From: Acanthaster planci
Taxonomy: Eukaryota
DNA: 64,000 nucleotides
Assembly: GCF_001949145.1 (NCBI RefSeq)
Contig: NW_019091356.1
Coordinates: 2,612,932-2,676,931, forward strand
Direction: 5' to 3'
Positions within the stretch are counted from its first letter, which is position 1, and the number at the start of each line of letters is the position of its first letter. Below are positions 1 to 64,000 of the stretch, piece by piece. Both the position numbers and the translations under genes were made by a program. The notes beneath the pieces are model-generated. The model was not told the DNA's origin and made no database searches. It worked only from the letters and a program-made list of their open reading frames with translations.

Positions 1-390
1 TTGGCAATCTACTTCAGTAGCTTTCCACGTATTCCACACATATGGAGCTTAGCTTTCAGATGCTCATCGCGGACAGTATCAAACGCTTTGGAGAAGTCAA
101 ATATGGCTATGTCCACTTGTTTACCAACATTTACTGGCTCAGCCCAGTCGGTGGTTATCAAAACTAGTTGGGTAACACAAGAGTGGTGCTTTTTGAAACC
201 ATGTTTAGTTGTCAAAATGTCATGCCCTTCCACGTGTCTACTAATAATATGCAAATGAATTATATGTTGAAGAAGCTTGCATGATATTGAAGTTAAAGAA
301 ATTGGCTTATGTTCCTCAATCAGAGTATGAAATTGAAGAACCTTAGCACATAAACTTCTCACATTAAGACTAAGCAGTCGTAGAACTTGA
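1..390 (-). mobile_element. Degenerate CR1/L2-like non-LTR retrotransposon ORF2 fragment, cut by the window edge
   Basis: ORF 9..593(-) contains RT motifs PISLTSISCKLLQHII, HGFKKHHSCVTQL and QVDIAIFDFSKAFDTV...GIRGKLLK. These are preceded by the APE-endonuclease-like start LRLLSLNVRSL. Confidence 0.85.
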
Positions 391-1430
391 TCTTTGCTCT
401 TCTCTTTTTTTGTAGTGAGACTTTGTTCTTTTGCTGCAGGTGCGCGTGGATTTTGGCACTTGGGTGTCACATGTAGAATACTTTCTTGCTTGATCCAAAT
501 CACGCCCATGTAATTTGTAAGGAAATCTAACTCCACAATCACTACTAAAAGCAAGATCAACTTCCCCCAATGGTGTGTAGAAATTATCTCCACATAGGTT
601 CAAATTGATGATTGAGCCACTGAAGTTGAGAAAATCGCAGAGGATAAAACCTAGTAAATGACGACTCATTTTGATAAGTATGATTCACACTTAGTATGAT
701 ACTCATCGCTAGAGACATCACAACATTCAATAGGCGTACAATTCTGACATTTATCACACTCAAGAACTTTGTCTTCATCCCCTACTTCTTTACGACACAC
801 GGTACACGGGAAAATGGGTGTGGTAACCACAGTTTCAGTCCCCTTGGGGCCAGGTTGTATCTGGACATCACCACAAATAATGATTAACAGAAGTTTAACA
901 GCAGTGATGATCTTAGGAGACCGTTTTTGTTTTCTTCAGAATGAGAGGGCAGTGAGTAAAAAACTCAGATTATTTTTAAAGAAATAGTCAGTCCCATGGT
1001 CTTAAAGCCATAAGTCATCAGATTTAAAGAGATATGCATCAGTTTTGAAGGCGTTTCAGGAAAGATGAGATTTGATAGCGAAAGTGGAATTTCTTTGAAA
1101 TGTAACTGTACCCTGATTTCACATAACTGGGATGCAAACAAAAACTCATAGGGTTACGAACCCATAAAATGTTGCAGGGTTATAAGTCACTCGGAGTGGT
1201 GACTTGCAGTTCTGTAAGTAGGTTTGGGCTAGACACATAAACAGGGCCCCTCGATTGCGTACTCCTCTGTCATGGGCCCTGCCTTCAGATATACTGTACC
1301 TGTAGGAATACCTAGATGAATCACGTGACGAATTTGGATTAAATTTGTATAACATTGATTGCCAAATGACAAAATAATGTACGAAAAAGTAAAGCAAAGC
1401 ATAGAAATAAACAAACCAAATCCAAATTAA

Positions 1431-1919
1431 CAACTTATTAATCTATCTCTCTTAAAGCCATATCTCCCTGTGGGAACTTAAGTACAAATTTTTGGGCGTC
1501 TCCCACCCCTTCATCAGGTTTGAATGTTTGAATGTGTCGGTGAAGAACAATCCGACGCGCATTGTGTTTCCCTCGGTGAGCAGCGATGCGCGGGACCCCC
1601 GGGCATGCGTCGATGTGCTTCCAATCCCATGGAAACCGGGGTCTTCCATTTTGCATCCTTCATCTCTCTATGATTGTCTGTCCATTCCTTTCTGTTTATT
1701 TCGGGTTTAAGTTCTTCAATATACATCGATTTCCATCACCTGCCTGAGCATCACATCGTTGGGGCACCTGTTCAATATTTTTACCTTAATTTCCTGAGAC
1801 TGCCCCTCGTGTTTCTTTTGCATATGTTCGTGTAATGCTGATGACTTCCCTCTCACGTAATTCGTACTCAAGTAAGTTTCCACAGGGAGATATGGCTTTA
1901 AGATCGATATATAAGTTGT
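1431..1919. repeat. About 60-bp imperfect inverted repeats (1431-1490 and 1859-1919), probable non-autonomous foldback/DNA element
   Basis: CTTAAAGCCATATCTCCCTGTGGGAACTTA near 1451 is, with one mismatch, the reverse complement of TAAGTTTCCACAGGGAGATATGGCTTTAAG near 1873. Similarity extends on both sides. Confidence 0.7.
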
Positions 1920-3271
1920 CAGGAGAATCCCTGTACAAGGTCAGGAACATCATAAAGTGTATCAAATCCGAATTATTAACTATGGGATATACAAAGGTCG
2001 CAAATTTTTTGAGACCAGCTCTTTTGTCCGATTTCGGGCAGCTCGGCTCTGCGTATAAACCCATGGTGCTCAAAAAGGGGGTTCCCCAGCAGCAAGGGGT
2101 GAAGTCCCAGGCCAGGCTTCAAGTGGAGCAAGTGACCTAAAATAGCCCCCAGGTTCAGCGCCCAAAAACCCCTGAAATTTGAAAGGCCAGGAGCTGTTTT
2201 TAGCTTCTGGGCCAAAAAGCTTAATGTCAACCCCTGGTATAGTGCCATGGCATACAAGGCCTGTTCCCTGTACAGTACTATCCTAAACCGTGGAGCAACT
2301 TTTGCACGTCGAACCAGAGTTGTATTTAGAGAGACAAGCGCTAGCTTCAGATTTTGGAAACAAAATGGCTGCTCTTTATGTCAACAGCAGAGTGCATGGC
2401 TACTGCACACCAACTGTCCGTGTGCATTGATACATAGACGTACATGCACACCTGCCAGTTTGTTTCCAACAGTGGTGGCAGTCTTGTTGCAACTTTCTCT
2501 GTACACAGCTCTTCACTGAGTCACTGTGCATAATTATGCTTCACAGATGTGTGTGAACTGTATGTGTGGTCGAAAGTGCGGCTTGTCGAGTTTGCAGCAT
2601 CTTGGTGAAATGCCTTTCTTTGTTTTTTCTTCAGTTTTGGAGATGTTTTGGGGGAGTTCAGGATTTATGGATATGAATGAATATTAACAGCTTTTCATAA
2701 GCCAATTACATAAATGGAGATATGAATAATTCATTTAGCAGATAATCACCAGCTTCTACATACTAGGAGAGGGATATACAAGTAAACTGCATTGTACATG
2801 GGTCCACATGGTGTAACCACATGTATGTACACGTAGGTCTGCAACTACATGACAGCAAATGTTAGTCATTTTCTTAACATTAATTCGTGTTTATCTGTAT
2901 TTCATTCAGTTGAAATGTAATGGGATCACATGATTGACGACATTTGCCTGAAGAAGTTCTTGGAGCACTCAGTACAGCAATGCACACTGGGAAATCAAAG
3001 ACTTTCACTCACAGTAAGGGCCGCCACGGTAGCATTCCCTGACTGATGGTTAAACACAACTTGTGTCACCCACTGACCAATGGAATGTGGTTTTCACAAT
3101 GTTTGAGATTATCATTACCCCAATGGGTTTCGCTGGCTTGTTCAAAACCATGAAAGTGTTGGGTTACCATCTGGTCTTGTTAACGCATGTGTTGCACATG
3201 CATGCATGTGTGACGCGCTAAGTATGTACATACATGTACCTGTGAACATGTTTGTGTAGGCACACAACACG

Positions 3272-3568
3272 AGCCATGCACACAGCGCGGCTTGTAACGG
3301 TGATACCTATTTGTGCAGCTTAGAGGCACTGTTGAAGGATTTTTATCATCAGCAGGTCAGCTCTGTCGACAATGCTTTAAATAGCGTCTAAATCAGTTGC
3401 AAATGCCACCAGATTTCACAAGCCATGCACACAGCATGGCTTGTAACGGTGATACCTGTTTGTGCAGCTTAGAAGCACTGTTGAAGGAATTTTATCATCA
3501 GCAGGTCAGCTCTATCGACAATGCTTTAAATAGCATCTAAATCAGTTGCAAATGCGAGCAGATTTCAC
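3272..3568. repeat. Tandem duplication, 2 copies of a 149-bp unit
   Basis: AGCCATGCACACAGC...CAGATTTCAC starts at 3272 and at 3421, with few substitutions between copies. Confidence 0.95.
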
Positions 3569-4528
3569 GGCCTCCATCTGCGACTTAAGATAGCTCAAAA
3601 ACTACACACAAAATGTACTTGAACAATTTTGAGTATGCTTTTAAAAACATCAAAAAAGCAATGATTATTATATTCTCAAAATTCGTTCCAGAAAGGTAGA
3701 AAAGGCATTGCAAGTCGCTATGTGAATTTGACACTTAATGTGTGCGCTGTACATGTACATGTGTCGCAATCCCATGCACATGTTGGTTGGTTCCCGATCT
3801 AAACATACGTTGTTGATGCACTGCGTAAGGACACCAGGGCCATTTATAAATCACGGCATGGGCTTTTTTTTTGCTGCAACCTAAAATGAAGCCTGATACA
3901 GAGCTCATACCAGAATTGCTGTGATTTAGAGTGTGATTCGTGCAGCAGGGTGTCTTGCAAAACGCTGAAACTATGGACATCATAATGTTCATGGCTGAAC
4001 CCCTTGGCGACCACGAGAACCCTGATAGATACATGTACATGTGCTTGTTTTGTGGTGTATGTTTGCCGGGCTGGGCTTGGATGACATATTTATACTACAT
4101 GTGTGTACGTATGTTCATGAATATTCAGCGCACGTGATTACTAAATTTTCGTAAAAGTGCCGGCGCCTAGATTTTTCCCCATTAGGAGCCAGTGGCCACC
4201 AACCAATTTTTTTTTCTGTTTAAAGGGTTTTCTATTGACAATAAGACAAGCCCAGTGCCATGATCAAGACTGACGAGCAAATGGCTTTCGGGTGGACTGG
4301 TAAATGGGCGAGGTGCTTATTGGCGAAGTGGTTAACAGTCAAAGTGACCCACAGTGTCTCCTGAAATTTATCCTATCTCATCGGTCGTTTCACAGTGCTA
4401 CCACCCATCTTCCATTTTGCAGCTCCTGCCAGTCACACCTCCAAGTGGCAGTGCCATAGTTCCAAGGCACTGCGGAAGGAGTTGGTTGACAAGGACAAGC
4501 ACTGCAGCGGTGAGCACCACCAGCCGCC

Positions 4529-7500
4529 ATGTCGCTGATAATGAAGATCCAGCAGCTGCAGGGCCCAGCCATACAGCAGATGCAGCTGCTGTACCAGCAG
4601 AACCGGTTCCCCCTTGAGGTCCGCTACTACTGCGCACCGTGGATCGAGGCCCAGCAGTGGTGGGTTCAGCTTCCATGAGCAATACCTCATTTACAAAATA
4701 ACAAGGAAAACAGCATTTTTGCTTATTTGGTTGGGGCCGTCTTCAAAAGTCTTTCAACTTATCCCCAGAGGGTTCTGTCTGTAGAAGAGGAAGGAGAGAC
4801 CCATATCAAGGAGTAGGTGATGAAAAAAATCACTTATAGTTTTAGATTTGGGAGGAAACTCCATACAAACATTCGGGAGGGAGGGAAGGAGGATGAACCC
4901 CACAGACTCTGGTAGGGACTGGAAACTTTGATCCAGTTGCCGGGATTTCAAACCCGGGCAAAAGGGCGAGGAAAGAACTGTGGCGTCAACTCGACTTGTA
5001 CTTTTCTCTTGCAGGGGGAACATTGACGTGGACAGCCCCAGCAGCGAGCCGGCCGCCACCATCCTGCTACAGCAGCTGGTGCAGCAGATCAACCAGAAGG
5101 CGGAGGCGCTGACGGGAGAAGATAAGTTCTTCCTCCGCATGAAGCTGAGCAACTTTGCCACCGAGCTCTATGTGAGTGTCAGCACTCGGCTCTTTACCTT
5201 TGCTGTAGTCGAGTCCCACGCAAGTCCTTTTCCTATTCACACTCACGAGTCCTTCCACAAGAGGAACACGGTCAGTAGTGATAAAAGAAGGCTTGTCAAA
5301 ATCCATAGGAAAACCCCGTGACGTCGCTAAAGACTACATGGCTTATGATGGACTAAAAGGTGTAAAGGACGACACGACAGGATTACCATGTATTCTTAGA
5401 CTCTTTCCTGTTCACAAACATTGCCTACCGTTTGGTGCAGGGGTCAAAATGTGGAGAATGTTGACCCTTAGTTGGCAAGGGCTTTTGCCTCAAAATTCGT
5501 TCAGTTCGAAGAAGGGAGGTATTTTCATTAAGCACTTATAAATAGTATTTGTTGTCGTTTTAAGAGTTGTGCACTGTTTCGTTTAAGACTTTGTGAATCA
5601 CTTGTTTGCTTTTGCATTGATGGCCTGCCAACCATTGGTAAGCAAAGCTATGACTGAGATAAAGTAGGAGAAACGAGAATCTGAAGTTGTTTTTTTTTTG
5701 AGCAGGCTGGCAAGATAAAACTAATGTACAGTTTGTAGGTTTTCTACATCTCACTAGTCTGTTTTGGTTGCTGCAGGAGACATACGGCAATGACTCGCTC
5801 AAGTTTGTAAGGGTTGTCCGTCATTGTCTTGAGAAGGAACAGAGGCTGGTGGACCAGGACACAGTGAGTATAAACATTTTCTGCTCGGAAATGTTACAGT
5901 TGGCTTCCAGAGAGGAAAGAAATTGCTGTGCGGCCACAAAAGCTTGGCTTGAGAAAGTTGCACGACCATCGGTTATGCATACCGTAAATTATGGCCTTAC
6001 AAGTAGCGTGATTTTTGCCGGTGTCTTGATGTTGGACCTGTGCCCAGCAAGTGTTCTGAGTTTCCTTTGCATTTTTTTTGAAGGTTTTGTCTGTCACTTC
6101 CTTTCACTGACCTCAACTTCCAAAAAAAAAACCCCAGTGCCGCGTATAATTTTCCAATATGTCTGTTTTTTTTTTTGTTCAGAATGGCTTGCAGGACAGC
6201 TTGGAGCAGGTCATGCCCGTGTCTGATGCACACAATGAGATTGAAAGCACACTGCAGAACCTGAAGTACAAAACTCAGGTGAGTTTGTCTGACTTGATTT
6301 ATGGATTGGTCGCCAAAGCATCACTGTCACATACACGTGCATGTACGCCATTTCACCAGATTTGTCTTTGTTTCAGATTTAGACATCCAAAGGATGTTGG
6401 TTTTGTTTCATATCACAGAAGTGTTGTTGCTTACCAATTTTAAAGCATAGCGACAGGTGTTTCCAGGAAACAAGACCGATGTTCAAACTCGTTAACATTT
6501 GGAGAACATTATAATTTTTAGGTCATCATGGACTACACATCCCCACCAGGAAATTTGTGGACATGGTTGAATTTACTATTTAGAAGGGACCTGATAATCA
6601 GCAATTACCTTCATTGGTATTCATCCTGGCCTTGTAGTTTTAACAGAGTGCTAAAGTTGCAGCTGGATTTCATAGATGCTTAATTTTTTGGGGGGGTCTG
6701 GTCTCGTGAACTTGCATTCATGTGTTTGGTGTACCCCTTCTGGTCACTATTACGCCCCTATGGTTTATGCAAATATTGTGTCCCCATAATGCCGATGTTA
6801 TTACATGGGTATTGAACTGTCAAAATCTCTGGACTTAAAAAGGTAAAAAATGTCCGTTTGTGCTCAGACCCATAAGTGTCTTGAAACCAAGTATGCTTTT
6901 CGATCATAATTTAGTCAGTTACCTTAAGGATGGCTGCAAATGTGGGACTGCACCTTTAAGAGAGTAATGTTGCAGTGAAACTTAAGCAGAGGAAATTGTG
7001 AAATATATTTAGGTCAGGGGTTACATTTTTTTGACAGAGTGTGAACAACAGATGTTGCCCATACAGAGTATTGGACATGCTTCTGTGAGCTGGGGGGGGT
7101 TGGGAAACGTGTGATAAATCACCCTCTTTATGACTGCCAAAATATTCATAATATCCAGTACTCTGCTAGGAACAGTGTGAAATGACATAATCTGGGATGA
7201 TATATGCGGTGCTGTACAATTCTTTTCACGTTACTTTGACTATTGTGTTGCCGGTTGACAAGTTTTCTTTTTATCCCTTCAGAGTGTGAAAGAAAGAGAC
7301 CGTGTCTTGTAATCCATGTACAACCTTTAGTGACTACACATAGGTTATTTTCTGGCTTCTTGTGCGCATTGCGCAGGGCAGCGGGCCAAATTGTAAGGTT
7401 ACATGTGAAGCACTAAGCCCACTCCTGGCTCCCGGTCAGATATTACTGTAACCACAGCTTGCAAGTATAGTTCAGTTTACTCAATTAATTGATGGGCATA

Positions 7501-10500
7501 TTGATCGATTATTCCATTTCGTTGTTTTATTAAGTTAATTAAAGAATAACTTTGTGACAAGAGAGACCTTTCTTCAGATGGTGACAGAGCATGGCGAAAA
7601 GTTCCTCAAACCCAACATTTGGAAAAAAATCTCAAGAAAGGAATTTCGGCCTTTAAAACACGAAGAAAGGTCATAGTTGAAAAGTGGAGGTTGATGAAGT
7701 GACTTGTAAAGGTGCATTAGCAGAAGGACCACCCTCACCCCCAAAAAATCCACAAGATGGACTGCTTGCTTCTGAGTTCTTCATTGTCGATTGAATCCAG
7801 AGTAAAAAACAGAGAACAAAAGAAAACTCAGTCACATGATCAGTCGGAAAGTGAATAATAACCCCCCAAAAAACACCCCCCCCCTAAAAAGAAAAACTTG
7901 CAGGCCTTCACAGCTGTATCTAGCTATGGAAGCTCGCTAATATATGTGAGCTTGTTCAAAGGAGTGGACCAGCTGTGATTTCAAGCCAGTGTAGCTTCCA
8001 CCGTTCCTGGCATGCCTATTATCACACGGCCCGGAGCCACGAGAATTCCCTTCCATTCAAGCAGCCGGGTCTCAAATTTAGGAGAAAAAAAAAAGCCTAT
8101 AAAATAACCCACGCAAACACTACCAGCTTTTTCCAGATACGGTTTAATAGATGCTACCCCCGCAAGTTTTTTTTTTAAATTGAAAATGCTTTTGCGTAAA
8201 GCAGCGGCTTGTTTTGTCATCAATTCACCATTCCAGGAACTAACCAACCGTTGAATGTCAATGATAATTTGATTTGTTCTTTTCTCTCTCTTTCTCTTTC
8301 TCTCTCTCTCTCTCTCTCTTTTTTTTGCCTCCATCAGGCCCAAGAGAAATTTCTTGGTGACATGCAACAGAAGCAGGAACTGTTTGCCGTCCAGTTGCAG
8401 GAAAGGAGGTGTATGTTGGAAAGTAAGCTCTCGCCCTGAAATTTATGGCCCGTGCCAGTGGGAATTTTCATTTCTTGTTACAGCCTGCTGCAGAGTGGTA
8501 TGTGGCAGGACCTATCCCACCTTTCTGCTTGGAAGCCTCTGTTGTGCTTCAAAAGTGCCATTAAGGCCCTTCCACAGCTGTGAAATAAAAAAAAAGGCTG
8601 TCACCTTGTCAATTCTTTTTTGAGTTTGTCAGGGATGTTTTTTTTTTCATTGCTGAAAATGTGTTGCTTCCATATGCCTGATGTACTTGGCGTTAATGCC
8701 TGTATAGACATATATAATAGTTCTCTTTTCAAATTGTAAGCTTAGAAATACATCTCACAGGAACAGTTTTGATGTTATGTTTACTGGCTGACTGGCTGCT
8801 TCTCGGAAAAGCACTTTTTTGGGTTTTGCTAAGTGTGTTGGTAACTCTCGGGGCTGGGCACGACGTCCCTTGCCTGCTGATGTGTTTGAAGTTTACCGCC
8901 CCCCGACCTTTGACCCATTTGCAGATACGTTGGCTTCGCTTCAGCAGCAGTACCCCCAGCAGGACGACCCCAACAGGAGGGCGGAGTTTGCCCGCTTCAG
9001 TCAGAAGAAGCTGGAACTGAACTCGCTGGTCCAGAATGAAGCCCAACAGCTCATGGGTTTGAGAATGGTAAGGCCACGCACAAAAAAGTTACGTTTCCTC
9101 TTTCGTGAAAAAGAGGACGGGGAAAACATTTTTTTGTGTTGGTGCGAAAATTTGTGGCCAAAAATATCAGGGTGAAGTGTTTTTTGCACTTTGTAAAAAA
9201 TAAACTTCCCAAAAATGTCCTTTTGTGTCTAAATTCATCTTATTGTCAGGTTGTTTTGTTACTTCTAGTTGGTTGGTGCCTCTTTGGTTATTGTGATAAT
9301 GAGTAGTTCTATATTTACGAGCAAAACTGTAATATCCTAGGAAGAAATATCAATGGTACACTGATTTGTGTAACAAAACATTCTTGATTATTTTTTTATC
9401 TCTTGCTAGCCAAAAAGTTCTTTTCTTTGACGAATCATGTTGTTTATTAGACTGTGGCTGTAAGCCAGTGAGCAACCTTGTCTCAGAAATCTTTTTTTCA
9501 GTGAGCAAAGTTGACTTTGAACAGTAATCATACAAAATGAACAGTGTTTTCTCTTTGACATCCCACTAACAGTGCCCGCAATTGTCCTCAATAGCTTCAA
9601 CAGTTTTCAATGTTTAAACAAGTGCACTTTTCAATAAATTTGACCCCGAAAGGATGTCAGATAGTTTTCAAATGTAGACGAGGAATAAAGTTGCGTAGAA
9701 AGTCAGTCTGTGAAAAATTCGTAAAATTCTCTGACTCTATACTATTAATATTCATTTTGCTCCCTCATCCCATCTTCTCCCGTGCCCTGTCCTTTCCCTT
9801 TTGCCTCAGCAACTGGCCAAAATGCACCAGGAGACCTTCATGATGCTCAGCAACGTGCAGAGCAAGGTCCTGGGCGATGAGCTGAAGATCTGGAAGCGGC
9901 AGCAGCAGCTGGCCGGCATCGGAGGCTCACCGGAGGGGTCCCTGGATGTCCTACAGTCCTGGTGGGTGCCGCCTTCCAAGACCCTTTCGTAATCTTAGGG
10001 ACTTGGAAATAGAGACTCGGCATCAGCGCTTGAGGCAGCACCGTCAGTGTTTTGAACCGCGAGTCAGAGAATTGTACAAGTCTATATACTGCTGCCGATT
10101 TAGAGATTGTTGTTCTTGTGTGCTCTCTGTTGCGACAGGTGTGAAGCCCTGGCTGAGGTCACATGGCAGAACCGGCAGCAGCTGCAGCGGATTGAGATGC
10201 TCAAGCAGCAGGTGCCCATGAACGCACCGGCCCAGGACGTGCCGGACCTCAGCAACAACTTCACGGGCCTGCTGTCGGCCCTGGTCAGCTCCACCTTCGT
10301 CATTGAGAAGCAGCCGCCCCAGGTCTTGAAGAAGGAGACAAGATTCTCGGCCGCCATCAGGTATGAAGGCGTGCGATGAACGTGTTTCCACAAGAGTGAT
10401 AGATTAATTGCCAGCAGTCTCCTGCTTCGACATAGGATCTCTTTGGCCTTTTTGTCTACCCCTGCAAGAATGTATAGCATCTCAACCTTATCTTAAAAAA

Positions 10501-13500
10501 TGCCACGCGCCGCAACCCAGTAGTCGGCACCTGTTCTGTCTGTCTATCTCAGTGGACTCTGTTTGGACTGTCTCTTCAGTGTAATTTTTCTTTCTCCTCG
10601 TTAAGATTGCTGGTAGGCGGCAAGCTGAACGTTCACATGAACCCGCCCCAAGTCAAAGCCACAATTATCAGGTAAGACAAAATACCTCCCCCTTACCAGA
10701 CAACCCTTTTGCCTTCATACAGCCGTGACACAAAAGTGTCACTTTGGAAAAAAAAATCACTGTTTGAGCTCAAACGGCAGTTTTTGTAATAGAAAGATAC
10801 CTGTGGCCAGAAAGCACTGGGTAACTCCACCCAGCGACGTGCTCAAGATGCTTATACATTTGATTTCGTGGAAAGATTTCCATACCGAGACATCACGAGA
10901 CACCCTTTGCACAAACCATTTGAGACAGGTCTGACAAAAGTGGGTTCCTCATCATTGCTTCAATTTTTCCCCACTGAATCTGACCTTTTATTGTCTTCTG
11001 ATGGCCGACGAAACTGAGGGGAAATGTTGGTGATGTGCTTGAGTGTGGAATTCTTTCTTATCAGTGAGGCACAGGCGAAGGATATGCTCCACAACGAAAG
11101 TGCCAACTTTAACGAGACCAGCGGGGACATCATCAACAACTCGGGCGTTCTGGAGTACCACAAGGATTCCGGAGTCCTAAACGTCACCTTCAGAAACATG
11201 GTAAGAAAATTTGTCGTTTATATGCGCAATACCCGAATTGTTTATATGTGTTGGTTTGTGTTGCCCAAATATATCAAGTCACTGTTGACTTGATCTTACA
11301 TGCAGGTCGTCAGGGGAAATACGTTGAGGTTCCGTTTAGACATTTATAGTATTAATTTTGTTACACATTAGCATGTGATGTTAAAGCAAAAATAGTTTGA
11401 TATGTGATTTCCAGGTGGTTTTTAGATTTATTGTATTGTATTGCCCTTTTGTTCTCCAGTCCCTGAAGAAAATTAGAAGGGCTGACAGAAGAGGACAGGA
11501 GGTGAGTAGTCTGGTCACCAGACCAAAAGGTTCTGACTGTTTAGGAGAATCTTGCGATGCAGTAGCCACCACTGTCACCAGGCCCAAAGAAAATTCATTC
11601 CTTTTCAGAAAAATGTCTTGAATTTTGGAGACATTTGTCAAACTCCTTTTAGGTTGAATTTCAGTTGTCATCATAAAGGTTTGTAAATAGGCACAACACG
11701 TGAATCAACCTTTTCCCATCCAAGAATAATCCATTTTTGTAGTGGACTATTTTGGTTGCCGTGGTTACCTGACCTAACATCCAGGATGGGAGGACTGTAG
11801 GGCAGGGAACCAGACTAGGAGTGGGGACCAACAAGACAGATTTACAAACCAAATATAGAAGAAGAGTGATTGAAGGGAACCAATGCAGTGATCCCTCTGA
11901 AAAATTCTCTGACAATAGTGGGGCATTTTTTTTTCTTCATATTTTTGTATATCCACAAAAAAGACATTTTGAGAGTGTCATAGTTGGTGTCTTGGGTTTG
12001 AGATGTTGAAATTGTGTCGGGGGAGGAGTTTAATATTACCAAAAAAATGGACTGCGGAAAAATTGAAACGATGCGTTTCTATCCAAACCTGTGCAGGCTT
12101 ACCCAAACTGAGCACTTTTTTGCCCATCTGTTTTGGTTGTCCAATCCTCCAGTTTGTGACGGAAGAGAAGTTCACGTTACTGTTCCGGTCCAATTTCTCG
12201 GTGGCCAGCGGTGAATTGATGTTTCAAGTCAGAGTAAGTAGAGCAGAGGATGGGAGTCCCCCCTCCCCCCGTCAGAAATGGAATGAACCTGACATCAAAG
12301 CTTGTTATGAAATACACATTCAACCTGTGGTCGGTGTCGGGTGTCGGGTGGCGGTGGCGGTTATTTAAAATGATTTGAATATAATTTTCATTTCAAAATG
12401 ACTGGCCTCTTGACTGGTCCCGTGATGTTGGCTGCAGTGATCAACTGCAAATATGGTCTCAACATGAAAGTGTTCTCAACTTATGCTACCTTTACCTTGT
12501 TTTTATAATTGTTATGAAACTGTCGCGCATCCTCACGTTTATGTTTCAAGATCATTGAAACTGTCAGTGTTTTCTAAAAGGGACTTTTAAAAAACTATAT
12601 ATTGCTTGATTTCTGTTATCCCAACTCTATGGGTATTTTTGCACTCAAATCTTCCCCCAAACTTGTGCTGTATTCTGAGAGCAATGACATATTTATATTG
12701 AGCATCAGTACTTGGGCGTTTGATCCCAAATCTATCAAAATCCCACAGAATCATTCATTTGGTATTTAGTCAGAACTGGGCAGTTACGTGTAAGGCTAAT
12801 GTAACTTTTTTTTTCCATGTGATGTATTATGAATGCAGCTTGGTCAATACTGTGTATAACTTAATTGAACTTTTTGTTTGGTTGGTTTTTGTTTCCAATG
12901 TATCGTTGGTTTTTGGATGGGATCTAACTGGATTTGTATTTTCAACAGATTTTTGTCTGCTCTTCTTTCCTAACTCGATCGCAAACTTAACCACGATCAC
13001 GTGGTCTGTTTGGAGGAAAAAGTTGTTTCCAGTAACTTGACTGACAATAAAATTTGGCTGTATACGAACTGGCAGTTTATTGAAGTCTAATTTTTAAAAT
13101 TCATTTGATGAAAACATACTCGGAAACAAAGTAATTCTACAATTAAGATTTCCCTCTTATTGGAGCAGATTCATTAGTAAGTACTTTCGTTTAAGCATAA
13201 GAACACTAGAACCACGTAGAAATGTTTGAAAGCCATTCTCAGTTATTCCTGCCCATTCAGCAAGCTTTGAAATCATTTCTGAGCGGATGAGGGCAACCAA
13301 GGTAAAGTTTCTTGCTCTTGCTTGGGACAGCAAACGTATTGATCCCTGTGAGGGTTTAAAAAACACTCGTATTCAGACACCAGTCAAGACATTTTGGACC
13401 CTTTTTTGGGCCAGTGTTACCGGAAACACATTTTTTTTTTTCTTCTTTGATCTGTGCTTGTCCGCTGCACTGTGCAGCAGGTGAAACTACGACGCTCGGA

Positions 13501-16500
13501 GGGAAAACTAAAATAACAGGAATTTCTGGTTCAGTCAGAAAAGGAAACCAGTCGGATATGCTAGCACTCCTCATTGCAAACTTGTAGAGACATTTGTTTG
13601 CATTGCAGGTTTTTTTTTTCACAAGAATGCAAGTGGCATTCAAACCATGCAATTTGCTTTACGCTTTCTTTTTTTTTGCTTGTTACCTTTGGGAAGAAAA
13701 AAAGCAACAGTTAATTTCATGCTTTCCATATCCCATTGCTCATTCCTTTACCATTCATCGCGTCAGTGAAGAAAAATCACTGGCGCTTTATAGGAAAAAA
13801 CCTTTCATTGCTGCAGGTCATTTTATTAAACTTCTCAAGAAAGAAACTCTAACGTTTTGGATTATTTGAAGGGAAGGCTGCCACTTTCACATGGGTTTGA
13901 AAGCCAACATGAATTTGAACGTTTCATGTCGTATCAAACACTTGCATCGCCAATTCAACTGAAACATCAAATTGGCTTCATTCTCACATTTTTCTGAAGC
14001 ACCAACTGGCCCTGACATGTTTTTTTTCTCCAAATTTCTAATTCACCCTTTACAGAAAAGAAAATAAAAAAAAAAAAATCAAAAGTCTTTCTCTCTCATT
14101 TCTGCTAGTGTGTTGTTTGTCCCCCGTTTTCCACTCTTTGATTTTTTTTGCATTCTAGACCCTTTCGCTGCCTGTAGTTGTGGTGTCGCATGGTAACCAA
14201 GAATGCAATGCTTTAGCAACCATTCTCTGGGATAATGCTTTTGGTGACTGCTCATCAGTAAGTTTTTTTTTTCCGGCCGTCCCGGCCCAGTGTTGGACAG
14301 CGAAGTGTCTGAGAGCAGGGCAGGCCGTGGGATGGTCAAAGACGGTAACAAACCCTTGCATGGCTTCATGCTAACAGTTTGCTTTGGACAGTGTGGTGTT
14401 TGCTTGCTTGCCAGCTAAATCGTTGTTCATGCTTAACCAATTAAAATGGCTATCCGCATTCTTGCCAAAAAAATCTTCCCCCAAAACTTCTCCAAAAAAA
14501 AAATAAAAAAAGATGAAGAAATGTACCTTTTATTTCTCCTATTCTACCGATTCTGAAATGTCATTTTAATTCATTTTCAGCCAATTGACACCGTATTAAA
14601 AACTGAATAACCAGTAACCGAAAAAATCAGCCAAAGGTCAATCCGTGCTTGTTCCTGCCCACATTTCATGGACAGTCCGTTGTCGTTAACACTGGGTCTT
14701 TTTTTTGTTCTTAGTCACTAGCTTGTGATGTTATAACGGGGCTCTGCTGCCCCTGGTTGTTTATCCAACAGACCATGTCCCTGCCGGTCGTGGTGATTGT
14801 CCACGGTAACCAAGAAGCCAACGCATTGGCCACGGTCCTGTGGGACTATGCCTTTGCCGAGCCTGTAAGTTTGTCGTTTGATCGTTAAACGAAAAAAAAA
14901 ATGACATAACAAGGTCACGTCCGTCCCCCTGCTTCTCCCCTTCCAACCTGCTAGTCTGCATCAGGGGGTCGGCCTGTTCACGGGCTTCATTCTAAGCTTT
15001 AAGACCACTAGACTAGCTGCTCAAGAAATCTTCCAGATCAGAGAGAGATTTTTTTCCCATCTGTGGTGGAGAAAAAATTGTCCTAAGCGCTACCAGACTC
15101 GTACTTCAGATAGTTCATTGGTCAAGTCAGAAATTTTTCTGCTAACTGGAGAGGTACGAGGAATTATAGTGGGTCAAAACTAAATAAATGGACTGATATA
15201 TTTTAGAGGTGGTGACTGTGTTTACTTACATTATTGATTCTGTTGCAGATAGCTAACCTTTCTCCGGATTTAAATTTTTTTTCCTGACATGACAGGGTAG
15301 GATACCATTTGCCGTCCCTGACAAGGTGCCGTGGCCGGAAATGGCCCAGGCCCTCAACTCCAAATTCATGGCCGTCAATGGTCGTAGTTTGTCCAACGAG
15401 AACATGCAGTACCTGGCCATGAAGGCATTCAGTGGTAAGACTTAGAATACGTTGTTTTGGGGAGTCCTGTGCTGATGCAGTATGCCTTATTTACAAGGCT
15501 GCCATTTTTTGATTATGATCCTGTATCTATCCTGTCCAGTACAATCTGTTCGATGGGTGGTGCCAGACTATTTTGAGTACCAAGCCTCACTTTCATTTTT
15601 TTCTTAAATGTGGCCCAAACATAAAGATATAGTTGACCAGAAATTTTAAATTACTCATCAGCATAAATGACATTCATTTGTAATGACTTTTTTTTGTCTC
15701 TTTCATTTGTATTTCCTGGTTCCTAAAATAAAAAAGTTAACATTGTTTTGAGGCTGACTTGGGAATAGAACCTAGTTATGAGATTGTGAGGTATTTTTAA
15801 ATAGCTTACGAGGAAAAAATGTCATTCTGGGACCCAGGCCGTGTAACTTGATAAGCCCAGTTCTTGCGTGTGATTTCTTGGGACTTTCCCAGAGCCAGGA
15901 TGTGTGACTCCATATGGTGAAATTTTAGAGCTTTGCTAAAATCATTCAGGTTTTGCTGTACTTGCTAGCATTTTGTACCATTGTGAGATTTGCGTCACAT
16001 GTCCAGTGTGGCAGGTGTTCAGAGTCGATGAGGTGGTTTCACGTTTCCATTTTACAGGTCAGAACGTACAGACTGATGACTACAACAGCATGTACATCAG
16101 CTGGAGTACATTCAACAGGGTATGTCGTTACGATGTCACACTTATCACGGTTCTTCTGCCCCGGTTGAAACTGTCATTTCTTGAAGCGATCTTCATCTGT
16201 GGTTTTCTTTGCGGAAGTCTTAATCATTCAGTGTAATCATTTCTGGAAGTGATTTTCACATGTGGTTTTCTTTGCGGAAGTCTTAATCATTCGAAGTAAT
16301 TATTAGCTTTTCAACAACTTTTTTGGGTAGGATCCCCTGCCTGGCTGCACGTTCACCTTCTGGAAGTGGTTTCACGGCGTCTTGGAGCTGACAAGGAAAT
16401 ATCTGCGCGCACCGTGGAATGAAGGGTGAGACGTCATTGATAAGTAGAAATCCAGCCTACGTGCCAGCTGCTACGTGTTTCCACAATCAATTTTTTCTGT

Positions 16501-19500
16501 ATTCGGTACACGTCTTGTGTTCTTGTGCAAGTAGACGGCACCCAAGCCCCGCCAACAATCCATCCATGAAATATTAACTGCTTCAAGCCCTGTAATAAAG
16601 TAGGTTTCTGGGGTGATCCACGGAGGAGTTTTCCCCCCAAATACGGTGGCTCATGGAGGGAGGTTGGTTTTACAGCACGAGAAATGGGAGTAGCCTGTGC
16701 TTGCTTTATCACACCTTTTCCACGGAGTCTCTTTTATTTCAGTGGTAACTGATTAATGTCAATCCAGTTAATGATGTGAACCTGTTTGCGTACAAAATCT
16801 GTTGAAAATTAACCCTAACCCTCCTCAATCCTTCACCTGTTGGAGGACTGAGGAGTGTTAGGGTTAACAAGAAGTTTCCCAAACGGACCTGTCACAGGAT
16901 GTTTGAACCCAGCTCTGTAGCGAAAGCATGTGGGAACATGCTCAACACGCACACCCATGTGCAAGTCTACACGGTATTGGTTGCTGGGGCTTTAGTTGCC
17001 ATGGTTACAGTAATTTTATTGCTGTAGGTATAGTTCGTTTGGCCATGCACATCAGGATGACAAAGAGAATGAATACCATGTGACTAGCTCTCAGCCAATC
17101 AAGTCCGTGGTTGAGAGTGAGAGGTTATATGATCTGTCATCTTGTTTCGCCATCCTGTACTGCAGGTCTATCCTGGGCTTCATCACCAAGGAGCACGCCC
17201 AAGAGCTGCTCCTGACCAAGCAGACGGGTACCTTCCTGCTGCGCTTCAGCGACTCCAAGCTGGGCGCCATCAGCATCACGTGGGTCAACGAAGACCCGAC
17301 CACAGGTCAGAGCTGCAGGCTGGAAGCTGCTGAATGCTTTTGCGGCACGGGGCCAGCAATCCAAGCCTCTCCGTCGCTCCACCCCCCCACCCTCCCCCCC
17401 CCACCATCCCCCCACCATCCCCCTACCGTCTTCCCACCATCCTCCCCACCGTCTCTCTCCCCTTCCCCTCCCCCTGTCGGTTTTAACAGCTTGTGTCAGC
17501 AAGCTTTCCAACCTTCAATACATGCACATCGAGTCCATATTTCAACTTTGAAGTGAATGCAGATAAATTTACGTAAGTCAGCAGAGATGCTGACCAACTC
17601 TCCAATCTTTCTTTTGCTTTCAGATAACTGGGGATCGAAATACTATTTCCGCACAAATATTGGGACCTTGAAAATTCTGCGCAACAGAGTGCATTCCGAA
17701 GTTGCAAAATTCTGTACTTTTTCTGAACACAGAGAAGAAGGTTGTTCCTCAAGAAGAATTTCTACCTCAGAGTTATACTTAATAGTGCGAGGAGGCATCC
17801 CAAACTTGCACTGCTCGCAATTGATGCGTTGCAAATTTGACGCCCCCTCCTTCCGTCCCTTCTCGACTTACAGGAGACAGGCAAGTGCTGAACCTGCTGC
17901 CCTTCTCCAGCGAGGATTTCCACATCCGTTCCCTTGCCGACCGCATCCACGACTTGCCCCACCTGACCAACCTCTTCCCGGACATTCCCAAGGACACGGC
18001 GTTCGGTAACTTCTACACACCAATGGACGGTGAGTTCCTCCGGCGTATTTTTCACTTAGTCTGGAATGTTTTCCTTGTCTCCAGCTCTCAAAAATCATGG
18101 AGAGGTCCCCCCCATTTTATAATTGGCTCAAGAAATCCCTTACAAGTGCTGTGAGTTGGTGACTAAATAAATTAACAAGGTAATTGATTTTGATTTGCCC
18201 TAGATATAACTTAAAAATATCGTTTCAAAATACACTGTAGCATTTTTCTTGCATTTTTCTTCTGTTTAAGTGGCATCACCATCTGCTTTCCAATGCCAGA
18301 CTTAATGCATAATGTAAAAATCATGGTAAATTCCAAGTTAGAAAAAGTGAGCTGTTAGATTTCTGTTCACATGTATTAAGTCTGATTAAAATCAGATACT
18401 AACTTCTTTAATAGTTCAAACTGTCCAATTCATATAATGTGCTTTTCTTGGAATTTTTTTTTTTATCTGCAGAAGTACTCCCGCAAGCTGGAGATGGATA
18501 CGTCAGTTCTGTACTGGTCAGTAAGATTCCCCAGTTGAGGTCAGTATCTTAATGGCTGAGTTACTATCTTTCTTTTTATGTCATCCCAACCGCCTTGGAA
18601 ATTCTCCAACTTTCATTTAGTTGAGTTGAGATTCGGGGATTCATGCAGTGCCCATGGCTCTGCCGTCTGTCGCAAAGAATGGATATCGTTTTGTTGTTGG
18701 CAATCACTGTATTTCACATTTTTGCAAAGACACTGTGATTTCAGTAACTTGGGCCGTGTCCGAAACGGCCTTCCAGAGCTACGGCTAGGTCTATTGTCTA
18801 CGCATCTCCGCACATCTCCATTGGAGGGAAGACCTAGACCTAGCTCTAGACAACAGATGCGGATGCAGCCTAAGGCTCCCAAACAAACTTGTATTGTGCT
18901 AGAGTGTCAATTGTTAGTGCATGAAGTCTGTAATTGGCAGAGCCAAGAAAGTCATATATCGCTGTTTTCAATTTCAACATCTTGGAAGGTCATGGAAACT
19001 TGTCCAAAACGGCAGAGGTTTTGGGAAAATTAGGGAATTTTGTTGGATCAGTTGCTCCTAGATTATTTCCTTTTGTGCAAATTAATTTTTTGTACATTTG
19101 GACTTTAGGCTTAGTCAAATTTGACCTTCCATTCAATAAAATATTTGAATACTCGGTTGCACTGAATTTCCTTTACAGTACAAATTAAATTTGTTTAGTT
19201 TTTAAAAACTTAAAGAAAATGTCTTTTTTTGGCCTTAATGTGGGTATATGTATTTTCAAGTACATGCACTTACACCTTGAAATATGCATTCTGATGAAGG
19301 TTTGTAACTAAGGATTTGAATTTCCCTCTTTTTTGAACTTCATTGATATTCATCTCTGTGTGCTCAATTTTGAAAAAAGGAGCACTGGGATATTTGACCA
19401 ACAGTTGAATATCTGGATATTGGAGTAATCAGTTTGACCCTCATGTATGCACGGTGCATTGGTGACATGTAGGCGCGGACAAACGTTTTTAATGAGCAAG

Positions 19501-22500
19501 GTTTCAGAAAGCAAGCGCACCCCCATAGACCTTGTGACCGCTGAAATATTGAACTGAATATAACAGCAATAGAATTTGGGTTCAATTTTTTTTTTTATTT
19601 AAATGATTACAGCGCTCCACCGAGCTACCCGATTGAGAATCCCGGATCTGTAGAACCAGCTTCCCCACAGCAACAGCCTCATAACAGCAGGCAAGAGTTT
19701 GTGGACTTCGGCGGGTAAGTGCAGCCTGTTGTCGGTGGGGGTGGGGGGTGGGGGTTTGGGGTAGGGGTGATGGGCAGGACGGTGCATCACGGAGGGTTTT
19801 CTTACAGAGGGGCCATTTTCAGTTTTGCAGTCGTCATCTTGCATTACATTATTCCGACATTAGGTCATCCCCTCTTCACTGTTGACCTGGGGCATCGTGC
19901 AGGACAGATGCATTTGGAATCACACAAACAGGGTTCTTGAGACGAATTTCCGAAGAGCAACCAAACTTGTTTTAGCGAAATGCGCATTCTCTACAGAGTG
20001 CTGAATACAATTTGACTGACAGCAGTGACTAGCTTTTGAAGAATCACGCAACTGTTTTTACCGTACTTGCAAACTTTCCAGCTGAAACTACATGGATATA
20101 AATGCGGCTGGAAAATGCCGAGTGCTAGTGTAAAGGGAATACTGTTCAGTGTATGGACTTTGGTTGTTTGTTCCTAATGCTCTGAGAAATGACCCTCTCT
20201 GTGGTAACCGTTCAGTGACCCTCTGTATCGTGGACTGCCCGTTTCTGTCAAATTGTTTGTTTGTGTCACCGCGGACTCTGTTCGGCAGATTAAAACAGGA
20301 GCCAGGGGAGGAATAGATTCTACTTGAGGTCCTTGCCAACTGGCGTAGATGTTATAGATACATGCCGATGGTGGGTGGAAGTAAATCTCTGTTGAGAGTG
20401 TGTGCCAACTTGATTGGGGTGGGGTGACGGGAACATTGGAATTGTCAGAAATGTATCTTAAAGCAGGGGAGTCATTGAATTGGGTGAAGTCTTTTGAAAT
20501 CATTTTGATACTCCAGCCTGGGCAGGAAATTTTAATTTTTTTCTGATTTGTCTCTGGTAACATGGGGAATGGGCAATTGCTGCAAAAATGGCCCCCCAAG
20601 TAAGTGCAGATTCGTCATTTGACTTGGGCAAAATTTGCCAAAACCTGTGTTATTGTTCCTAGATCGCTTAGTGGCTGACCACATTACGCATGTAAACAGT
20701 AAGAGTTAAAATCAAAAGTTAAGATCAGGAGTAATTTTCCACAAGATCTGATGCAGGGTTTTCATAAAGAATATTTCAGATACAAGATCTGCCCAGTGGA
20801 GTCATCATAGCAGTGTTTTCCTCTATTCTTCTTGTCATACCAAAAAGTCATTTTTCAAGTTCAGGAAACTGAAGCATCAACTCTGACTCAGCAAAAAAAG
20901 AAAAATTGGTGGCTTTTTTGAGCCTGTTTGTTACAGAAGTGATAATTACCCTCCCCATTCTTGGGCTAAACTGAGAAGTTTGCCATGCCGAATTTGCCAC
21001 AGCATTTCTGCCATGCTTTTTTGCCGTGGCCAAAAAAAAAAAGCCAAAAAAAAAGCCATGCCCTATTTGCCATGGCTTTTTTGGCATGCATTCACATTTG
21101 TCCCAAACTTGTTCTCTTCTGGCTTTTGGTGCAGCAGAACTTTCTGGTTTGTCACCAGCAGTGGGACAACTGTGTGTGCGATCAATCTCGTTGACCTTCG
21201 GTTCATGTATGAAATATCTTCCGTTCTTTTGAAGTTGGTTCTAAGTGATCACAAAACAGAATTTTTAATAAGCATGCTGCGTGCATGCCGTTGGTTTTTA
21301 AAATTAGAGAACTTAAAAAAAATTACTGTTTATGTAAATGTGGATTTTCATTTGTGGAACTCAGTGGAAACATTTTATCATACATAAAGAATGTGCACAC
21401 CCCACCTACAGTAACAAAAGAAAAGGAAGAAAAAAAAGGACAGCGATAGATCATGGCTGGCAAAAAAAAAAAAAAAAGCAGCACGTTCTTGGAACTTGCT
21501 GTGAGTCCTCAGATTTCGGAGGACAGAATTTGCCAGACCTCCCCTGCCCTGGGCCGAACGCCTGCCCTGGGTTTAAGAGTCTTCGTAATTCGGTTGTCAT
21601 CAACGGCAAACATCTCGTCAGCGGTCGGGCGCTTTTGCAGTCAACAAAAGCAAGAAAAACCTCTGCATTCTTTGATCTGTATGATAAGATGGATCCATCA
21701 ATTTGAACCAAAAGTGAAAAGAGAAAACAAAAAAAAATTCAAAGCAAATTTCAATTTTTTTCCTTTTTTTTTTTGTTTGTTTCGTTTGGGATCTCTATCT
21801 CTGCTGCAGGGGAATGGACGCAGCCAGCCCCCCAAGCTAACAGGGATCTTTGCCGTTCATGCCCGATTGATTCCTTTGTAAATAACACCAACCCACCCCT
21901 CAGTCGCAACGGTCTCCGACTGTCTAAAAGGACTCTGCCTACCCCTTCTTATGTTCAAAGAGAGAGAAAGAAAGAGAGAAGGAACATGGCATGGAGTCAG
22001 GGAACCAGTTTGGATTAAGCAGGCTGATAATCCTTTCTTTGAAGTTTCGAAGAGGGGGAAGTCCATCAGGAGAGAATCTGGAAGGATTTTTTTTTTTATA
22101 TTTTATTTTTTTGGTGGTAATTTGATGGAATCAGGAGCTATGAGACTCCCTGCATCGCCAAGCTTCTTTTTTTTCCCGTACCAGTGAACTTCTCCACTTG
22201 ACTTGCCCCGTTTAAGGAGTGCGCGTCAATCCCAGCAGGAGTTTGACCCAGCCAATTTTTTAGCAAAACTGAAAAGCAATAAAGAAATGAACTTAAGGTT
22301 TCAAAAAGATGTGGGTGTTTAAAAAAAAAATAGGTGGAATCTGTTCACTGAAAAACAAGAAAAGTAGACGGAAAAACCCAAACACATAAATGGGACACTG
22401 TTGATGGCATTATTCTTGTTTCGTCTGAGAATTTGTTTTCTGTGGAAATATGTTTTTCATCGTGTAGTTTAAGAAGACATATTTTAAAAAAAGAAAAAAT

Positions 22501-25500
22501 TTGGAGAAAATCAGAATCATTGTGGTAAACCTTGTGGAGCTATGTTTTACAGCATAACCGTTTAATCTGAGTACTTGTGGTTTTCCTGAAGAATGACTGG
22601 TACGAAATTGAAACATACAGCAAAACAAAATGCAAAAAAAGTAAGTAAATAAGTACATAAATATATAAAAATAAAAAATTAAAAGACGTTGAGGCTAAGG
22701 GATGGTCAGGCTGTGTTGGCTGGCCAGAGTCAAGCAAGGGCACTCTCAACTGACAACTCCCGATTGGAGGTCGCATCTGAATGTCCTGGCTAGCTTACAA
22801 CTAGTAGTGACAAGTATGGTTAAGTGGAAACCGCAGACGTAGTGGCTGCGTCCTTACAGCTAGTCACATCCAAGACGTTTGAAAGCGTTGTAAAGTCCGG
22901 GGTGGGTTGCACCAACAGGGTCTTAAATTTGTTGCTTAAGCAGTCAGATCAATCATGGCCAACGGGCTCTCTTAGCAAGTCTTGGATAGGACAAAAAACG
23001 GAGCCTTCATAATAAGCCAGTCTTTACTTGGCCAGCTTGGAAGAATAATTCACGGGCAGGTTTGTGGAATTATTTATCTTCCATTCCATGGGCAGATATT
23101 TTATCCCAAACGTAGACCATCTAGGCTAACTCAGGCAGGCAAACCTTATCAAGATGGGCTCAACACATGGACTGCTTCTAAAAACCAACTAACTGTACAC
23201 CCTTTAAGACCAGTCAACATACACAAACGTCGTCAAGACTAGTTCTTGCAATCTATTCCTTCTGATTCAAACGTGAGAGGCAGTCTGAATTTTCTTTTCC
23301 AAAGAAAACAAAAATTATAGAAACCTTGTTAACATTTGCCATTGAGTTTCTCACTTTGACGTTTCCTTGTTTAGCTTTTGTAAGTTTTGATCTTGTGTGT
23401 ATGATGCTTATGATTTTGTATAAATGCATAAAAAAGTTTCTATACATATTAGATATTTTCCAGCTAGTGTGCTTTGAGTGCAGTAAATAAAGCCGAATAG
23501 AAAGAAAAATACATTGGCCAATTTTAAATGCTTTGAACAGAGACTCTCTGGCTAGAGCATTAATAAATGTACCAGTTTTCCTACTTCTTTTTCAACAGAT
23601 TGATAAAATAACCTAGAACTTTGCCAACTTTATTAATGCTATTTTACTCCAGCAAAATGCAACACATGGTGTCATGGCATTTTGATCGATTCGGGAATGT
23701 TAATCACTTTTTTTTTCCATTTTTTTTTCTGCGGCACGTGACGTGTTCATCTTTTAAAGAGAATTGGCTTTTAATTTACAACATAGTGTTGACTTTTCAA
23801 GAAAGATTCTGGCTTTGTCAACATGGCTGTCAAGTCGTCCTGCCTTGGCCAACCAGACATTTTTGCCACATTTCAGACATTTTGGCACTTATTTGAGGAC
23901 TAGTTGCTTTGACAAATACACTATACTTTTCCAACCAAACTAAACCAACAAAGTTTCTTTTTTGATGAATTTGAAAGAATGTTTCTATTCGTTGCTTAGA
24001 AAGATTTAGAAGAACATTCTGAGTTGAAACTTTTTTTTTTTTTTATAATTTTGTCATTAGTGGAGTGTAAACAAGGGATTCAAAATCAAACAAACTCACA
24101 GGAAACATTAAAGGTCATTATTTCCAAGAGAGAGAGTGCAGTTTTTGAATGCCCAAAAACTGTACCCAAATTTCAAAGATCGACTCACAGAATTTAGCAA
24201 TTTATCAGAGTTCTGTAAATGTTGGGAAAAGAATTACTTCAATTTTTTTTTTAAATCTCTCACATGGTGCTCAGAGACGGAAGACATTTTCTTTAAACTA
24301 GACTCGTAGATTAGTGAGCAGTGACTAAAATGTATGTACTAGCATGATGCCATCTTTATACAGAACAGAAGGTAAAACTATTGTAAATAGATCTCTTTGC
24401 AAAAAAAAGTCATTTTTTATTTTTTAATGTTTAATTGCTCTTACTGTAGGAAAAGATGAGGTTTTAAGTGTGGCATTCCATTGTTTAAAAGATAAAACAA
24501 ATTTTGAGTGAGCTTCTGGGCAGATTTTTCTGTTTTTGTTCAACCAGGGGAAAAATATGCATTTTTGCTGAGATTTGGACTTTTTGTTTCGCTTGTGCAC
24601 TGTGTTGTGAAATTGTCAAAAATCCTATTAATGTAAACTCATTAAATTCTTACAAGAGCAAACAATGTGAATCGCGAAGTTGGTACTGTGTATACTTTGG
24701 TTTTATTTCTTGATGCCATGATTGAATGTTCTTTACGTTTTCAAGTGAATTTCATCCATTTCCTCTTTCATTATTGAACTTGTTCTAATAGAAATTCCAA
24801 TAAAATGAGCAAAAATATCCCATCAGTAGAAACGTTTTTGCAGATGGTGAGCCAAAACTCATGAAGCTCATAAAGCAAAAAAAAAAAAATAAAAAAATAA
24901 AAAAAAAAAACCCACATAATTATGATTTGAATGAACAAACTTAGAAACTGAGTAACATGACCGGGTGTCTTTCACACTAAATTGTGAGAGACAGTGCAAT
25001 TGGTGTTGCACTGAACAAGTCTTGCCGAGTGCTGCATTGCTTGAGGAATTCCTTAATCAGAACTGTTCCATGCTCCATTAGACAATACATGTACATGGGA
25101 CTGAAGATAATCCCAGATTCCAGTAACAGCGAAGTGGAAAGCTGGATCCAAATTTCCAGACTTGTTACTTCGGCTTTTTATTTCTAAGGCAGGGCGGAGC
25201 TAAAGAATTACAATGGGGAGGGCTTTACAGTCATTTGCTACATTTCATGTACTTATGCACCCCCTAAGTTTATGGGAATAGTAGCTTTCAAGACAAGGGA
25301 TCGCAAATCAGAAAAAAAGGGCCCATGCAGAAAGTGGGAGGGTATGACAAGTGGGCGTGTTATGTGATATTATTTTGGCATGAGTTGGGACACCCTCTCT
25401 TGTCCAGTGATTTGACAATGTAAGGTTCATTTGTCTAAGCCTTCTGATATGCCTTACACTAGAGATATGAGGTAATTAATAGAGTTTATGAATCGGTGGT

Positions 25501-26044
25501 GGAGCCATCAAAGCTCATGGGATCTTGGTCTAGTTTCATGGAGTAGGTAAGCAGAAAAGGCTGCTTTTCATGGCCACTTCTTGTTGAGCAGAGATCGGCT
25601 GTGAACCAGTCATGTGCAGTATTACATTGCATGACATTTCAGCCGGTAAACCCTTTTCTGTGCTAAGCGAGTGGTTTCTGTGCTGAACCCAACCCAACTG
25701 TGGCAACTCTGTCAAATTTTGCATTTACAGTCGCTGTCGGAATGCGTTACTCAAAAGGCTCATGATAAACTGTCTAAGTTGGGGAACCATGCCAAAACTT
25801 TAAACTACGCTTTTCCTGATCAGAACGATAGACGTTGCATTACTTTTGCCACCCATAGGATTGCGTGCCTATCCCAAAATAGAATCGTAACGTTCCGCTA
25901 TTTCTTGTTTTGTTTCTCTGACAAAGCATTTCAGACTTTGATGATATGCTGGAGGATCGCGAGCAAGAAGAAACACAACTGGCTCCAGACATCAACGAAC
26001 TCCTCAAGGACTTTGACACGTTCGACATGGATCCTATTCTTTAA
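4529..26044 (+). CDS. STAT5: STAT transcription factor, STAT5/6-like (about 789 aa using exon 13b and the distal terminal exon)
   Basis: Phase-consistent GT-AG exons: 4529-4659, 5015-5171, 5777-5863, 6183-6278, 8338-8422, 8925-9067, 9810-9961, 10139-10360, 10606-10671, 11065-11200, 11460-11501, 12153-12233, [14159-14257 or 14772-14864], 15296-15434, 16058-16119, 16331-16425, 17166-17305, 17874-18029, 18473-18539, 19613-19714, 25927-26044. Kozak context gccgccATG. Motifs: [18 protein letters not shown] (N-domain); [37 protein letters not shown] and VTEEKF (DNA-binding domain); [10 protein letters not shown] (SH2); DGYV (phosphotyrosine, TAC 18499-18501). The symbol denotes closest similarity, not one-to-one orthology. 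Confidence 0.95.
8283..8326 (+). repeat. (CT)n microsatellite forming the polypyrimidine tract of STAT exon 5
   Basis: tctctctc...ttttttt run ending 11 nt before the exon start at 8338. Confidence 0.9.
14159..14257 (+). CDS. STAT5: STAT exon 13a (duplicated DBD exon), [33 protein letters not shown]
   Basis: Acceptor ttttttttgcattctag and donor gtaagt; 99 nt, phase 0/0, no stop. 22 of the first 28 aa are identical to exon 13b. Confidence 0.85.
14772..14864 (+). CDS. STAT5: STAT exon 13b (STAT5-type DBD exon), [31 protein letters not shown]
   Basis: Acceptor tttatccaacag and donor gtaagt; 93 nt, phase 0/0. Closely matches vertebrate STAT5 [29 protein letters not shown]. Confidence 0.95.
16198..16292. 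repeat. Direct repeat, 32 bp x2, period 63
   Basis: TGTGGTTTTCTTTGCGGAAGTCTTAATCATTC occurs at 16198 and at 16261. Confidence 0.9.
16809..16867. mobile_element. Miniature palindromic element with piggyBac-like ends (TTAA-CCCT...AGGG-TTAA)
   Basis: The 26-nt arms TTAACCCTAACCCTCCTCAATCCTTC and GGAGGACTGAGGAGTGTTAGGGTTAA differ at 3 positions and enclose a 7-nt loop. Confidence 0.5.
17380..17474. repeat. C-rich low-complexity tract in STAT intron 17
   Basis: Many C4-C8 runs. Confidence 0.8.
20289..20316 (+). CDS. Candidate short alternative STAT terminal exon, (G)LKQEPGEE*
   Basis: Acceptor ...ctctgttcggcag. Read in the phase of the exon 20 donor it gives 8 further codons and TAG. The pyrimidine tract is weak. 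Confidence 0.3.
21810..21840 (+). CDS. Candidate short alternative STAT terminal exon, (G)GMDAASPPS*
   Basis: Long T-rich tract at about 21753-21790, then ctctgctgcag. About 3 kb of UTR-like sequence follows, with AATAAA at 22278, 23486 and 24799. Confidence 0.45.
25927..26044 (+). CDS. STAT5: Distal STAT terminal exon encoding an acidic transactivation domain, (G)[38 protein letters not shown]
   Basis: Pyrimidine tract plus aag acceptor, in phase with exon 20. The acidic/hydrophobic pattern (DINELLKD) resembles STAT5 HVEELLRR, and total length then matches STAT5. AATAAA at 29997 and 30080. Confidence 0.8.
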
Positions 26045-29000
26045 GATGAAAAGGTCCAAGGTTAACAGGTCACTGGGCCCCAGGGGTCGCTCTTGTAAAT
26101 TTTGTATGTGCTCCCTGAGGGCAAGCTCTGTGGAGTTGATAGTTAATAATCAGGAAAAGCCTTGTTGCTGTTAAGCAAAGTTAAAATGAAGTCGCACATC
26201 TTGTGACTAATTTTGTCCAGCCCATTTTATGCTTTGTGCCTAAATTGGCTAACCCTGGAAACCACTCATTGTCTGTACACCTAATGACTTGTTCGGTTGG
26301 TGACCTTGTTTTGTCGCTGAAGCGAGTTCCCATCACTGCCTCCACGTGATTGGCCTCAGGTCTGTACATGTACATAGTCGTTTTTACTAACTTTCAAGAA
26401 TCGGCACACAGTGGTCACAGACTGGTATTTCTGCTATGCCGTTATACTCTGCAGGTTACAGTCTACTGGCAATGCTGCCTCTCCATACTGTTCCGCAGAG
26501 TTCTAGAGAGAGCAGACACTCTTGATTTAATTCATGAGTGCTGTAGAATACGGACCCATCCTCTGGGGTGCAACAAGGGTATGTTGCCTGCAGCTCAGTG
26601 CGTAGCAGGGAAAAGCCAAGTTGGCTCATTGAGAGAATATCCTTTGTAAATAAGTATTACCTGCCAAAATGATGGTTAATGTGGCAATTTGTCAGAATTT
26701 AATGTAGGTGGGGGATATTCCTACAAAGATTCACTACTTGTTAATGACAGTAGGTGAAAGAGTTCCTCATGTCGCAGGTACATTAATTTTGAACCCATCA
26801 GAAATGGACGAGCACGACTTTTGAACAAACAGAAAGTGAAAATGTAGACAAATCTTTCACCAAAACTTGAATGGTACTGACCAGCTAAGTTACGAGTTCT
26901 ATCTTCATGCAGAACTCACTAGTTTCAGTGTAATGTGTCAAAATGTCCAGTGGCAGGAATAAGCACACGTGACTGAGTTTCTTAGAGTGTGTAAGCAGAA
27001 AAACAGGCTCTGGTAATTTGTAAACTAAGTAGAAATTTGTGAAAGTTACAGGGAGTGAGTTGAGCATGACACTTTTGGCCTTCCCTCTGTTTCTGCTAAG
27101 CAGAAACTTGTTTGTGCTCATGTATGTGATTGTTTGCCTGGGCTCTCTTTGTATTAAAGAGTGCAGTTTTTAGAAATTGGACATGAATCGTGGGCTTAAC
27201 CTTCCCAGGACTACTGATATTGGAATTTTTGATGATTTTTTTTTCTTTGTCAATTTTCGCTGTGTTTGAATCTAACTCTACCTGGACAAAATATGTGATG
27301 GACTTTTTTCTCACAATGTTGCCCGAGTTTAAATATGTAAAAATAGAACCAACAGGTCAGCTGATGAGTATGTATCTCCATGCGCTTGACTTTATTGGTG
27401 GATATGAAGGAGGTGGTTTTTGGTAATTTTTAGTATTTTTTTTTTGGTGAAAAAGTTGTGACAGTGCTCATAGGCTGTGTCCATATGTTATGGTTGTGGC
27501 TGTTCCCCATAGACTTTGTGTTCCTCCTAGCCATAGCTGTTTGGTTTTGACATAGCCTTTATGGAGTTGTGCTTTCACAAGCTTTTACACTGTTTGCTCT
27601 TGTATTACCCCCCCCAAAAAAAAACTGCCGTACACAGAATTTAAGTACACTGATACCTCTGATGGAAGTGAGCAGTAATGTCCTGTTTTTATCGCTTTTA
27701 ATTTTTAATCACGTCGGTGTATACATACAATTGGTGTGCTCTGTGTGTTACGTAATATGTATACATGTATATGTTGTCAGTTTCACATATTCATTTAAAA
27801 TTAGTCCAGTCAGGTTGTAGCTAGTATACAGTGATGTAAACTCAGCCTGTAAGTGGCTTTGCATGTTGGCACGGCTTATCAAAAAGTGACTACCAGAAAA
27901 CCGACAGCCAGAACGTTTTCCACACCTCCAGGGAGATCAAAACTGAACTATTTCTGTGTACATTTGTTACACAGCTCTTTGTGATGTTTGCGTGCCACAA
28001 TCCTCACCTCCTGTACAGCACCAATGTGATTGACGACCAGTGTTTATTTATGTTGTATTCTGGAAACTTAGAAAGACAGAAAAAAAAAATTATCAAAAAT
28101 ATTTGCCCACAGAATTATTTTTATATTGTTTTTCAGCCTGAAGCATTGTTGAAAAATGAATCCTGGCTAAAATTCAAGCCCACAGTTTTTACAGTATTTT
28201 TGAATGGATCTCCAGACTGCACTGGCCTGCTGCTGATACTTTCTTTTGGGTCTCGATGTCCCAGTTTTGTCTGTGTAAAGAGCAAGCTGCTGCTTCACTC
28301 AAACATTTGGGAGATTGATTTAGATTTTGGCAAGCTTCCTATCGAATAATATGTACGGAGTTAGGGGGTTAAGCAATCCATAAATTAAGCTGGGATTTGA
28401 AGTGTATACTTCGAAGCGAGAAAGACAAAAACTTTATCCAACATTTGCTGGACTCCCCCCACCGTGTGTTTCACCTGAGAATATAAAATTAACGACGAGA
28501 GAGGGGGCTTTTGCAAACAATTGGAAATTCTACCTTGTAATGGAAAGTCTTTTTATGAGGGGTGAAGATAGAAATGTCAACCCCTTCAAACAAGCTGAGT
28601 GAAGCATACTGTTAAAAATTTTATTTTGGTACCTCTGCTGCTTGCATTTCGTCTTGTTGAGTATACGCTTGCAGGAAAAGTTTAGTATTTGTACCTAAAG
28701 CATTGTTCTGTCCCTTGTCATGCGGACCATTTAGTCATATGCAGCTGCGAATCTTGAATTCTGTTATGAACAACTGTTGTAAATTGTAATGCTTCTCTGA
28801 CGCATGGGTGTGTGTGGTGTTTCCCTGTGAGCTGGCCGGCATACCTTCTGAATAATTAAATGCTTCCATATTAAAAACCCGAGGTATGCTGGAGTCTTGA
28901 TCAAATCCTTTCCTTTCTGCCCATATCCCCGAATGGTGCTGATGGCTACTTTAAGTTGTCTCATTATATTTGTAGTGACTGTACAAATCATTGTAGAAAT

Positions 29001-29070
29001 CAAGTAGTATGAATTTCTTTCAAATTTAGAGCTTTGTTCTTTGTGTACTGAACAATTTAAGAGTAGATAT

Positions 29071-29368
29071 TAGGCTTGGGCAACTTCCCAACTGTTCTGT
29101 AATTAATGTCACTTGTTTTGGGTAGATTGACTCCAAATTTCCAAGAAACAAGGGGAAAAAATTCATAATACTGTTGAACTAAACTATACAGTTGTGAGTC
29201 ATTGGGAATTTGAAGTTATCACAGTAGCGACGTGAAATTGCTTTTGGAGTCTTTGGACTTGAGGGGGGGGGAGGAACCGAGGTCAGACAGAAAGGAATTG
29301 GAGTCCTTTTTAAAAGAAGAAAAAGCTAATTGAGATCCTGTGATTCTGAACTGGAATTGCCCAACCTA
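29071..29368. mobile_element. Possible degenerate hAT-like MITE
   Basis: The ends TAGGCTTGGGCAACTTCC and GGAATTGCCCAACCTA are imperfect inverted repeats. No clear TSD. Confidence 0.4.
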
Positions 29369-31509
29369 GTGCTGTAGATGAATAGATTTTTAGGCCAGAA
29401 TATATTTTTAGGCCAGTGTAGATAAAAAAAACTACATTAACAGACTAATCAACGAATGTGAATATATGAAGCTGGTAACAAACATTTGTCTTGTTTGACA
29501 CATGCCAGTTATACTTCAAAACTGACCCACGGTTGATTTGGCTGAAGAGACTTACGCAAATCACGATCAAATATTTTGTGTACTTTACATCAAAAGAAAA
29601 TGAATAATTTCATTGCCATTAAGGTAGGGTTGGCCAAAATCTACCTGCCGGTAGGCACTTACCTTTAATGGAAGTGAAATGCCTCATCTGTCGATGAAAT
29701 ACCTGGTCAACATTTCTGTGACTTTTTTTTAGGACAGAACACTTCCACTGGGGATTCACTACCATTTGACTTCCCCTAAGATGAATTTTCTGGGTAAAAA
29801 AAAAAAAAAAGTCATTTGAAGTAAGTAAAACTTTTTGAATGTTTTCCAATGAACATTCAAACCATCTACATTACCACTACTTGGACACAGAGCTGAACTG
29901 TGATTTCAGTGCAGTTTTATTTTCATGTAATGTTATTCATTAGTATTGGTGTAGCATTGCAGACCCTTTGCTTTGTGTATCAAGTGCTGTAAACTGAATA
30001 AAGCAGGCAGTGTTTAAAAAATTTCTGCTGTTATGTTTTATTTTTAAAATAGCGATTTGAATGGGTTCTTATTTGTAATAATAAAGCTTTTTTAATCAAA
30101 TTGTTATTTTGAGACGTAAGGGGTACAGTGTCCAATATTTCTCATATTCCCTCCTCTAAAAGTCTAAATTTCTATATGCAAACCAATCCAAACCTCCAAG
30201 TTAATACCTTCTCCACATTAAAGACATGCAAAGTAACACTGGGCACCTTCAGAGCTGGACCGCGACATGGCAGATCTGATGCGATGATGCTGATGAATGC
30301 ATCATAACCAACGCCACTCATACACAATGCGGAACATATAGCTTAACGGAAACAGTTGAAGAGAAGGATCTGCAAATTTTCACAAAGAGGTAATAGAGAT
30401 TTTCGTCACAGTGTGTGGCAGCAGTCCAGAAAGGAAACCGAGCCCTGCGGATGATCTCAGCTACAGAAGTCCTGAGCGGCAGACCCCACCTGGAGTTCAC
30501 ATGAAGAAAGATGAGATCTTAGAAAAAGTACATGTGGGGGGCAACCAGCTCATCCCAAGTCTTCACAGGCCTTGTCTTATGACTAGAGTTAGGCACCACC
30601 TGACTGCCAGAACTAGAAACAGTTCAGGGAGAGGGGGGGGCTTATCCAGACCGAATTATGACTCAAATCAACAGGATCGATCAGCCTAAACTCAGTGTTT
30701 CAGAAAGCTGACCACCATACCAGAGGTGATTCACACGTCCGAATTAAGACTTGATACCAGAAAACCTTTCTACAGCCAAATGGTTGTGGATACTGGAATA
30801 ACTGCTCGTTAACTTGCATCCTGGCACCCACACTTCCCTCTTCATGACATGAAATGGAGGTGTGGCCTTCAAGATATGTTCGAGATATGTATACAAAATG
30901 AAAGGGTGGTGATGAACAGTCCAAAGATTTTCCACCATCAGTGCATGTTGCTTTGTACACAGTGTTCCTCTATGCACTAATATCTATACACACTGTATAC
31001 ATACATGTACATGTACGTGAGTCATGTAAAGTATACATTGTAGGGATTTCCAGAGCTACAACTAGGTCTGTGCTGGGTCCTAGCTAACCCTACAGGTCAT
31101 AGTTCACTCCAGCTACCTGCTGTTGTGGCTCTATGGGTATACAGAAGCAATGGGGACTGCATATCCATCTTTGTGTATCAGGATCAATATACCATGGCTC
31201 TATTGTTACATGACACACATCATAGTTCGCACCAGTACAAGCTACATGTACAGTGTACATGTAGTACACCAGCATAGTACATGTACTCTGCTGATAGAGT
31301 AACACACATGACATAGTACATTGTTGGTACAGTGACTTTCCTTGCTCTGTGCTCAGTACCCTAAAGATGGCAGACATTGCCACAGCTAGGTTATCTATTT
31401 GATCTATGGGTATTTGCATTTCCAGTGGTCTAGATAATGTGGAGTTATGTGCATGCTGCAGCTCTGTGACATTTGCTACATCCTGATCGACAGGTAGGGT
31501 GCATATGTT

Positions 31510-31684
31510 CAGTCTAACCTTGTTAATAAGAGCACTGTTAATACAAGAGTGTGCTTATAACGAGGATAATCATAGGTCCCAATCCTTTGTTTATCATTGT
31601 TTTCATTCCTGATAATGCAAGGTTCCTGTTATAACAAGGTAATTTGCCAAGTCCGATGGGCCTTTTATTAATGAGGTTCGACTG
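31510..31684. mobile_element. Tc1/mariner (pogo/Tigger-like) MITE
   Basis: TIRs CAGTCTAACCTTGTTAATAA and TTATTAATGAGGTTCGACTG, the latter followed by TA (left flank is TT). Internal TTATAAC(G/A)AGG subrepeats. Confidence 0.7.
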
Positions 31685-31981
31685 TACTTGTTGCTACTTC
31701 TTTTTATCAAAAGCGATAAAGTTTTGTATGTCACAAAAAATGGAAGTTGAGCAGTTTTTGAGAAATGTCAGGGTTCAATCTGTGTTGCTGATTGAGGTGC
31801 AAGATCGATTTGCATGCATGGTCTTGAGGGTAGCTAGCTATTAAGTTCAAAGTGTATTGCAGACAACTTACATGCAGGTAAGTAAAGAAAATATTGATTG
31901 ATGGGATTGATGAGATTCATAATCTACTGCAGTATTGCCTCATTTTCTGTTTTATTTGGGCTAAGATTCACTTGAAGAAGC

Positions 31982-34900
31982 ATGGCTTCCTGGCTGGTAG
32001 TTGTTGCTGCACTGGTAGCCTTTGCTGGCTTGGTCGTGTACCTCATGGACCAGGTCTACCTAGACGTGAGCGGCCGCTACGTATTCGTCACCGGCTGCGA
32101 CTCGGGCTTTGGTAACATCCTAGCCAAGTACCTGGGCCGGAAGCGGGGCTGTCACGTGATTGCAGGCTGCCTGACGCAAGCTGGTGTGGATAACCTCATG
32201 TCCTGTGCCCCCAAGGGGACAGTGACGGCCATTCAGATTGATGTGACCAACACCGAGAGCATTCTCCGGGCTCGCGACACAGTGACAAAAATTGTGGCTG
32301 GAAAAGGCAAGCATGAGTTTTACTGGAAGGACATACAGTGTAACACTTTACATGTAATATTAGTATCCAATTAAACTCCAAAACAAAACCACAGCCATTA
32401 AACGTAACAGGAGATCTAGCCAATGATTGTTAGGCGAGGGTTGTGTAAATATTATAAACAAGCAGATTAGTGTCATGGGACTGCAATTACAATGTGACAC
32501 CTCAGGTTGTGTATTAATTGACTCAGTCTGCCCACCAGAACACCTTAAAAACAGTCCATGTGAACACAGCCTTTTCCAGGGCCTTTTCGTTAGATACACC
32601 TTTTTGCAACTGCGTACTCTTCTCTATTTTATGAAAACTATGTGACATCTTCTTGAGCTGAAGTGTATGTAAAAGTGCACTTTGTAAAACTTTTTGAATT
32701 GTTCATGCTTTCCAAGAGAACAGAAATTGTTGTTTTTGTGATGCTATTCAGTAAAGACACTGTTCAGTTTATGAGTTTATCTCTTGAAAGTGTAAAGTTA
32801 AAATTTCCTCCTTGAAAACATTTCTTAGAAAGAACTATTCATTGATCTCAAGCCACAGTGGGTTTCCAAGAAAAGAGGCAATTTGCATTGTAAAATACAA
32901 ACACATCCATTATTTCTGGTACTAAAATCAATGCAACATACAAACTTTTCTTCCTAGAATGACATCACAATTTTGCTCATGAATAATTAAGTCCACATTA
33001 AAATAAAAGAATGACACCAAAATATCCATTGTAAAAGTAACAAAATGAAACTTTGAAATAAGGTTAATTGAAACAAGTAGGTTTATTTTCAGGGGTTCCG
33101 GCTGTCTTAAAAAAAATACACTGCGTAGATTCTTTAACTGTAGATGTTTTATTCTCCACTTGCATGAACAGGTCTATGGGGTCTGATCAACAATGCTGGT
33201 GTGCCTGGTAACCCAGTCCCTTATCACTGGCTCAAGAAGCGAGAAATGCAGCACATTCTGGACGTCAACCTGATGGGTACCGTGGAGGTCACCAACATCT
33301 TTTTCCCCCTGTTGCGTCAGGCCCAAGGGCGAATCATCAACTTGTCCAGTGCCACTGCAGTATTCCCAATCAGAGCTGGGGCCTACTCCATGTCCAAGAT
33401 AGGGGTGGATGCGTTCTCAGACATAATGCGGTGAGTGAAGGAATGACAAAAGATTTTTTTGAATTTAGAACGTTGTCCTGTAACTAACGTGGCAGTTTTT
33501 TCCCAGCAATTATGGAAGGACAGTGTCATGTGACACACAATCTAATGGAACCATAGAAACATGCCCAATTTGAAGTTAGAATTCTTAACTGTTTTAAACC
33601 TCCCTGAATCATCAGTAAGATACTTTGTACACATGCAAAGTTTCTACTCAATCCTTTCTTGTGATTCTTGAGATAATTAGTGATTTTATTGCAATGTCAT
33701 ATGACTACCGATAATGTCGTCATGATGAAAAGCTCTGAGACACATCCTCAGATGATGATCAACACAGACTGAAGATAATTTGATTGAGATTAGTCCCAAC
33801 AGTGAAACCAAGAACCGAAAATGTGTCCAAACATATGGAGAAGGTTGGGAAAGAGAAAGAAAGAAAGAAAAATAAAGAGAAAAAATCCCAAGGAAAATAG
33901 CTGTTCACGATCAAAATCAGGATCAGCTAATGAAGTGTAAATAAGTGACTGGATTTGTTAAATTTTTGTTTTTTTAATTTCTACACAGCGTCAGCTCCAA
34001 AGCATTCGGTGTGACAGTTCATATTCTTGAGCCCGGCTACTTTAGAACAAATGTTACATCTGTGGACACGATCATACCTGCAATTGAGAGTGCGTGGAAC
34101 AGGCTACCACAGCAAGAGAAGGATATCTATGGCCAACAGTATATTGATACATGTAAATATGAATGCCATGGGATTCATCCCTCTCTCCACCCTCGCAACT
34201 TCTTACAAATCCATCCAGAGATATAGTAAGGTTTCAGAAGATTATCTGCAATAGTCCCAATGCATTCTTGACGAGAACTTCTCTGTATCTTTAAAAATCT
34301 TCCACTGTGCGAGAAAGTAGTGGAACATTTGTATTGTACTTCAACTCTCAAGGAGCTCAGGACAGTTACACATATCATATCTTGTCATAGTTGTCTGTTT
34401 TTACTTCCTTTGAAATCCACCCAAGTTTCTTGATGTATTTCGTAGGAGCTGAGAGGATGAGGTTTACCAAAGGTTTAGTCCAGCCACTCGTACGGTACCT
34501 AGGATGCAGTTGGACAGATTAGGTACAAAGAATTCCTTGTAAAGTGATGAACTTTGGAAGACACATAGAGGTGTAAAAATAAATACCCAGTGTACTTGGC
34601 AGAGGATACCGACTAAAAACATAAGCTATTATCTTGACAACACATGAGCATCTTGAAAACTTATACTGCCTCCAGGTGCAGAAGTCTGGTATAAATGTTT
34701 TATGGAGCAGTTCTGAATAATTATATTCACAGTAGTCTACAGATCAGTTAAAACTTTTTGAGCTGCTGAGAAAAAAAATACCCTTCTCATCTGCTAAACT
34801 TAAAGTAAAAACCAAACAGAAAAAAAGCACATTTGTTACAACAAATTGTTCATATTGTTATATTAATAACACTGTATGAATCTCTCAAAGTGTTTCTTTC

Positions 34901-35290
34901 TTGTAGGAATGCGATGGCTGTTTACAACCTAATGTACATGTTAATTTTTGCTATTGGCATGTCAAAGCAACTAACTGCCATTCAGGTTTCACTCTGACAA
35001 TCTCTCTTACATGCACTGCAGTGAAGGAAAAGGCAAAGCTCATCCTGGACACTTCGTCACCAGCCCTCCACCTGGTCACCAATGCCATGGAGCACGCCCT
35101 CTGTGCCCGATGGCCCTGGCGACGCTATCTGCCTGGCAAGGACATCAAGTTTCTCTACAAGCCCCTCTCCATGCTGCCGGCCTGGCTGGCCGATTTCCTC
35201 GTTTGCAAGCTTGCTGAAATCCCTGTGGCTCAACCTAAGCCGACCGCTGTGGTGACTTACGCAGCCGACAATAACCATGGTGATTTGTAA
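31982..35290 (+). CDS. Microsomal short-chain dehydrogenase/reductase, SDR9C family (RDH16/HSD17B6/DHRS9-like), 338 aa
   Basis: Exons 31982-32306, 33172-33430, 33989-34152 and 35022-35290 are phase-consistent. N-terminal hydrophobic anchor; VFVTGCDSGFG (Rossmann fold); GLWGLINNAG; catalytic YSMSK; ILEPGYFRT; EHAL...P..RY.PG.D. Probable 5'UTR intron at 31878-31965. Confidence 0.93.
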
Positions 35291-38200
35291 ACCACTGTTG
35301 CTGTTTTTATATCCATTGGGATATAATGTCTGCCTGTTCACTTGGTTTGGGTGTTTTGTACACTGGAGAACTGCATCTGACGTTGACATTACATGGGGCA
35401 TAGTGGTGTGCATATATCAGATTGGAAATAGGGCACCCATTGAAGTAAACCATGGATACCAGCAAAAATACTCATGAAAGAAGTTTAAGCCCAACATTCA
35501 AAGAGAACAAAAAAACAGTATGTGCGGTAAACAACACAACTGTCAATTGCGTCCTCAAAAAGTTCATCAAAAATCTTTATATATATCTGCATGAAATCCA
35601 TTACAGCATTTCATGTAGTGTGCTCTTTTTAAAAACATTTCCATACAAATATCTCCAAAAAAACTTTCTTCTTTTTATGACAAGTTTTTATGGGAAATGG
35701 GCTGCACTCGTGTAGTGGGCCCTACCTTAAAAATATTAGGTCTGAGATGCCCTTTTGATGCGCGTTGCTTACAATGTGCACATCATAATGGGTGCAATAG
35801 TAGCACTCTGTAATAAAAAACTAGGTACTTCCAGTGTCTGTAACCCTCATTCATAAATACCTAAGACAGCTTAGCCATCCCTATTGGTTTAGAGCCGTCA
35901 TTTGGTAGGTCTTAAAAAGTTGCACTACCTCAAGGGTGTGGGTTGGGGGGGGAAGGGTGTAGATGCAACCCTCCATCAGCAGAAGGGAGTTCTGCTTGAG
36001 GTGTCATATTTTTATTTTTTAAACCAAACAGCAGTACGTTATTTTATTAAAGTGAAAGTATGTGGGGTTTTGATACACGATGACCGAAAAATAAAATAGC
36101 AAATACATGTATCTGGGGCAATCTGCTATTCGCATGCGGTCTTAATTGCCTTCCTCTTTTAAATGCTGGAAGTTGGAGTTCTGCTTTCGTGAAAATCACA
36201 ACCTCTCCTGGGGCCAAACCAGCCTACGCCCCTGTAGTATGAGACACGTGTGCCAATCTCCATGTAAGGAGATTGTAGACTGGTTCGCATCCCATACATA
36301 GCCTCTGAACATAGGGACCGGTAGTGGGTAATGAATCCGGCAGAATCCTGCCGGGTGTGTGTAAATGAGGAAATGATGCCCGCTCATTGCACACAATCGA
36401 GCAGGAGCTGATAGGATATTTTGTTTCTTCTTCATTGCCGAAAATAACTTCACCATAACTTGCTCAGTAATCTAAAATTTAACAGTTACCACAGATTTAT
36501 CGATGATAATCATTGAAAAATATATTACCACACTGTGATCAACAGAGGCTTAGCAAGGATAAATACTTGTGTTTTATTTGCCTCTGCGCTGAAATGTCAT
36601 GTTAAAAGCATTGTTATTGGCCTGACAAAATCTTAAATATTCAGCATCCAAATTGATAGGGCTAATCGTACACGTTGAACCTCAGCTAGCTACCAGTCCC
36701 TATTTAATAGAGATGGGGACCAGTCCAAGGAGATTGGCATTAATGACTGCTGGTGAGAAGCACATGCCATAACATGGCTACAGGGGTGTCTGAAAAATAT
36801 GTAAGTAAAACTGCTCAACAAATAATTGGAAAGTTTAAAATTTCAAACCAGGCTTGCAACTTGAAGTTTGACCCCCCCCAAAAAAACAAGGGAATGCCAA
36901 TCTTTACAAGATTTTGTTTCCAATGTTTAATGGCATGACTTTGAAGTGAAAAACAAGGAGGTCAGCTGATCAGAGGAAAAGTCCCATGCCTGTAAAACTA
37001 ATTTTGACTCTCTGACTCGGGAATTATTCACAAATGGGAATAAACTATGTGCTTTGACTGGTCTTAAATGTTCGTTCGAAACAAGCTCAGGCGACTGGAC
37101 ACTGGTAATGTCCCCCGCCTGCGGCTCATGTATTATCAATGTCCATTTTCTTGATCCAGTCTCAAGCAGTTGCATATGTGTACGTAGACTTACCATGTGT
37201 ACAGGAACATGAAGATGGGTGTTGTGCATTTTCATGTTGTAACATGGTGGTGTAGAGGGCGCTCTTTTCAACTATCTGCTGGCACCATGCCAGAAGTAAT
37301 AATGCCATGTTGCAATAAATTTAGATTTGCTGATCTGTTTGATTTAATTACATGACCAGACAAGGATAGGACTAACAACAGAGTTTGAAACACGAGAGTA
37401 AGGTGTCCTATACTTCACAAATCTTCAAAATTGCTATACATTTTACAAACCGACCCGCACCACCAAGTTAAATTACAGCATTTTTATTCATTTTATCAGC
37501 AACATTTACATTCAAATTTACAAAACAAAAAAATGCATCTCACATCAGGAATTATCTTGAACACGTATTACAATTGGAAAATTATATCTTTAAAAAAGAA
37601 ACGTCTACAAACAAACACATTTAACAAGGATTTTGAGAATAACTATGGACTTTTCGAGGTCAAACACCAGTGAACAGTGGAAAGCTTGGGTTCTATTGGA
37701 TTAGGCCAAGGCAAGTCTGAACAAGAAATGCTGTTAACAAAGGACTTCACAAATAATACTGAACTGCCATGTCTCTTGGCATGACCAGAAGTACCAGAAA
37801 GATTTTCTGAGTGTTTGATTGAAAAACAAAAACAGAAACAAACATTGAGAAGAAAGCACATTCCTTATTTTCATGCTAAATACAAGTGACACTCAAATTC
37901 ACTGTCGATGGTAATTTTTAACATTCTAATCCTCCAGAAGACAAGGGGGACATCGCTATGCAATATATATTTTTATGCACAGACATCATTACAAGGTTTT
38001 GGATTAGAGGCCATTGTATGAAACGTAATAATTTCAATTTTTTGAAACGATCAAAAACCAAGAAAAGATTGAACAAGCACCAAGCCTTTCCTTACTCTGC
38101 AATGGATAGCTTAGCTTCTATTTATTATCATTACTACAATCTCGACCATAAATTGCCTATTCCTGGCCTTAAAAGAAACGTGCACTCTACCAAAGTTTGA

Positions 38201-38454
38201 GCACAAAACAAAGTATTATAGATACAGTTGTACTAGGTCAACAGCTCATTGGATGAAATCCTCCGTAACAAATGCTGAACAATTTTACTTTGAAACTTGA
38301 GCAATTGATGATAGCAGAAATACCGCAGGTCACTTCAGCAACTTTGCACAAATTAATCATTGACACTATTGCTGAAATGTAAACTTCAGTAAACCTTACA
38401 TTTAAAGGCGATGCTTACTGCTGCGGGTGATGTGTTCACGAGAACCAACAAGGC

Positions 38455-41400
38455 TTACCGCGGCCCTTCTTGCATGCACACAGGGAGTCCGTACACAACC
38501 GGGGAGCACCCGATGAGGTGCTGCAGCTTACAGGCCTGCCTGGCTTCCGCCATGCCATCCAGTAGACTCCCTCCCCCGTCCAGCCAGGACCGCAGCAGCT
38601 GCTCCAGGAAGCGGTCGATGTCGCGGTCCGTCACGTCCCACAGGTTGGCAACCAGGCATGGGCTGAAGAATTTTTAAAAATGGTCAAATGTATGAATTTG
38701 CCCCTGGACAAAATCCATTTGCATCTAGTTCTGACAAACTGAGCGCATGGCCAAAGTGCGAATACATGTATAAATTCAAATATGGGGTGTCACTATGCTC
38801 GTGTCCATGGGCAGGCACTTTACCACAACTGGCTCTTCTTACCACCAAGGAGCCATGGGCACGTGAGTTGCTCATAATTTGTCAAACACTGAAGCGTAAA
38901 TTACCCTTAGATTAAAAAAAAATAAATAAATAAAATTCTCTGATGTGAAAGGTTCGTAATCTGGACACAAATGGATGCGCTCAAAACTTTTAAGAAAAAA
39001 TTGTAGGTGAAACTTTCGAACTGCATTTGCTGCTATGATGTTAATAAGATGGGTCGCTCCTTTACAATATACAACCTAATTGAGGTAAGGTTACCAAACA
39101 ACTAAATCCACTTTTGTGTTCGATCCTGATGGTTCTATTTCTCAGGAAGGGAAAATCTGAAATAGGTATAAAAAGGTCCTGGGTTTTTAGCATTACCATT
39201 CGGCTACAAGGTAGTTCAGCACCATGCCATTGGCCTCCTGGGTACCAGTGACGTGGAGCCGGCCGCTGCTGCAACCAATCAGAAGGCTCGTTGCACGGCA
39301 CGTCAGTCTTTGGATGTCGTCGCCTGTCAGGAATTCCCGCCCGTTGCCATGACCACAAAAGCTGCAGGTTAGGGGAAAATTTTTTCTATTTTGTTAAAAT
39401 ATTCACACTTTTTACAGTAGCTTTTTTTCAGATTTACAATCATATTTGCCACTCCGTATCTGCCTTGAGCAGAAGCACCCCCTCATCAGTTGAAAAGAGC
39501 CATGTTGGTAGGAAGTGTTCATATTTTTGTTAGCAATGCGACGGCAATACTAGCATTTCACAGACGTTCATGAACCAGCGAAATGCAGTTCCTACCAAAG
39601 GAGTCTCCGCTGCTAGGAAAATTGTGCCCTCCCTTGGTACAGCTCAGAGCTCAGAGAATGTATGCACAGTGCACCAGAACCAGGGGCAGTTTTTGGTGTG
39701 TGAATTCATTGACAATGAAGGTTCAAAGCACCTACTCGCGCAAATCACTGGGAACAATAGCCTTCCTTCCATGATAGTGCATCATGCGAGTGCTCTTTAT
39801 TTGAGGGAAAAAAAATGACATTCACTGCATTGTTAAGGCGTATTTCTTGCTACATAATTGTGTGCTGTTTAAATGCTATGAATCCACTAAGAATCAAAAC
39901 ATGACAAAAAACCTCTCCTTTTAATGCACACACTGAAATATACAATGTGAACATCTACTGCTTAGGTCTCATTTTTCCAGCCAGACGGTTGGGTATGATT
40001 TTACATAGTGAGGACCGTTCTTTGGTGGGAACGCACCTCTTGGGTGTAGACTGATGATAGATGCGCATTTGGCATGGGACCTGCAGAGCATGCCCGCCCA
40101 TTATCTGTAAGAAGGGATACTCGCGTGGGTGCCAGCCACATTCACGAGGTCAGTTTGGAAAACTTCTTAACAGTTTGTCCCTTCTTTGCCGGCAAAGGTG
40201 CGCTTGAACTCAGAATGGTTTAATAGCCCCAAACAAATTTTGATGTCAACACTGACACTGGACGTACGAACCAACCTCATGAAGCAGGAACCAATTTCTT
40301 AGCACTGTCAAGCAGAGAGTTTGCCTATAGCATAGAAATATACGCGTAGCAAATATGTATGTAGGTTATCGGCCAAAAGAGCCATACAAAGTGTGTGAAC
40401 TTCAGCTGGTTCTCCGCTCATTTTTGCTAAGCACGGACACCTGCCAAGCAACATTTTTTTGCTGTGAAATTGGGCTCAGGTTATCAACACTGAGTGACAG
40501 GGCCTAGCTACAGAAAAAAAAAAAGGGAGGTTGGGAAACTCACACAAAGAGCTGGTGGTCTGTGAGGGCAGACCTATACTCCTCCTTTGTGGGTGGTCTA
40601 GCGACCACACCCTTCCATCCATTCTCCCTGAAGATGGGAACAAATTGTAGAAACTGACATGAACGGTTCACTACTGAGAGACTGGAGAAACCACAGGGGG
40701 AGATTACCAACTCATGGAGGGAAAACAAAAAGTGGCTCCTTTTTTTCATTTGTGCAAATACGTTGATGCGAGTAGTGTAAGTAGTCCACAGCTTTTCCAT
40801 AAAGCGCTGCGTATGCTCTCTGTGATGCATGCCAAAATCCAACAAGTGATAGAAGAATTCAGAGTAACTGTTTGGGATCTGGATGGTGACTTATCCTATG
40901 GAGTACCGAAGTGTGATGTCTCTGTGAACCAGAAAGTGCAGTGTAAACGGATGGAGTGCGCGCGCGCGTTGGTTCACACGCTGGTTCTCGCGCTAATGCC
41001 TTTTACACACTGATTGTGCGTGTGACGTATCCACTTTGGTACTCTTTTGTGATAATTTTAATTAATTTAAAGAGCCTTACAGCACTGCAAGAAAGTTGTC
41101 ATTTTCTTAAGACATGCAACTGGTGAGGGTGAGAAAAATTAGTAACTTGAAACCAATCCCAAACCAAAACTGCCGCCCCTAAAATACCAGCCTATCACAA
41201 GCTTACTTCTCAAACCACTTTTGGAATGTCTTCTGCGTGTTGGCAAGGTCGTTGGACGGGTTCAGGACGTAGAAGGCATCGGATGGGTCTATCGGTGGTG
41301 GAGTGGAAAGGCAAGTCGGGGAGGTGAGCTGGGTACCGCTGGCCCTGCGGAGCCAGGAGAGGATGAAGTACAAGCTGGGCATCCGGCAGACGGGGCTCTC

Positions 41401-44400
41401 CCTCAGGATGGGGGTGGTCTCCCAAGGCAGCTGCTGGATTTGCTGCCAAAAGTATAAGGACAAAACAGCGGTTAATCTATGTGATTGAATTTACTGTTAA
41501 ACAAGTCTGAATAAGCCAATTCGGAATTTCAAAAAGCCAAGGTCTTTCGAGAACAAAGCGCATGCATGAGTCAATGTATGGCTACACTAATAGGACTGAC
41601 TATTGTGCGTGCGTACTGCTGTTCCCGCATGACCTCGGACATGCTTCAGTTTGGGCATGCACTGTTGGAATACCGATCTGCCTCATTGATTCATTCATAA
41701 CGCTGATTTCATTGCTCTTTGTGTATCCGGAGAAAAAAGAGGCCCAGGGGTGTAAGTGAATTATCCCTTCAGATGAAGTGTTTATTCTCAGCTTCAGGTC
41801 TGACTACTTCCTGGGCAACAACTGCTTCAAAGTAGACGTTTAAAAATGGACTAGGCAGCGATGTTTGACGAGGTCATGATTGAACTTGAAGTCCGACGTA
41901 CCTTGTCCAGAATGAGAATCACTGGTTCCCTGCGCGGTGTTGGTGCCAATTTTTCAGCCAGCTGCTTGACAGAGGCCGTAAGACTGGAGTGCTGCTCAGA
42001 GCCGGGTGAGAGACCGGTCAAACTGGCGAGGGCGCTGCTCAGCTGCAGCTTGCTGAGCTTCAGACATGATTCCAGGAGGCACTAAATTGAAGACGAGGAA
42101 TGACAAAACATTTTTTAAAAAAATGTGATCTAACGGCGGAGATGGTAGCAATTCAAAGTCCAATTCAAGTCACAAGTCCTTTGGTCTGGTCACAAGTCCA
42201 GTCAAAAGTCATTTGGTCAAAACAAAAGGCAAGTCACAAGTCTCTCTGTTAGAGTACAAGTCAAGTCACACATATTTATCCTAGTCACATGTCAGTAGGA
42301 TAGACCAGACTCGAAGTCAGAATTTGAAGCTATGAGCCGAACAAGGTCCTTTTTTTAAATTTCATGCAAGGCATAAATTGATAGACCTGATTTAAAAGTT
42401 GACGGGGTCGCTCGAGTAGATTCTGACTTGCATTGGTAACAAGTCATCTCTTGCAAGTCCAAGTCAAGTCACAAGTCATAGGTGGTGGTTACAAGTCAAG
42501 TTACAAAAATAGCAACTTGAATCTCAGTCGCATGACTCAAGTTAACAATTCTAGCAGTGCCTAAGATGACAAGATCAGATGTCAAGACTGCACAAAAGGG
42601 GTGACACGGTGGGAAAAATGCTGAGCAGATCTAATAAACTTGTTTTACGGAATTTACAATTGCTTTGGTATTGGCATATAGAGGATTTTCAGTCACGGAA
42701 GTTTCAATGGTCAACATTCAATTTACGCAAATGTGTGCAGAAATGCTTGCCATCGAAATCTCTCAACCCTCTGGCATTCATGAAACTGCCAATGAAAATA
42801 CACAGATTTGAAAATGCAAACGCCTCCACAGACATGGTATGCGTTCTGCAATGTCTTTGCCCGTCATGTAACGTCACATGGAAAACCTCTATAGCGCTCA
42901 AGAACTATAACAGGGAAACTTTCTTTTCAACAAAGAAGAATTCAATTTTGGGGGGGGGGCCGAAAGAGACATGAGTCTGAAGACACAAAAATGCACTTGA
43001 GAATGACAAGAGGTGACAGAGGGGCCCTTCAGAAATATCGTTTTCAAATTTCCTTTTTTTCAGCAGCCTACCTGACACATCTGGGAGTCCACCGTTCTCT
43101 GGCAGGCAGACTCCACCAGGCTCTTGAACTTCTTGGCAGCCTTATCCATTGCCTGTCTCTCCTCTTTGCACTTCCTTGCTCCGATCAGAAGTCCCTTCCA
43201 CTGCCCCAAGAAAGTCTCCTCCATTGCCTCGGTGAGGGCCTGTGGATATCCGGAGAGATACAGACCTTTAACTCACATCAAGCTACTATAAAAATGTTAC
43301 GAGATGTTACAAAGCACAAGGTCCATTTTTTCAAAACCATCATTTAAGGCTATTCTGAGGGAAAAATCTTGACTATCCAAAATTGATCAAGCCCTGAATA
43401 ATACATTCTCCATCATGCTAAACCCTTAACCATGAAATGATGGAAGCAGAAAGAGGACATAAATGAATCCAGCAATATTTCACTGGACATTCCTGATGGA
43501 TCCCTGTAATGGTGGAATCCTTTGTGTCAGGCTTGGGGGGGGAGCACATGTTAGGAAACGGCGGATCTGTGTAAGAGTCATCACAGTGCTTACCACCATT
43601 GGTGGGGGCCGCTGCAAATGAATAGTAATCGCGATAGTGATACCAAAGCCAAGGATTTTGTCAAGATGGAAAATGTGTCAGCGAGTGGCAAACAGAAAAG
43701 GCTTATTCGGCAGACCTGCATTCGCTGGTCCAGCTGCTGTCTGCAGGTCCACCAGGCTCTCTTGTCTGTCTCCTTCACGCTCAGCTTGCTCTCGGCCAAG
43801 ATGCTGTCAAACTCCGCCAGGAGGCTGGTGGCTGATAAACCCAGCCCACCGGTATGCTGCTTGCAAATGAGATAGAAAGGTAGCAGTCGGTACGAGCCCG
43901 AGCCATAAAGAGCGGTGTTCATTACCTAGTAAGGGAGCATCTCAAAAGTCAGAGCGCTAAAGAATATGCCAACGCAGGTGTGATCAAAGTTTTCCCTAAA
44001 GGAAAGGACATGTTGACTTTTGAAGTACTCCCTAATACAGTAATTTGCAAAAGTTTAAGACCACCTGGAATTTTATTGCCATTTTGTTACTGGGCCTGCA
44101 TTACATTGTCTCACTAAATGATTACTTAACATGTTTTTACATGGTGCATAACATCAGTGCAGTGCTATATACCAATTTGAGTGAAATTCCTTAAGTATGA
44201 TCGAGGGCTACAAACCCTAATCACCATGCTAGTGTGGCTAGTTCCTTACCATAGCCTGATTGATGATGACTGGCTTGTGACCACTGCTGAGGCGACACAT
44301 GACCAAGTGGTCGGCATCGGTCAGGCTGCCGGTCAGGGACACACTGGATGAGACCACAGACAAAATGCACACAGTCCATCCTGTGAACGGGATTGATATC

Positions 44401-47400
44401 GTTCCAAAAAGTGATGTAATTTGTGTCCATGTGATATTTGGGCTAAAATATGAGGCCGTGGAACTCACTGTTATACATGTGACAATACGACCTTAGTCAC
44501 AAGTCACCAGAACCTCTTCTGGCCTGTAAGCAAAATCTTGTACAATGGAAAACCAACAGAAAATGTCAGAGGTTTCATTTACATAATGCCAGTATCATCA
44601 ATAATATGCAAAACTCAGTAAATGAACATGAAGAATGATTTCTTTTCCAATGCATATTAAACCATGTGACAGGTTTTGCTCTTTAAACTGTATGCTGTTG
44701 CAAGGATCCTCTTTACAGAGAGAGTAGACTGTACATTTTTGGGGGATCCAGTGGTGAAGACACAGGGAACTTCGGCATCCCCCCTCAGAATCCTACCTTG
44801 CATATGGCACACTGCTGAGAGTGTATGACTCTTACCCTCGGGTAAAGCGGTCAGGGTCTGCTGCACCACGTCTGGCTGGGCGTCTCCCACCGAGCCCTCG
44901 CAGAAGTTGAACAGTGCTCTCTGCTTGGCCAGATGCTGTAGGGTGGCCCCGTGTGGCGTGCTGGCCTTGCTGCGGCCGTCCAGCGCCATCTCGGCCAGAG
45001 ATTCCGTCAGATTCTGGACGCCGTCCGCGTCAAGCTCTTTCTTCAATTTCCTGAATTGGGAAGCAAATTGAGATTGGGAGAGATGAAATGGAATGTCATA
45101 AAAAATTGCTGACAGATAAAAATTATGCCAAGAATCTTAAAGAACTAATTGTCCTCTAAAAACTTGTACAAAACTACAACAAACCACCACACTGAAAACC
45201 AAGACAAGTTTAAACAGGGAGAGCAAGAGAGAATGACGACTTCAACTCACTTCATCTTCTTGGCCAGACTAGCCAGCTTCTGGTGACGCAGGGTCACAGC
45301 TGCGGCCTCGCTCAGGTAGTAAGCTGCCTTCATTGGCTCCCTGTCGCCGTGGCAGGCAGCCAGTAGCTGGCACACACGGCGATACAGGAGGGAGGGGGCA
45401 CGGTGACAAACCTGGGCGCTGATCTGCTCCAGGCCGGCGATCACCGAGTCGAGACTGGTGTCTGTGTAAGGTTGAAAAAAGTTCGAATACAAGATCTCCA
45501 GATAATGAGTATTAAGGGTAAGAAGAGTGCATTGAGTTGATTACCAGAAACCAAACTTTGCCACCAACGGACGCTTTTCTCTCACGAGCAAAAATCATTT
45601 ACAACTTAAGGTGGGGAAAGTATAAGAACTAGGGAGAAAGTGGATTGAAAATGGGTCTGCATTCAGAATTTAGGCCTCAAGCAGTGAAATTCACAAGCCA
45701 ATATAACTTGGAGAATTGTGCCTCTTTAAAAACAGATGTGCCTTTTGACAAACACTTTGACGTTTCTGATGTGGTCACAATTAATTCAGTACTGAATACA
45801 TGTTCACTTCAGTGACTTTCATGGTCATCATGTTCATGATGCCATCTTTCAACTGTTGCAACACTCTCAATCTAAATCTACAAGGGAGGACTTTTCATTG
45901 TATTTTTGGAAAGAATGTACTGAAATCTAAATTTATTCCACTGTGCCACACTAGAGGGAAAAGTTCTATCAGCAATTTCTGTAAACAAAGTCAAGAAATG
46001 GTCACTCTTTCAGCCCTGACCTAAGTTGGATAACCCAGTTTGAGCGATTCCATCCTGGTCAGCAATAACAGCCTGTTGCTGTGGCCTTCTCCTTGTTGAC
46101 AGAGCATCCACGGGAGCATTCTTTGCCCCTCTTGGTACCTCGGTATCTTCAACAGTCCATTTTTTGGCAGTCTTCCTTCTGGATGTTGCTGGCTTCCGGG
46201 CTGTCTTACGGCGGACATTGAGGGCGCTTCTGGATTCGTCAGAGTCTGAGGCCGCTCTGGGGATTTCAATCTCGTCCAGATCCGGCAAGGCGAGAGAGGT
46301 TCTCTCTGAGAGAGAATCTGGGGTCGGGATGTCACGAGTTGACGGGCTGCTCTCAAAGTCAAAGTTCAGACTGCCATGGTTTGGGCTCCCGGGAGACAGT
46401 GAGTGCACCTTAGTGGGTGATTCCAGCTCCAGGAAAGTTGGCAGAAGATCCAGGAGCATATTGTTGCTGACCTGGTTTACGACCTCTGACCGCAGGTTCT
46501 CAACGTTGGGCTTCCGGCCTCGTTTCGATCTCGTCGCTGTCACCTTGGGCTCGGCCAGTTCTGTGTCTGCTGCTCGGGGTTTTCTACCCCGCCTAGGTTT
46601 GGTTTCTGTGTCTCCTACTTGGGTTGGTTGTATAGACTTCTGTGAAGGCTTGGATGTAGCACCTTCCCCCATTAGGTCCTCATTTTCTAGTGGATTTGAG
46701 AAAGTTTCTGCATCCAAGTTGAGCCTCACTGACTTTTTGGCTGTTTGTCTCTTTGATTCTGTGGCAGTCTTACGGCCTTTGTTCTCAGTTTCATCTTCAA
46801 ATACATCGCCATCATCTGAATTACACAAGTCTATGATCTCAGTGCTGCGCTTGCTGATTTTTTTCGCACTTTTGCTGGACCTGCCACGTGTTGCTTTCCT
46901 CTTCGTCTTTGTGGGACTTGGCTCATCAAAATCAAATGCACTCAGCGGAGCCGAGTGGAGAGGTGTGGCCTCAACCTCGACAGTTTTCTTGGCGGGCCTT
47001 TTCTTTTTGACACTGAACATCAGGGCTCCCTTCTTGGACCTTGACGCCACGTTATGTGGTGTTGCTTGGACAAGTTGCTGTAACTTTCTGCTACTTTTGG
47101 TCGAGCAAGCTGGCATGTGGGAAATACCGTCGGAATCATCCTCATTATCGCTTACGTCACAGAAGATACCCAGCTCAGTGACTTTCTCTGAGAGTTTCCG
47201 AGACACTTCAGGCCGCTGCATTCTTTCAGAGAACACCATGTCTTGGAACTGGGTCTGGTGCTTGGTCCCTTGCTTGCCCAGGTCTAGTTGGTGAAACTGT
47301 GAAACAAGGTCTCCTTCGTAAGATGGCACATCCTTGTGATGTCTACTGCTTGGCTGCAAATCCCATGTTGAGAATGTCAGATCGCCAACTGTTGTCTCAG

Positions 47401-50400
47401 TTGCTCTTGCCTTCAGTTCTAGCGAGACAAGGATTCTGTAAAAATGCAACCATGCCTTAGGAATGTTTTCATCAATGGATAGTTCCAGGCCTCCTGCGAT
47501 AGTGTGTTCAGCCTCTGAGAGATTGCCATTCAGTAAAGTCAGCCGTGTGATGCATACGTGAATCTCAGTTGTTGCTCTTGCATGCAAGTTGACTTGACCT
47601 CCGCTGCTTCGACTGGGCCTGGCCAGTTTCATCTCCGGTCCTTTAGTCTGCTTCACCCCTTCATCATTGTGTAAGCAAGAGGAACTCCTGAGCAGGAGTG
47701 ACGGCGTTTTCGTTGCACTCCAGTCTCCAATGTCCAGAGCCACTCGTAGGTTTGCGAGAGCTTGGGTTGGTTCGCCCTGAAGTTCAAGCCTCTGGGCAAG
47801 CCGCAAGAATGATGTCATGTCTTGCGCATGGAGGGATACGTCGGCGCATGAGGCACACAGGCAGTCCGACGGGTGGGAGTGGTAGCTGGGCAGCTTGACA
47901 GTTTGAGCTTTCAGCCAAGGAGAGGAAGAAGTGTCCGTGTCTTCAAGACGCCATGTTGTCGAGGAGCACTCGGCAGAGATGGAGATCCGCTTTGTCCTGA
48001 TGAAGTTATCGTCATCAGTCTCCTCATGGGTCTCTGATCCACTACTGCTTTTCCTTTCATCCTGAGTAACCATTGATGCACCTCTCCATCTTGCTTGGGC
48101 TGCTTTCTCCGGAAGGTGGAGGATTTGCTGGACCTTGGAGAGGCTGGCTTGGCAGTCGTCTTCCTGACCGCACTGGACGTGCAGGTTAGAAAGCTGGAGG
48201 AGGAAAGCAACGCTCCTGTGGTGGAGAAAAAGGAAGAAACATTTCAGGAAGAATAGTCTTTTGACTTAGGCAGCTCCTCAGAAAATTGTGACCAACTTCC
48301 TCAACAGGCGACTAAACTACAGAGACAAAGGTTGAGCTCACTAATTACCAGTGGCACTTTGGGCAACAGGAAGCCATAATTCCAATGCTTACTTCAAAGC
48401 AACTTTTAATAGCCTGACCACCGCTTTGCATATTTTTCGATAAGCTATGTTTTTTTGCTGCTTGATCACAAAATGAAACTTACAACACAACTTTTCACAA
48501 ATAATTTAATGTTTAGCATTTGAACACTGCAGTGCCGCACAAGTCAAGCTCCTAGATTTAATACCCAAAATCACTACAACATCTGAAATTTCATTTTGAA
48601 TATAAGAAAGATGAGACAGCAAAATAGGCAAATGGACAGACAGGCACACAGAAAACAGCATCATCTGAGTAACCTCCTGGGCAGCATGAACTTGTCAGCC
48701 AGTAGAAGGCCCTCCTTGAGGTAACTCTTTGCCTCTCTGGTGCACCCCTGCTCCAAGTACAGACTGCCCACATCGTACAGTGACCGCAGCACGTTGGCCA
48801 GCACCGTCCACTGGTTGAACTCTAGGTCATTCCCTCCTGCAAGAGTTTTGGAAATGGAGGGTTACATTCTCATCAGGTAGAATTTGCCCCCGTTAGGATG
48901 TCTTCATCCTGGATCGTCCCCCCTAAGGTTGAGCTGCATATGCCAACACATAGACTCAGTGGTCTCTCCAGAGAAAAGCACTTGCTGACTGAACTCAACA
49001 ACTGGCTCATTCCAGATTAATCTCCTGCTGAAGAATATTGAGGGAGACAGGGTTCAGACCTGTAACCAGCAGAAAGGTCACATCAGCTATTTGAGCACGC
49101 CTATGGTGGCACAGGTGGCAGATGACAAGGACCGTGCTCAAGCCTAGACGGGTTCCACAAACCCCCTTGGGATTAAAAATGCCCAAGCGCAATAAAAGAG
49201 GGCGTGTTTTTTGGTACTCACCGCACAGGTGCGTTTATAATGGAGATCAATGGCGCGTTTGAGGCGCTGCATGGTGAGTGAGCATAACAAATTTATTCCT
49301 TAATGTATGATCTCTGCGTACACGCAAAATGCATGCAAGAATCTGCCTGGGAAAACTTACAACCATCCGTCTTTCTTTTGGGGGTGCCCTTCAACTGGGA
49401 GCGGGTAGTCTAATGACGTAGAGTTAAGTGACTAGGGGGGCAATGCTTGAATCCAGCTTCGGTCAATTACCATTAATCAAGGGTGGCCTATAAAGGTTTA
49501 ACACCTGGATGACTAAAATAACAAGAAATATCCTGCATCCGTACCCGAATCATTGCCCACTGCAGCCAACTTGAATCCCTCTCCTTGCAAGCTCTGCTCA
49601 TTACCAAACACCCCCTCACCAAACATCAGCCTGCCCACCCCCATCTGCAGCCGCATGGCTTCCGCCTGGAGCTCCAGCGGTGAGAGGTCGTCGGGGACCA
49701 GGCCGCGCAGGACAGATGCGTCCTGGGACCGCTCTGAAGGGGGACGGAGCAGGTAGAGGGCCTGGAGGTGTTTGATGGAGGCGTTCCGGAGGTAGGCCTG
49801 CCGGGATCGGCGCTTGTGGCTGTGGATCTGGAGGACTTTCTCCAAGAGCGTTTCAAATTCTCCAGTCTGGGAAAATATAAGTCAAGCTTAGGTTAGGCGT
49901 TCTGTAATCTGAACATATCAGTGTTTCTAACAGTGAGTAGGACCTAGTACTGCTTTGCTGAAAGACACTTTGCAGGTCCACCATGGGGAATCAATCTCTT
50001 CTATAAGAGTGGTGATTCTGAGAACCGGTGAGTGTGAACTCAATGTTTCTATCAGGATGCTCTAGTCGTCCTCTGAAGAGAATAACGATGCCACAGCTCA
50101 GCTACAGCTGAAAACAAGCAATCTTCTCAGAATTTCCCACTGATCTTTCTTCCTTGCCAAACGGGTATGGTTAAGGGACAGGCAAGATTGAAGGACTTAA
50201 GCTTGATGATGGCTTGAGTCACTGCTTCATTAAAAGATTGCGGGGCAGACTTTGCAAGCGAGAGACATACCTTGTGGGCTGCCAGCACCACGTAGCACTT
50301 TGCGATTGTGAATGCCACTTGCAGGCCTGCCCCGTCTTCGCCCTCCGTCTCTGCCTCTCCCATCAAGGCCTGGGCTGGAGCCAGGAGAGCTGTAGCCTCC

Positions 50401-53400
50401 TCCACCGCTCCCATGCGACAGAGAGCTTGAATGATCTGGCAGTAGGCCAGGACGGTGTCTTCGTTTGATGAGGTGGAGATGGAAAGAACCACCAAAAGGT
50501 TGAGGGCTTGGACTTGCTGTATGGGCTGCAAATATTTTTTAAGACACATTTTCATCCCTTTTGAAACTTCAATCTGATGAAGAAACATGAATCTCTAAAG
50601 AGCACTCCCGTAAATGTGATATTTTTTAATCACAAGACCTTTTGTGTTTTCATGTAAGGGATGCTATAGGCAATTGGCAACTTTGAAATTACTTGATTGC
50701 TAATGAAATGTGCATCTGAAAAACCTGGCAAAAATCCTACATAAATGCAAAGTTTAAAATCACAAGGTTTCTCATTTGAAGGTGGTGTTAGTGGTTAGTA
50801 AATCAAAATATGAAATTGGACAAGACTTTATCCTCCGGTATTAGTTTTTTACCGAACAAAATGATGAAAACTTGTAACAAGTTTTAAGTCTCCCAATGTC
50901 CGATTTCAGACCTAAGGAGACTTAAAGATCTCTTGGCTGAAAGATCTTGTACTCGTCAAAACTTACGTTGGCGTGTCCAGTTTGATCGTTGACTAACTGG
51001 TTTGTATGCAATACGGCAAAGTGTCCCATCCAAAAATAACACCATGCACTTTTTCATCAAATGTGAGTCAAATCCCTTACCCTGTCGGCCAACTCACACA
51101 GCGAGGCGGCCACCTTCAGGCAGTAGGACGTGCACGCTGGGTCGTTGAACATGGACTGGCTGCAGCCCTCCGCCACCAGGTCCATCCAGATGTCCAGGGC
51201 CCTGTCCAGGGGCTCGGTAGCCGAGTGCTCCGTGGCCAGGGTGTAGCCTGAGGTGGACAGCAGGTAACTGGAGGCTTTGTCCTTCTTGATGGTGGCTGGC
51301 TCAGGGCAGTCTGCTCGAGTGGACTCCCCTTTGGTGTTGGCAAACTGGGACGTGATATAGGTTGCCTGACCAAAGAAATACAAGTGTCATGATGGAGTGA
51401 AAAGAGAAAAAGAGTAGAACACCTCTAATAGTGTCAATGAAATTTGTACCTGAATGAAATCTGGCTTATTTTTACTTATATAGTATCATAATGTACCCCA
51501 TCTGTGTCACACGACTTGTCTGCNNNNNNNNNNNNNNNNNNNNNNNNNNNNNNNNNNNNNNNNNNNNNNNNNNNNNNNNNNNNNNNNNNNNNNNNNNNNN
51601 NNNNNNNNNNNNNNNNNNNNNNNNNNNNNNNNNNNNNNNNNNNNNNNNNNNNNNNNNNNNNNNNNNNNNNNNNNNNNNNNNNNNNNNNNNNNNNNNNNNN
51701 NNNNNNNNNNNNNNNNNNNNNNNNNNNNNNNNNNNNNNNNNNNNNNNNNNNNNNNNNNNNNNNNNNNNNNNNNNNNNNNNNNNNNNNNNNNNNNNNNNNN
51801 NNNNNNNNNNNNNNNNAGACAGTGTAATGCAGGCCCAGTGACAGAAATGGCAATAAAACTCCAGGTGGTCTTAAACTTTCGCAAATGACTGTACAGCCAA
51901 TGAGTGTGCTCTAAAGAGTATGACTTTCAACACTACATAAAGGCTATGTGCCTATCTGTGCTCACAGCAGTAAAACCCATTCTGTTACTGTAAATCCTCC
52001 TGCTCTGGTAAACAGGAGGTCGAGGGTTCGAGTCCCGCTCAAGTAAACTTCACTTTTTCTAGCCAGCTCTGAGAAAATATTGAGCGTACAAAGCTTCAAA
52101 GGATTCCTTGATATGAAGGAGAAAACCAAATATCAAAATAAATTATGCACAATGAACGGAATACATTTATATGAACAAAAACATGCGAGACTGAGTTTAA
52201 GTAAAAGTGTCTGAAGTTTCACGCTTACCTGACTGGCCTCGCTCTGGCAGATGTAGAGCCAGAAGTGAGCCGTGGCCAGCAGGTCAAACACCACCAGGTA
52301 ATCCGCACTGCTCGCCTCCTGGTCCTGCTGCTGTTGCACGATGTCTTGGGCTAGTTCCTCCAGGAGGTGAATGGCCTCCTGGCAGCAGTCGACAGGAGAG
52401 CTGGAAAACCACATTGAGAGAGAGTGAACCTTTCTGTGTATACCATGGGCACTCTTAGCCAGGAATTTGACCGCAAACCACCCCCCCCCAATCCTCCGCG
52501 ATACTGTCTCAGATGCAGGAAGCCGATGGCACATTAGTTGAACTTGACTTTTCAACGGTCATCGACCTCCCTGTTAGGCAATATTGTCTGGGCTCGATGG
52601 TTCTAAATCCTGGAAATGTCCTTCAAAATCTTGGGACGGATTTGAAGGATCATAGACAGGTTTAAAGTCAAAATGGGGAAATGAAATTTTAAATAGCAGA
52701 AATGTACCCAAAAAAGAGGAAAGTAAGGAATTTTAGGCAACACTGAAGTATTAGGTAGAAAATGCTGTCAGGAACACAGGCAAGACAAAAGAAATTTACC
52801 ACTCCATGATTACTTCCCCCTCCTGCAAAATATCATTGCCCTATCAAGTATTCGGTAGAAAAAATTCATGCAGAGAGGAAAATGGTTCTTTCTAAGCCCT
52901 AAGAAATGAATGAGCTTACCAGTCAGTGTCTAGCGTGCCATCGCGTAATAGCTGGGCCTGTTCAATGCGGGCGTGTGCCCTGTGTAGTCTCATCCTATCT
53001 TCGCTGTACAGGCTGAGGAGATCACACACAACGGCATACTGCTCCACCGTTGTGTCATACCTGAGAAAAAGGAGCCAACCAGGGTATCATGCTATCTCAC
53101 GGTACCAAAGAAATTTGACAAAATAAATGCCCACTGCTAGATGGTAAAAATCTGAAGCACAAATGCCCTGTCAAGCATTTTAAAACTAGGACTATGATTT
53201 CTAGATTAACTTATTCAGGCAGGCAATCAGGAATTCAGAAAAATGTGACAAAAATCTTAACTAGTCTACGAAAGACGTGGTACACCGTACGGTGCTTTTA
53301 AATTTCCAATGACGCGCATGTGAAGCAAAAAATAAAGAAATTGCTGATCTGAAGAAAGGTTGCACACTGGCTGATTTAGGACCGAGTCACTTCGGAAGCA

Positions 53401-64000: not shown

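What the first reader, a model, noticed from the sequence alone, without database searches (positions are those of the whole stretch)
14159..14864. Tandemly duplicated, probably mutually exclusive exons in the STAT DNA-recognition segment
Seen: two homologous exons (99 and 93 nt) lie between constitutive exons 12 and 14. Both have AG/GTAAGT sites, phase 0/0 and no stops. 22 of the first 28 aa are identical, yet 13 of those 22 codons differ synonymously, which points to an old duplication with selection on both copies. Known: this segment holds the base-contacting residue (STAT1 N460, STAT6 H415, the latter linked to N3 vs N4 GAS spacer preference). Copy 13b reads VIVHGNQ (STAT5/6 type). Copy 13a reads VVSHGNQ, with Ser before the contact residue as in STAT1/3 VISN, plus two Cys and a 2-aa longer linker junction. 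Inference: including both copies would duplicate a core strand and helix, so they are probably mutually exclusive. One invertebrate STAT gene could then make two DBD variants by splicing. I am not aware of this being described, but cannot check the literature.
Basis: partly seen in the sequence, partly recalled or inferred. Interest (0 to 1): 0.92.

Follow-up and report, generated by a model that had tools for sequence, protein, structure and literature searches.

The report
Splice-swapped DNA-reading exon in echinoderm STAT
This starfish STAT signalling gene carries two versions of the exon that reads DNA, its RNA uses one or the other, and the same pair is kept in sea urchins, sea cucumbers and feather stars, so one gene likely makes two transcription factors with a different grip on DNA.

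Summary
Real and conserved. The window is the STAT5-type gene of Acanthaster: it encodes 790 of 791 residues of RefSeq A. planci isoform X1 through exon 13a and 788 of 789 of X2 through 13b. RNA reads show 12>13a, 13a>14, 12>13b and 13b>14, with no listed 13a>13b or double-skip joint. Use differs by sample: 9:4 in one run, 1:102 in three others. Both forms are listed for 9 of 14 named echinoderm species in four classes. The swap changes the residue matching STAT1 S459/STAT6 V414 (thymine-methyl pocket), but the base-contacting His is the same in both, so a spacer (N3/N4) switch is not supported. Ascidian STAT-b has alternative exons at the same position that swap His for Asn at that base contact, in the opposite order. 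A 14-nt intron element and a UGCAUG are candidate regulators. RefSeq lists the isoforms, but ten literature searches found no description. The effect on DNA binding is untested.

The parts
4529..26041 (+). STAT5-type gene, 21 coding exons; N-domain, coiled coil, DNA-binding, linker and SH2 domains
   Evidence: Exact 7-mer mapping of A. planci RefSeq X1/X2/X3; PDB best hit STAT5A E 4e-195, best STAT1 hit 7e-70; Foldseek
12153..12233 (+). Constitutive exon 12
14159..14257 (+). Alternative exon 13a (Ser-His loop), minor form overall, major in one run
   Evidence: 10 junction reads in 2 of 4 runs; RefSeq X1/X3
14772..14864 (+). Alternative exon 13b (Val-His loop, STAT5/6 type), the usual form
   Evidence: 106 junction reads in 4 of 4 runs and 111 in 4 of 4 further runs; RefSeq X2
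15296..15433 (+). Constitutive exon 14
12647..12660 (+). Copy 1 of a 14-nt pyrimidine/C-rich intron element (AAATCTTCCCCCAA), upstream of 13a; candidate splicing regulator
   Evidence: Two exact copies in 64 kb, both in this cluster; function inferred
14470..14484 (+). Copy 2 of the element, in the 13a-13b intron; also present in the a-b intron of locus L001
   Evidence: Longest shared word, 15 nt; 0 of 500 shuffles reach 15; function inferred
14357..14362 (+). TGCATG (RBFOX-type motif) about 100 nt downstream of the 13a donor; candidate enhancer of 13a
   Evidence: Only copy in the three introns of the cluster (2870 nt); aligned with a TGCATG in L001; weak
21811..21837 (+). Alternative last coding exon (short C-terminus, RefSeq X3)
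25928..26041 (+). Alternative last coding exon (long acidic C-terminus, RefSeq X1/X2)

Best explanation
Exons 13a and 13b are an old tandem duplicate of the STAT exon that carries the DNA-recognition loop and the following helix, and transcripts splice in one or the other, so the gene makes two full-length STAT5-type proteins that likely differ in how tightly or selectively they bind the TTC half-site rather than in spacer length. Shown: the exons, the four junctions, the lack of listed joined or skipped forms, the sample-dependent ratio, and conservation in four echinoderm classes. Established for vertebrate STATs: the swapped residue (Ser or Val before His) lines the thymine-methyl pocket. 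Inferred: 13b is the default; 13a is released in some tissue or state, probably through RNA-binding proteins acting at the twin 14-nt elements that flank it and at the downstream UGCAUG; the two proteins then tune GAS-site affinity and target choice.
For: Junctions, per run X12/X15/X16/X19: 12233>14159 0/0/4/0; 14257>15296 0/1/5/0; 12233>14772 8/21/2/32; 14864>15296 3/18/2/20; no row for 14257>14772 or 12233>15296. The ratio differs by run: Fisher p 4e-5 on distinct read starts of the upstream junction only, and 7e-4 against the run from the same study. Isoform pairs differ only in this exon, by 5-7 residues, in S. purpuratus, Lytechinus, Diadema setosum, Apostichopus and Anneissia; both types also occur in Acanthaster, Patiria and Asterias amurensis, and in tandem in a Holothuria gene model. 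Genomic locus L001 has a then b with intact splice sites; its a copy matches 13a at 27 of 28 residues while 12 of those codons differ synonymously. Four positions (9, 10, 16, 22) differ between a and b in every species with both. Position 10 corresponds to STAT1 S459/STAT6 V414, and S459A or S459R make STAT1 nearly non-specific (PMC5737217). AlphaFold places the exon on strand 472-475 and helix 478-494; a natural two-copy gene model leaves 35 residues at pLDDT under 50.
Against: No binding data exist. The base-contacting His and the pocket Gln are the same in both copies, and the other fixed differences are conservative. STAT1-N460H (Ser-His, like 13a) binds much like wild type (PMC5737217). 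Evidence for 13a rests on 10 reads, 9 of them from one run; joints under 3 reads are not listed, so rare joined or skipped forms cannot be excluded. The joint table hid 14 rows and says nothing about 13a. Run X16 differs from the others at a SNP (12173), so genotype rather than tissue could explain its ratio. Listed isoforms show only b in Amphiura (5 of 5), Antedon (2 of 2), Asterias rubens (3 of 3) and Diadema antillarum (1 of 1). The intron elements rest on one cross-species comparison found after the fact.
Confidence: 0.6

Rival explanations
1. The exons are mutually exclusive and conserved, but both proteins read the same DNA; selection acts on something else in this segment, such as the Cys at position 16, packing of the helix against the linker domain, dimer recycling or partner binding.
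For: His and Gln contacts are unchanged. Three of the four fixed differences (positions 9, 16, 22) are not among the specificity residues named in PMC5737217. Ser-His in STAT1 keeps wild-type-like specificity. A change at the neighbouring STAT6 D419 raises protein level and activity by an unclear route (PMC10499697).
Against: The one non-conservative fixed change falls on a residue of the thymine-methyl pocket. The parallel ascidian exon changes the base-contact residue itself, which points to selection on DNA reading.
Confidence: 0.25
2. The swap is a spacer switch: one form prefers TTC-N3-GAA and the other TTC-N4-GAA, as STAT1 and STAT6 do.
For: The exon holds the residue tied to spacing, and 13a has the STAT1/3-type Ser. 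PMC5359187 reports that STAT1-N460H gains N4 binding.
Against: Both copies keep His. PMC5737217 found no spacing change for N460H and says other parts of the protein are needed. PMC5359187 suggests dimer angle also matters, and that lies outside this exon.
Confidence: 0.12
3. 13a is a decaying or neutrally kept duplicate that is spliced in only as noise.
For: 13a is nearly absent in 3 of 4 runs, and four species list only b.
Against: 13a is the major form in run X16. Its core is unchanged across crinoid, echinoid, holothuroid and asteroid proteins apart from one substitution in Asterias amurensis. Synonymous sites have diverged while the protein has not.
Confidence: 0.03

Closest known systems
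FOXP1 exons 18/18b (FOXP1-ES)
   Same: Mutually exclusive exons in a DNA-binding domain that keep the frame and change recognition residues (PMC11701043, passages).
   Different: Forkhead family, vertebrate, and the motif change was measured. Here the family is STAT, the main base contact is unchanged in echinoderms, and no binding data exist.
TCF3/E2A exons 18a/18b (E12/E47)
   Same: Similar-sequence, same-size mutually exclusive exons in the DNA-binding region, regulated by cell state (PMC6120717, passages).
   Different: bHLH family; the main effect is on dimer preference.
Vertebrate STAT5/STAT6 versus STAT1/STAT3 paralogues
   Same: The same loop differs between paralogues: V414-H415 in STAT6, S459-N460 in STAT1 (PMC5737217).
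   Different: Vertebrates hold the variants in separate genes. Here one gene offers Val-His or Ser-His by splicing; ascidian STAT-b offers Val-His or Val-Asn.
RefSeq isoforms of echinoderm STAT5-like genes (A. planci XP_022086633 / XP_022086658 and others)
   Same: They are these two proteins.
   Different: They are numbered isoform records; no paper found discusses them.
Ascidian STAT-b alternative exons (Ciona intestinalis X1/X3 versus X2/X4/X5; Clavelina X1/X3 versus X2)
   Same: Alternative homologous exons at the same position, 31 and 33 residues, in tandem in genomic loci L041 and L043.
   Different: They swap His for Asn at the base contact; the canonical copy comes first; the intron between them is 53 nt in L041. 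Not checked with reads. A shared or separate origin is unresolved.

Membership tests
STAT transcription factors, STAT5/6 type | N-domain, coiled coil, DNA-binding, linker and SH2 domains in order, closest to STAT5 | tested here: met
   Pfam PF02865, PF01017, PF02864, PF21354, PF00017 precomputed for P0080; PDB E 4e-195 to STAT5A; Foldseek target TM-score 0.91-0.94 to STAT5 chains
STAT transcription factors, STAT5/6 type | Activation by phosphorylation of a C-terminal tyrosine and GAS binding | not testable with these tools
   No biochemical data; a tyrosine lies in exon 18472-18537, its role is assumed from recalled knowledge
Mutually exclusive exons from tandem duplication | Adjacent homologous exons of similar length and same phase | tested here: met
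   99 and 93 nt, phase 0/0, 22 of 28 residues identical
Mutually exclusive exons from tandem duplication | Each exon joined to both flanking exons in RNA | tested here: met
   All four junctions, GT..AG,
Mutually exclusive exons from tandem duplication | No joining of the two exons and no skipping of both | tested here: met
   No such row in 4 of 4 runs (listing threshold 3 reads, 116 reads on the four junctions); one search was truncated and is not informative
Mutually exclusive exons from tandem duplication | Enforcement by frameshift/NMD, U2-U12 incompatibility or steric block (PMC5740500) | tested here: not met
   Both lengths divisible by 3; both donors GTAAGT; intron 514 nt with the nearest upstream AG 52 nt before the 13b acceptor. 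These are optional mechanisms, not defining ones
Mutually exclusive exons from tandem duplication | Enforcement by competing RNA pairing (docking and selector) | tested here: inconclusive
   Most segment pairs fold no better than shuffles; two beat all 8 shuffles clearly and one by 0.1 kcal/mol. The best partner of the 14-nt element lies upstream of exon 12, not where a docking site is expected
Splicing switches of DNA-binding specificity (FOXP1-ES, TCF3 type) | The alternative exons change a DNA-contacting residue | tested here: met
   Position 10 = STAT1 S459/STAT6 V414 by ungapped register with 1yvl 450-477 and PMC5737217; the base-contact His is unchanged
Splicing switches of DNA-binding specificity (FOXP1-ES, TCF3 type) | The isoforms prefer different DNA motifs | not testable with these tools
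   Needs a binding assay
Splicing switches of DNA-binding specificity (FOXP1-ES, TCF3 type) | Exon choice regulated by cell type or state | tested here: inconclusive
   Ratio differs strongly between runs, but tissue labels are not given and genotype is not excluded

The most novel reading that the evidence does not exclude
Invertebrate deuterostomes diversify a STAT5-type gene by splicing in alternative DNA-recognition loops that borrow STAT1/3-type residues: Ser at the S459 position in echinoderms and Asn at the N460 position in ascidians. One gene would then give STAT5/6-like and STAT1/3-like DNA readers, a splicing route, reached twice or inherited once, to the specificity split that vertebrates made by gene duplication.
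Probability: 0.3. Interest if true: 0.88.

Novelty: new variant of a known kind. Interest (0 to 1): 0.7.

Why it matters
The purple sea urchin has a single STAT gene (PMC3670131), and how one STAT serves many signals is open. A conserved, sample-dependent swap of the recognition loop gives a concrete route that gene-level expression studies miss, because the isoforms differ by 5-7 residues in most species. What sets GAS half-site and spacer preference is disputed even for STAT1-N460H (PMC5737217 against PMC5359187). The echinoderm Val-His/Ser-His pair and the ascidian Val-His/Val-Asn pair are natural variants on otherwise identical proteins, so they make that question directly testable.

Tried and rejected
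No whole genome is held for this window, so a second STAT gene or a retrocopy elsewhere was not checked. The wider second lay was swamped by intronic repeats and hid 14 joint rows, so it gives no count for 13a. Frameshift/NMD, U12 and steric enforcement were rejected for this locus. A docking/selector RNA structure was not found: 9 segment pairs were tried against 8 shuffles each, and no partner for the 14-nt element lies between exon 12 and its first copy. A 31-column tree of 36 exon peptides could not decide between one and two origins: a+b p-AU 0.45, tunicate H+N p-AU 0.48, and a plus tunicate N grouped at 86/64, possibly by long branches. 'Ser-His is unique to echinoderms' was rejected: 8 ISH and 2 TSH among 141 new unnamed representatives. 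Two-stretch hits P0204, P0205, P0214 and P0267 are not clean exon pairs. My first guess of amphioxus was wrong. The STAT6-DNA structure paper PMC5135355 is not held. Four look-ups of earlier scan findings returned nothing. No complex prediction was run.

Full report
1. Observation. The two exons are at the stated places: 13a at 14159-14257 (33 residues) and 13b at 14772-14864 (31 residues), each with an AG acceptor, a GTAAGT donor, phase 0 and no stop. Of the first 28 residues 22 are identical, and 13 of those 22 codons differ synonymously. Both match the same stretch of STAT5A, STAT5B and STAT6 in PDB. No third copy lies in the window.

2. The gene. Exact 7-mer mapping places 790 of 791 residues of Acanthaster planci RefSeq isoform X1 on 21 exons using 13a, and 788 of 789 of X2 on the same exons using 13b; Patiria proteins map only 547-548 residues. 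The window is therefore the Acanthaster STAT5-type gene, and both forms are already in RefSeq as numbered isoforms. The protein is closest to STAT5A (E 4e-195; best STAT1 hit 7e-70), and its model matches STAT5 chains best.

3. Splicing in RNA. Raw reads of 8 of the 9 offered RNA runs were laid. In one search (runs X12, X15, X16, X19; three studies) the joints were: 12233>14159 0, 0, 4, 0; 14257>15296 0, 1, 5, 0; 12233>14772 8, 21, 2, 32; 14864>15296 3, 18, 2, 20. No row appeared for 14257>14772 or 12233>15296; rows need 3 reads from 2 starts in one run. X16 uses 13a 9:4, the other three 1:102; on distinct starts of the upstream junction alone p = 4e-5, and against X19 of the same study p = 7e-4. 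Tissue labels are not given, and X16 carries a different allele at 12173 in 9 of 11 reads, so genotype is not excluded. (X20, X17, X18, X14) adds 51 and 60 reads for the two 13b joints and confirms most neighbouring joints, but it hid 14 rows and cannot be used for 13a.

4. Conservation. Among 14 named echinoderm species in the fetched proteins, 9 show both exon types: Acanthaster planci, Patiria miniata, Asterias amurensis, Strongylocentrotus purpuratus, the Lytechinus species of XP_041459744/5, Diadema setosum, Apostichopus japonicus, Holothuria leucospilota (both in one gene model) and the crinoid Anneissia japonica. Four show only b (Amphiura 5 of 5 isoforms, Antedon 2 of 2, Asterias rubens 3 of 3, Diadema antillarum 1 of 1) and one only a (Lytechinus pictus). 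Cluster listings are not genome searches, so a missing type is not a loss. In the five pairs aligned end to end, all 5-7 differences lie in this exon. The order a then b is the same in the S. purpuratus and Holothuria two-copy models and in genomic locus L001. Window 13a and L001 a share 27 of 28 residues with 12 synonymous codon differences; within each locus a and b share only 22. The duplication thus predates the crinoid split, and both copies are under purifying selection. Three hemichordates list only an Ile-Val-His type, and named lophotrochozoans have one type per protein, mostly Thr-Val-His. Of 80 metagenome loci, 76 hold one copy, 3 hold two and 1 gave no motif match; many are spliced or short, but four genomic Thr-Val-His loci with over 3 kb on both sides are single.

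5. What the swap changes. Four positions differ between a and b in all species with both: 9 (Val/Ile), 10 (Ser/Val), 16 (Cys/Ser or Ala) and 22 (Ile/Val). The ungapped match of a homologous exon to STAT1 450-477 makes position 10 = S459, 11 = N460 and 14 = Q463. PMC5737217 (passages and section 14) states that N460/H415 makes the only direct base contact, that S459/V414 and Q463/Q418 form a pocket for a thymine methyl, and that S459A and S459R leave STAT1 nearly non-specific. So the swap hits a specificity residue, but His and Gln are unchanged. STAT1-N460H has the Ser-His pair of 13a; that paper found wild-type-like specificity and N3 preference, whereas the commentary PMC5359187 (part 1 of 2) reports a shift to N4. 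I therefore expect both forms to bind GAS sites and to differ in degree (inference). The second Cys and the two extra residues are asteroid-only, and Tyr26 of 13b is seen only in Acanthaster and Patiria. AlphaFold puts the exon on a short strand, the loop and a long helix, with residues 498-500 at pLDDT under 50. The old two-copy S. purpuratus model leaves residues 471-505 under 50, in line with room for one copy only, though just one alignment row covers both copies.

6. How exclusivity may be kept. The three simple mechanisms listed in PMC5740500 (passages) do not apply: both lengths are multiples of 3, both donors are GTAAGT, and the intron is 514 nt. A 14-nt word, AAATCTTCCCCCAA, occurs exactly twice in 64 kb, once in each intron flanking 13a. 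It is also the longest word shared with the a-b intron of L001 (15 nt; 0 of 500 shuffles reach 15; among 248 window segments only poly-T runs and these two sites reach 14) and is absent from the other 79 loci. Its best pairing partner lies upstream of exon 12, which does not fit a docking site, so a protein-binding role is more likely (inference). One TGCATG lies 100 nt downstream of 13a and aligns with one in L001; RBFOX bound downstream usually promotes inclusion and PTB binds CU-rich motifs to promote skipping (PMC11701043, passages). This model rests on a single cross-species comparison.

7. A parallel in ascidians. STAT-b isoforms of Ciona intestinalis (2 of 6 listed) and Clavelina lepadiformis (2 of 4) replace the His exon by a 33-residue exon with Asn at the N460 position; the listed Styela, C. 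savignyi and Oikopleura proteins printed show only the His type or no motif. Its Asn-Val-Ser-Gln loop is the STAT1 loop as I recall it; only N460 and Q463 come from a call. Loci L041 and L043 and protein P0003 hold both copies in tandem, His copy first, 53 nt apart in L041. The opposite order and the single type in hemichordates suggest a separate duplication, but the tree does not decide. I did not test the ascidian case with reads.

8. Literature. Ten full-text searches listed no paper on alternative exons in the STAT DNA-binding domain of echinoderms or ascidians; I saw listings and abstract starts for most hits. Term searches inside three STAT-evolution papers (PMC3670131, PMC3670263, PMC13203501; passages) and a sea urchin splicing study (PMC5703972; passages, no occurrence of STAT in the main text) found no mention. 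PMC10499697 and PMC6120717 were seen as passages. The library lacks most subscription journals, and no supplements were opened; exon tables such as those of PMC5703972 could list this event.

9. Verdict. The feature is real, spliced mutually exclusively and conserved across four echinoderm classes. The kind is known from FOXP1 and TCF3; in STATs it appears undescribed beyond isoform records. Its effect on DNA binding is the open step.

Noticed in passing
L041:1524-1768; L043:428-672; proteins P0349, P0351, P0353, P0354, P0003: Ascidian STAT-b has tandem alternative exons at the same position that swap His for Asn at the base-contacting residue; the 53-nt intron in L041 could block double inclusion sterically. 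This may be the stronger case for a specificity switch.
   Followed up: partly
window 21811-21837 and 25928-26041: Alternative last exons give a short or a long acidic C-terminus; short and long forms are also listed for other echinoderms and three hemichordates, recalling STAT alpha/beta forms.
   Followed up: partly
window 16805-16870, 18750-18870 and 15555-15690: Short intronic repeats draw many RNA reads that run on into unrelated sequence (thousands at the first two): dispersed repeat families.
   Followed up: no
window 14772-14864, codon 26: Exon 13b has Tyr where nearly all fetched STAT5-type proteins have Asn; seen only in Acanthaster and Patiria among echinoderms.
   Followed up: partly
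proteins P0217, P0218, P0221, P0223, P0273, P0293, P0299, P0328, P0240, P0318: Unnamed STAT-like proteins that also have Ser before His, so the pairing exists outside echinoderm 13a.
   Followed up: no
window 13974-13991, 14362-14379, 14983-15000: Three similar 18-nt words starting GGCTTCAT, one in each intron of the cluster; two lie 105 and 119 nt behind the 13a and 13b donors.
   Followed up: no
window 31976-32371: Open frame with a short-chain dehydrogenase-like nucleotide-binding motif (family name recalled, translation); a neighbouring gene.
   Followed up: no
window about 3270-3560: Two similar copies of a stretch of about 150 nt upstream of the first coding exon (seen).
   Followed up: no

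What the first reader, a model, noticed from the sequence alone, without database searches (positions are those of the whole stretch)
14284..14698. Long-range RNA stem joining the two ends of the intron between the duplicated exons
Seen: colinear antiparallel complementarity in five blocks. GGCCCAGUGUU 14284-14294 pairs with AACACUGGGUC 14688-14698 (11 bp, 1 GU). GACAGCG 14296-14302 pairs with CGUUGUC 14678-14684. UGUC 14306-14309 pairs with GACA 14671-14674. UGAGA 14310-14314 pairs with UUUCA 14664-14668. GGGCAGG 14318-14324 pairs with CCUGCCC 14654-14660. About 330 nt are looped out. The stem starts 26 nt after the 13a donor and ends 73 nt before exon 13b. Known: intronic base-pairing controls mutually exclusive exons in Dscam1, 14-3-3zeta and Mhc, and very short donor-branchpoint distances block splicing sterically. 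Inference: both exons preserve frame, so NMD cannot enforce exclusivity. The stem would cut the effective donor-branchpoint distance to roughly 50-65 nt and could prevent 13a-13b joining.
Basis: partly seen in the sequence, partly recalled or inferred. Interest (0 to 1): 0.82.

Follow-up and report, generated by a model that had tools for sequence, protein, structure and literature searches.

The report
RNA stem between starfish STAT exons
In a starfish STAT gene, the two ends of the intron between two alternative versions of the exon that likely touches DNA are complementary and are predicted to fold into an unusually strong RNA stem, which likely helps stop the cell from splicing both versions in, a known kind of splicing control that is untested here.

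Summary
The five blocks are real. The gene is STAT5-like, matching Acanthaster planci RefSeq isoforms that carry exon 13a or 13b; both exon types occur in 9 of 10 echinoderm genera tallied. The predicted stem (45 bp, -66.1 kcal/mol) is matched by 0 of 200 shuffles and 1 of 241 window tiles, and is the only outlier among 14 introns of the gene. The one orthologous intron found (L001) also has a strong stem (0 of 77 shuffles) ending 76 nt before exon B, but from non-alignable sequence and starting 206 nt after the donor, so no covariation could be tested and the steric geometry is not conserved. The folded donor-to-branch distance (45-64 nt) is borderline and lies in the range of splicing-promoting yeast zipper stems. 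Seven RNA data sets show only 12-13b-14, so exclusivity was not observed in reads. Closest precedents: Dscam exon 17, ATE1 R3R4. The scan earlier noted the parallel tunicate STAT exon pair (e1-9518761), not this stem.

The parts
12153..12233 (+). STAT coding exon 12 (constitutive, upstream of the pair)
   Evidence: read joints 11-12 and 12-13b
14159..14257 (+). exon 13a, 99 nt, 33 aa, Ser-His type
   Evidence: peptide found exactly in RefSeq isoforms P0020 and P0021; no junction listed in 7 RNA data sets
14237..14263 (+). predicted local hairpin that hides the 13a donor
   Evidence: pair probabilities 0.74-0.91; lowest unpaired probability of 19 window donors, third-highest opening energy; a similar hairpin at the A donor of L001
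14258..14771 (+). 514-nt intron between the duplicated exons (GT..AG)
14284..14343 (+).
14275..14337 (+). rival local hairpin using arm 1 (-31.6 kcal/mol alone; state 12.8 kcal/mol above the stem state)
14357..14375 (+). loop element: UGCAUG hexamer (RBFOX-type, recalled) and a CUAAC branch-like word; similar words in L001
14470..14484 (+). 15-nt pyrimidine-rich word identical in the L001 intron; near-copy at 12646-12660; unpaired in the window fold
   Evidence: (0 of 500 shuffles share 15 nt)
14637..14698 (+).
14684..14690 (+). branch-point consensus (A14689) inside arm 2, followed by a U-tract 14697-14712 and unused AGs at 14714 and 14721
   Evidence: only YNYURAY match within 100 nt of the 13b acceptor; A14689 paired at P 1.0; no joint to those AGs listed
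14714..14753 (+). two short hairpins (14714-14729, 14738-14753) around the weaker branch candidates A14717, A14728, A14736
   Evidence: pair probabilities 0.94-1.0; candidates
14772..14864 (+). exon 13b, 93 nt, 31 aa, Val-His type; the form seen in all RNA data laid
   Evidence: 61 reads join 12-13b and 58 join 13b-14 in 4 raw runs; peptide in RefSeq isoform P0001
15296..15434 (+). STAT coding exon 14 (constitutive, downstream of the pair)
   Evidence: read joints

Best explanation
The two ends of the intron between STAT exons 13a and 13b are complementary and are predicted to form a standing 45-bp stem that likely makes this 514-nt intron behave like a too-short spacer, so that 13a is probably not joined to 13b. 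Shown: the complementarity, its statistical excess, its restriction to this intron of the gene, the exon pair and its spread in echinoderms, and bulk use of 13b. Predicted: the stem forms, hides the branch consensus at A14689 with its decoy acceptor, and leaves only branch As that lie about 45-64 nt (43-53 along high-probability pairs) from the 13a donor. Inferred: U1 on the 13a donor and U2 on the 13b branch site then cannot assemble together, while 12-to-13b and 13a-to-14 splicing are unhindered. Which exon is chosen would be set by something else: 13b by default, since the 13a donor is predicted to sit in a hairpin, and 13a when proteins bind the conserved loop words.
For: Stem -66.1 kcal/mol, 0 of 200 shuffles; z -6.5 while 11 of 11 other introns and 2 of 2 more introns plus 3 of 3 stretches of intron 12 are at chance. 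The orthologous intron L001 also has an outlying stem (70 bp, -76.6, 0 of 77 shuffles; two downstream control stretches -46.0 and -34.6) that ends 76 nt before exon B. Both stems are stronger on the sense strand (-66.1 vs -46.8; -76.6 vs -44.7). All 6 variant sites seen in the intron in two contig sets fall in the loop (chance 0.07-0.11, not significant). A standing stem fits 13b being the bulk product with no joint to the decoy AGs. No rival partner reaches any probability in the 1.7-kb fold. A tunicate-type locus has the same exon duplicated with a 53-nt intron (L033). [quoted passage not shown]
Against: In L001 the stem starts 206 nt after the donor and the folded distance is 224-267 nt with pairs at P >= 0.8, 74-116 nt at P >= 0.5. 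The arms of the two species do not align and the shared words lie in the window's loop, so no compensatory change could be shown. Linkers of 42-85 nt define yeast zipper stems, which are modelled as compatible with the A complex and promote splicing. Introns 14865-15295 and 15435-16057 have predicted distances of 41-77 and 11-35 nt and are spliced. The branch point is not mapped. No 13a junction was listed in 7 of 7 RNA data sets, so neither 13a use nor the absence of a+b joining was observed when 13a is on. 1 of 241 natural tiles reaches the same stem energy.
Confidence: 0.4

Rival explanations
1. Switch by masking (ATE1 R3R4-like): A14689 is the real branch point of 13b; when the stem closes, 13b is shut off and 13a is used; in most cells arm 1 is trapped co-transcriptionally in its local hairpin, arm 2 stays open and 13b is used.
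For: A14689 is the only YNYURAY match in the last 100 nt and is followed by the strongest U-tract; it is paired at P 1.0 in the stem. Arm 1 can form a -31.6 kcal/mol local hairpin about 350 nt before arm 2 is made, and that hairpin is the MFE of some transcript prefixes. In ATE1, restoring R3R4 alone favours the upstream exon.
Against: The hairpin state is 12.8 kcal/mol above the stem state, yet 13b is the bulk form. Two AGs lie between A14689 and the used acceptor; the first is not hidden (unpaired 0.46-0.49) and the second is in an open loop. In L001 no YNYURAY lies in the outer 3' arm or within 260 nt of exon B. Many constitutive introns of the gene lack a strict match, so the weaker candidates remain possible.
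Confidence: 0.2
2. The stem only compacts the intron or positions protein-binding words (zipper or RNA-bridge role) and tunes efficiency; exclusivity comes from RNA-binding proteins and the weak, hairpin-hidden 13a donor.
For: What is conserved in sequence between the window and L001 is the loop words, not the arms. The 13a-type donor is predicted hidden in both species. The linker fits the zipper window, and zipper stems turn over between species. In L001 the UGCAUG words sit just 5' of the stem base.
Against: A pure zipper would favour 13a-13b joining, which gives a duplicated DNA-binding segment; only 2 of 43 echinoderm protein models show both copies. In the window the words lie inside the loop, not next to the 13b branch region. 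Protein binding is inferred from recalled motifs only.
Confidence: 0.2
3. Neutral: a chance or decayed inverted-repeat pairing with no role in splicing.
For: Whole-intron MFE z is only -2.0; 1 of 241 tiles reaches the stem energy and three come within 7 kcal/mol; no sequence conservation of the arms; the L001 stem is long and rod-like, as an old foldback insertion would be; the whole genome could not be searched.
Against: Outlying stems in the same intron of two echinoderms, ending 73 and 76 nt before exon B, and none in 13 other introns. Arms are single-copy in the window at up to 3 mismatches; a whole DNA contig set laid at 85% likeness gave one contig of even depth over the arms and no extra records (a filter drops some records). 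Sense-strand excess with 6-7 G-U pairs.
Confidence: 0.15
4. Docking/selector system: arm 2 can instead pair upstream of 13a (13404-13430) to loop out 13a, and arm 1 downstream of 13b (14944-14990) to loop out 13b.
For: Each is the second-best partner found: -20.4 against -29.4 for the outer blocks of arm 2, and -39.1 against -54.3 for arm 1.
Against: Both have probability 0.0 in the 13350-15050 fold, and both rival sites are tied up in local hairpins there. No partner for the donor-proximal element of L001 downstream of exon B stands out.
Confidence: 0.05

Closest known systems
Dscam1 exon 17.1/17.2 (Yue et al. 2013, RNA Biol 10:1822, PMC3917985; not held, seen only as a title in reference lists and one sentence in PMC7969005)
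   Same: A two-exon exclusive pair for which steric hindrance combined with RNA secondary structure is the proposed mechanism.
   Different: I could not read its geometry, so the match of detail is untested; PMC7969005 ties it to distant branch points, whereas here the candidate branch points are near the acceptor and the stem supplies all the shortening.
Human ATE1 exons 7a/7b, R3R4 helix (Kalinina et al., PMC7797038; passages read)
   Same: A helix that hinders the 3' splice region of the second exon of a frame-keeping pair; loss of R3 pairing gives double inclusion.
   Different: ATE1 has a competing partner R1 that overlaps the first exon's acceptor; here no competing partner has thermodynamic support, and the ATE1 elements are conserved in sequence.
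Yeast zipper stems (Rangan et al. 2025, PMC12350175; passages read)
   Same: Stem joining the two ends of an intron, at least 10 nt from the donor, total linker 42-85 nt, poor sequence conservation between species.
   Different: They promote splicing of constitutive introns; here the enclosed intron should not be spliced as such.
Short-spacer or distant-branch-point exclusive exons (vertebrate OGDH 4a/4b, PMC7969005; 57 human clusters in PMC5740500; passages read)
   Same: Exclusion by a donor-to-branch distance under about 50 nt.
   Different: There the distance is linear (25-41 nt in OGDH); here the linear distance is 431-478 nt and only folding shortens it.
Docking/selector systems of Dscam1 exons 4, 6, 9, 14-3-3zeta, Mhc, MRP1, srp (PMC6071210, PMC4691838; passages read)
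   Same: Long-range intronic pairing at a cluster of duplicated exons.
   Different: They loop out an exon and use competing selectors; this stem encloses no exon.

Membership tests
STAT5/6-like transcription factor gene | STAT_int, STAT_alpha, STAT_bind, STAT_linker and SH2 domains | tested here: met
   Pfam scan of P0021 and P0001; window exons match these proteins exactly
Mutually exclusive exon pair | Tandem homologous exons of equal phase encoding the same protein segment | tested here: met
   71% identical peptides, both phase 0
Mutually exclusive exon pair | Each exon is used in mRNA, never both | tested here: inconclusive
   41 of 43 echinoderm protein models carry one copy, 2 carry both; reads show only 13b in 7 of 7 data sets
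Steric-hindrance exclusive exons | Donor-to-branch distance under about 50-60 nt | tested here: inconclusive
   linear 455-478 nt; folded 43-53 nt in the window but 224-267 nt in L001
Steric-hindrance exclusive exons | Mapped branch point, and double inclusion when the distance is lengthened | not testable with these tools
   no lariat joints listed; needs RT-PCR and a minigene
Docking/selector competing structures | One docking site with two or more competing partners | tested here: not met
   rival partners have probability 0.0 in the 1.7-kb fold
Docking/selector competing structures | Pairing loops out an alternative exon | tested here: not met
   both arms lie within the one intron
Conserved functional RNA structure | Compensatory covariation in orthologues | tested here: inconclusive
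   one orthologous intron only; arms not alignable; 6 of 6 within-genus variant sites avoid the arms, not significant
Zipper stem (Rangan et al. definition) | [quoted passage not shown] | tested here: met
   26 nt; 30 or 38 nt; totals 56 and 64 for A14728 and A14736; A14717 misses by one (19 nt)
Zipper stem (Rangan et al. definition) | Promotes removal of the enclosed intron | tested here: inconclusive
   no 13a-13b joint listed, but 13a was not in use in these samples
MITE or foldback transposon ends | Many genomic copies with DNA-level terminal inverted repeats | tested here: not met
   single copy in the window; not among the 25 longest inverted repeats; no extra contigs on the arms; whole genome not held
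Known Rfam family | Match at gathering score | tested here: not met
   none in L001; three weak minus-strand matches below gathering score in 12234-15295, none on the stem

The most novel reading that the evidence does not exclude
The DNA-contact exon of the invertebrate STAT5/6-like gene was duplicated separately in echinoderms and tunicates to give isoforms with STAT1/3-like or STAT5/6-like contact residues, and the same steric rule keeps the copies exclusive in both: by a 53-nt intron in tunicates and, in echinoderms, by a long intron folded down to a virtual short spacer, with the stem rebuilt from unrelated sequence in different echinoderm classes.
Probability: 0.2. Interest if true: 0.72.

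Novelty: new member of a known kind. Interest (0 to 1): 0.5.

Why it matters
If the stem works as inferred, it is a compact, two-exon test case for a question with little direct evidence: whether a folded intron can stand in for a too-short spacer, and where the line runs between a stem that blocks and a zipper that helps. The exon pair itself swaps a residue (Ser or Val) that aligns with STAT1 S459 and STAT6 V414, which form the thymine-methyl pocket (PMC5737217, passages), so one echinoderm gene may make two factors with different DNA affinity. No paper on this pair turned up in four searches, which cover open-licence PubMed Central and bioRxiv only; the isoforms are already in RefSeq models.

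Tried and rejected
No whole genome is held, so no genome-wide copy search. No listed holder was on record as RNA; raw RNA runs added by species label were laid instead. The half-against-half duplex test timed out and was replaced by smaller tests and a stem statistic. The arms-only shuffle (0 of 2000) is circular and is not counted. More orthologous introns: the metagenome scan kept 80 of 140 matching stretches, 1 of the 80 has the echinoderm pair; genome contigs gave 1 irrelevant 13-residue match and viral contigs none. With two non-alignable introns no covariance model or pair count was attempted. An apparent second stem ending about 70 nt before 13a is at chance (7 of 60 shuffles). The 15-nt shared word has no outstanding pairing partner in the window. 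Docking/selector rivals rejected on probability. Rfam gave nothing. Yue et al. 2013 is not held; PMC11802352, PMC7404189, PMC4691838 and PMC12962786 passages did not describe the exon 17 geometry. Not tested for a stem: the 2059-nt intron 6279-8337, the 177-nt intron 9962-10138, introns after 17166. One control intron was one base too long. The joined translations have boundary slips outside exons 11-14 and were used only for the frame of that part. Unspliced RNA cover across the intron in X18 and X20 was not counted: those runs are only guessed to be RNA. No supplements were read; those of PMC12350175 and PMC7969005 may bear on the distance thresholds.

Full report
What the locus is. The finding lies in a STAT gene on the + strand. 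A 73-residue exon peptide is 100% identical to an Acanthaster planci RefSeq protein, and that protein has the five STAT domains. Exon 13a (14159-14257, 99 nt) and exon 13b (14772-14864, 93 nt) are 71% identical in peptide and both are phase 0. RefSeq isoforms P0020 and P0021 carry 13a, P0001 carries 13b. Among 43 echinoderm-labelled proteins tallied (four unnamed or partial records left out), 14 carry only the A type, 27 only the B type and 2 both in tandem; both types occur in 9 of 10 genera, Amphiura showing only B; 7 of 7 hemichordate proteins are B-like. The genera span sea stars, urchins, sea cucumbers and a crinoid (classification recalled). The segment aligns with the end of the DNA-binding domain of solved STAT5 and STAT6 chains. 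In passages of PMC5737217, STAT1 S459 and Q463, and STAT6 V414 and Q418, form a pocket for thymine methyls, and N460 or H415 contacts bases. Exon 13a has Ser and 13b has Val before the His, so the pair swaps a pocket residue (inference from the alignment); that paper also found that N460H alone barely changed STAT1 specificity.

The observation. The stem is in the MFE and centroid folds, with pair probabilities of 0.88-1.0, and it holds in a 1.7-kb context. Whole-intron energy is only modestly low (z -2.0, 4 of 100), and an ends-only duplex test that keeps the composition of each end gives 8 of 500. The long-range stem itself is reached by 0 of 200 shuffles and by 1 of 241 natural tiles of the window, with three more within 7 kcal/mol. 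The strongest argument is placement: of 12 introns only this one is an outlier (z -6.5; the others are reached by 8 to 30 of 30 shuffles), and two more introns and three stretches of intron 12 are at chance. The stem is stronger on the transcribed strand (-66.1 against -46.8; 7 G-U pairs). Each arm is single-copy in the window, and a whole DNA contig set laid at 85% likeness put one contig of even depth over the arms, which argues against the ends of a recent multi-copy element; the genome itself could not be searched.

RNA evidence. In four raw RNA runs from two studies, of which 18-19% was read, 61 reads join exon 12 to 13b and 58 join 13b to 14; no joint involving 13a, no 12-14 skip and no joint to upstream AGs was listed (threshold: 3 reads with 2 starts). 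Three contig sets guessed to be RNA show the same two joints only. So 13b is the bulk form in these samples, whose tissues I do not know. Use of 13a rests on RefSeq models and on its conservation; exclusivity was not observed directly. In the two contig sets that cover the whole intron, six variant sites all fall in the loop; the chance of that is 0.07-0.11.

The orthologous intron. A metagenome scan kept 80 of 140 matching stretches; one, L001, has the echinoderm A and B exons in the same order, with a 1096-nt intron. Its peptides point to a non-asteroid echinoderm (inference). It too has an outlying long-range stem: 70 pairs, -76.6 kcal/mol, 0 of 77 shuffles, against -46.0 and -34.6 for two downstream stretches. 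It ends 76 nt before exon B (73 in the window) but starts 206 nt after the donor. The arms of the two species do not align. What is shared lies in the window's loop: a UGCAUG word, a CAUGCUAA word and an exact 15-mer (0 of 500 shuffles share 15 nt), which also has a near-copy in intron 12. So a strong stem recurs in position, but it is not the same stem and covariation cannot be scored.

Testing the steric idea. Papers put the steric limit at about 50 nt (PMC7969005 and PMC5740500, passages) or 60 nt (PMC13762713, passages). With the stem closed, the linker to the candidate branch As at 14717, 14728 and 14736 is 45, 56 and 64 nt, or 43-53 along pairs of P >= 0.9: at the limit. Three results cut against a simple reading. 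First, Rangan et al. (PMC12350175, passages) model linkers of 42-85 nt as compatible with the yeast A complex and call such stems splicing-promoting zippers. Second, two constitutive introns of this gene have predicted distances of 41-77 and 11-35 nt and are spliced, although their closing helices are not significant. Third, L001 keeps 224-267 nt at P >= 0.8 and 74-116 nt at P >= 0.5. In favour, a tunicate-type locus (L033, L034) has the same exon duplicated across a 53-nt intron, and Ciona intestinalis (2 of 6 isoforms) and Clavelina (2 of 4) have models with the second copy; an earlier scan note reports the same design (e1-9518761). That is a parallel, not a test.

Arm 2 contains the only YNYURAY branch consensus (pattern recalled) within 100 nt of the 13b acceptor, at A14689, followed by a U-tract and AGs at 14714 and 14721. 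The first AG would add 19 codons in frame and is not seen in reads. In the stem A14689 is paired at P 1.0. Either the stem permanently hides a decoy branch and acceptor, or it hides the true branch point and acts as a switch. Arm 1 has a local hairpin alternative (-31.6 kcal/mol), but that state is 12.8 kcal/mol less stable while 13b dominates, which favours the standing stem. Partners that would loop out either exon exist but have probability 0.0. The 13a donor is predicted to lie in a hairpin with its own exon end (lowest unpaired probability of 19 donors, though two constitutive donors cost more to open), and so is the A donor of L001; this could explain why 13b is the default (inference).

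Verdict. The kind of mechanism is known: Yue et al. 2013 on Dscam exon 17 (not held; title seen and one sentence) and the R3R4 helix of ATE1 (PMC7797038, passages). Four searches found no paper on this STAT exon pair or its intron (listings only). It is a real, well-placed, untested structure in an interesting exon pair: a new member of a known kind, interest 0.5.

Noticed in passing
L033 1524-1768; L034 428-672: Tunicate-type STAT locus with the same exon duplicated (93 and 99 nt) across a 53-nt intron; the second copy has Asn where the first has His, the STAT1-type base-contact residue. Ciona intestinalis and Clavelina models carry this second copy; Styela and Ciona savignyi members listed do not.
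   Followed up: partly
window 12646-12660 and 14470-14484; L001 1334-1348: A 15-nt pyrimidine-rich word occurs twice around the exon pair and nowhere else in 64 kb, and exactly in the orthologous intron; probably a protein-binding site.
   Followed up: partly
window 13717-13760: Dense YCAY cluster upstream of exon 13a, the kind of site recalled for NOVA proteins; read, significance not tested.
   Followed up: no
window 13974-13991, 14362-14379, 14983-15000: An 18-nt word family occurs once before 13a, once between the exons and once after 13b (repeat family D8).
   Followed up: no
L001 1387-1396: A UGCAUG word overlaps the likely branch region just upstream of exon B, a position that would repress B if an RBFOX protein binds (recalled rule).
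   Followed up: no
window 15555-15686: RNA reads from elsewhere pile on this part of intron 14 with loose ends on both sides, so it holds short multi-copy repeats.
   Followed up: no
window 16809-16867: Tight inverted repeat, 27-nt arms, 89% complementary, 5-nt loop, with telomere-like words at its ends.
   Followed up: no
window 16174-16299: Tandem duplication of 63 nt, 87% identical, in a STAT intron.
   Followed up: no
window about 44000-58000, minus strand: Open frames that read like separase (recalled likeness, not searched); an N run at 51524-51816 lies within.
   Followed up: no
window 12-935, minus strand: Open frames that read like a decayed LINE endonuclease/reverse-transcriptase fragment (recalled likeness).
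   Followed up: no
STAT 3' end (P0021 against P0020): RefSeq isoforms X1 and X3 differ by an alternative C-terminus after residue 753; not mapped to the window.
   Followed up: no
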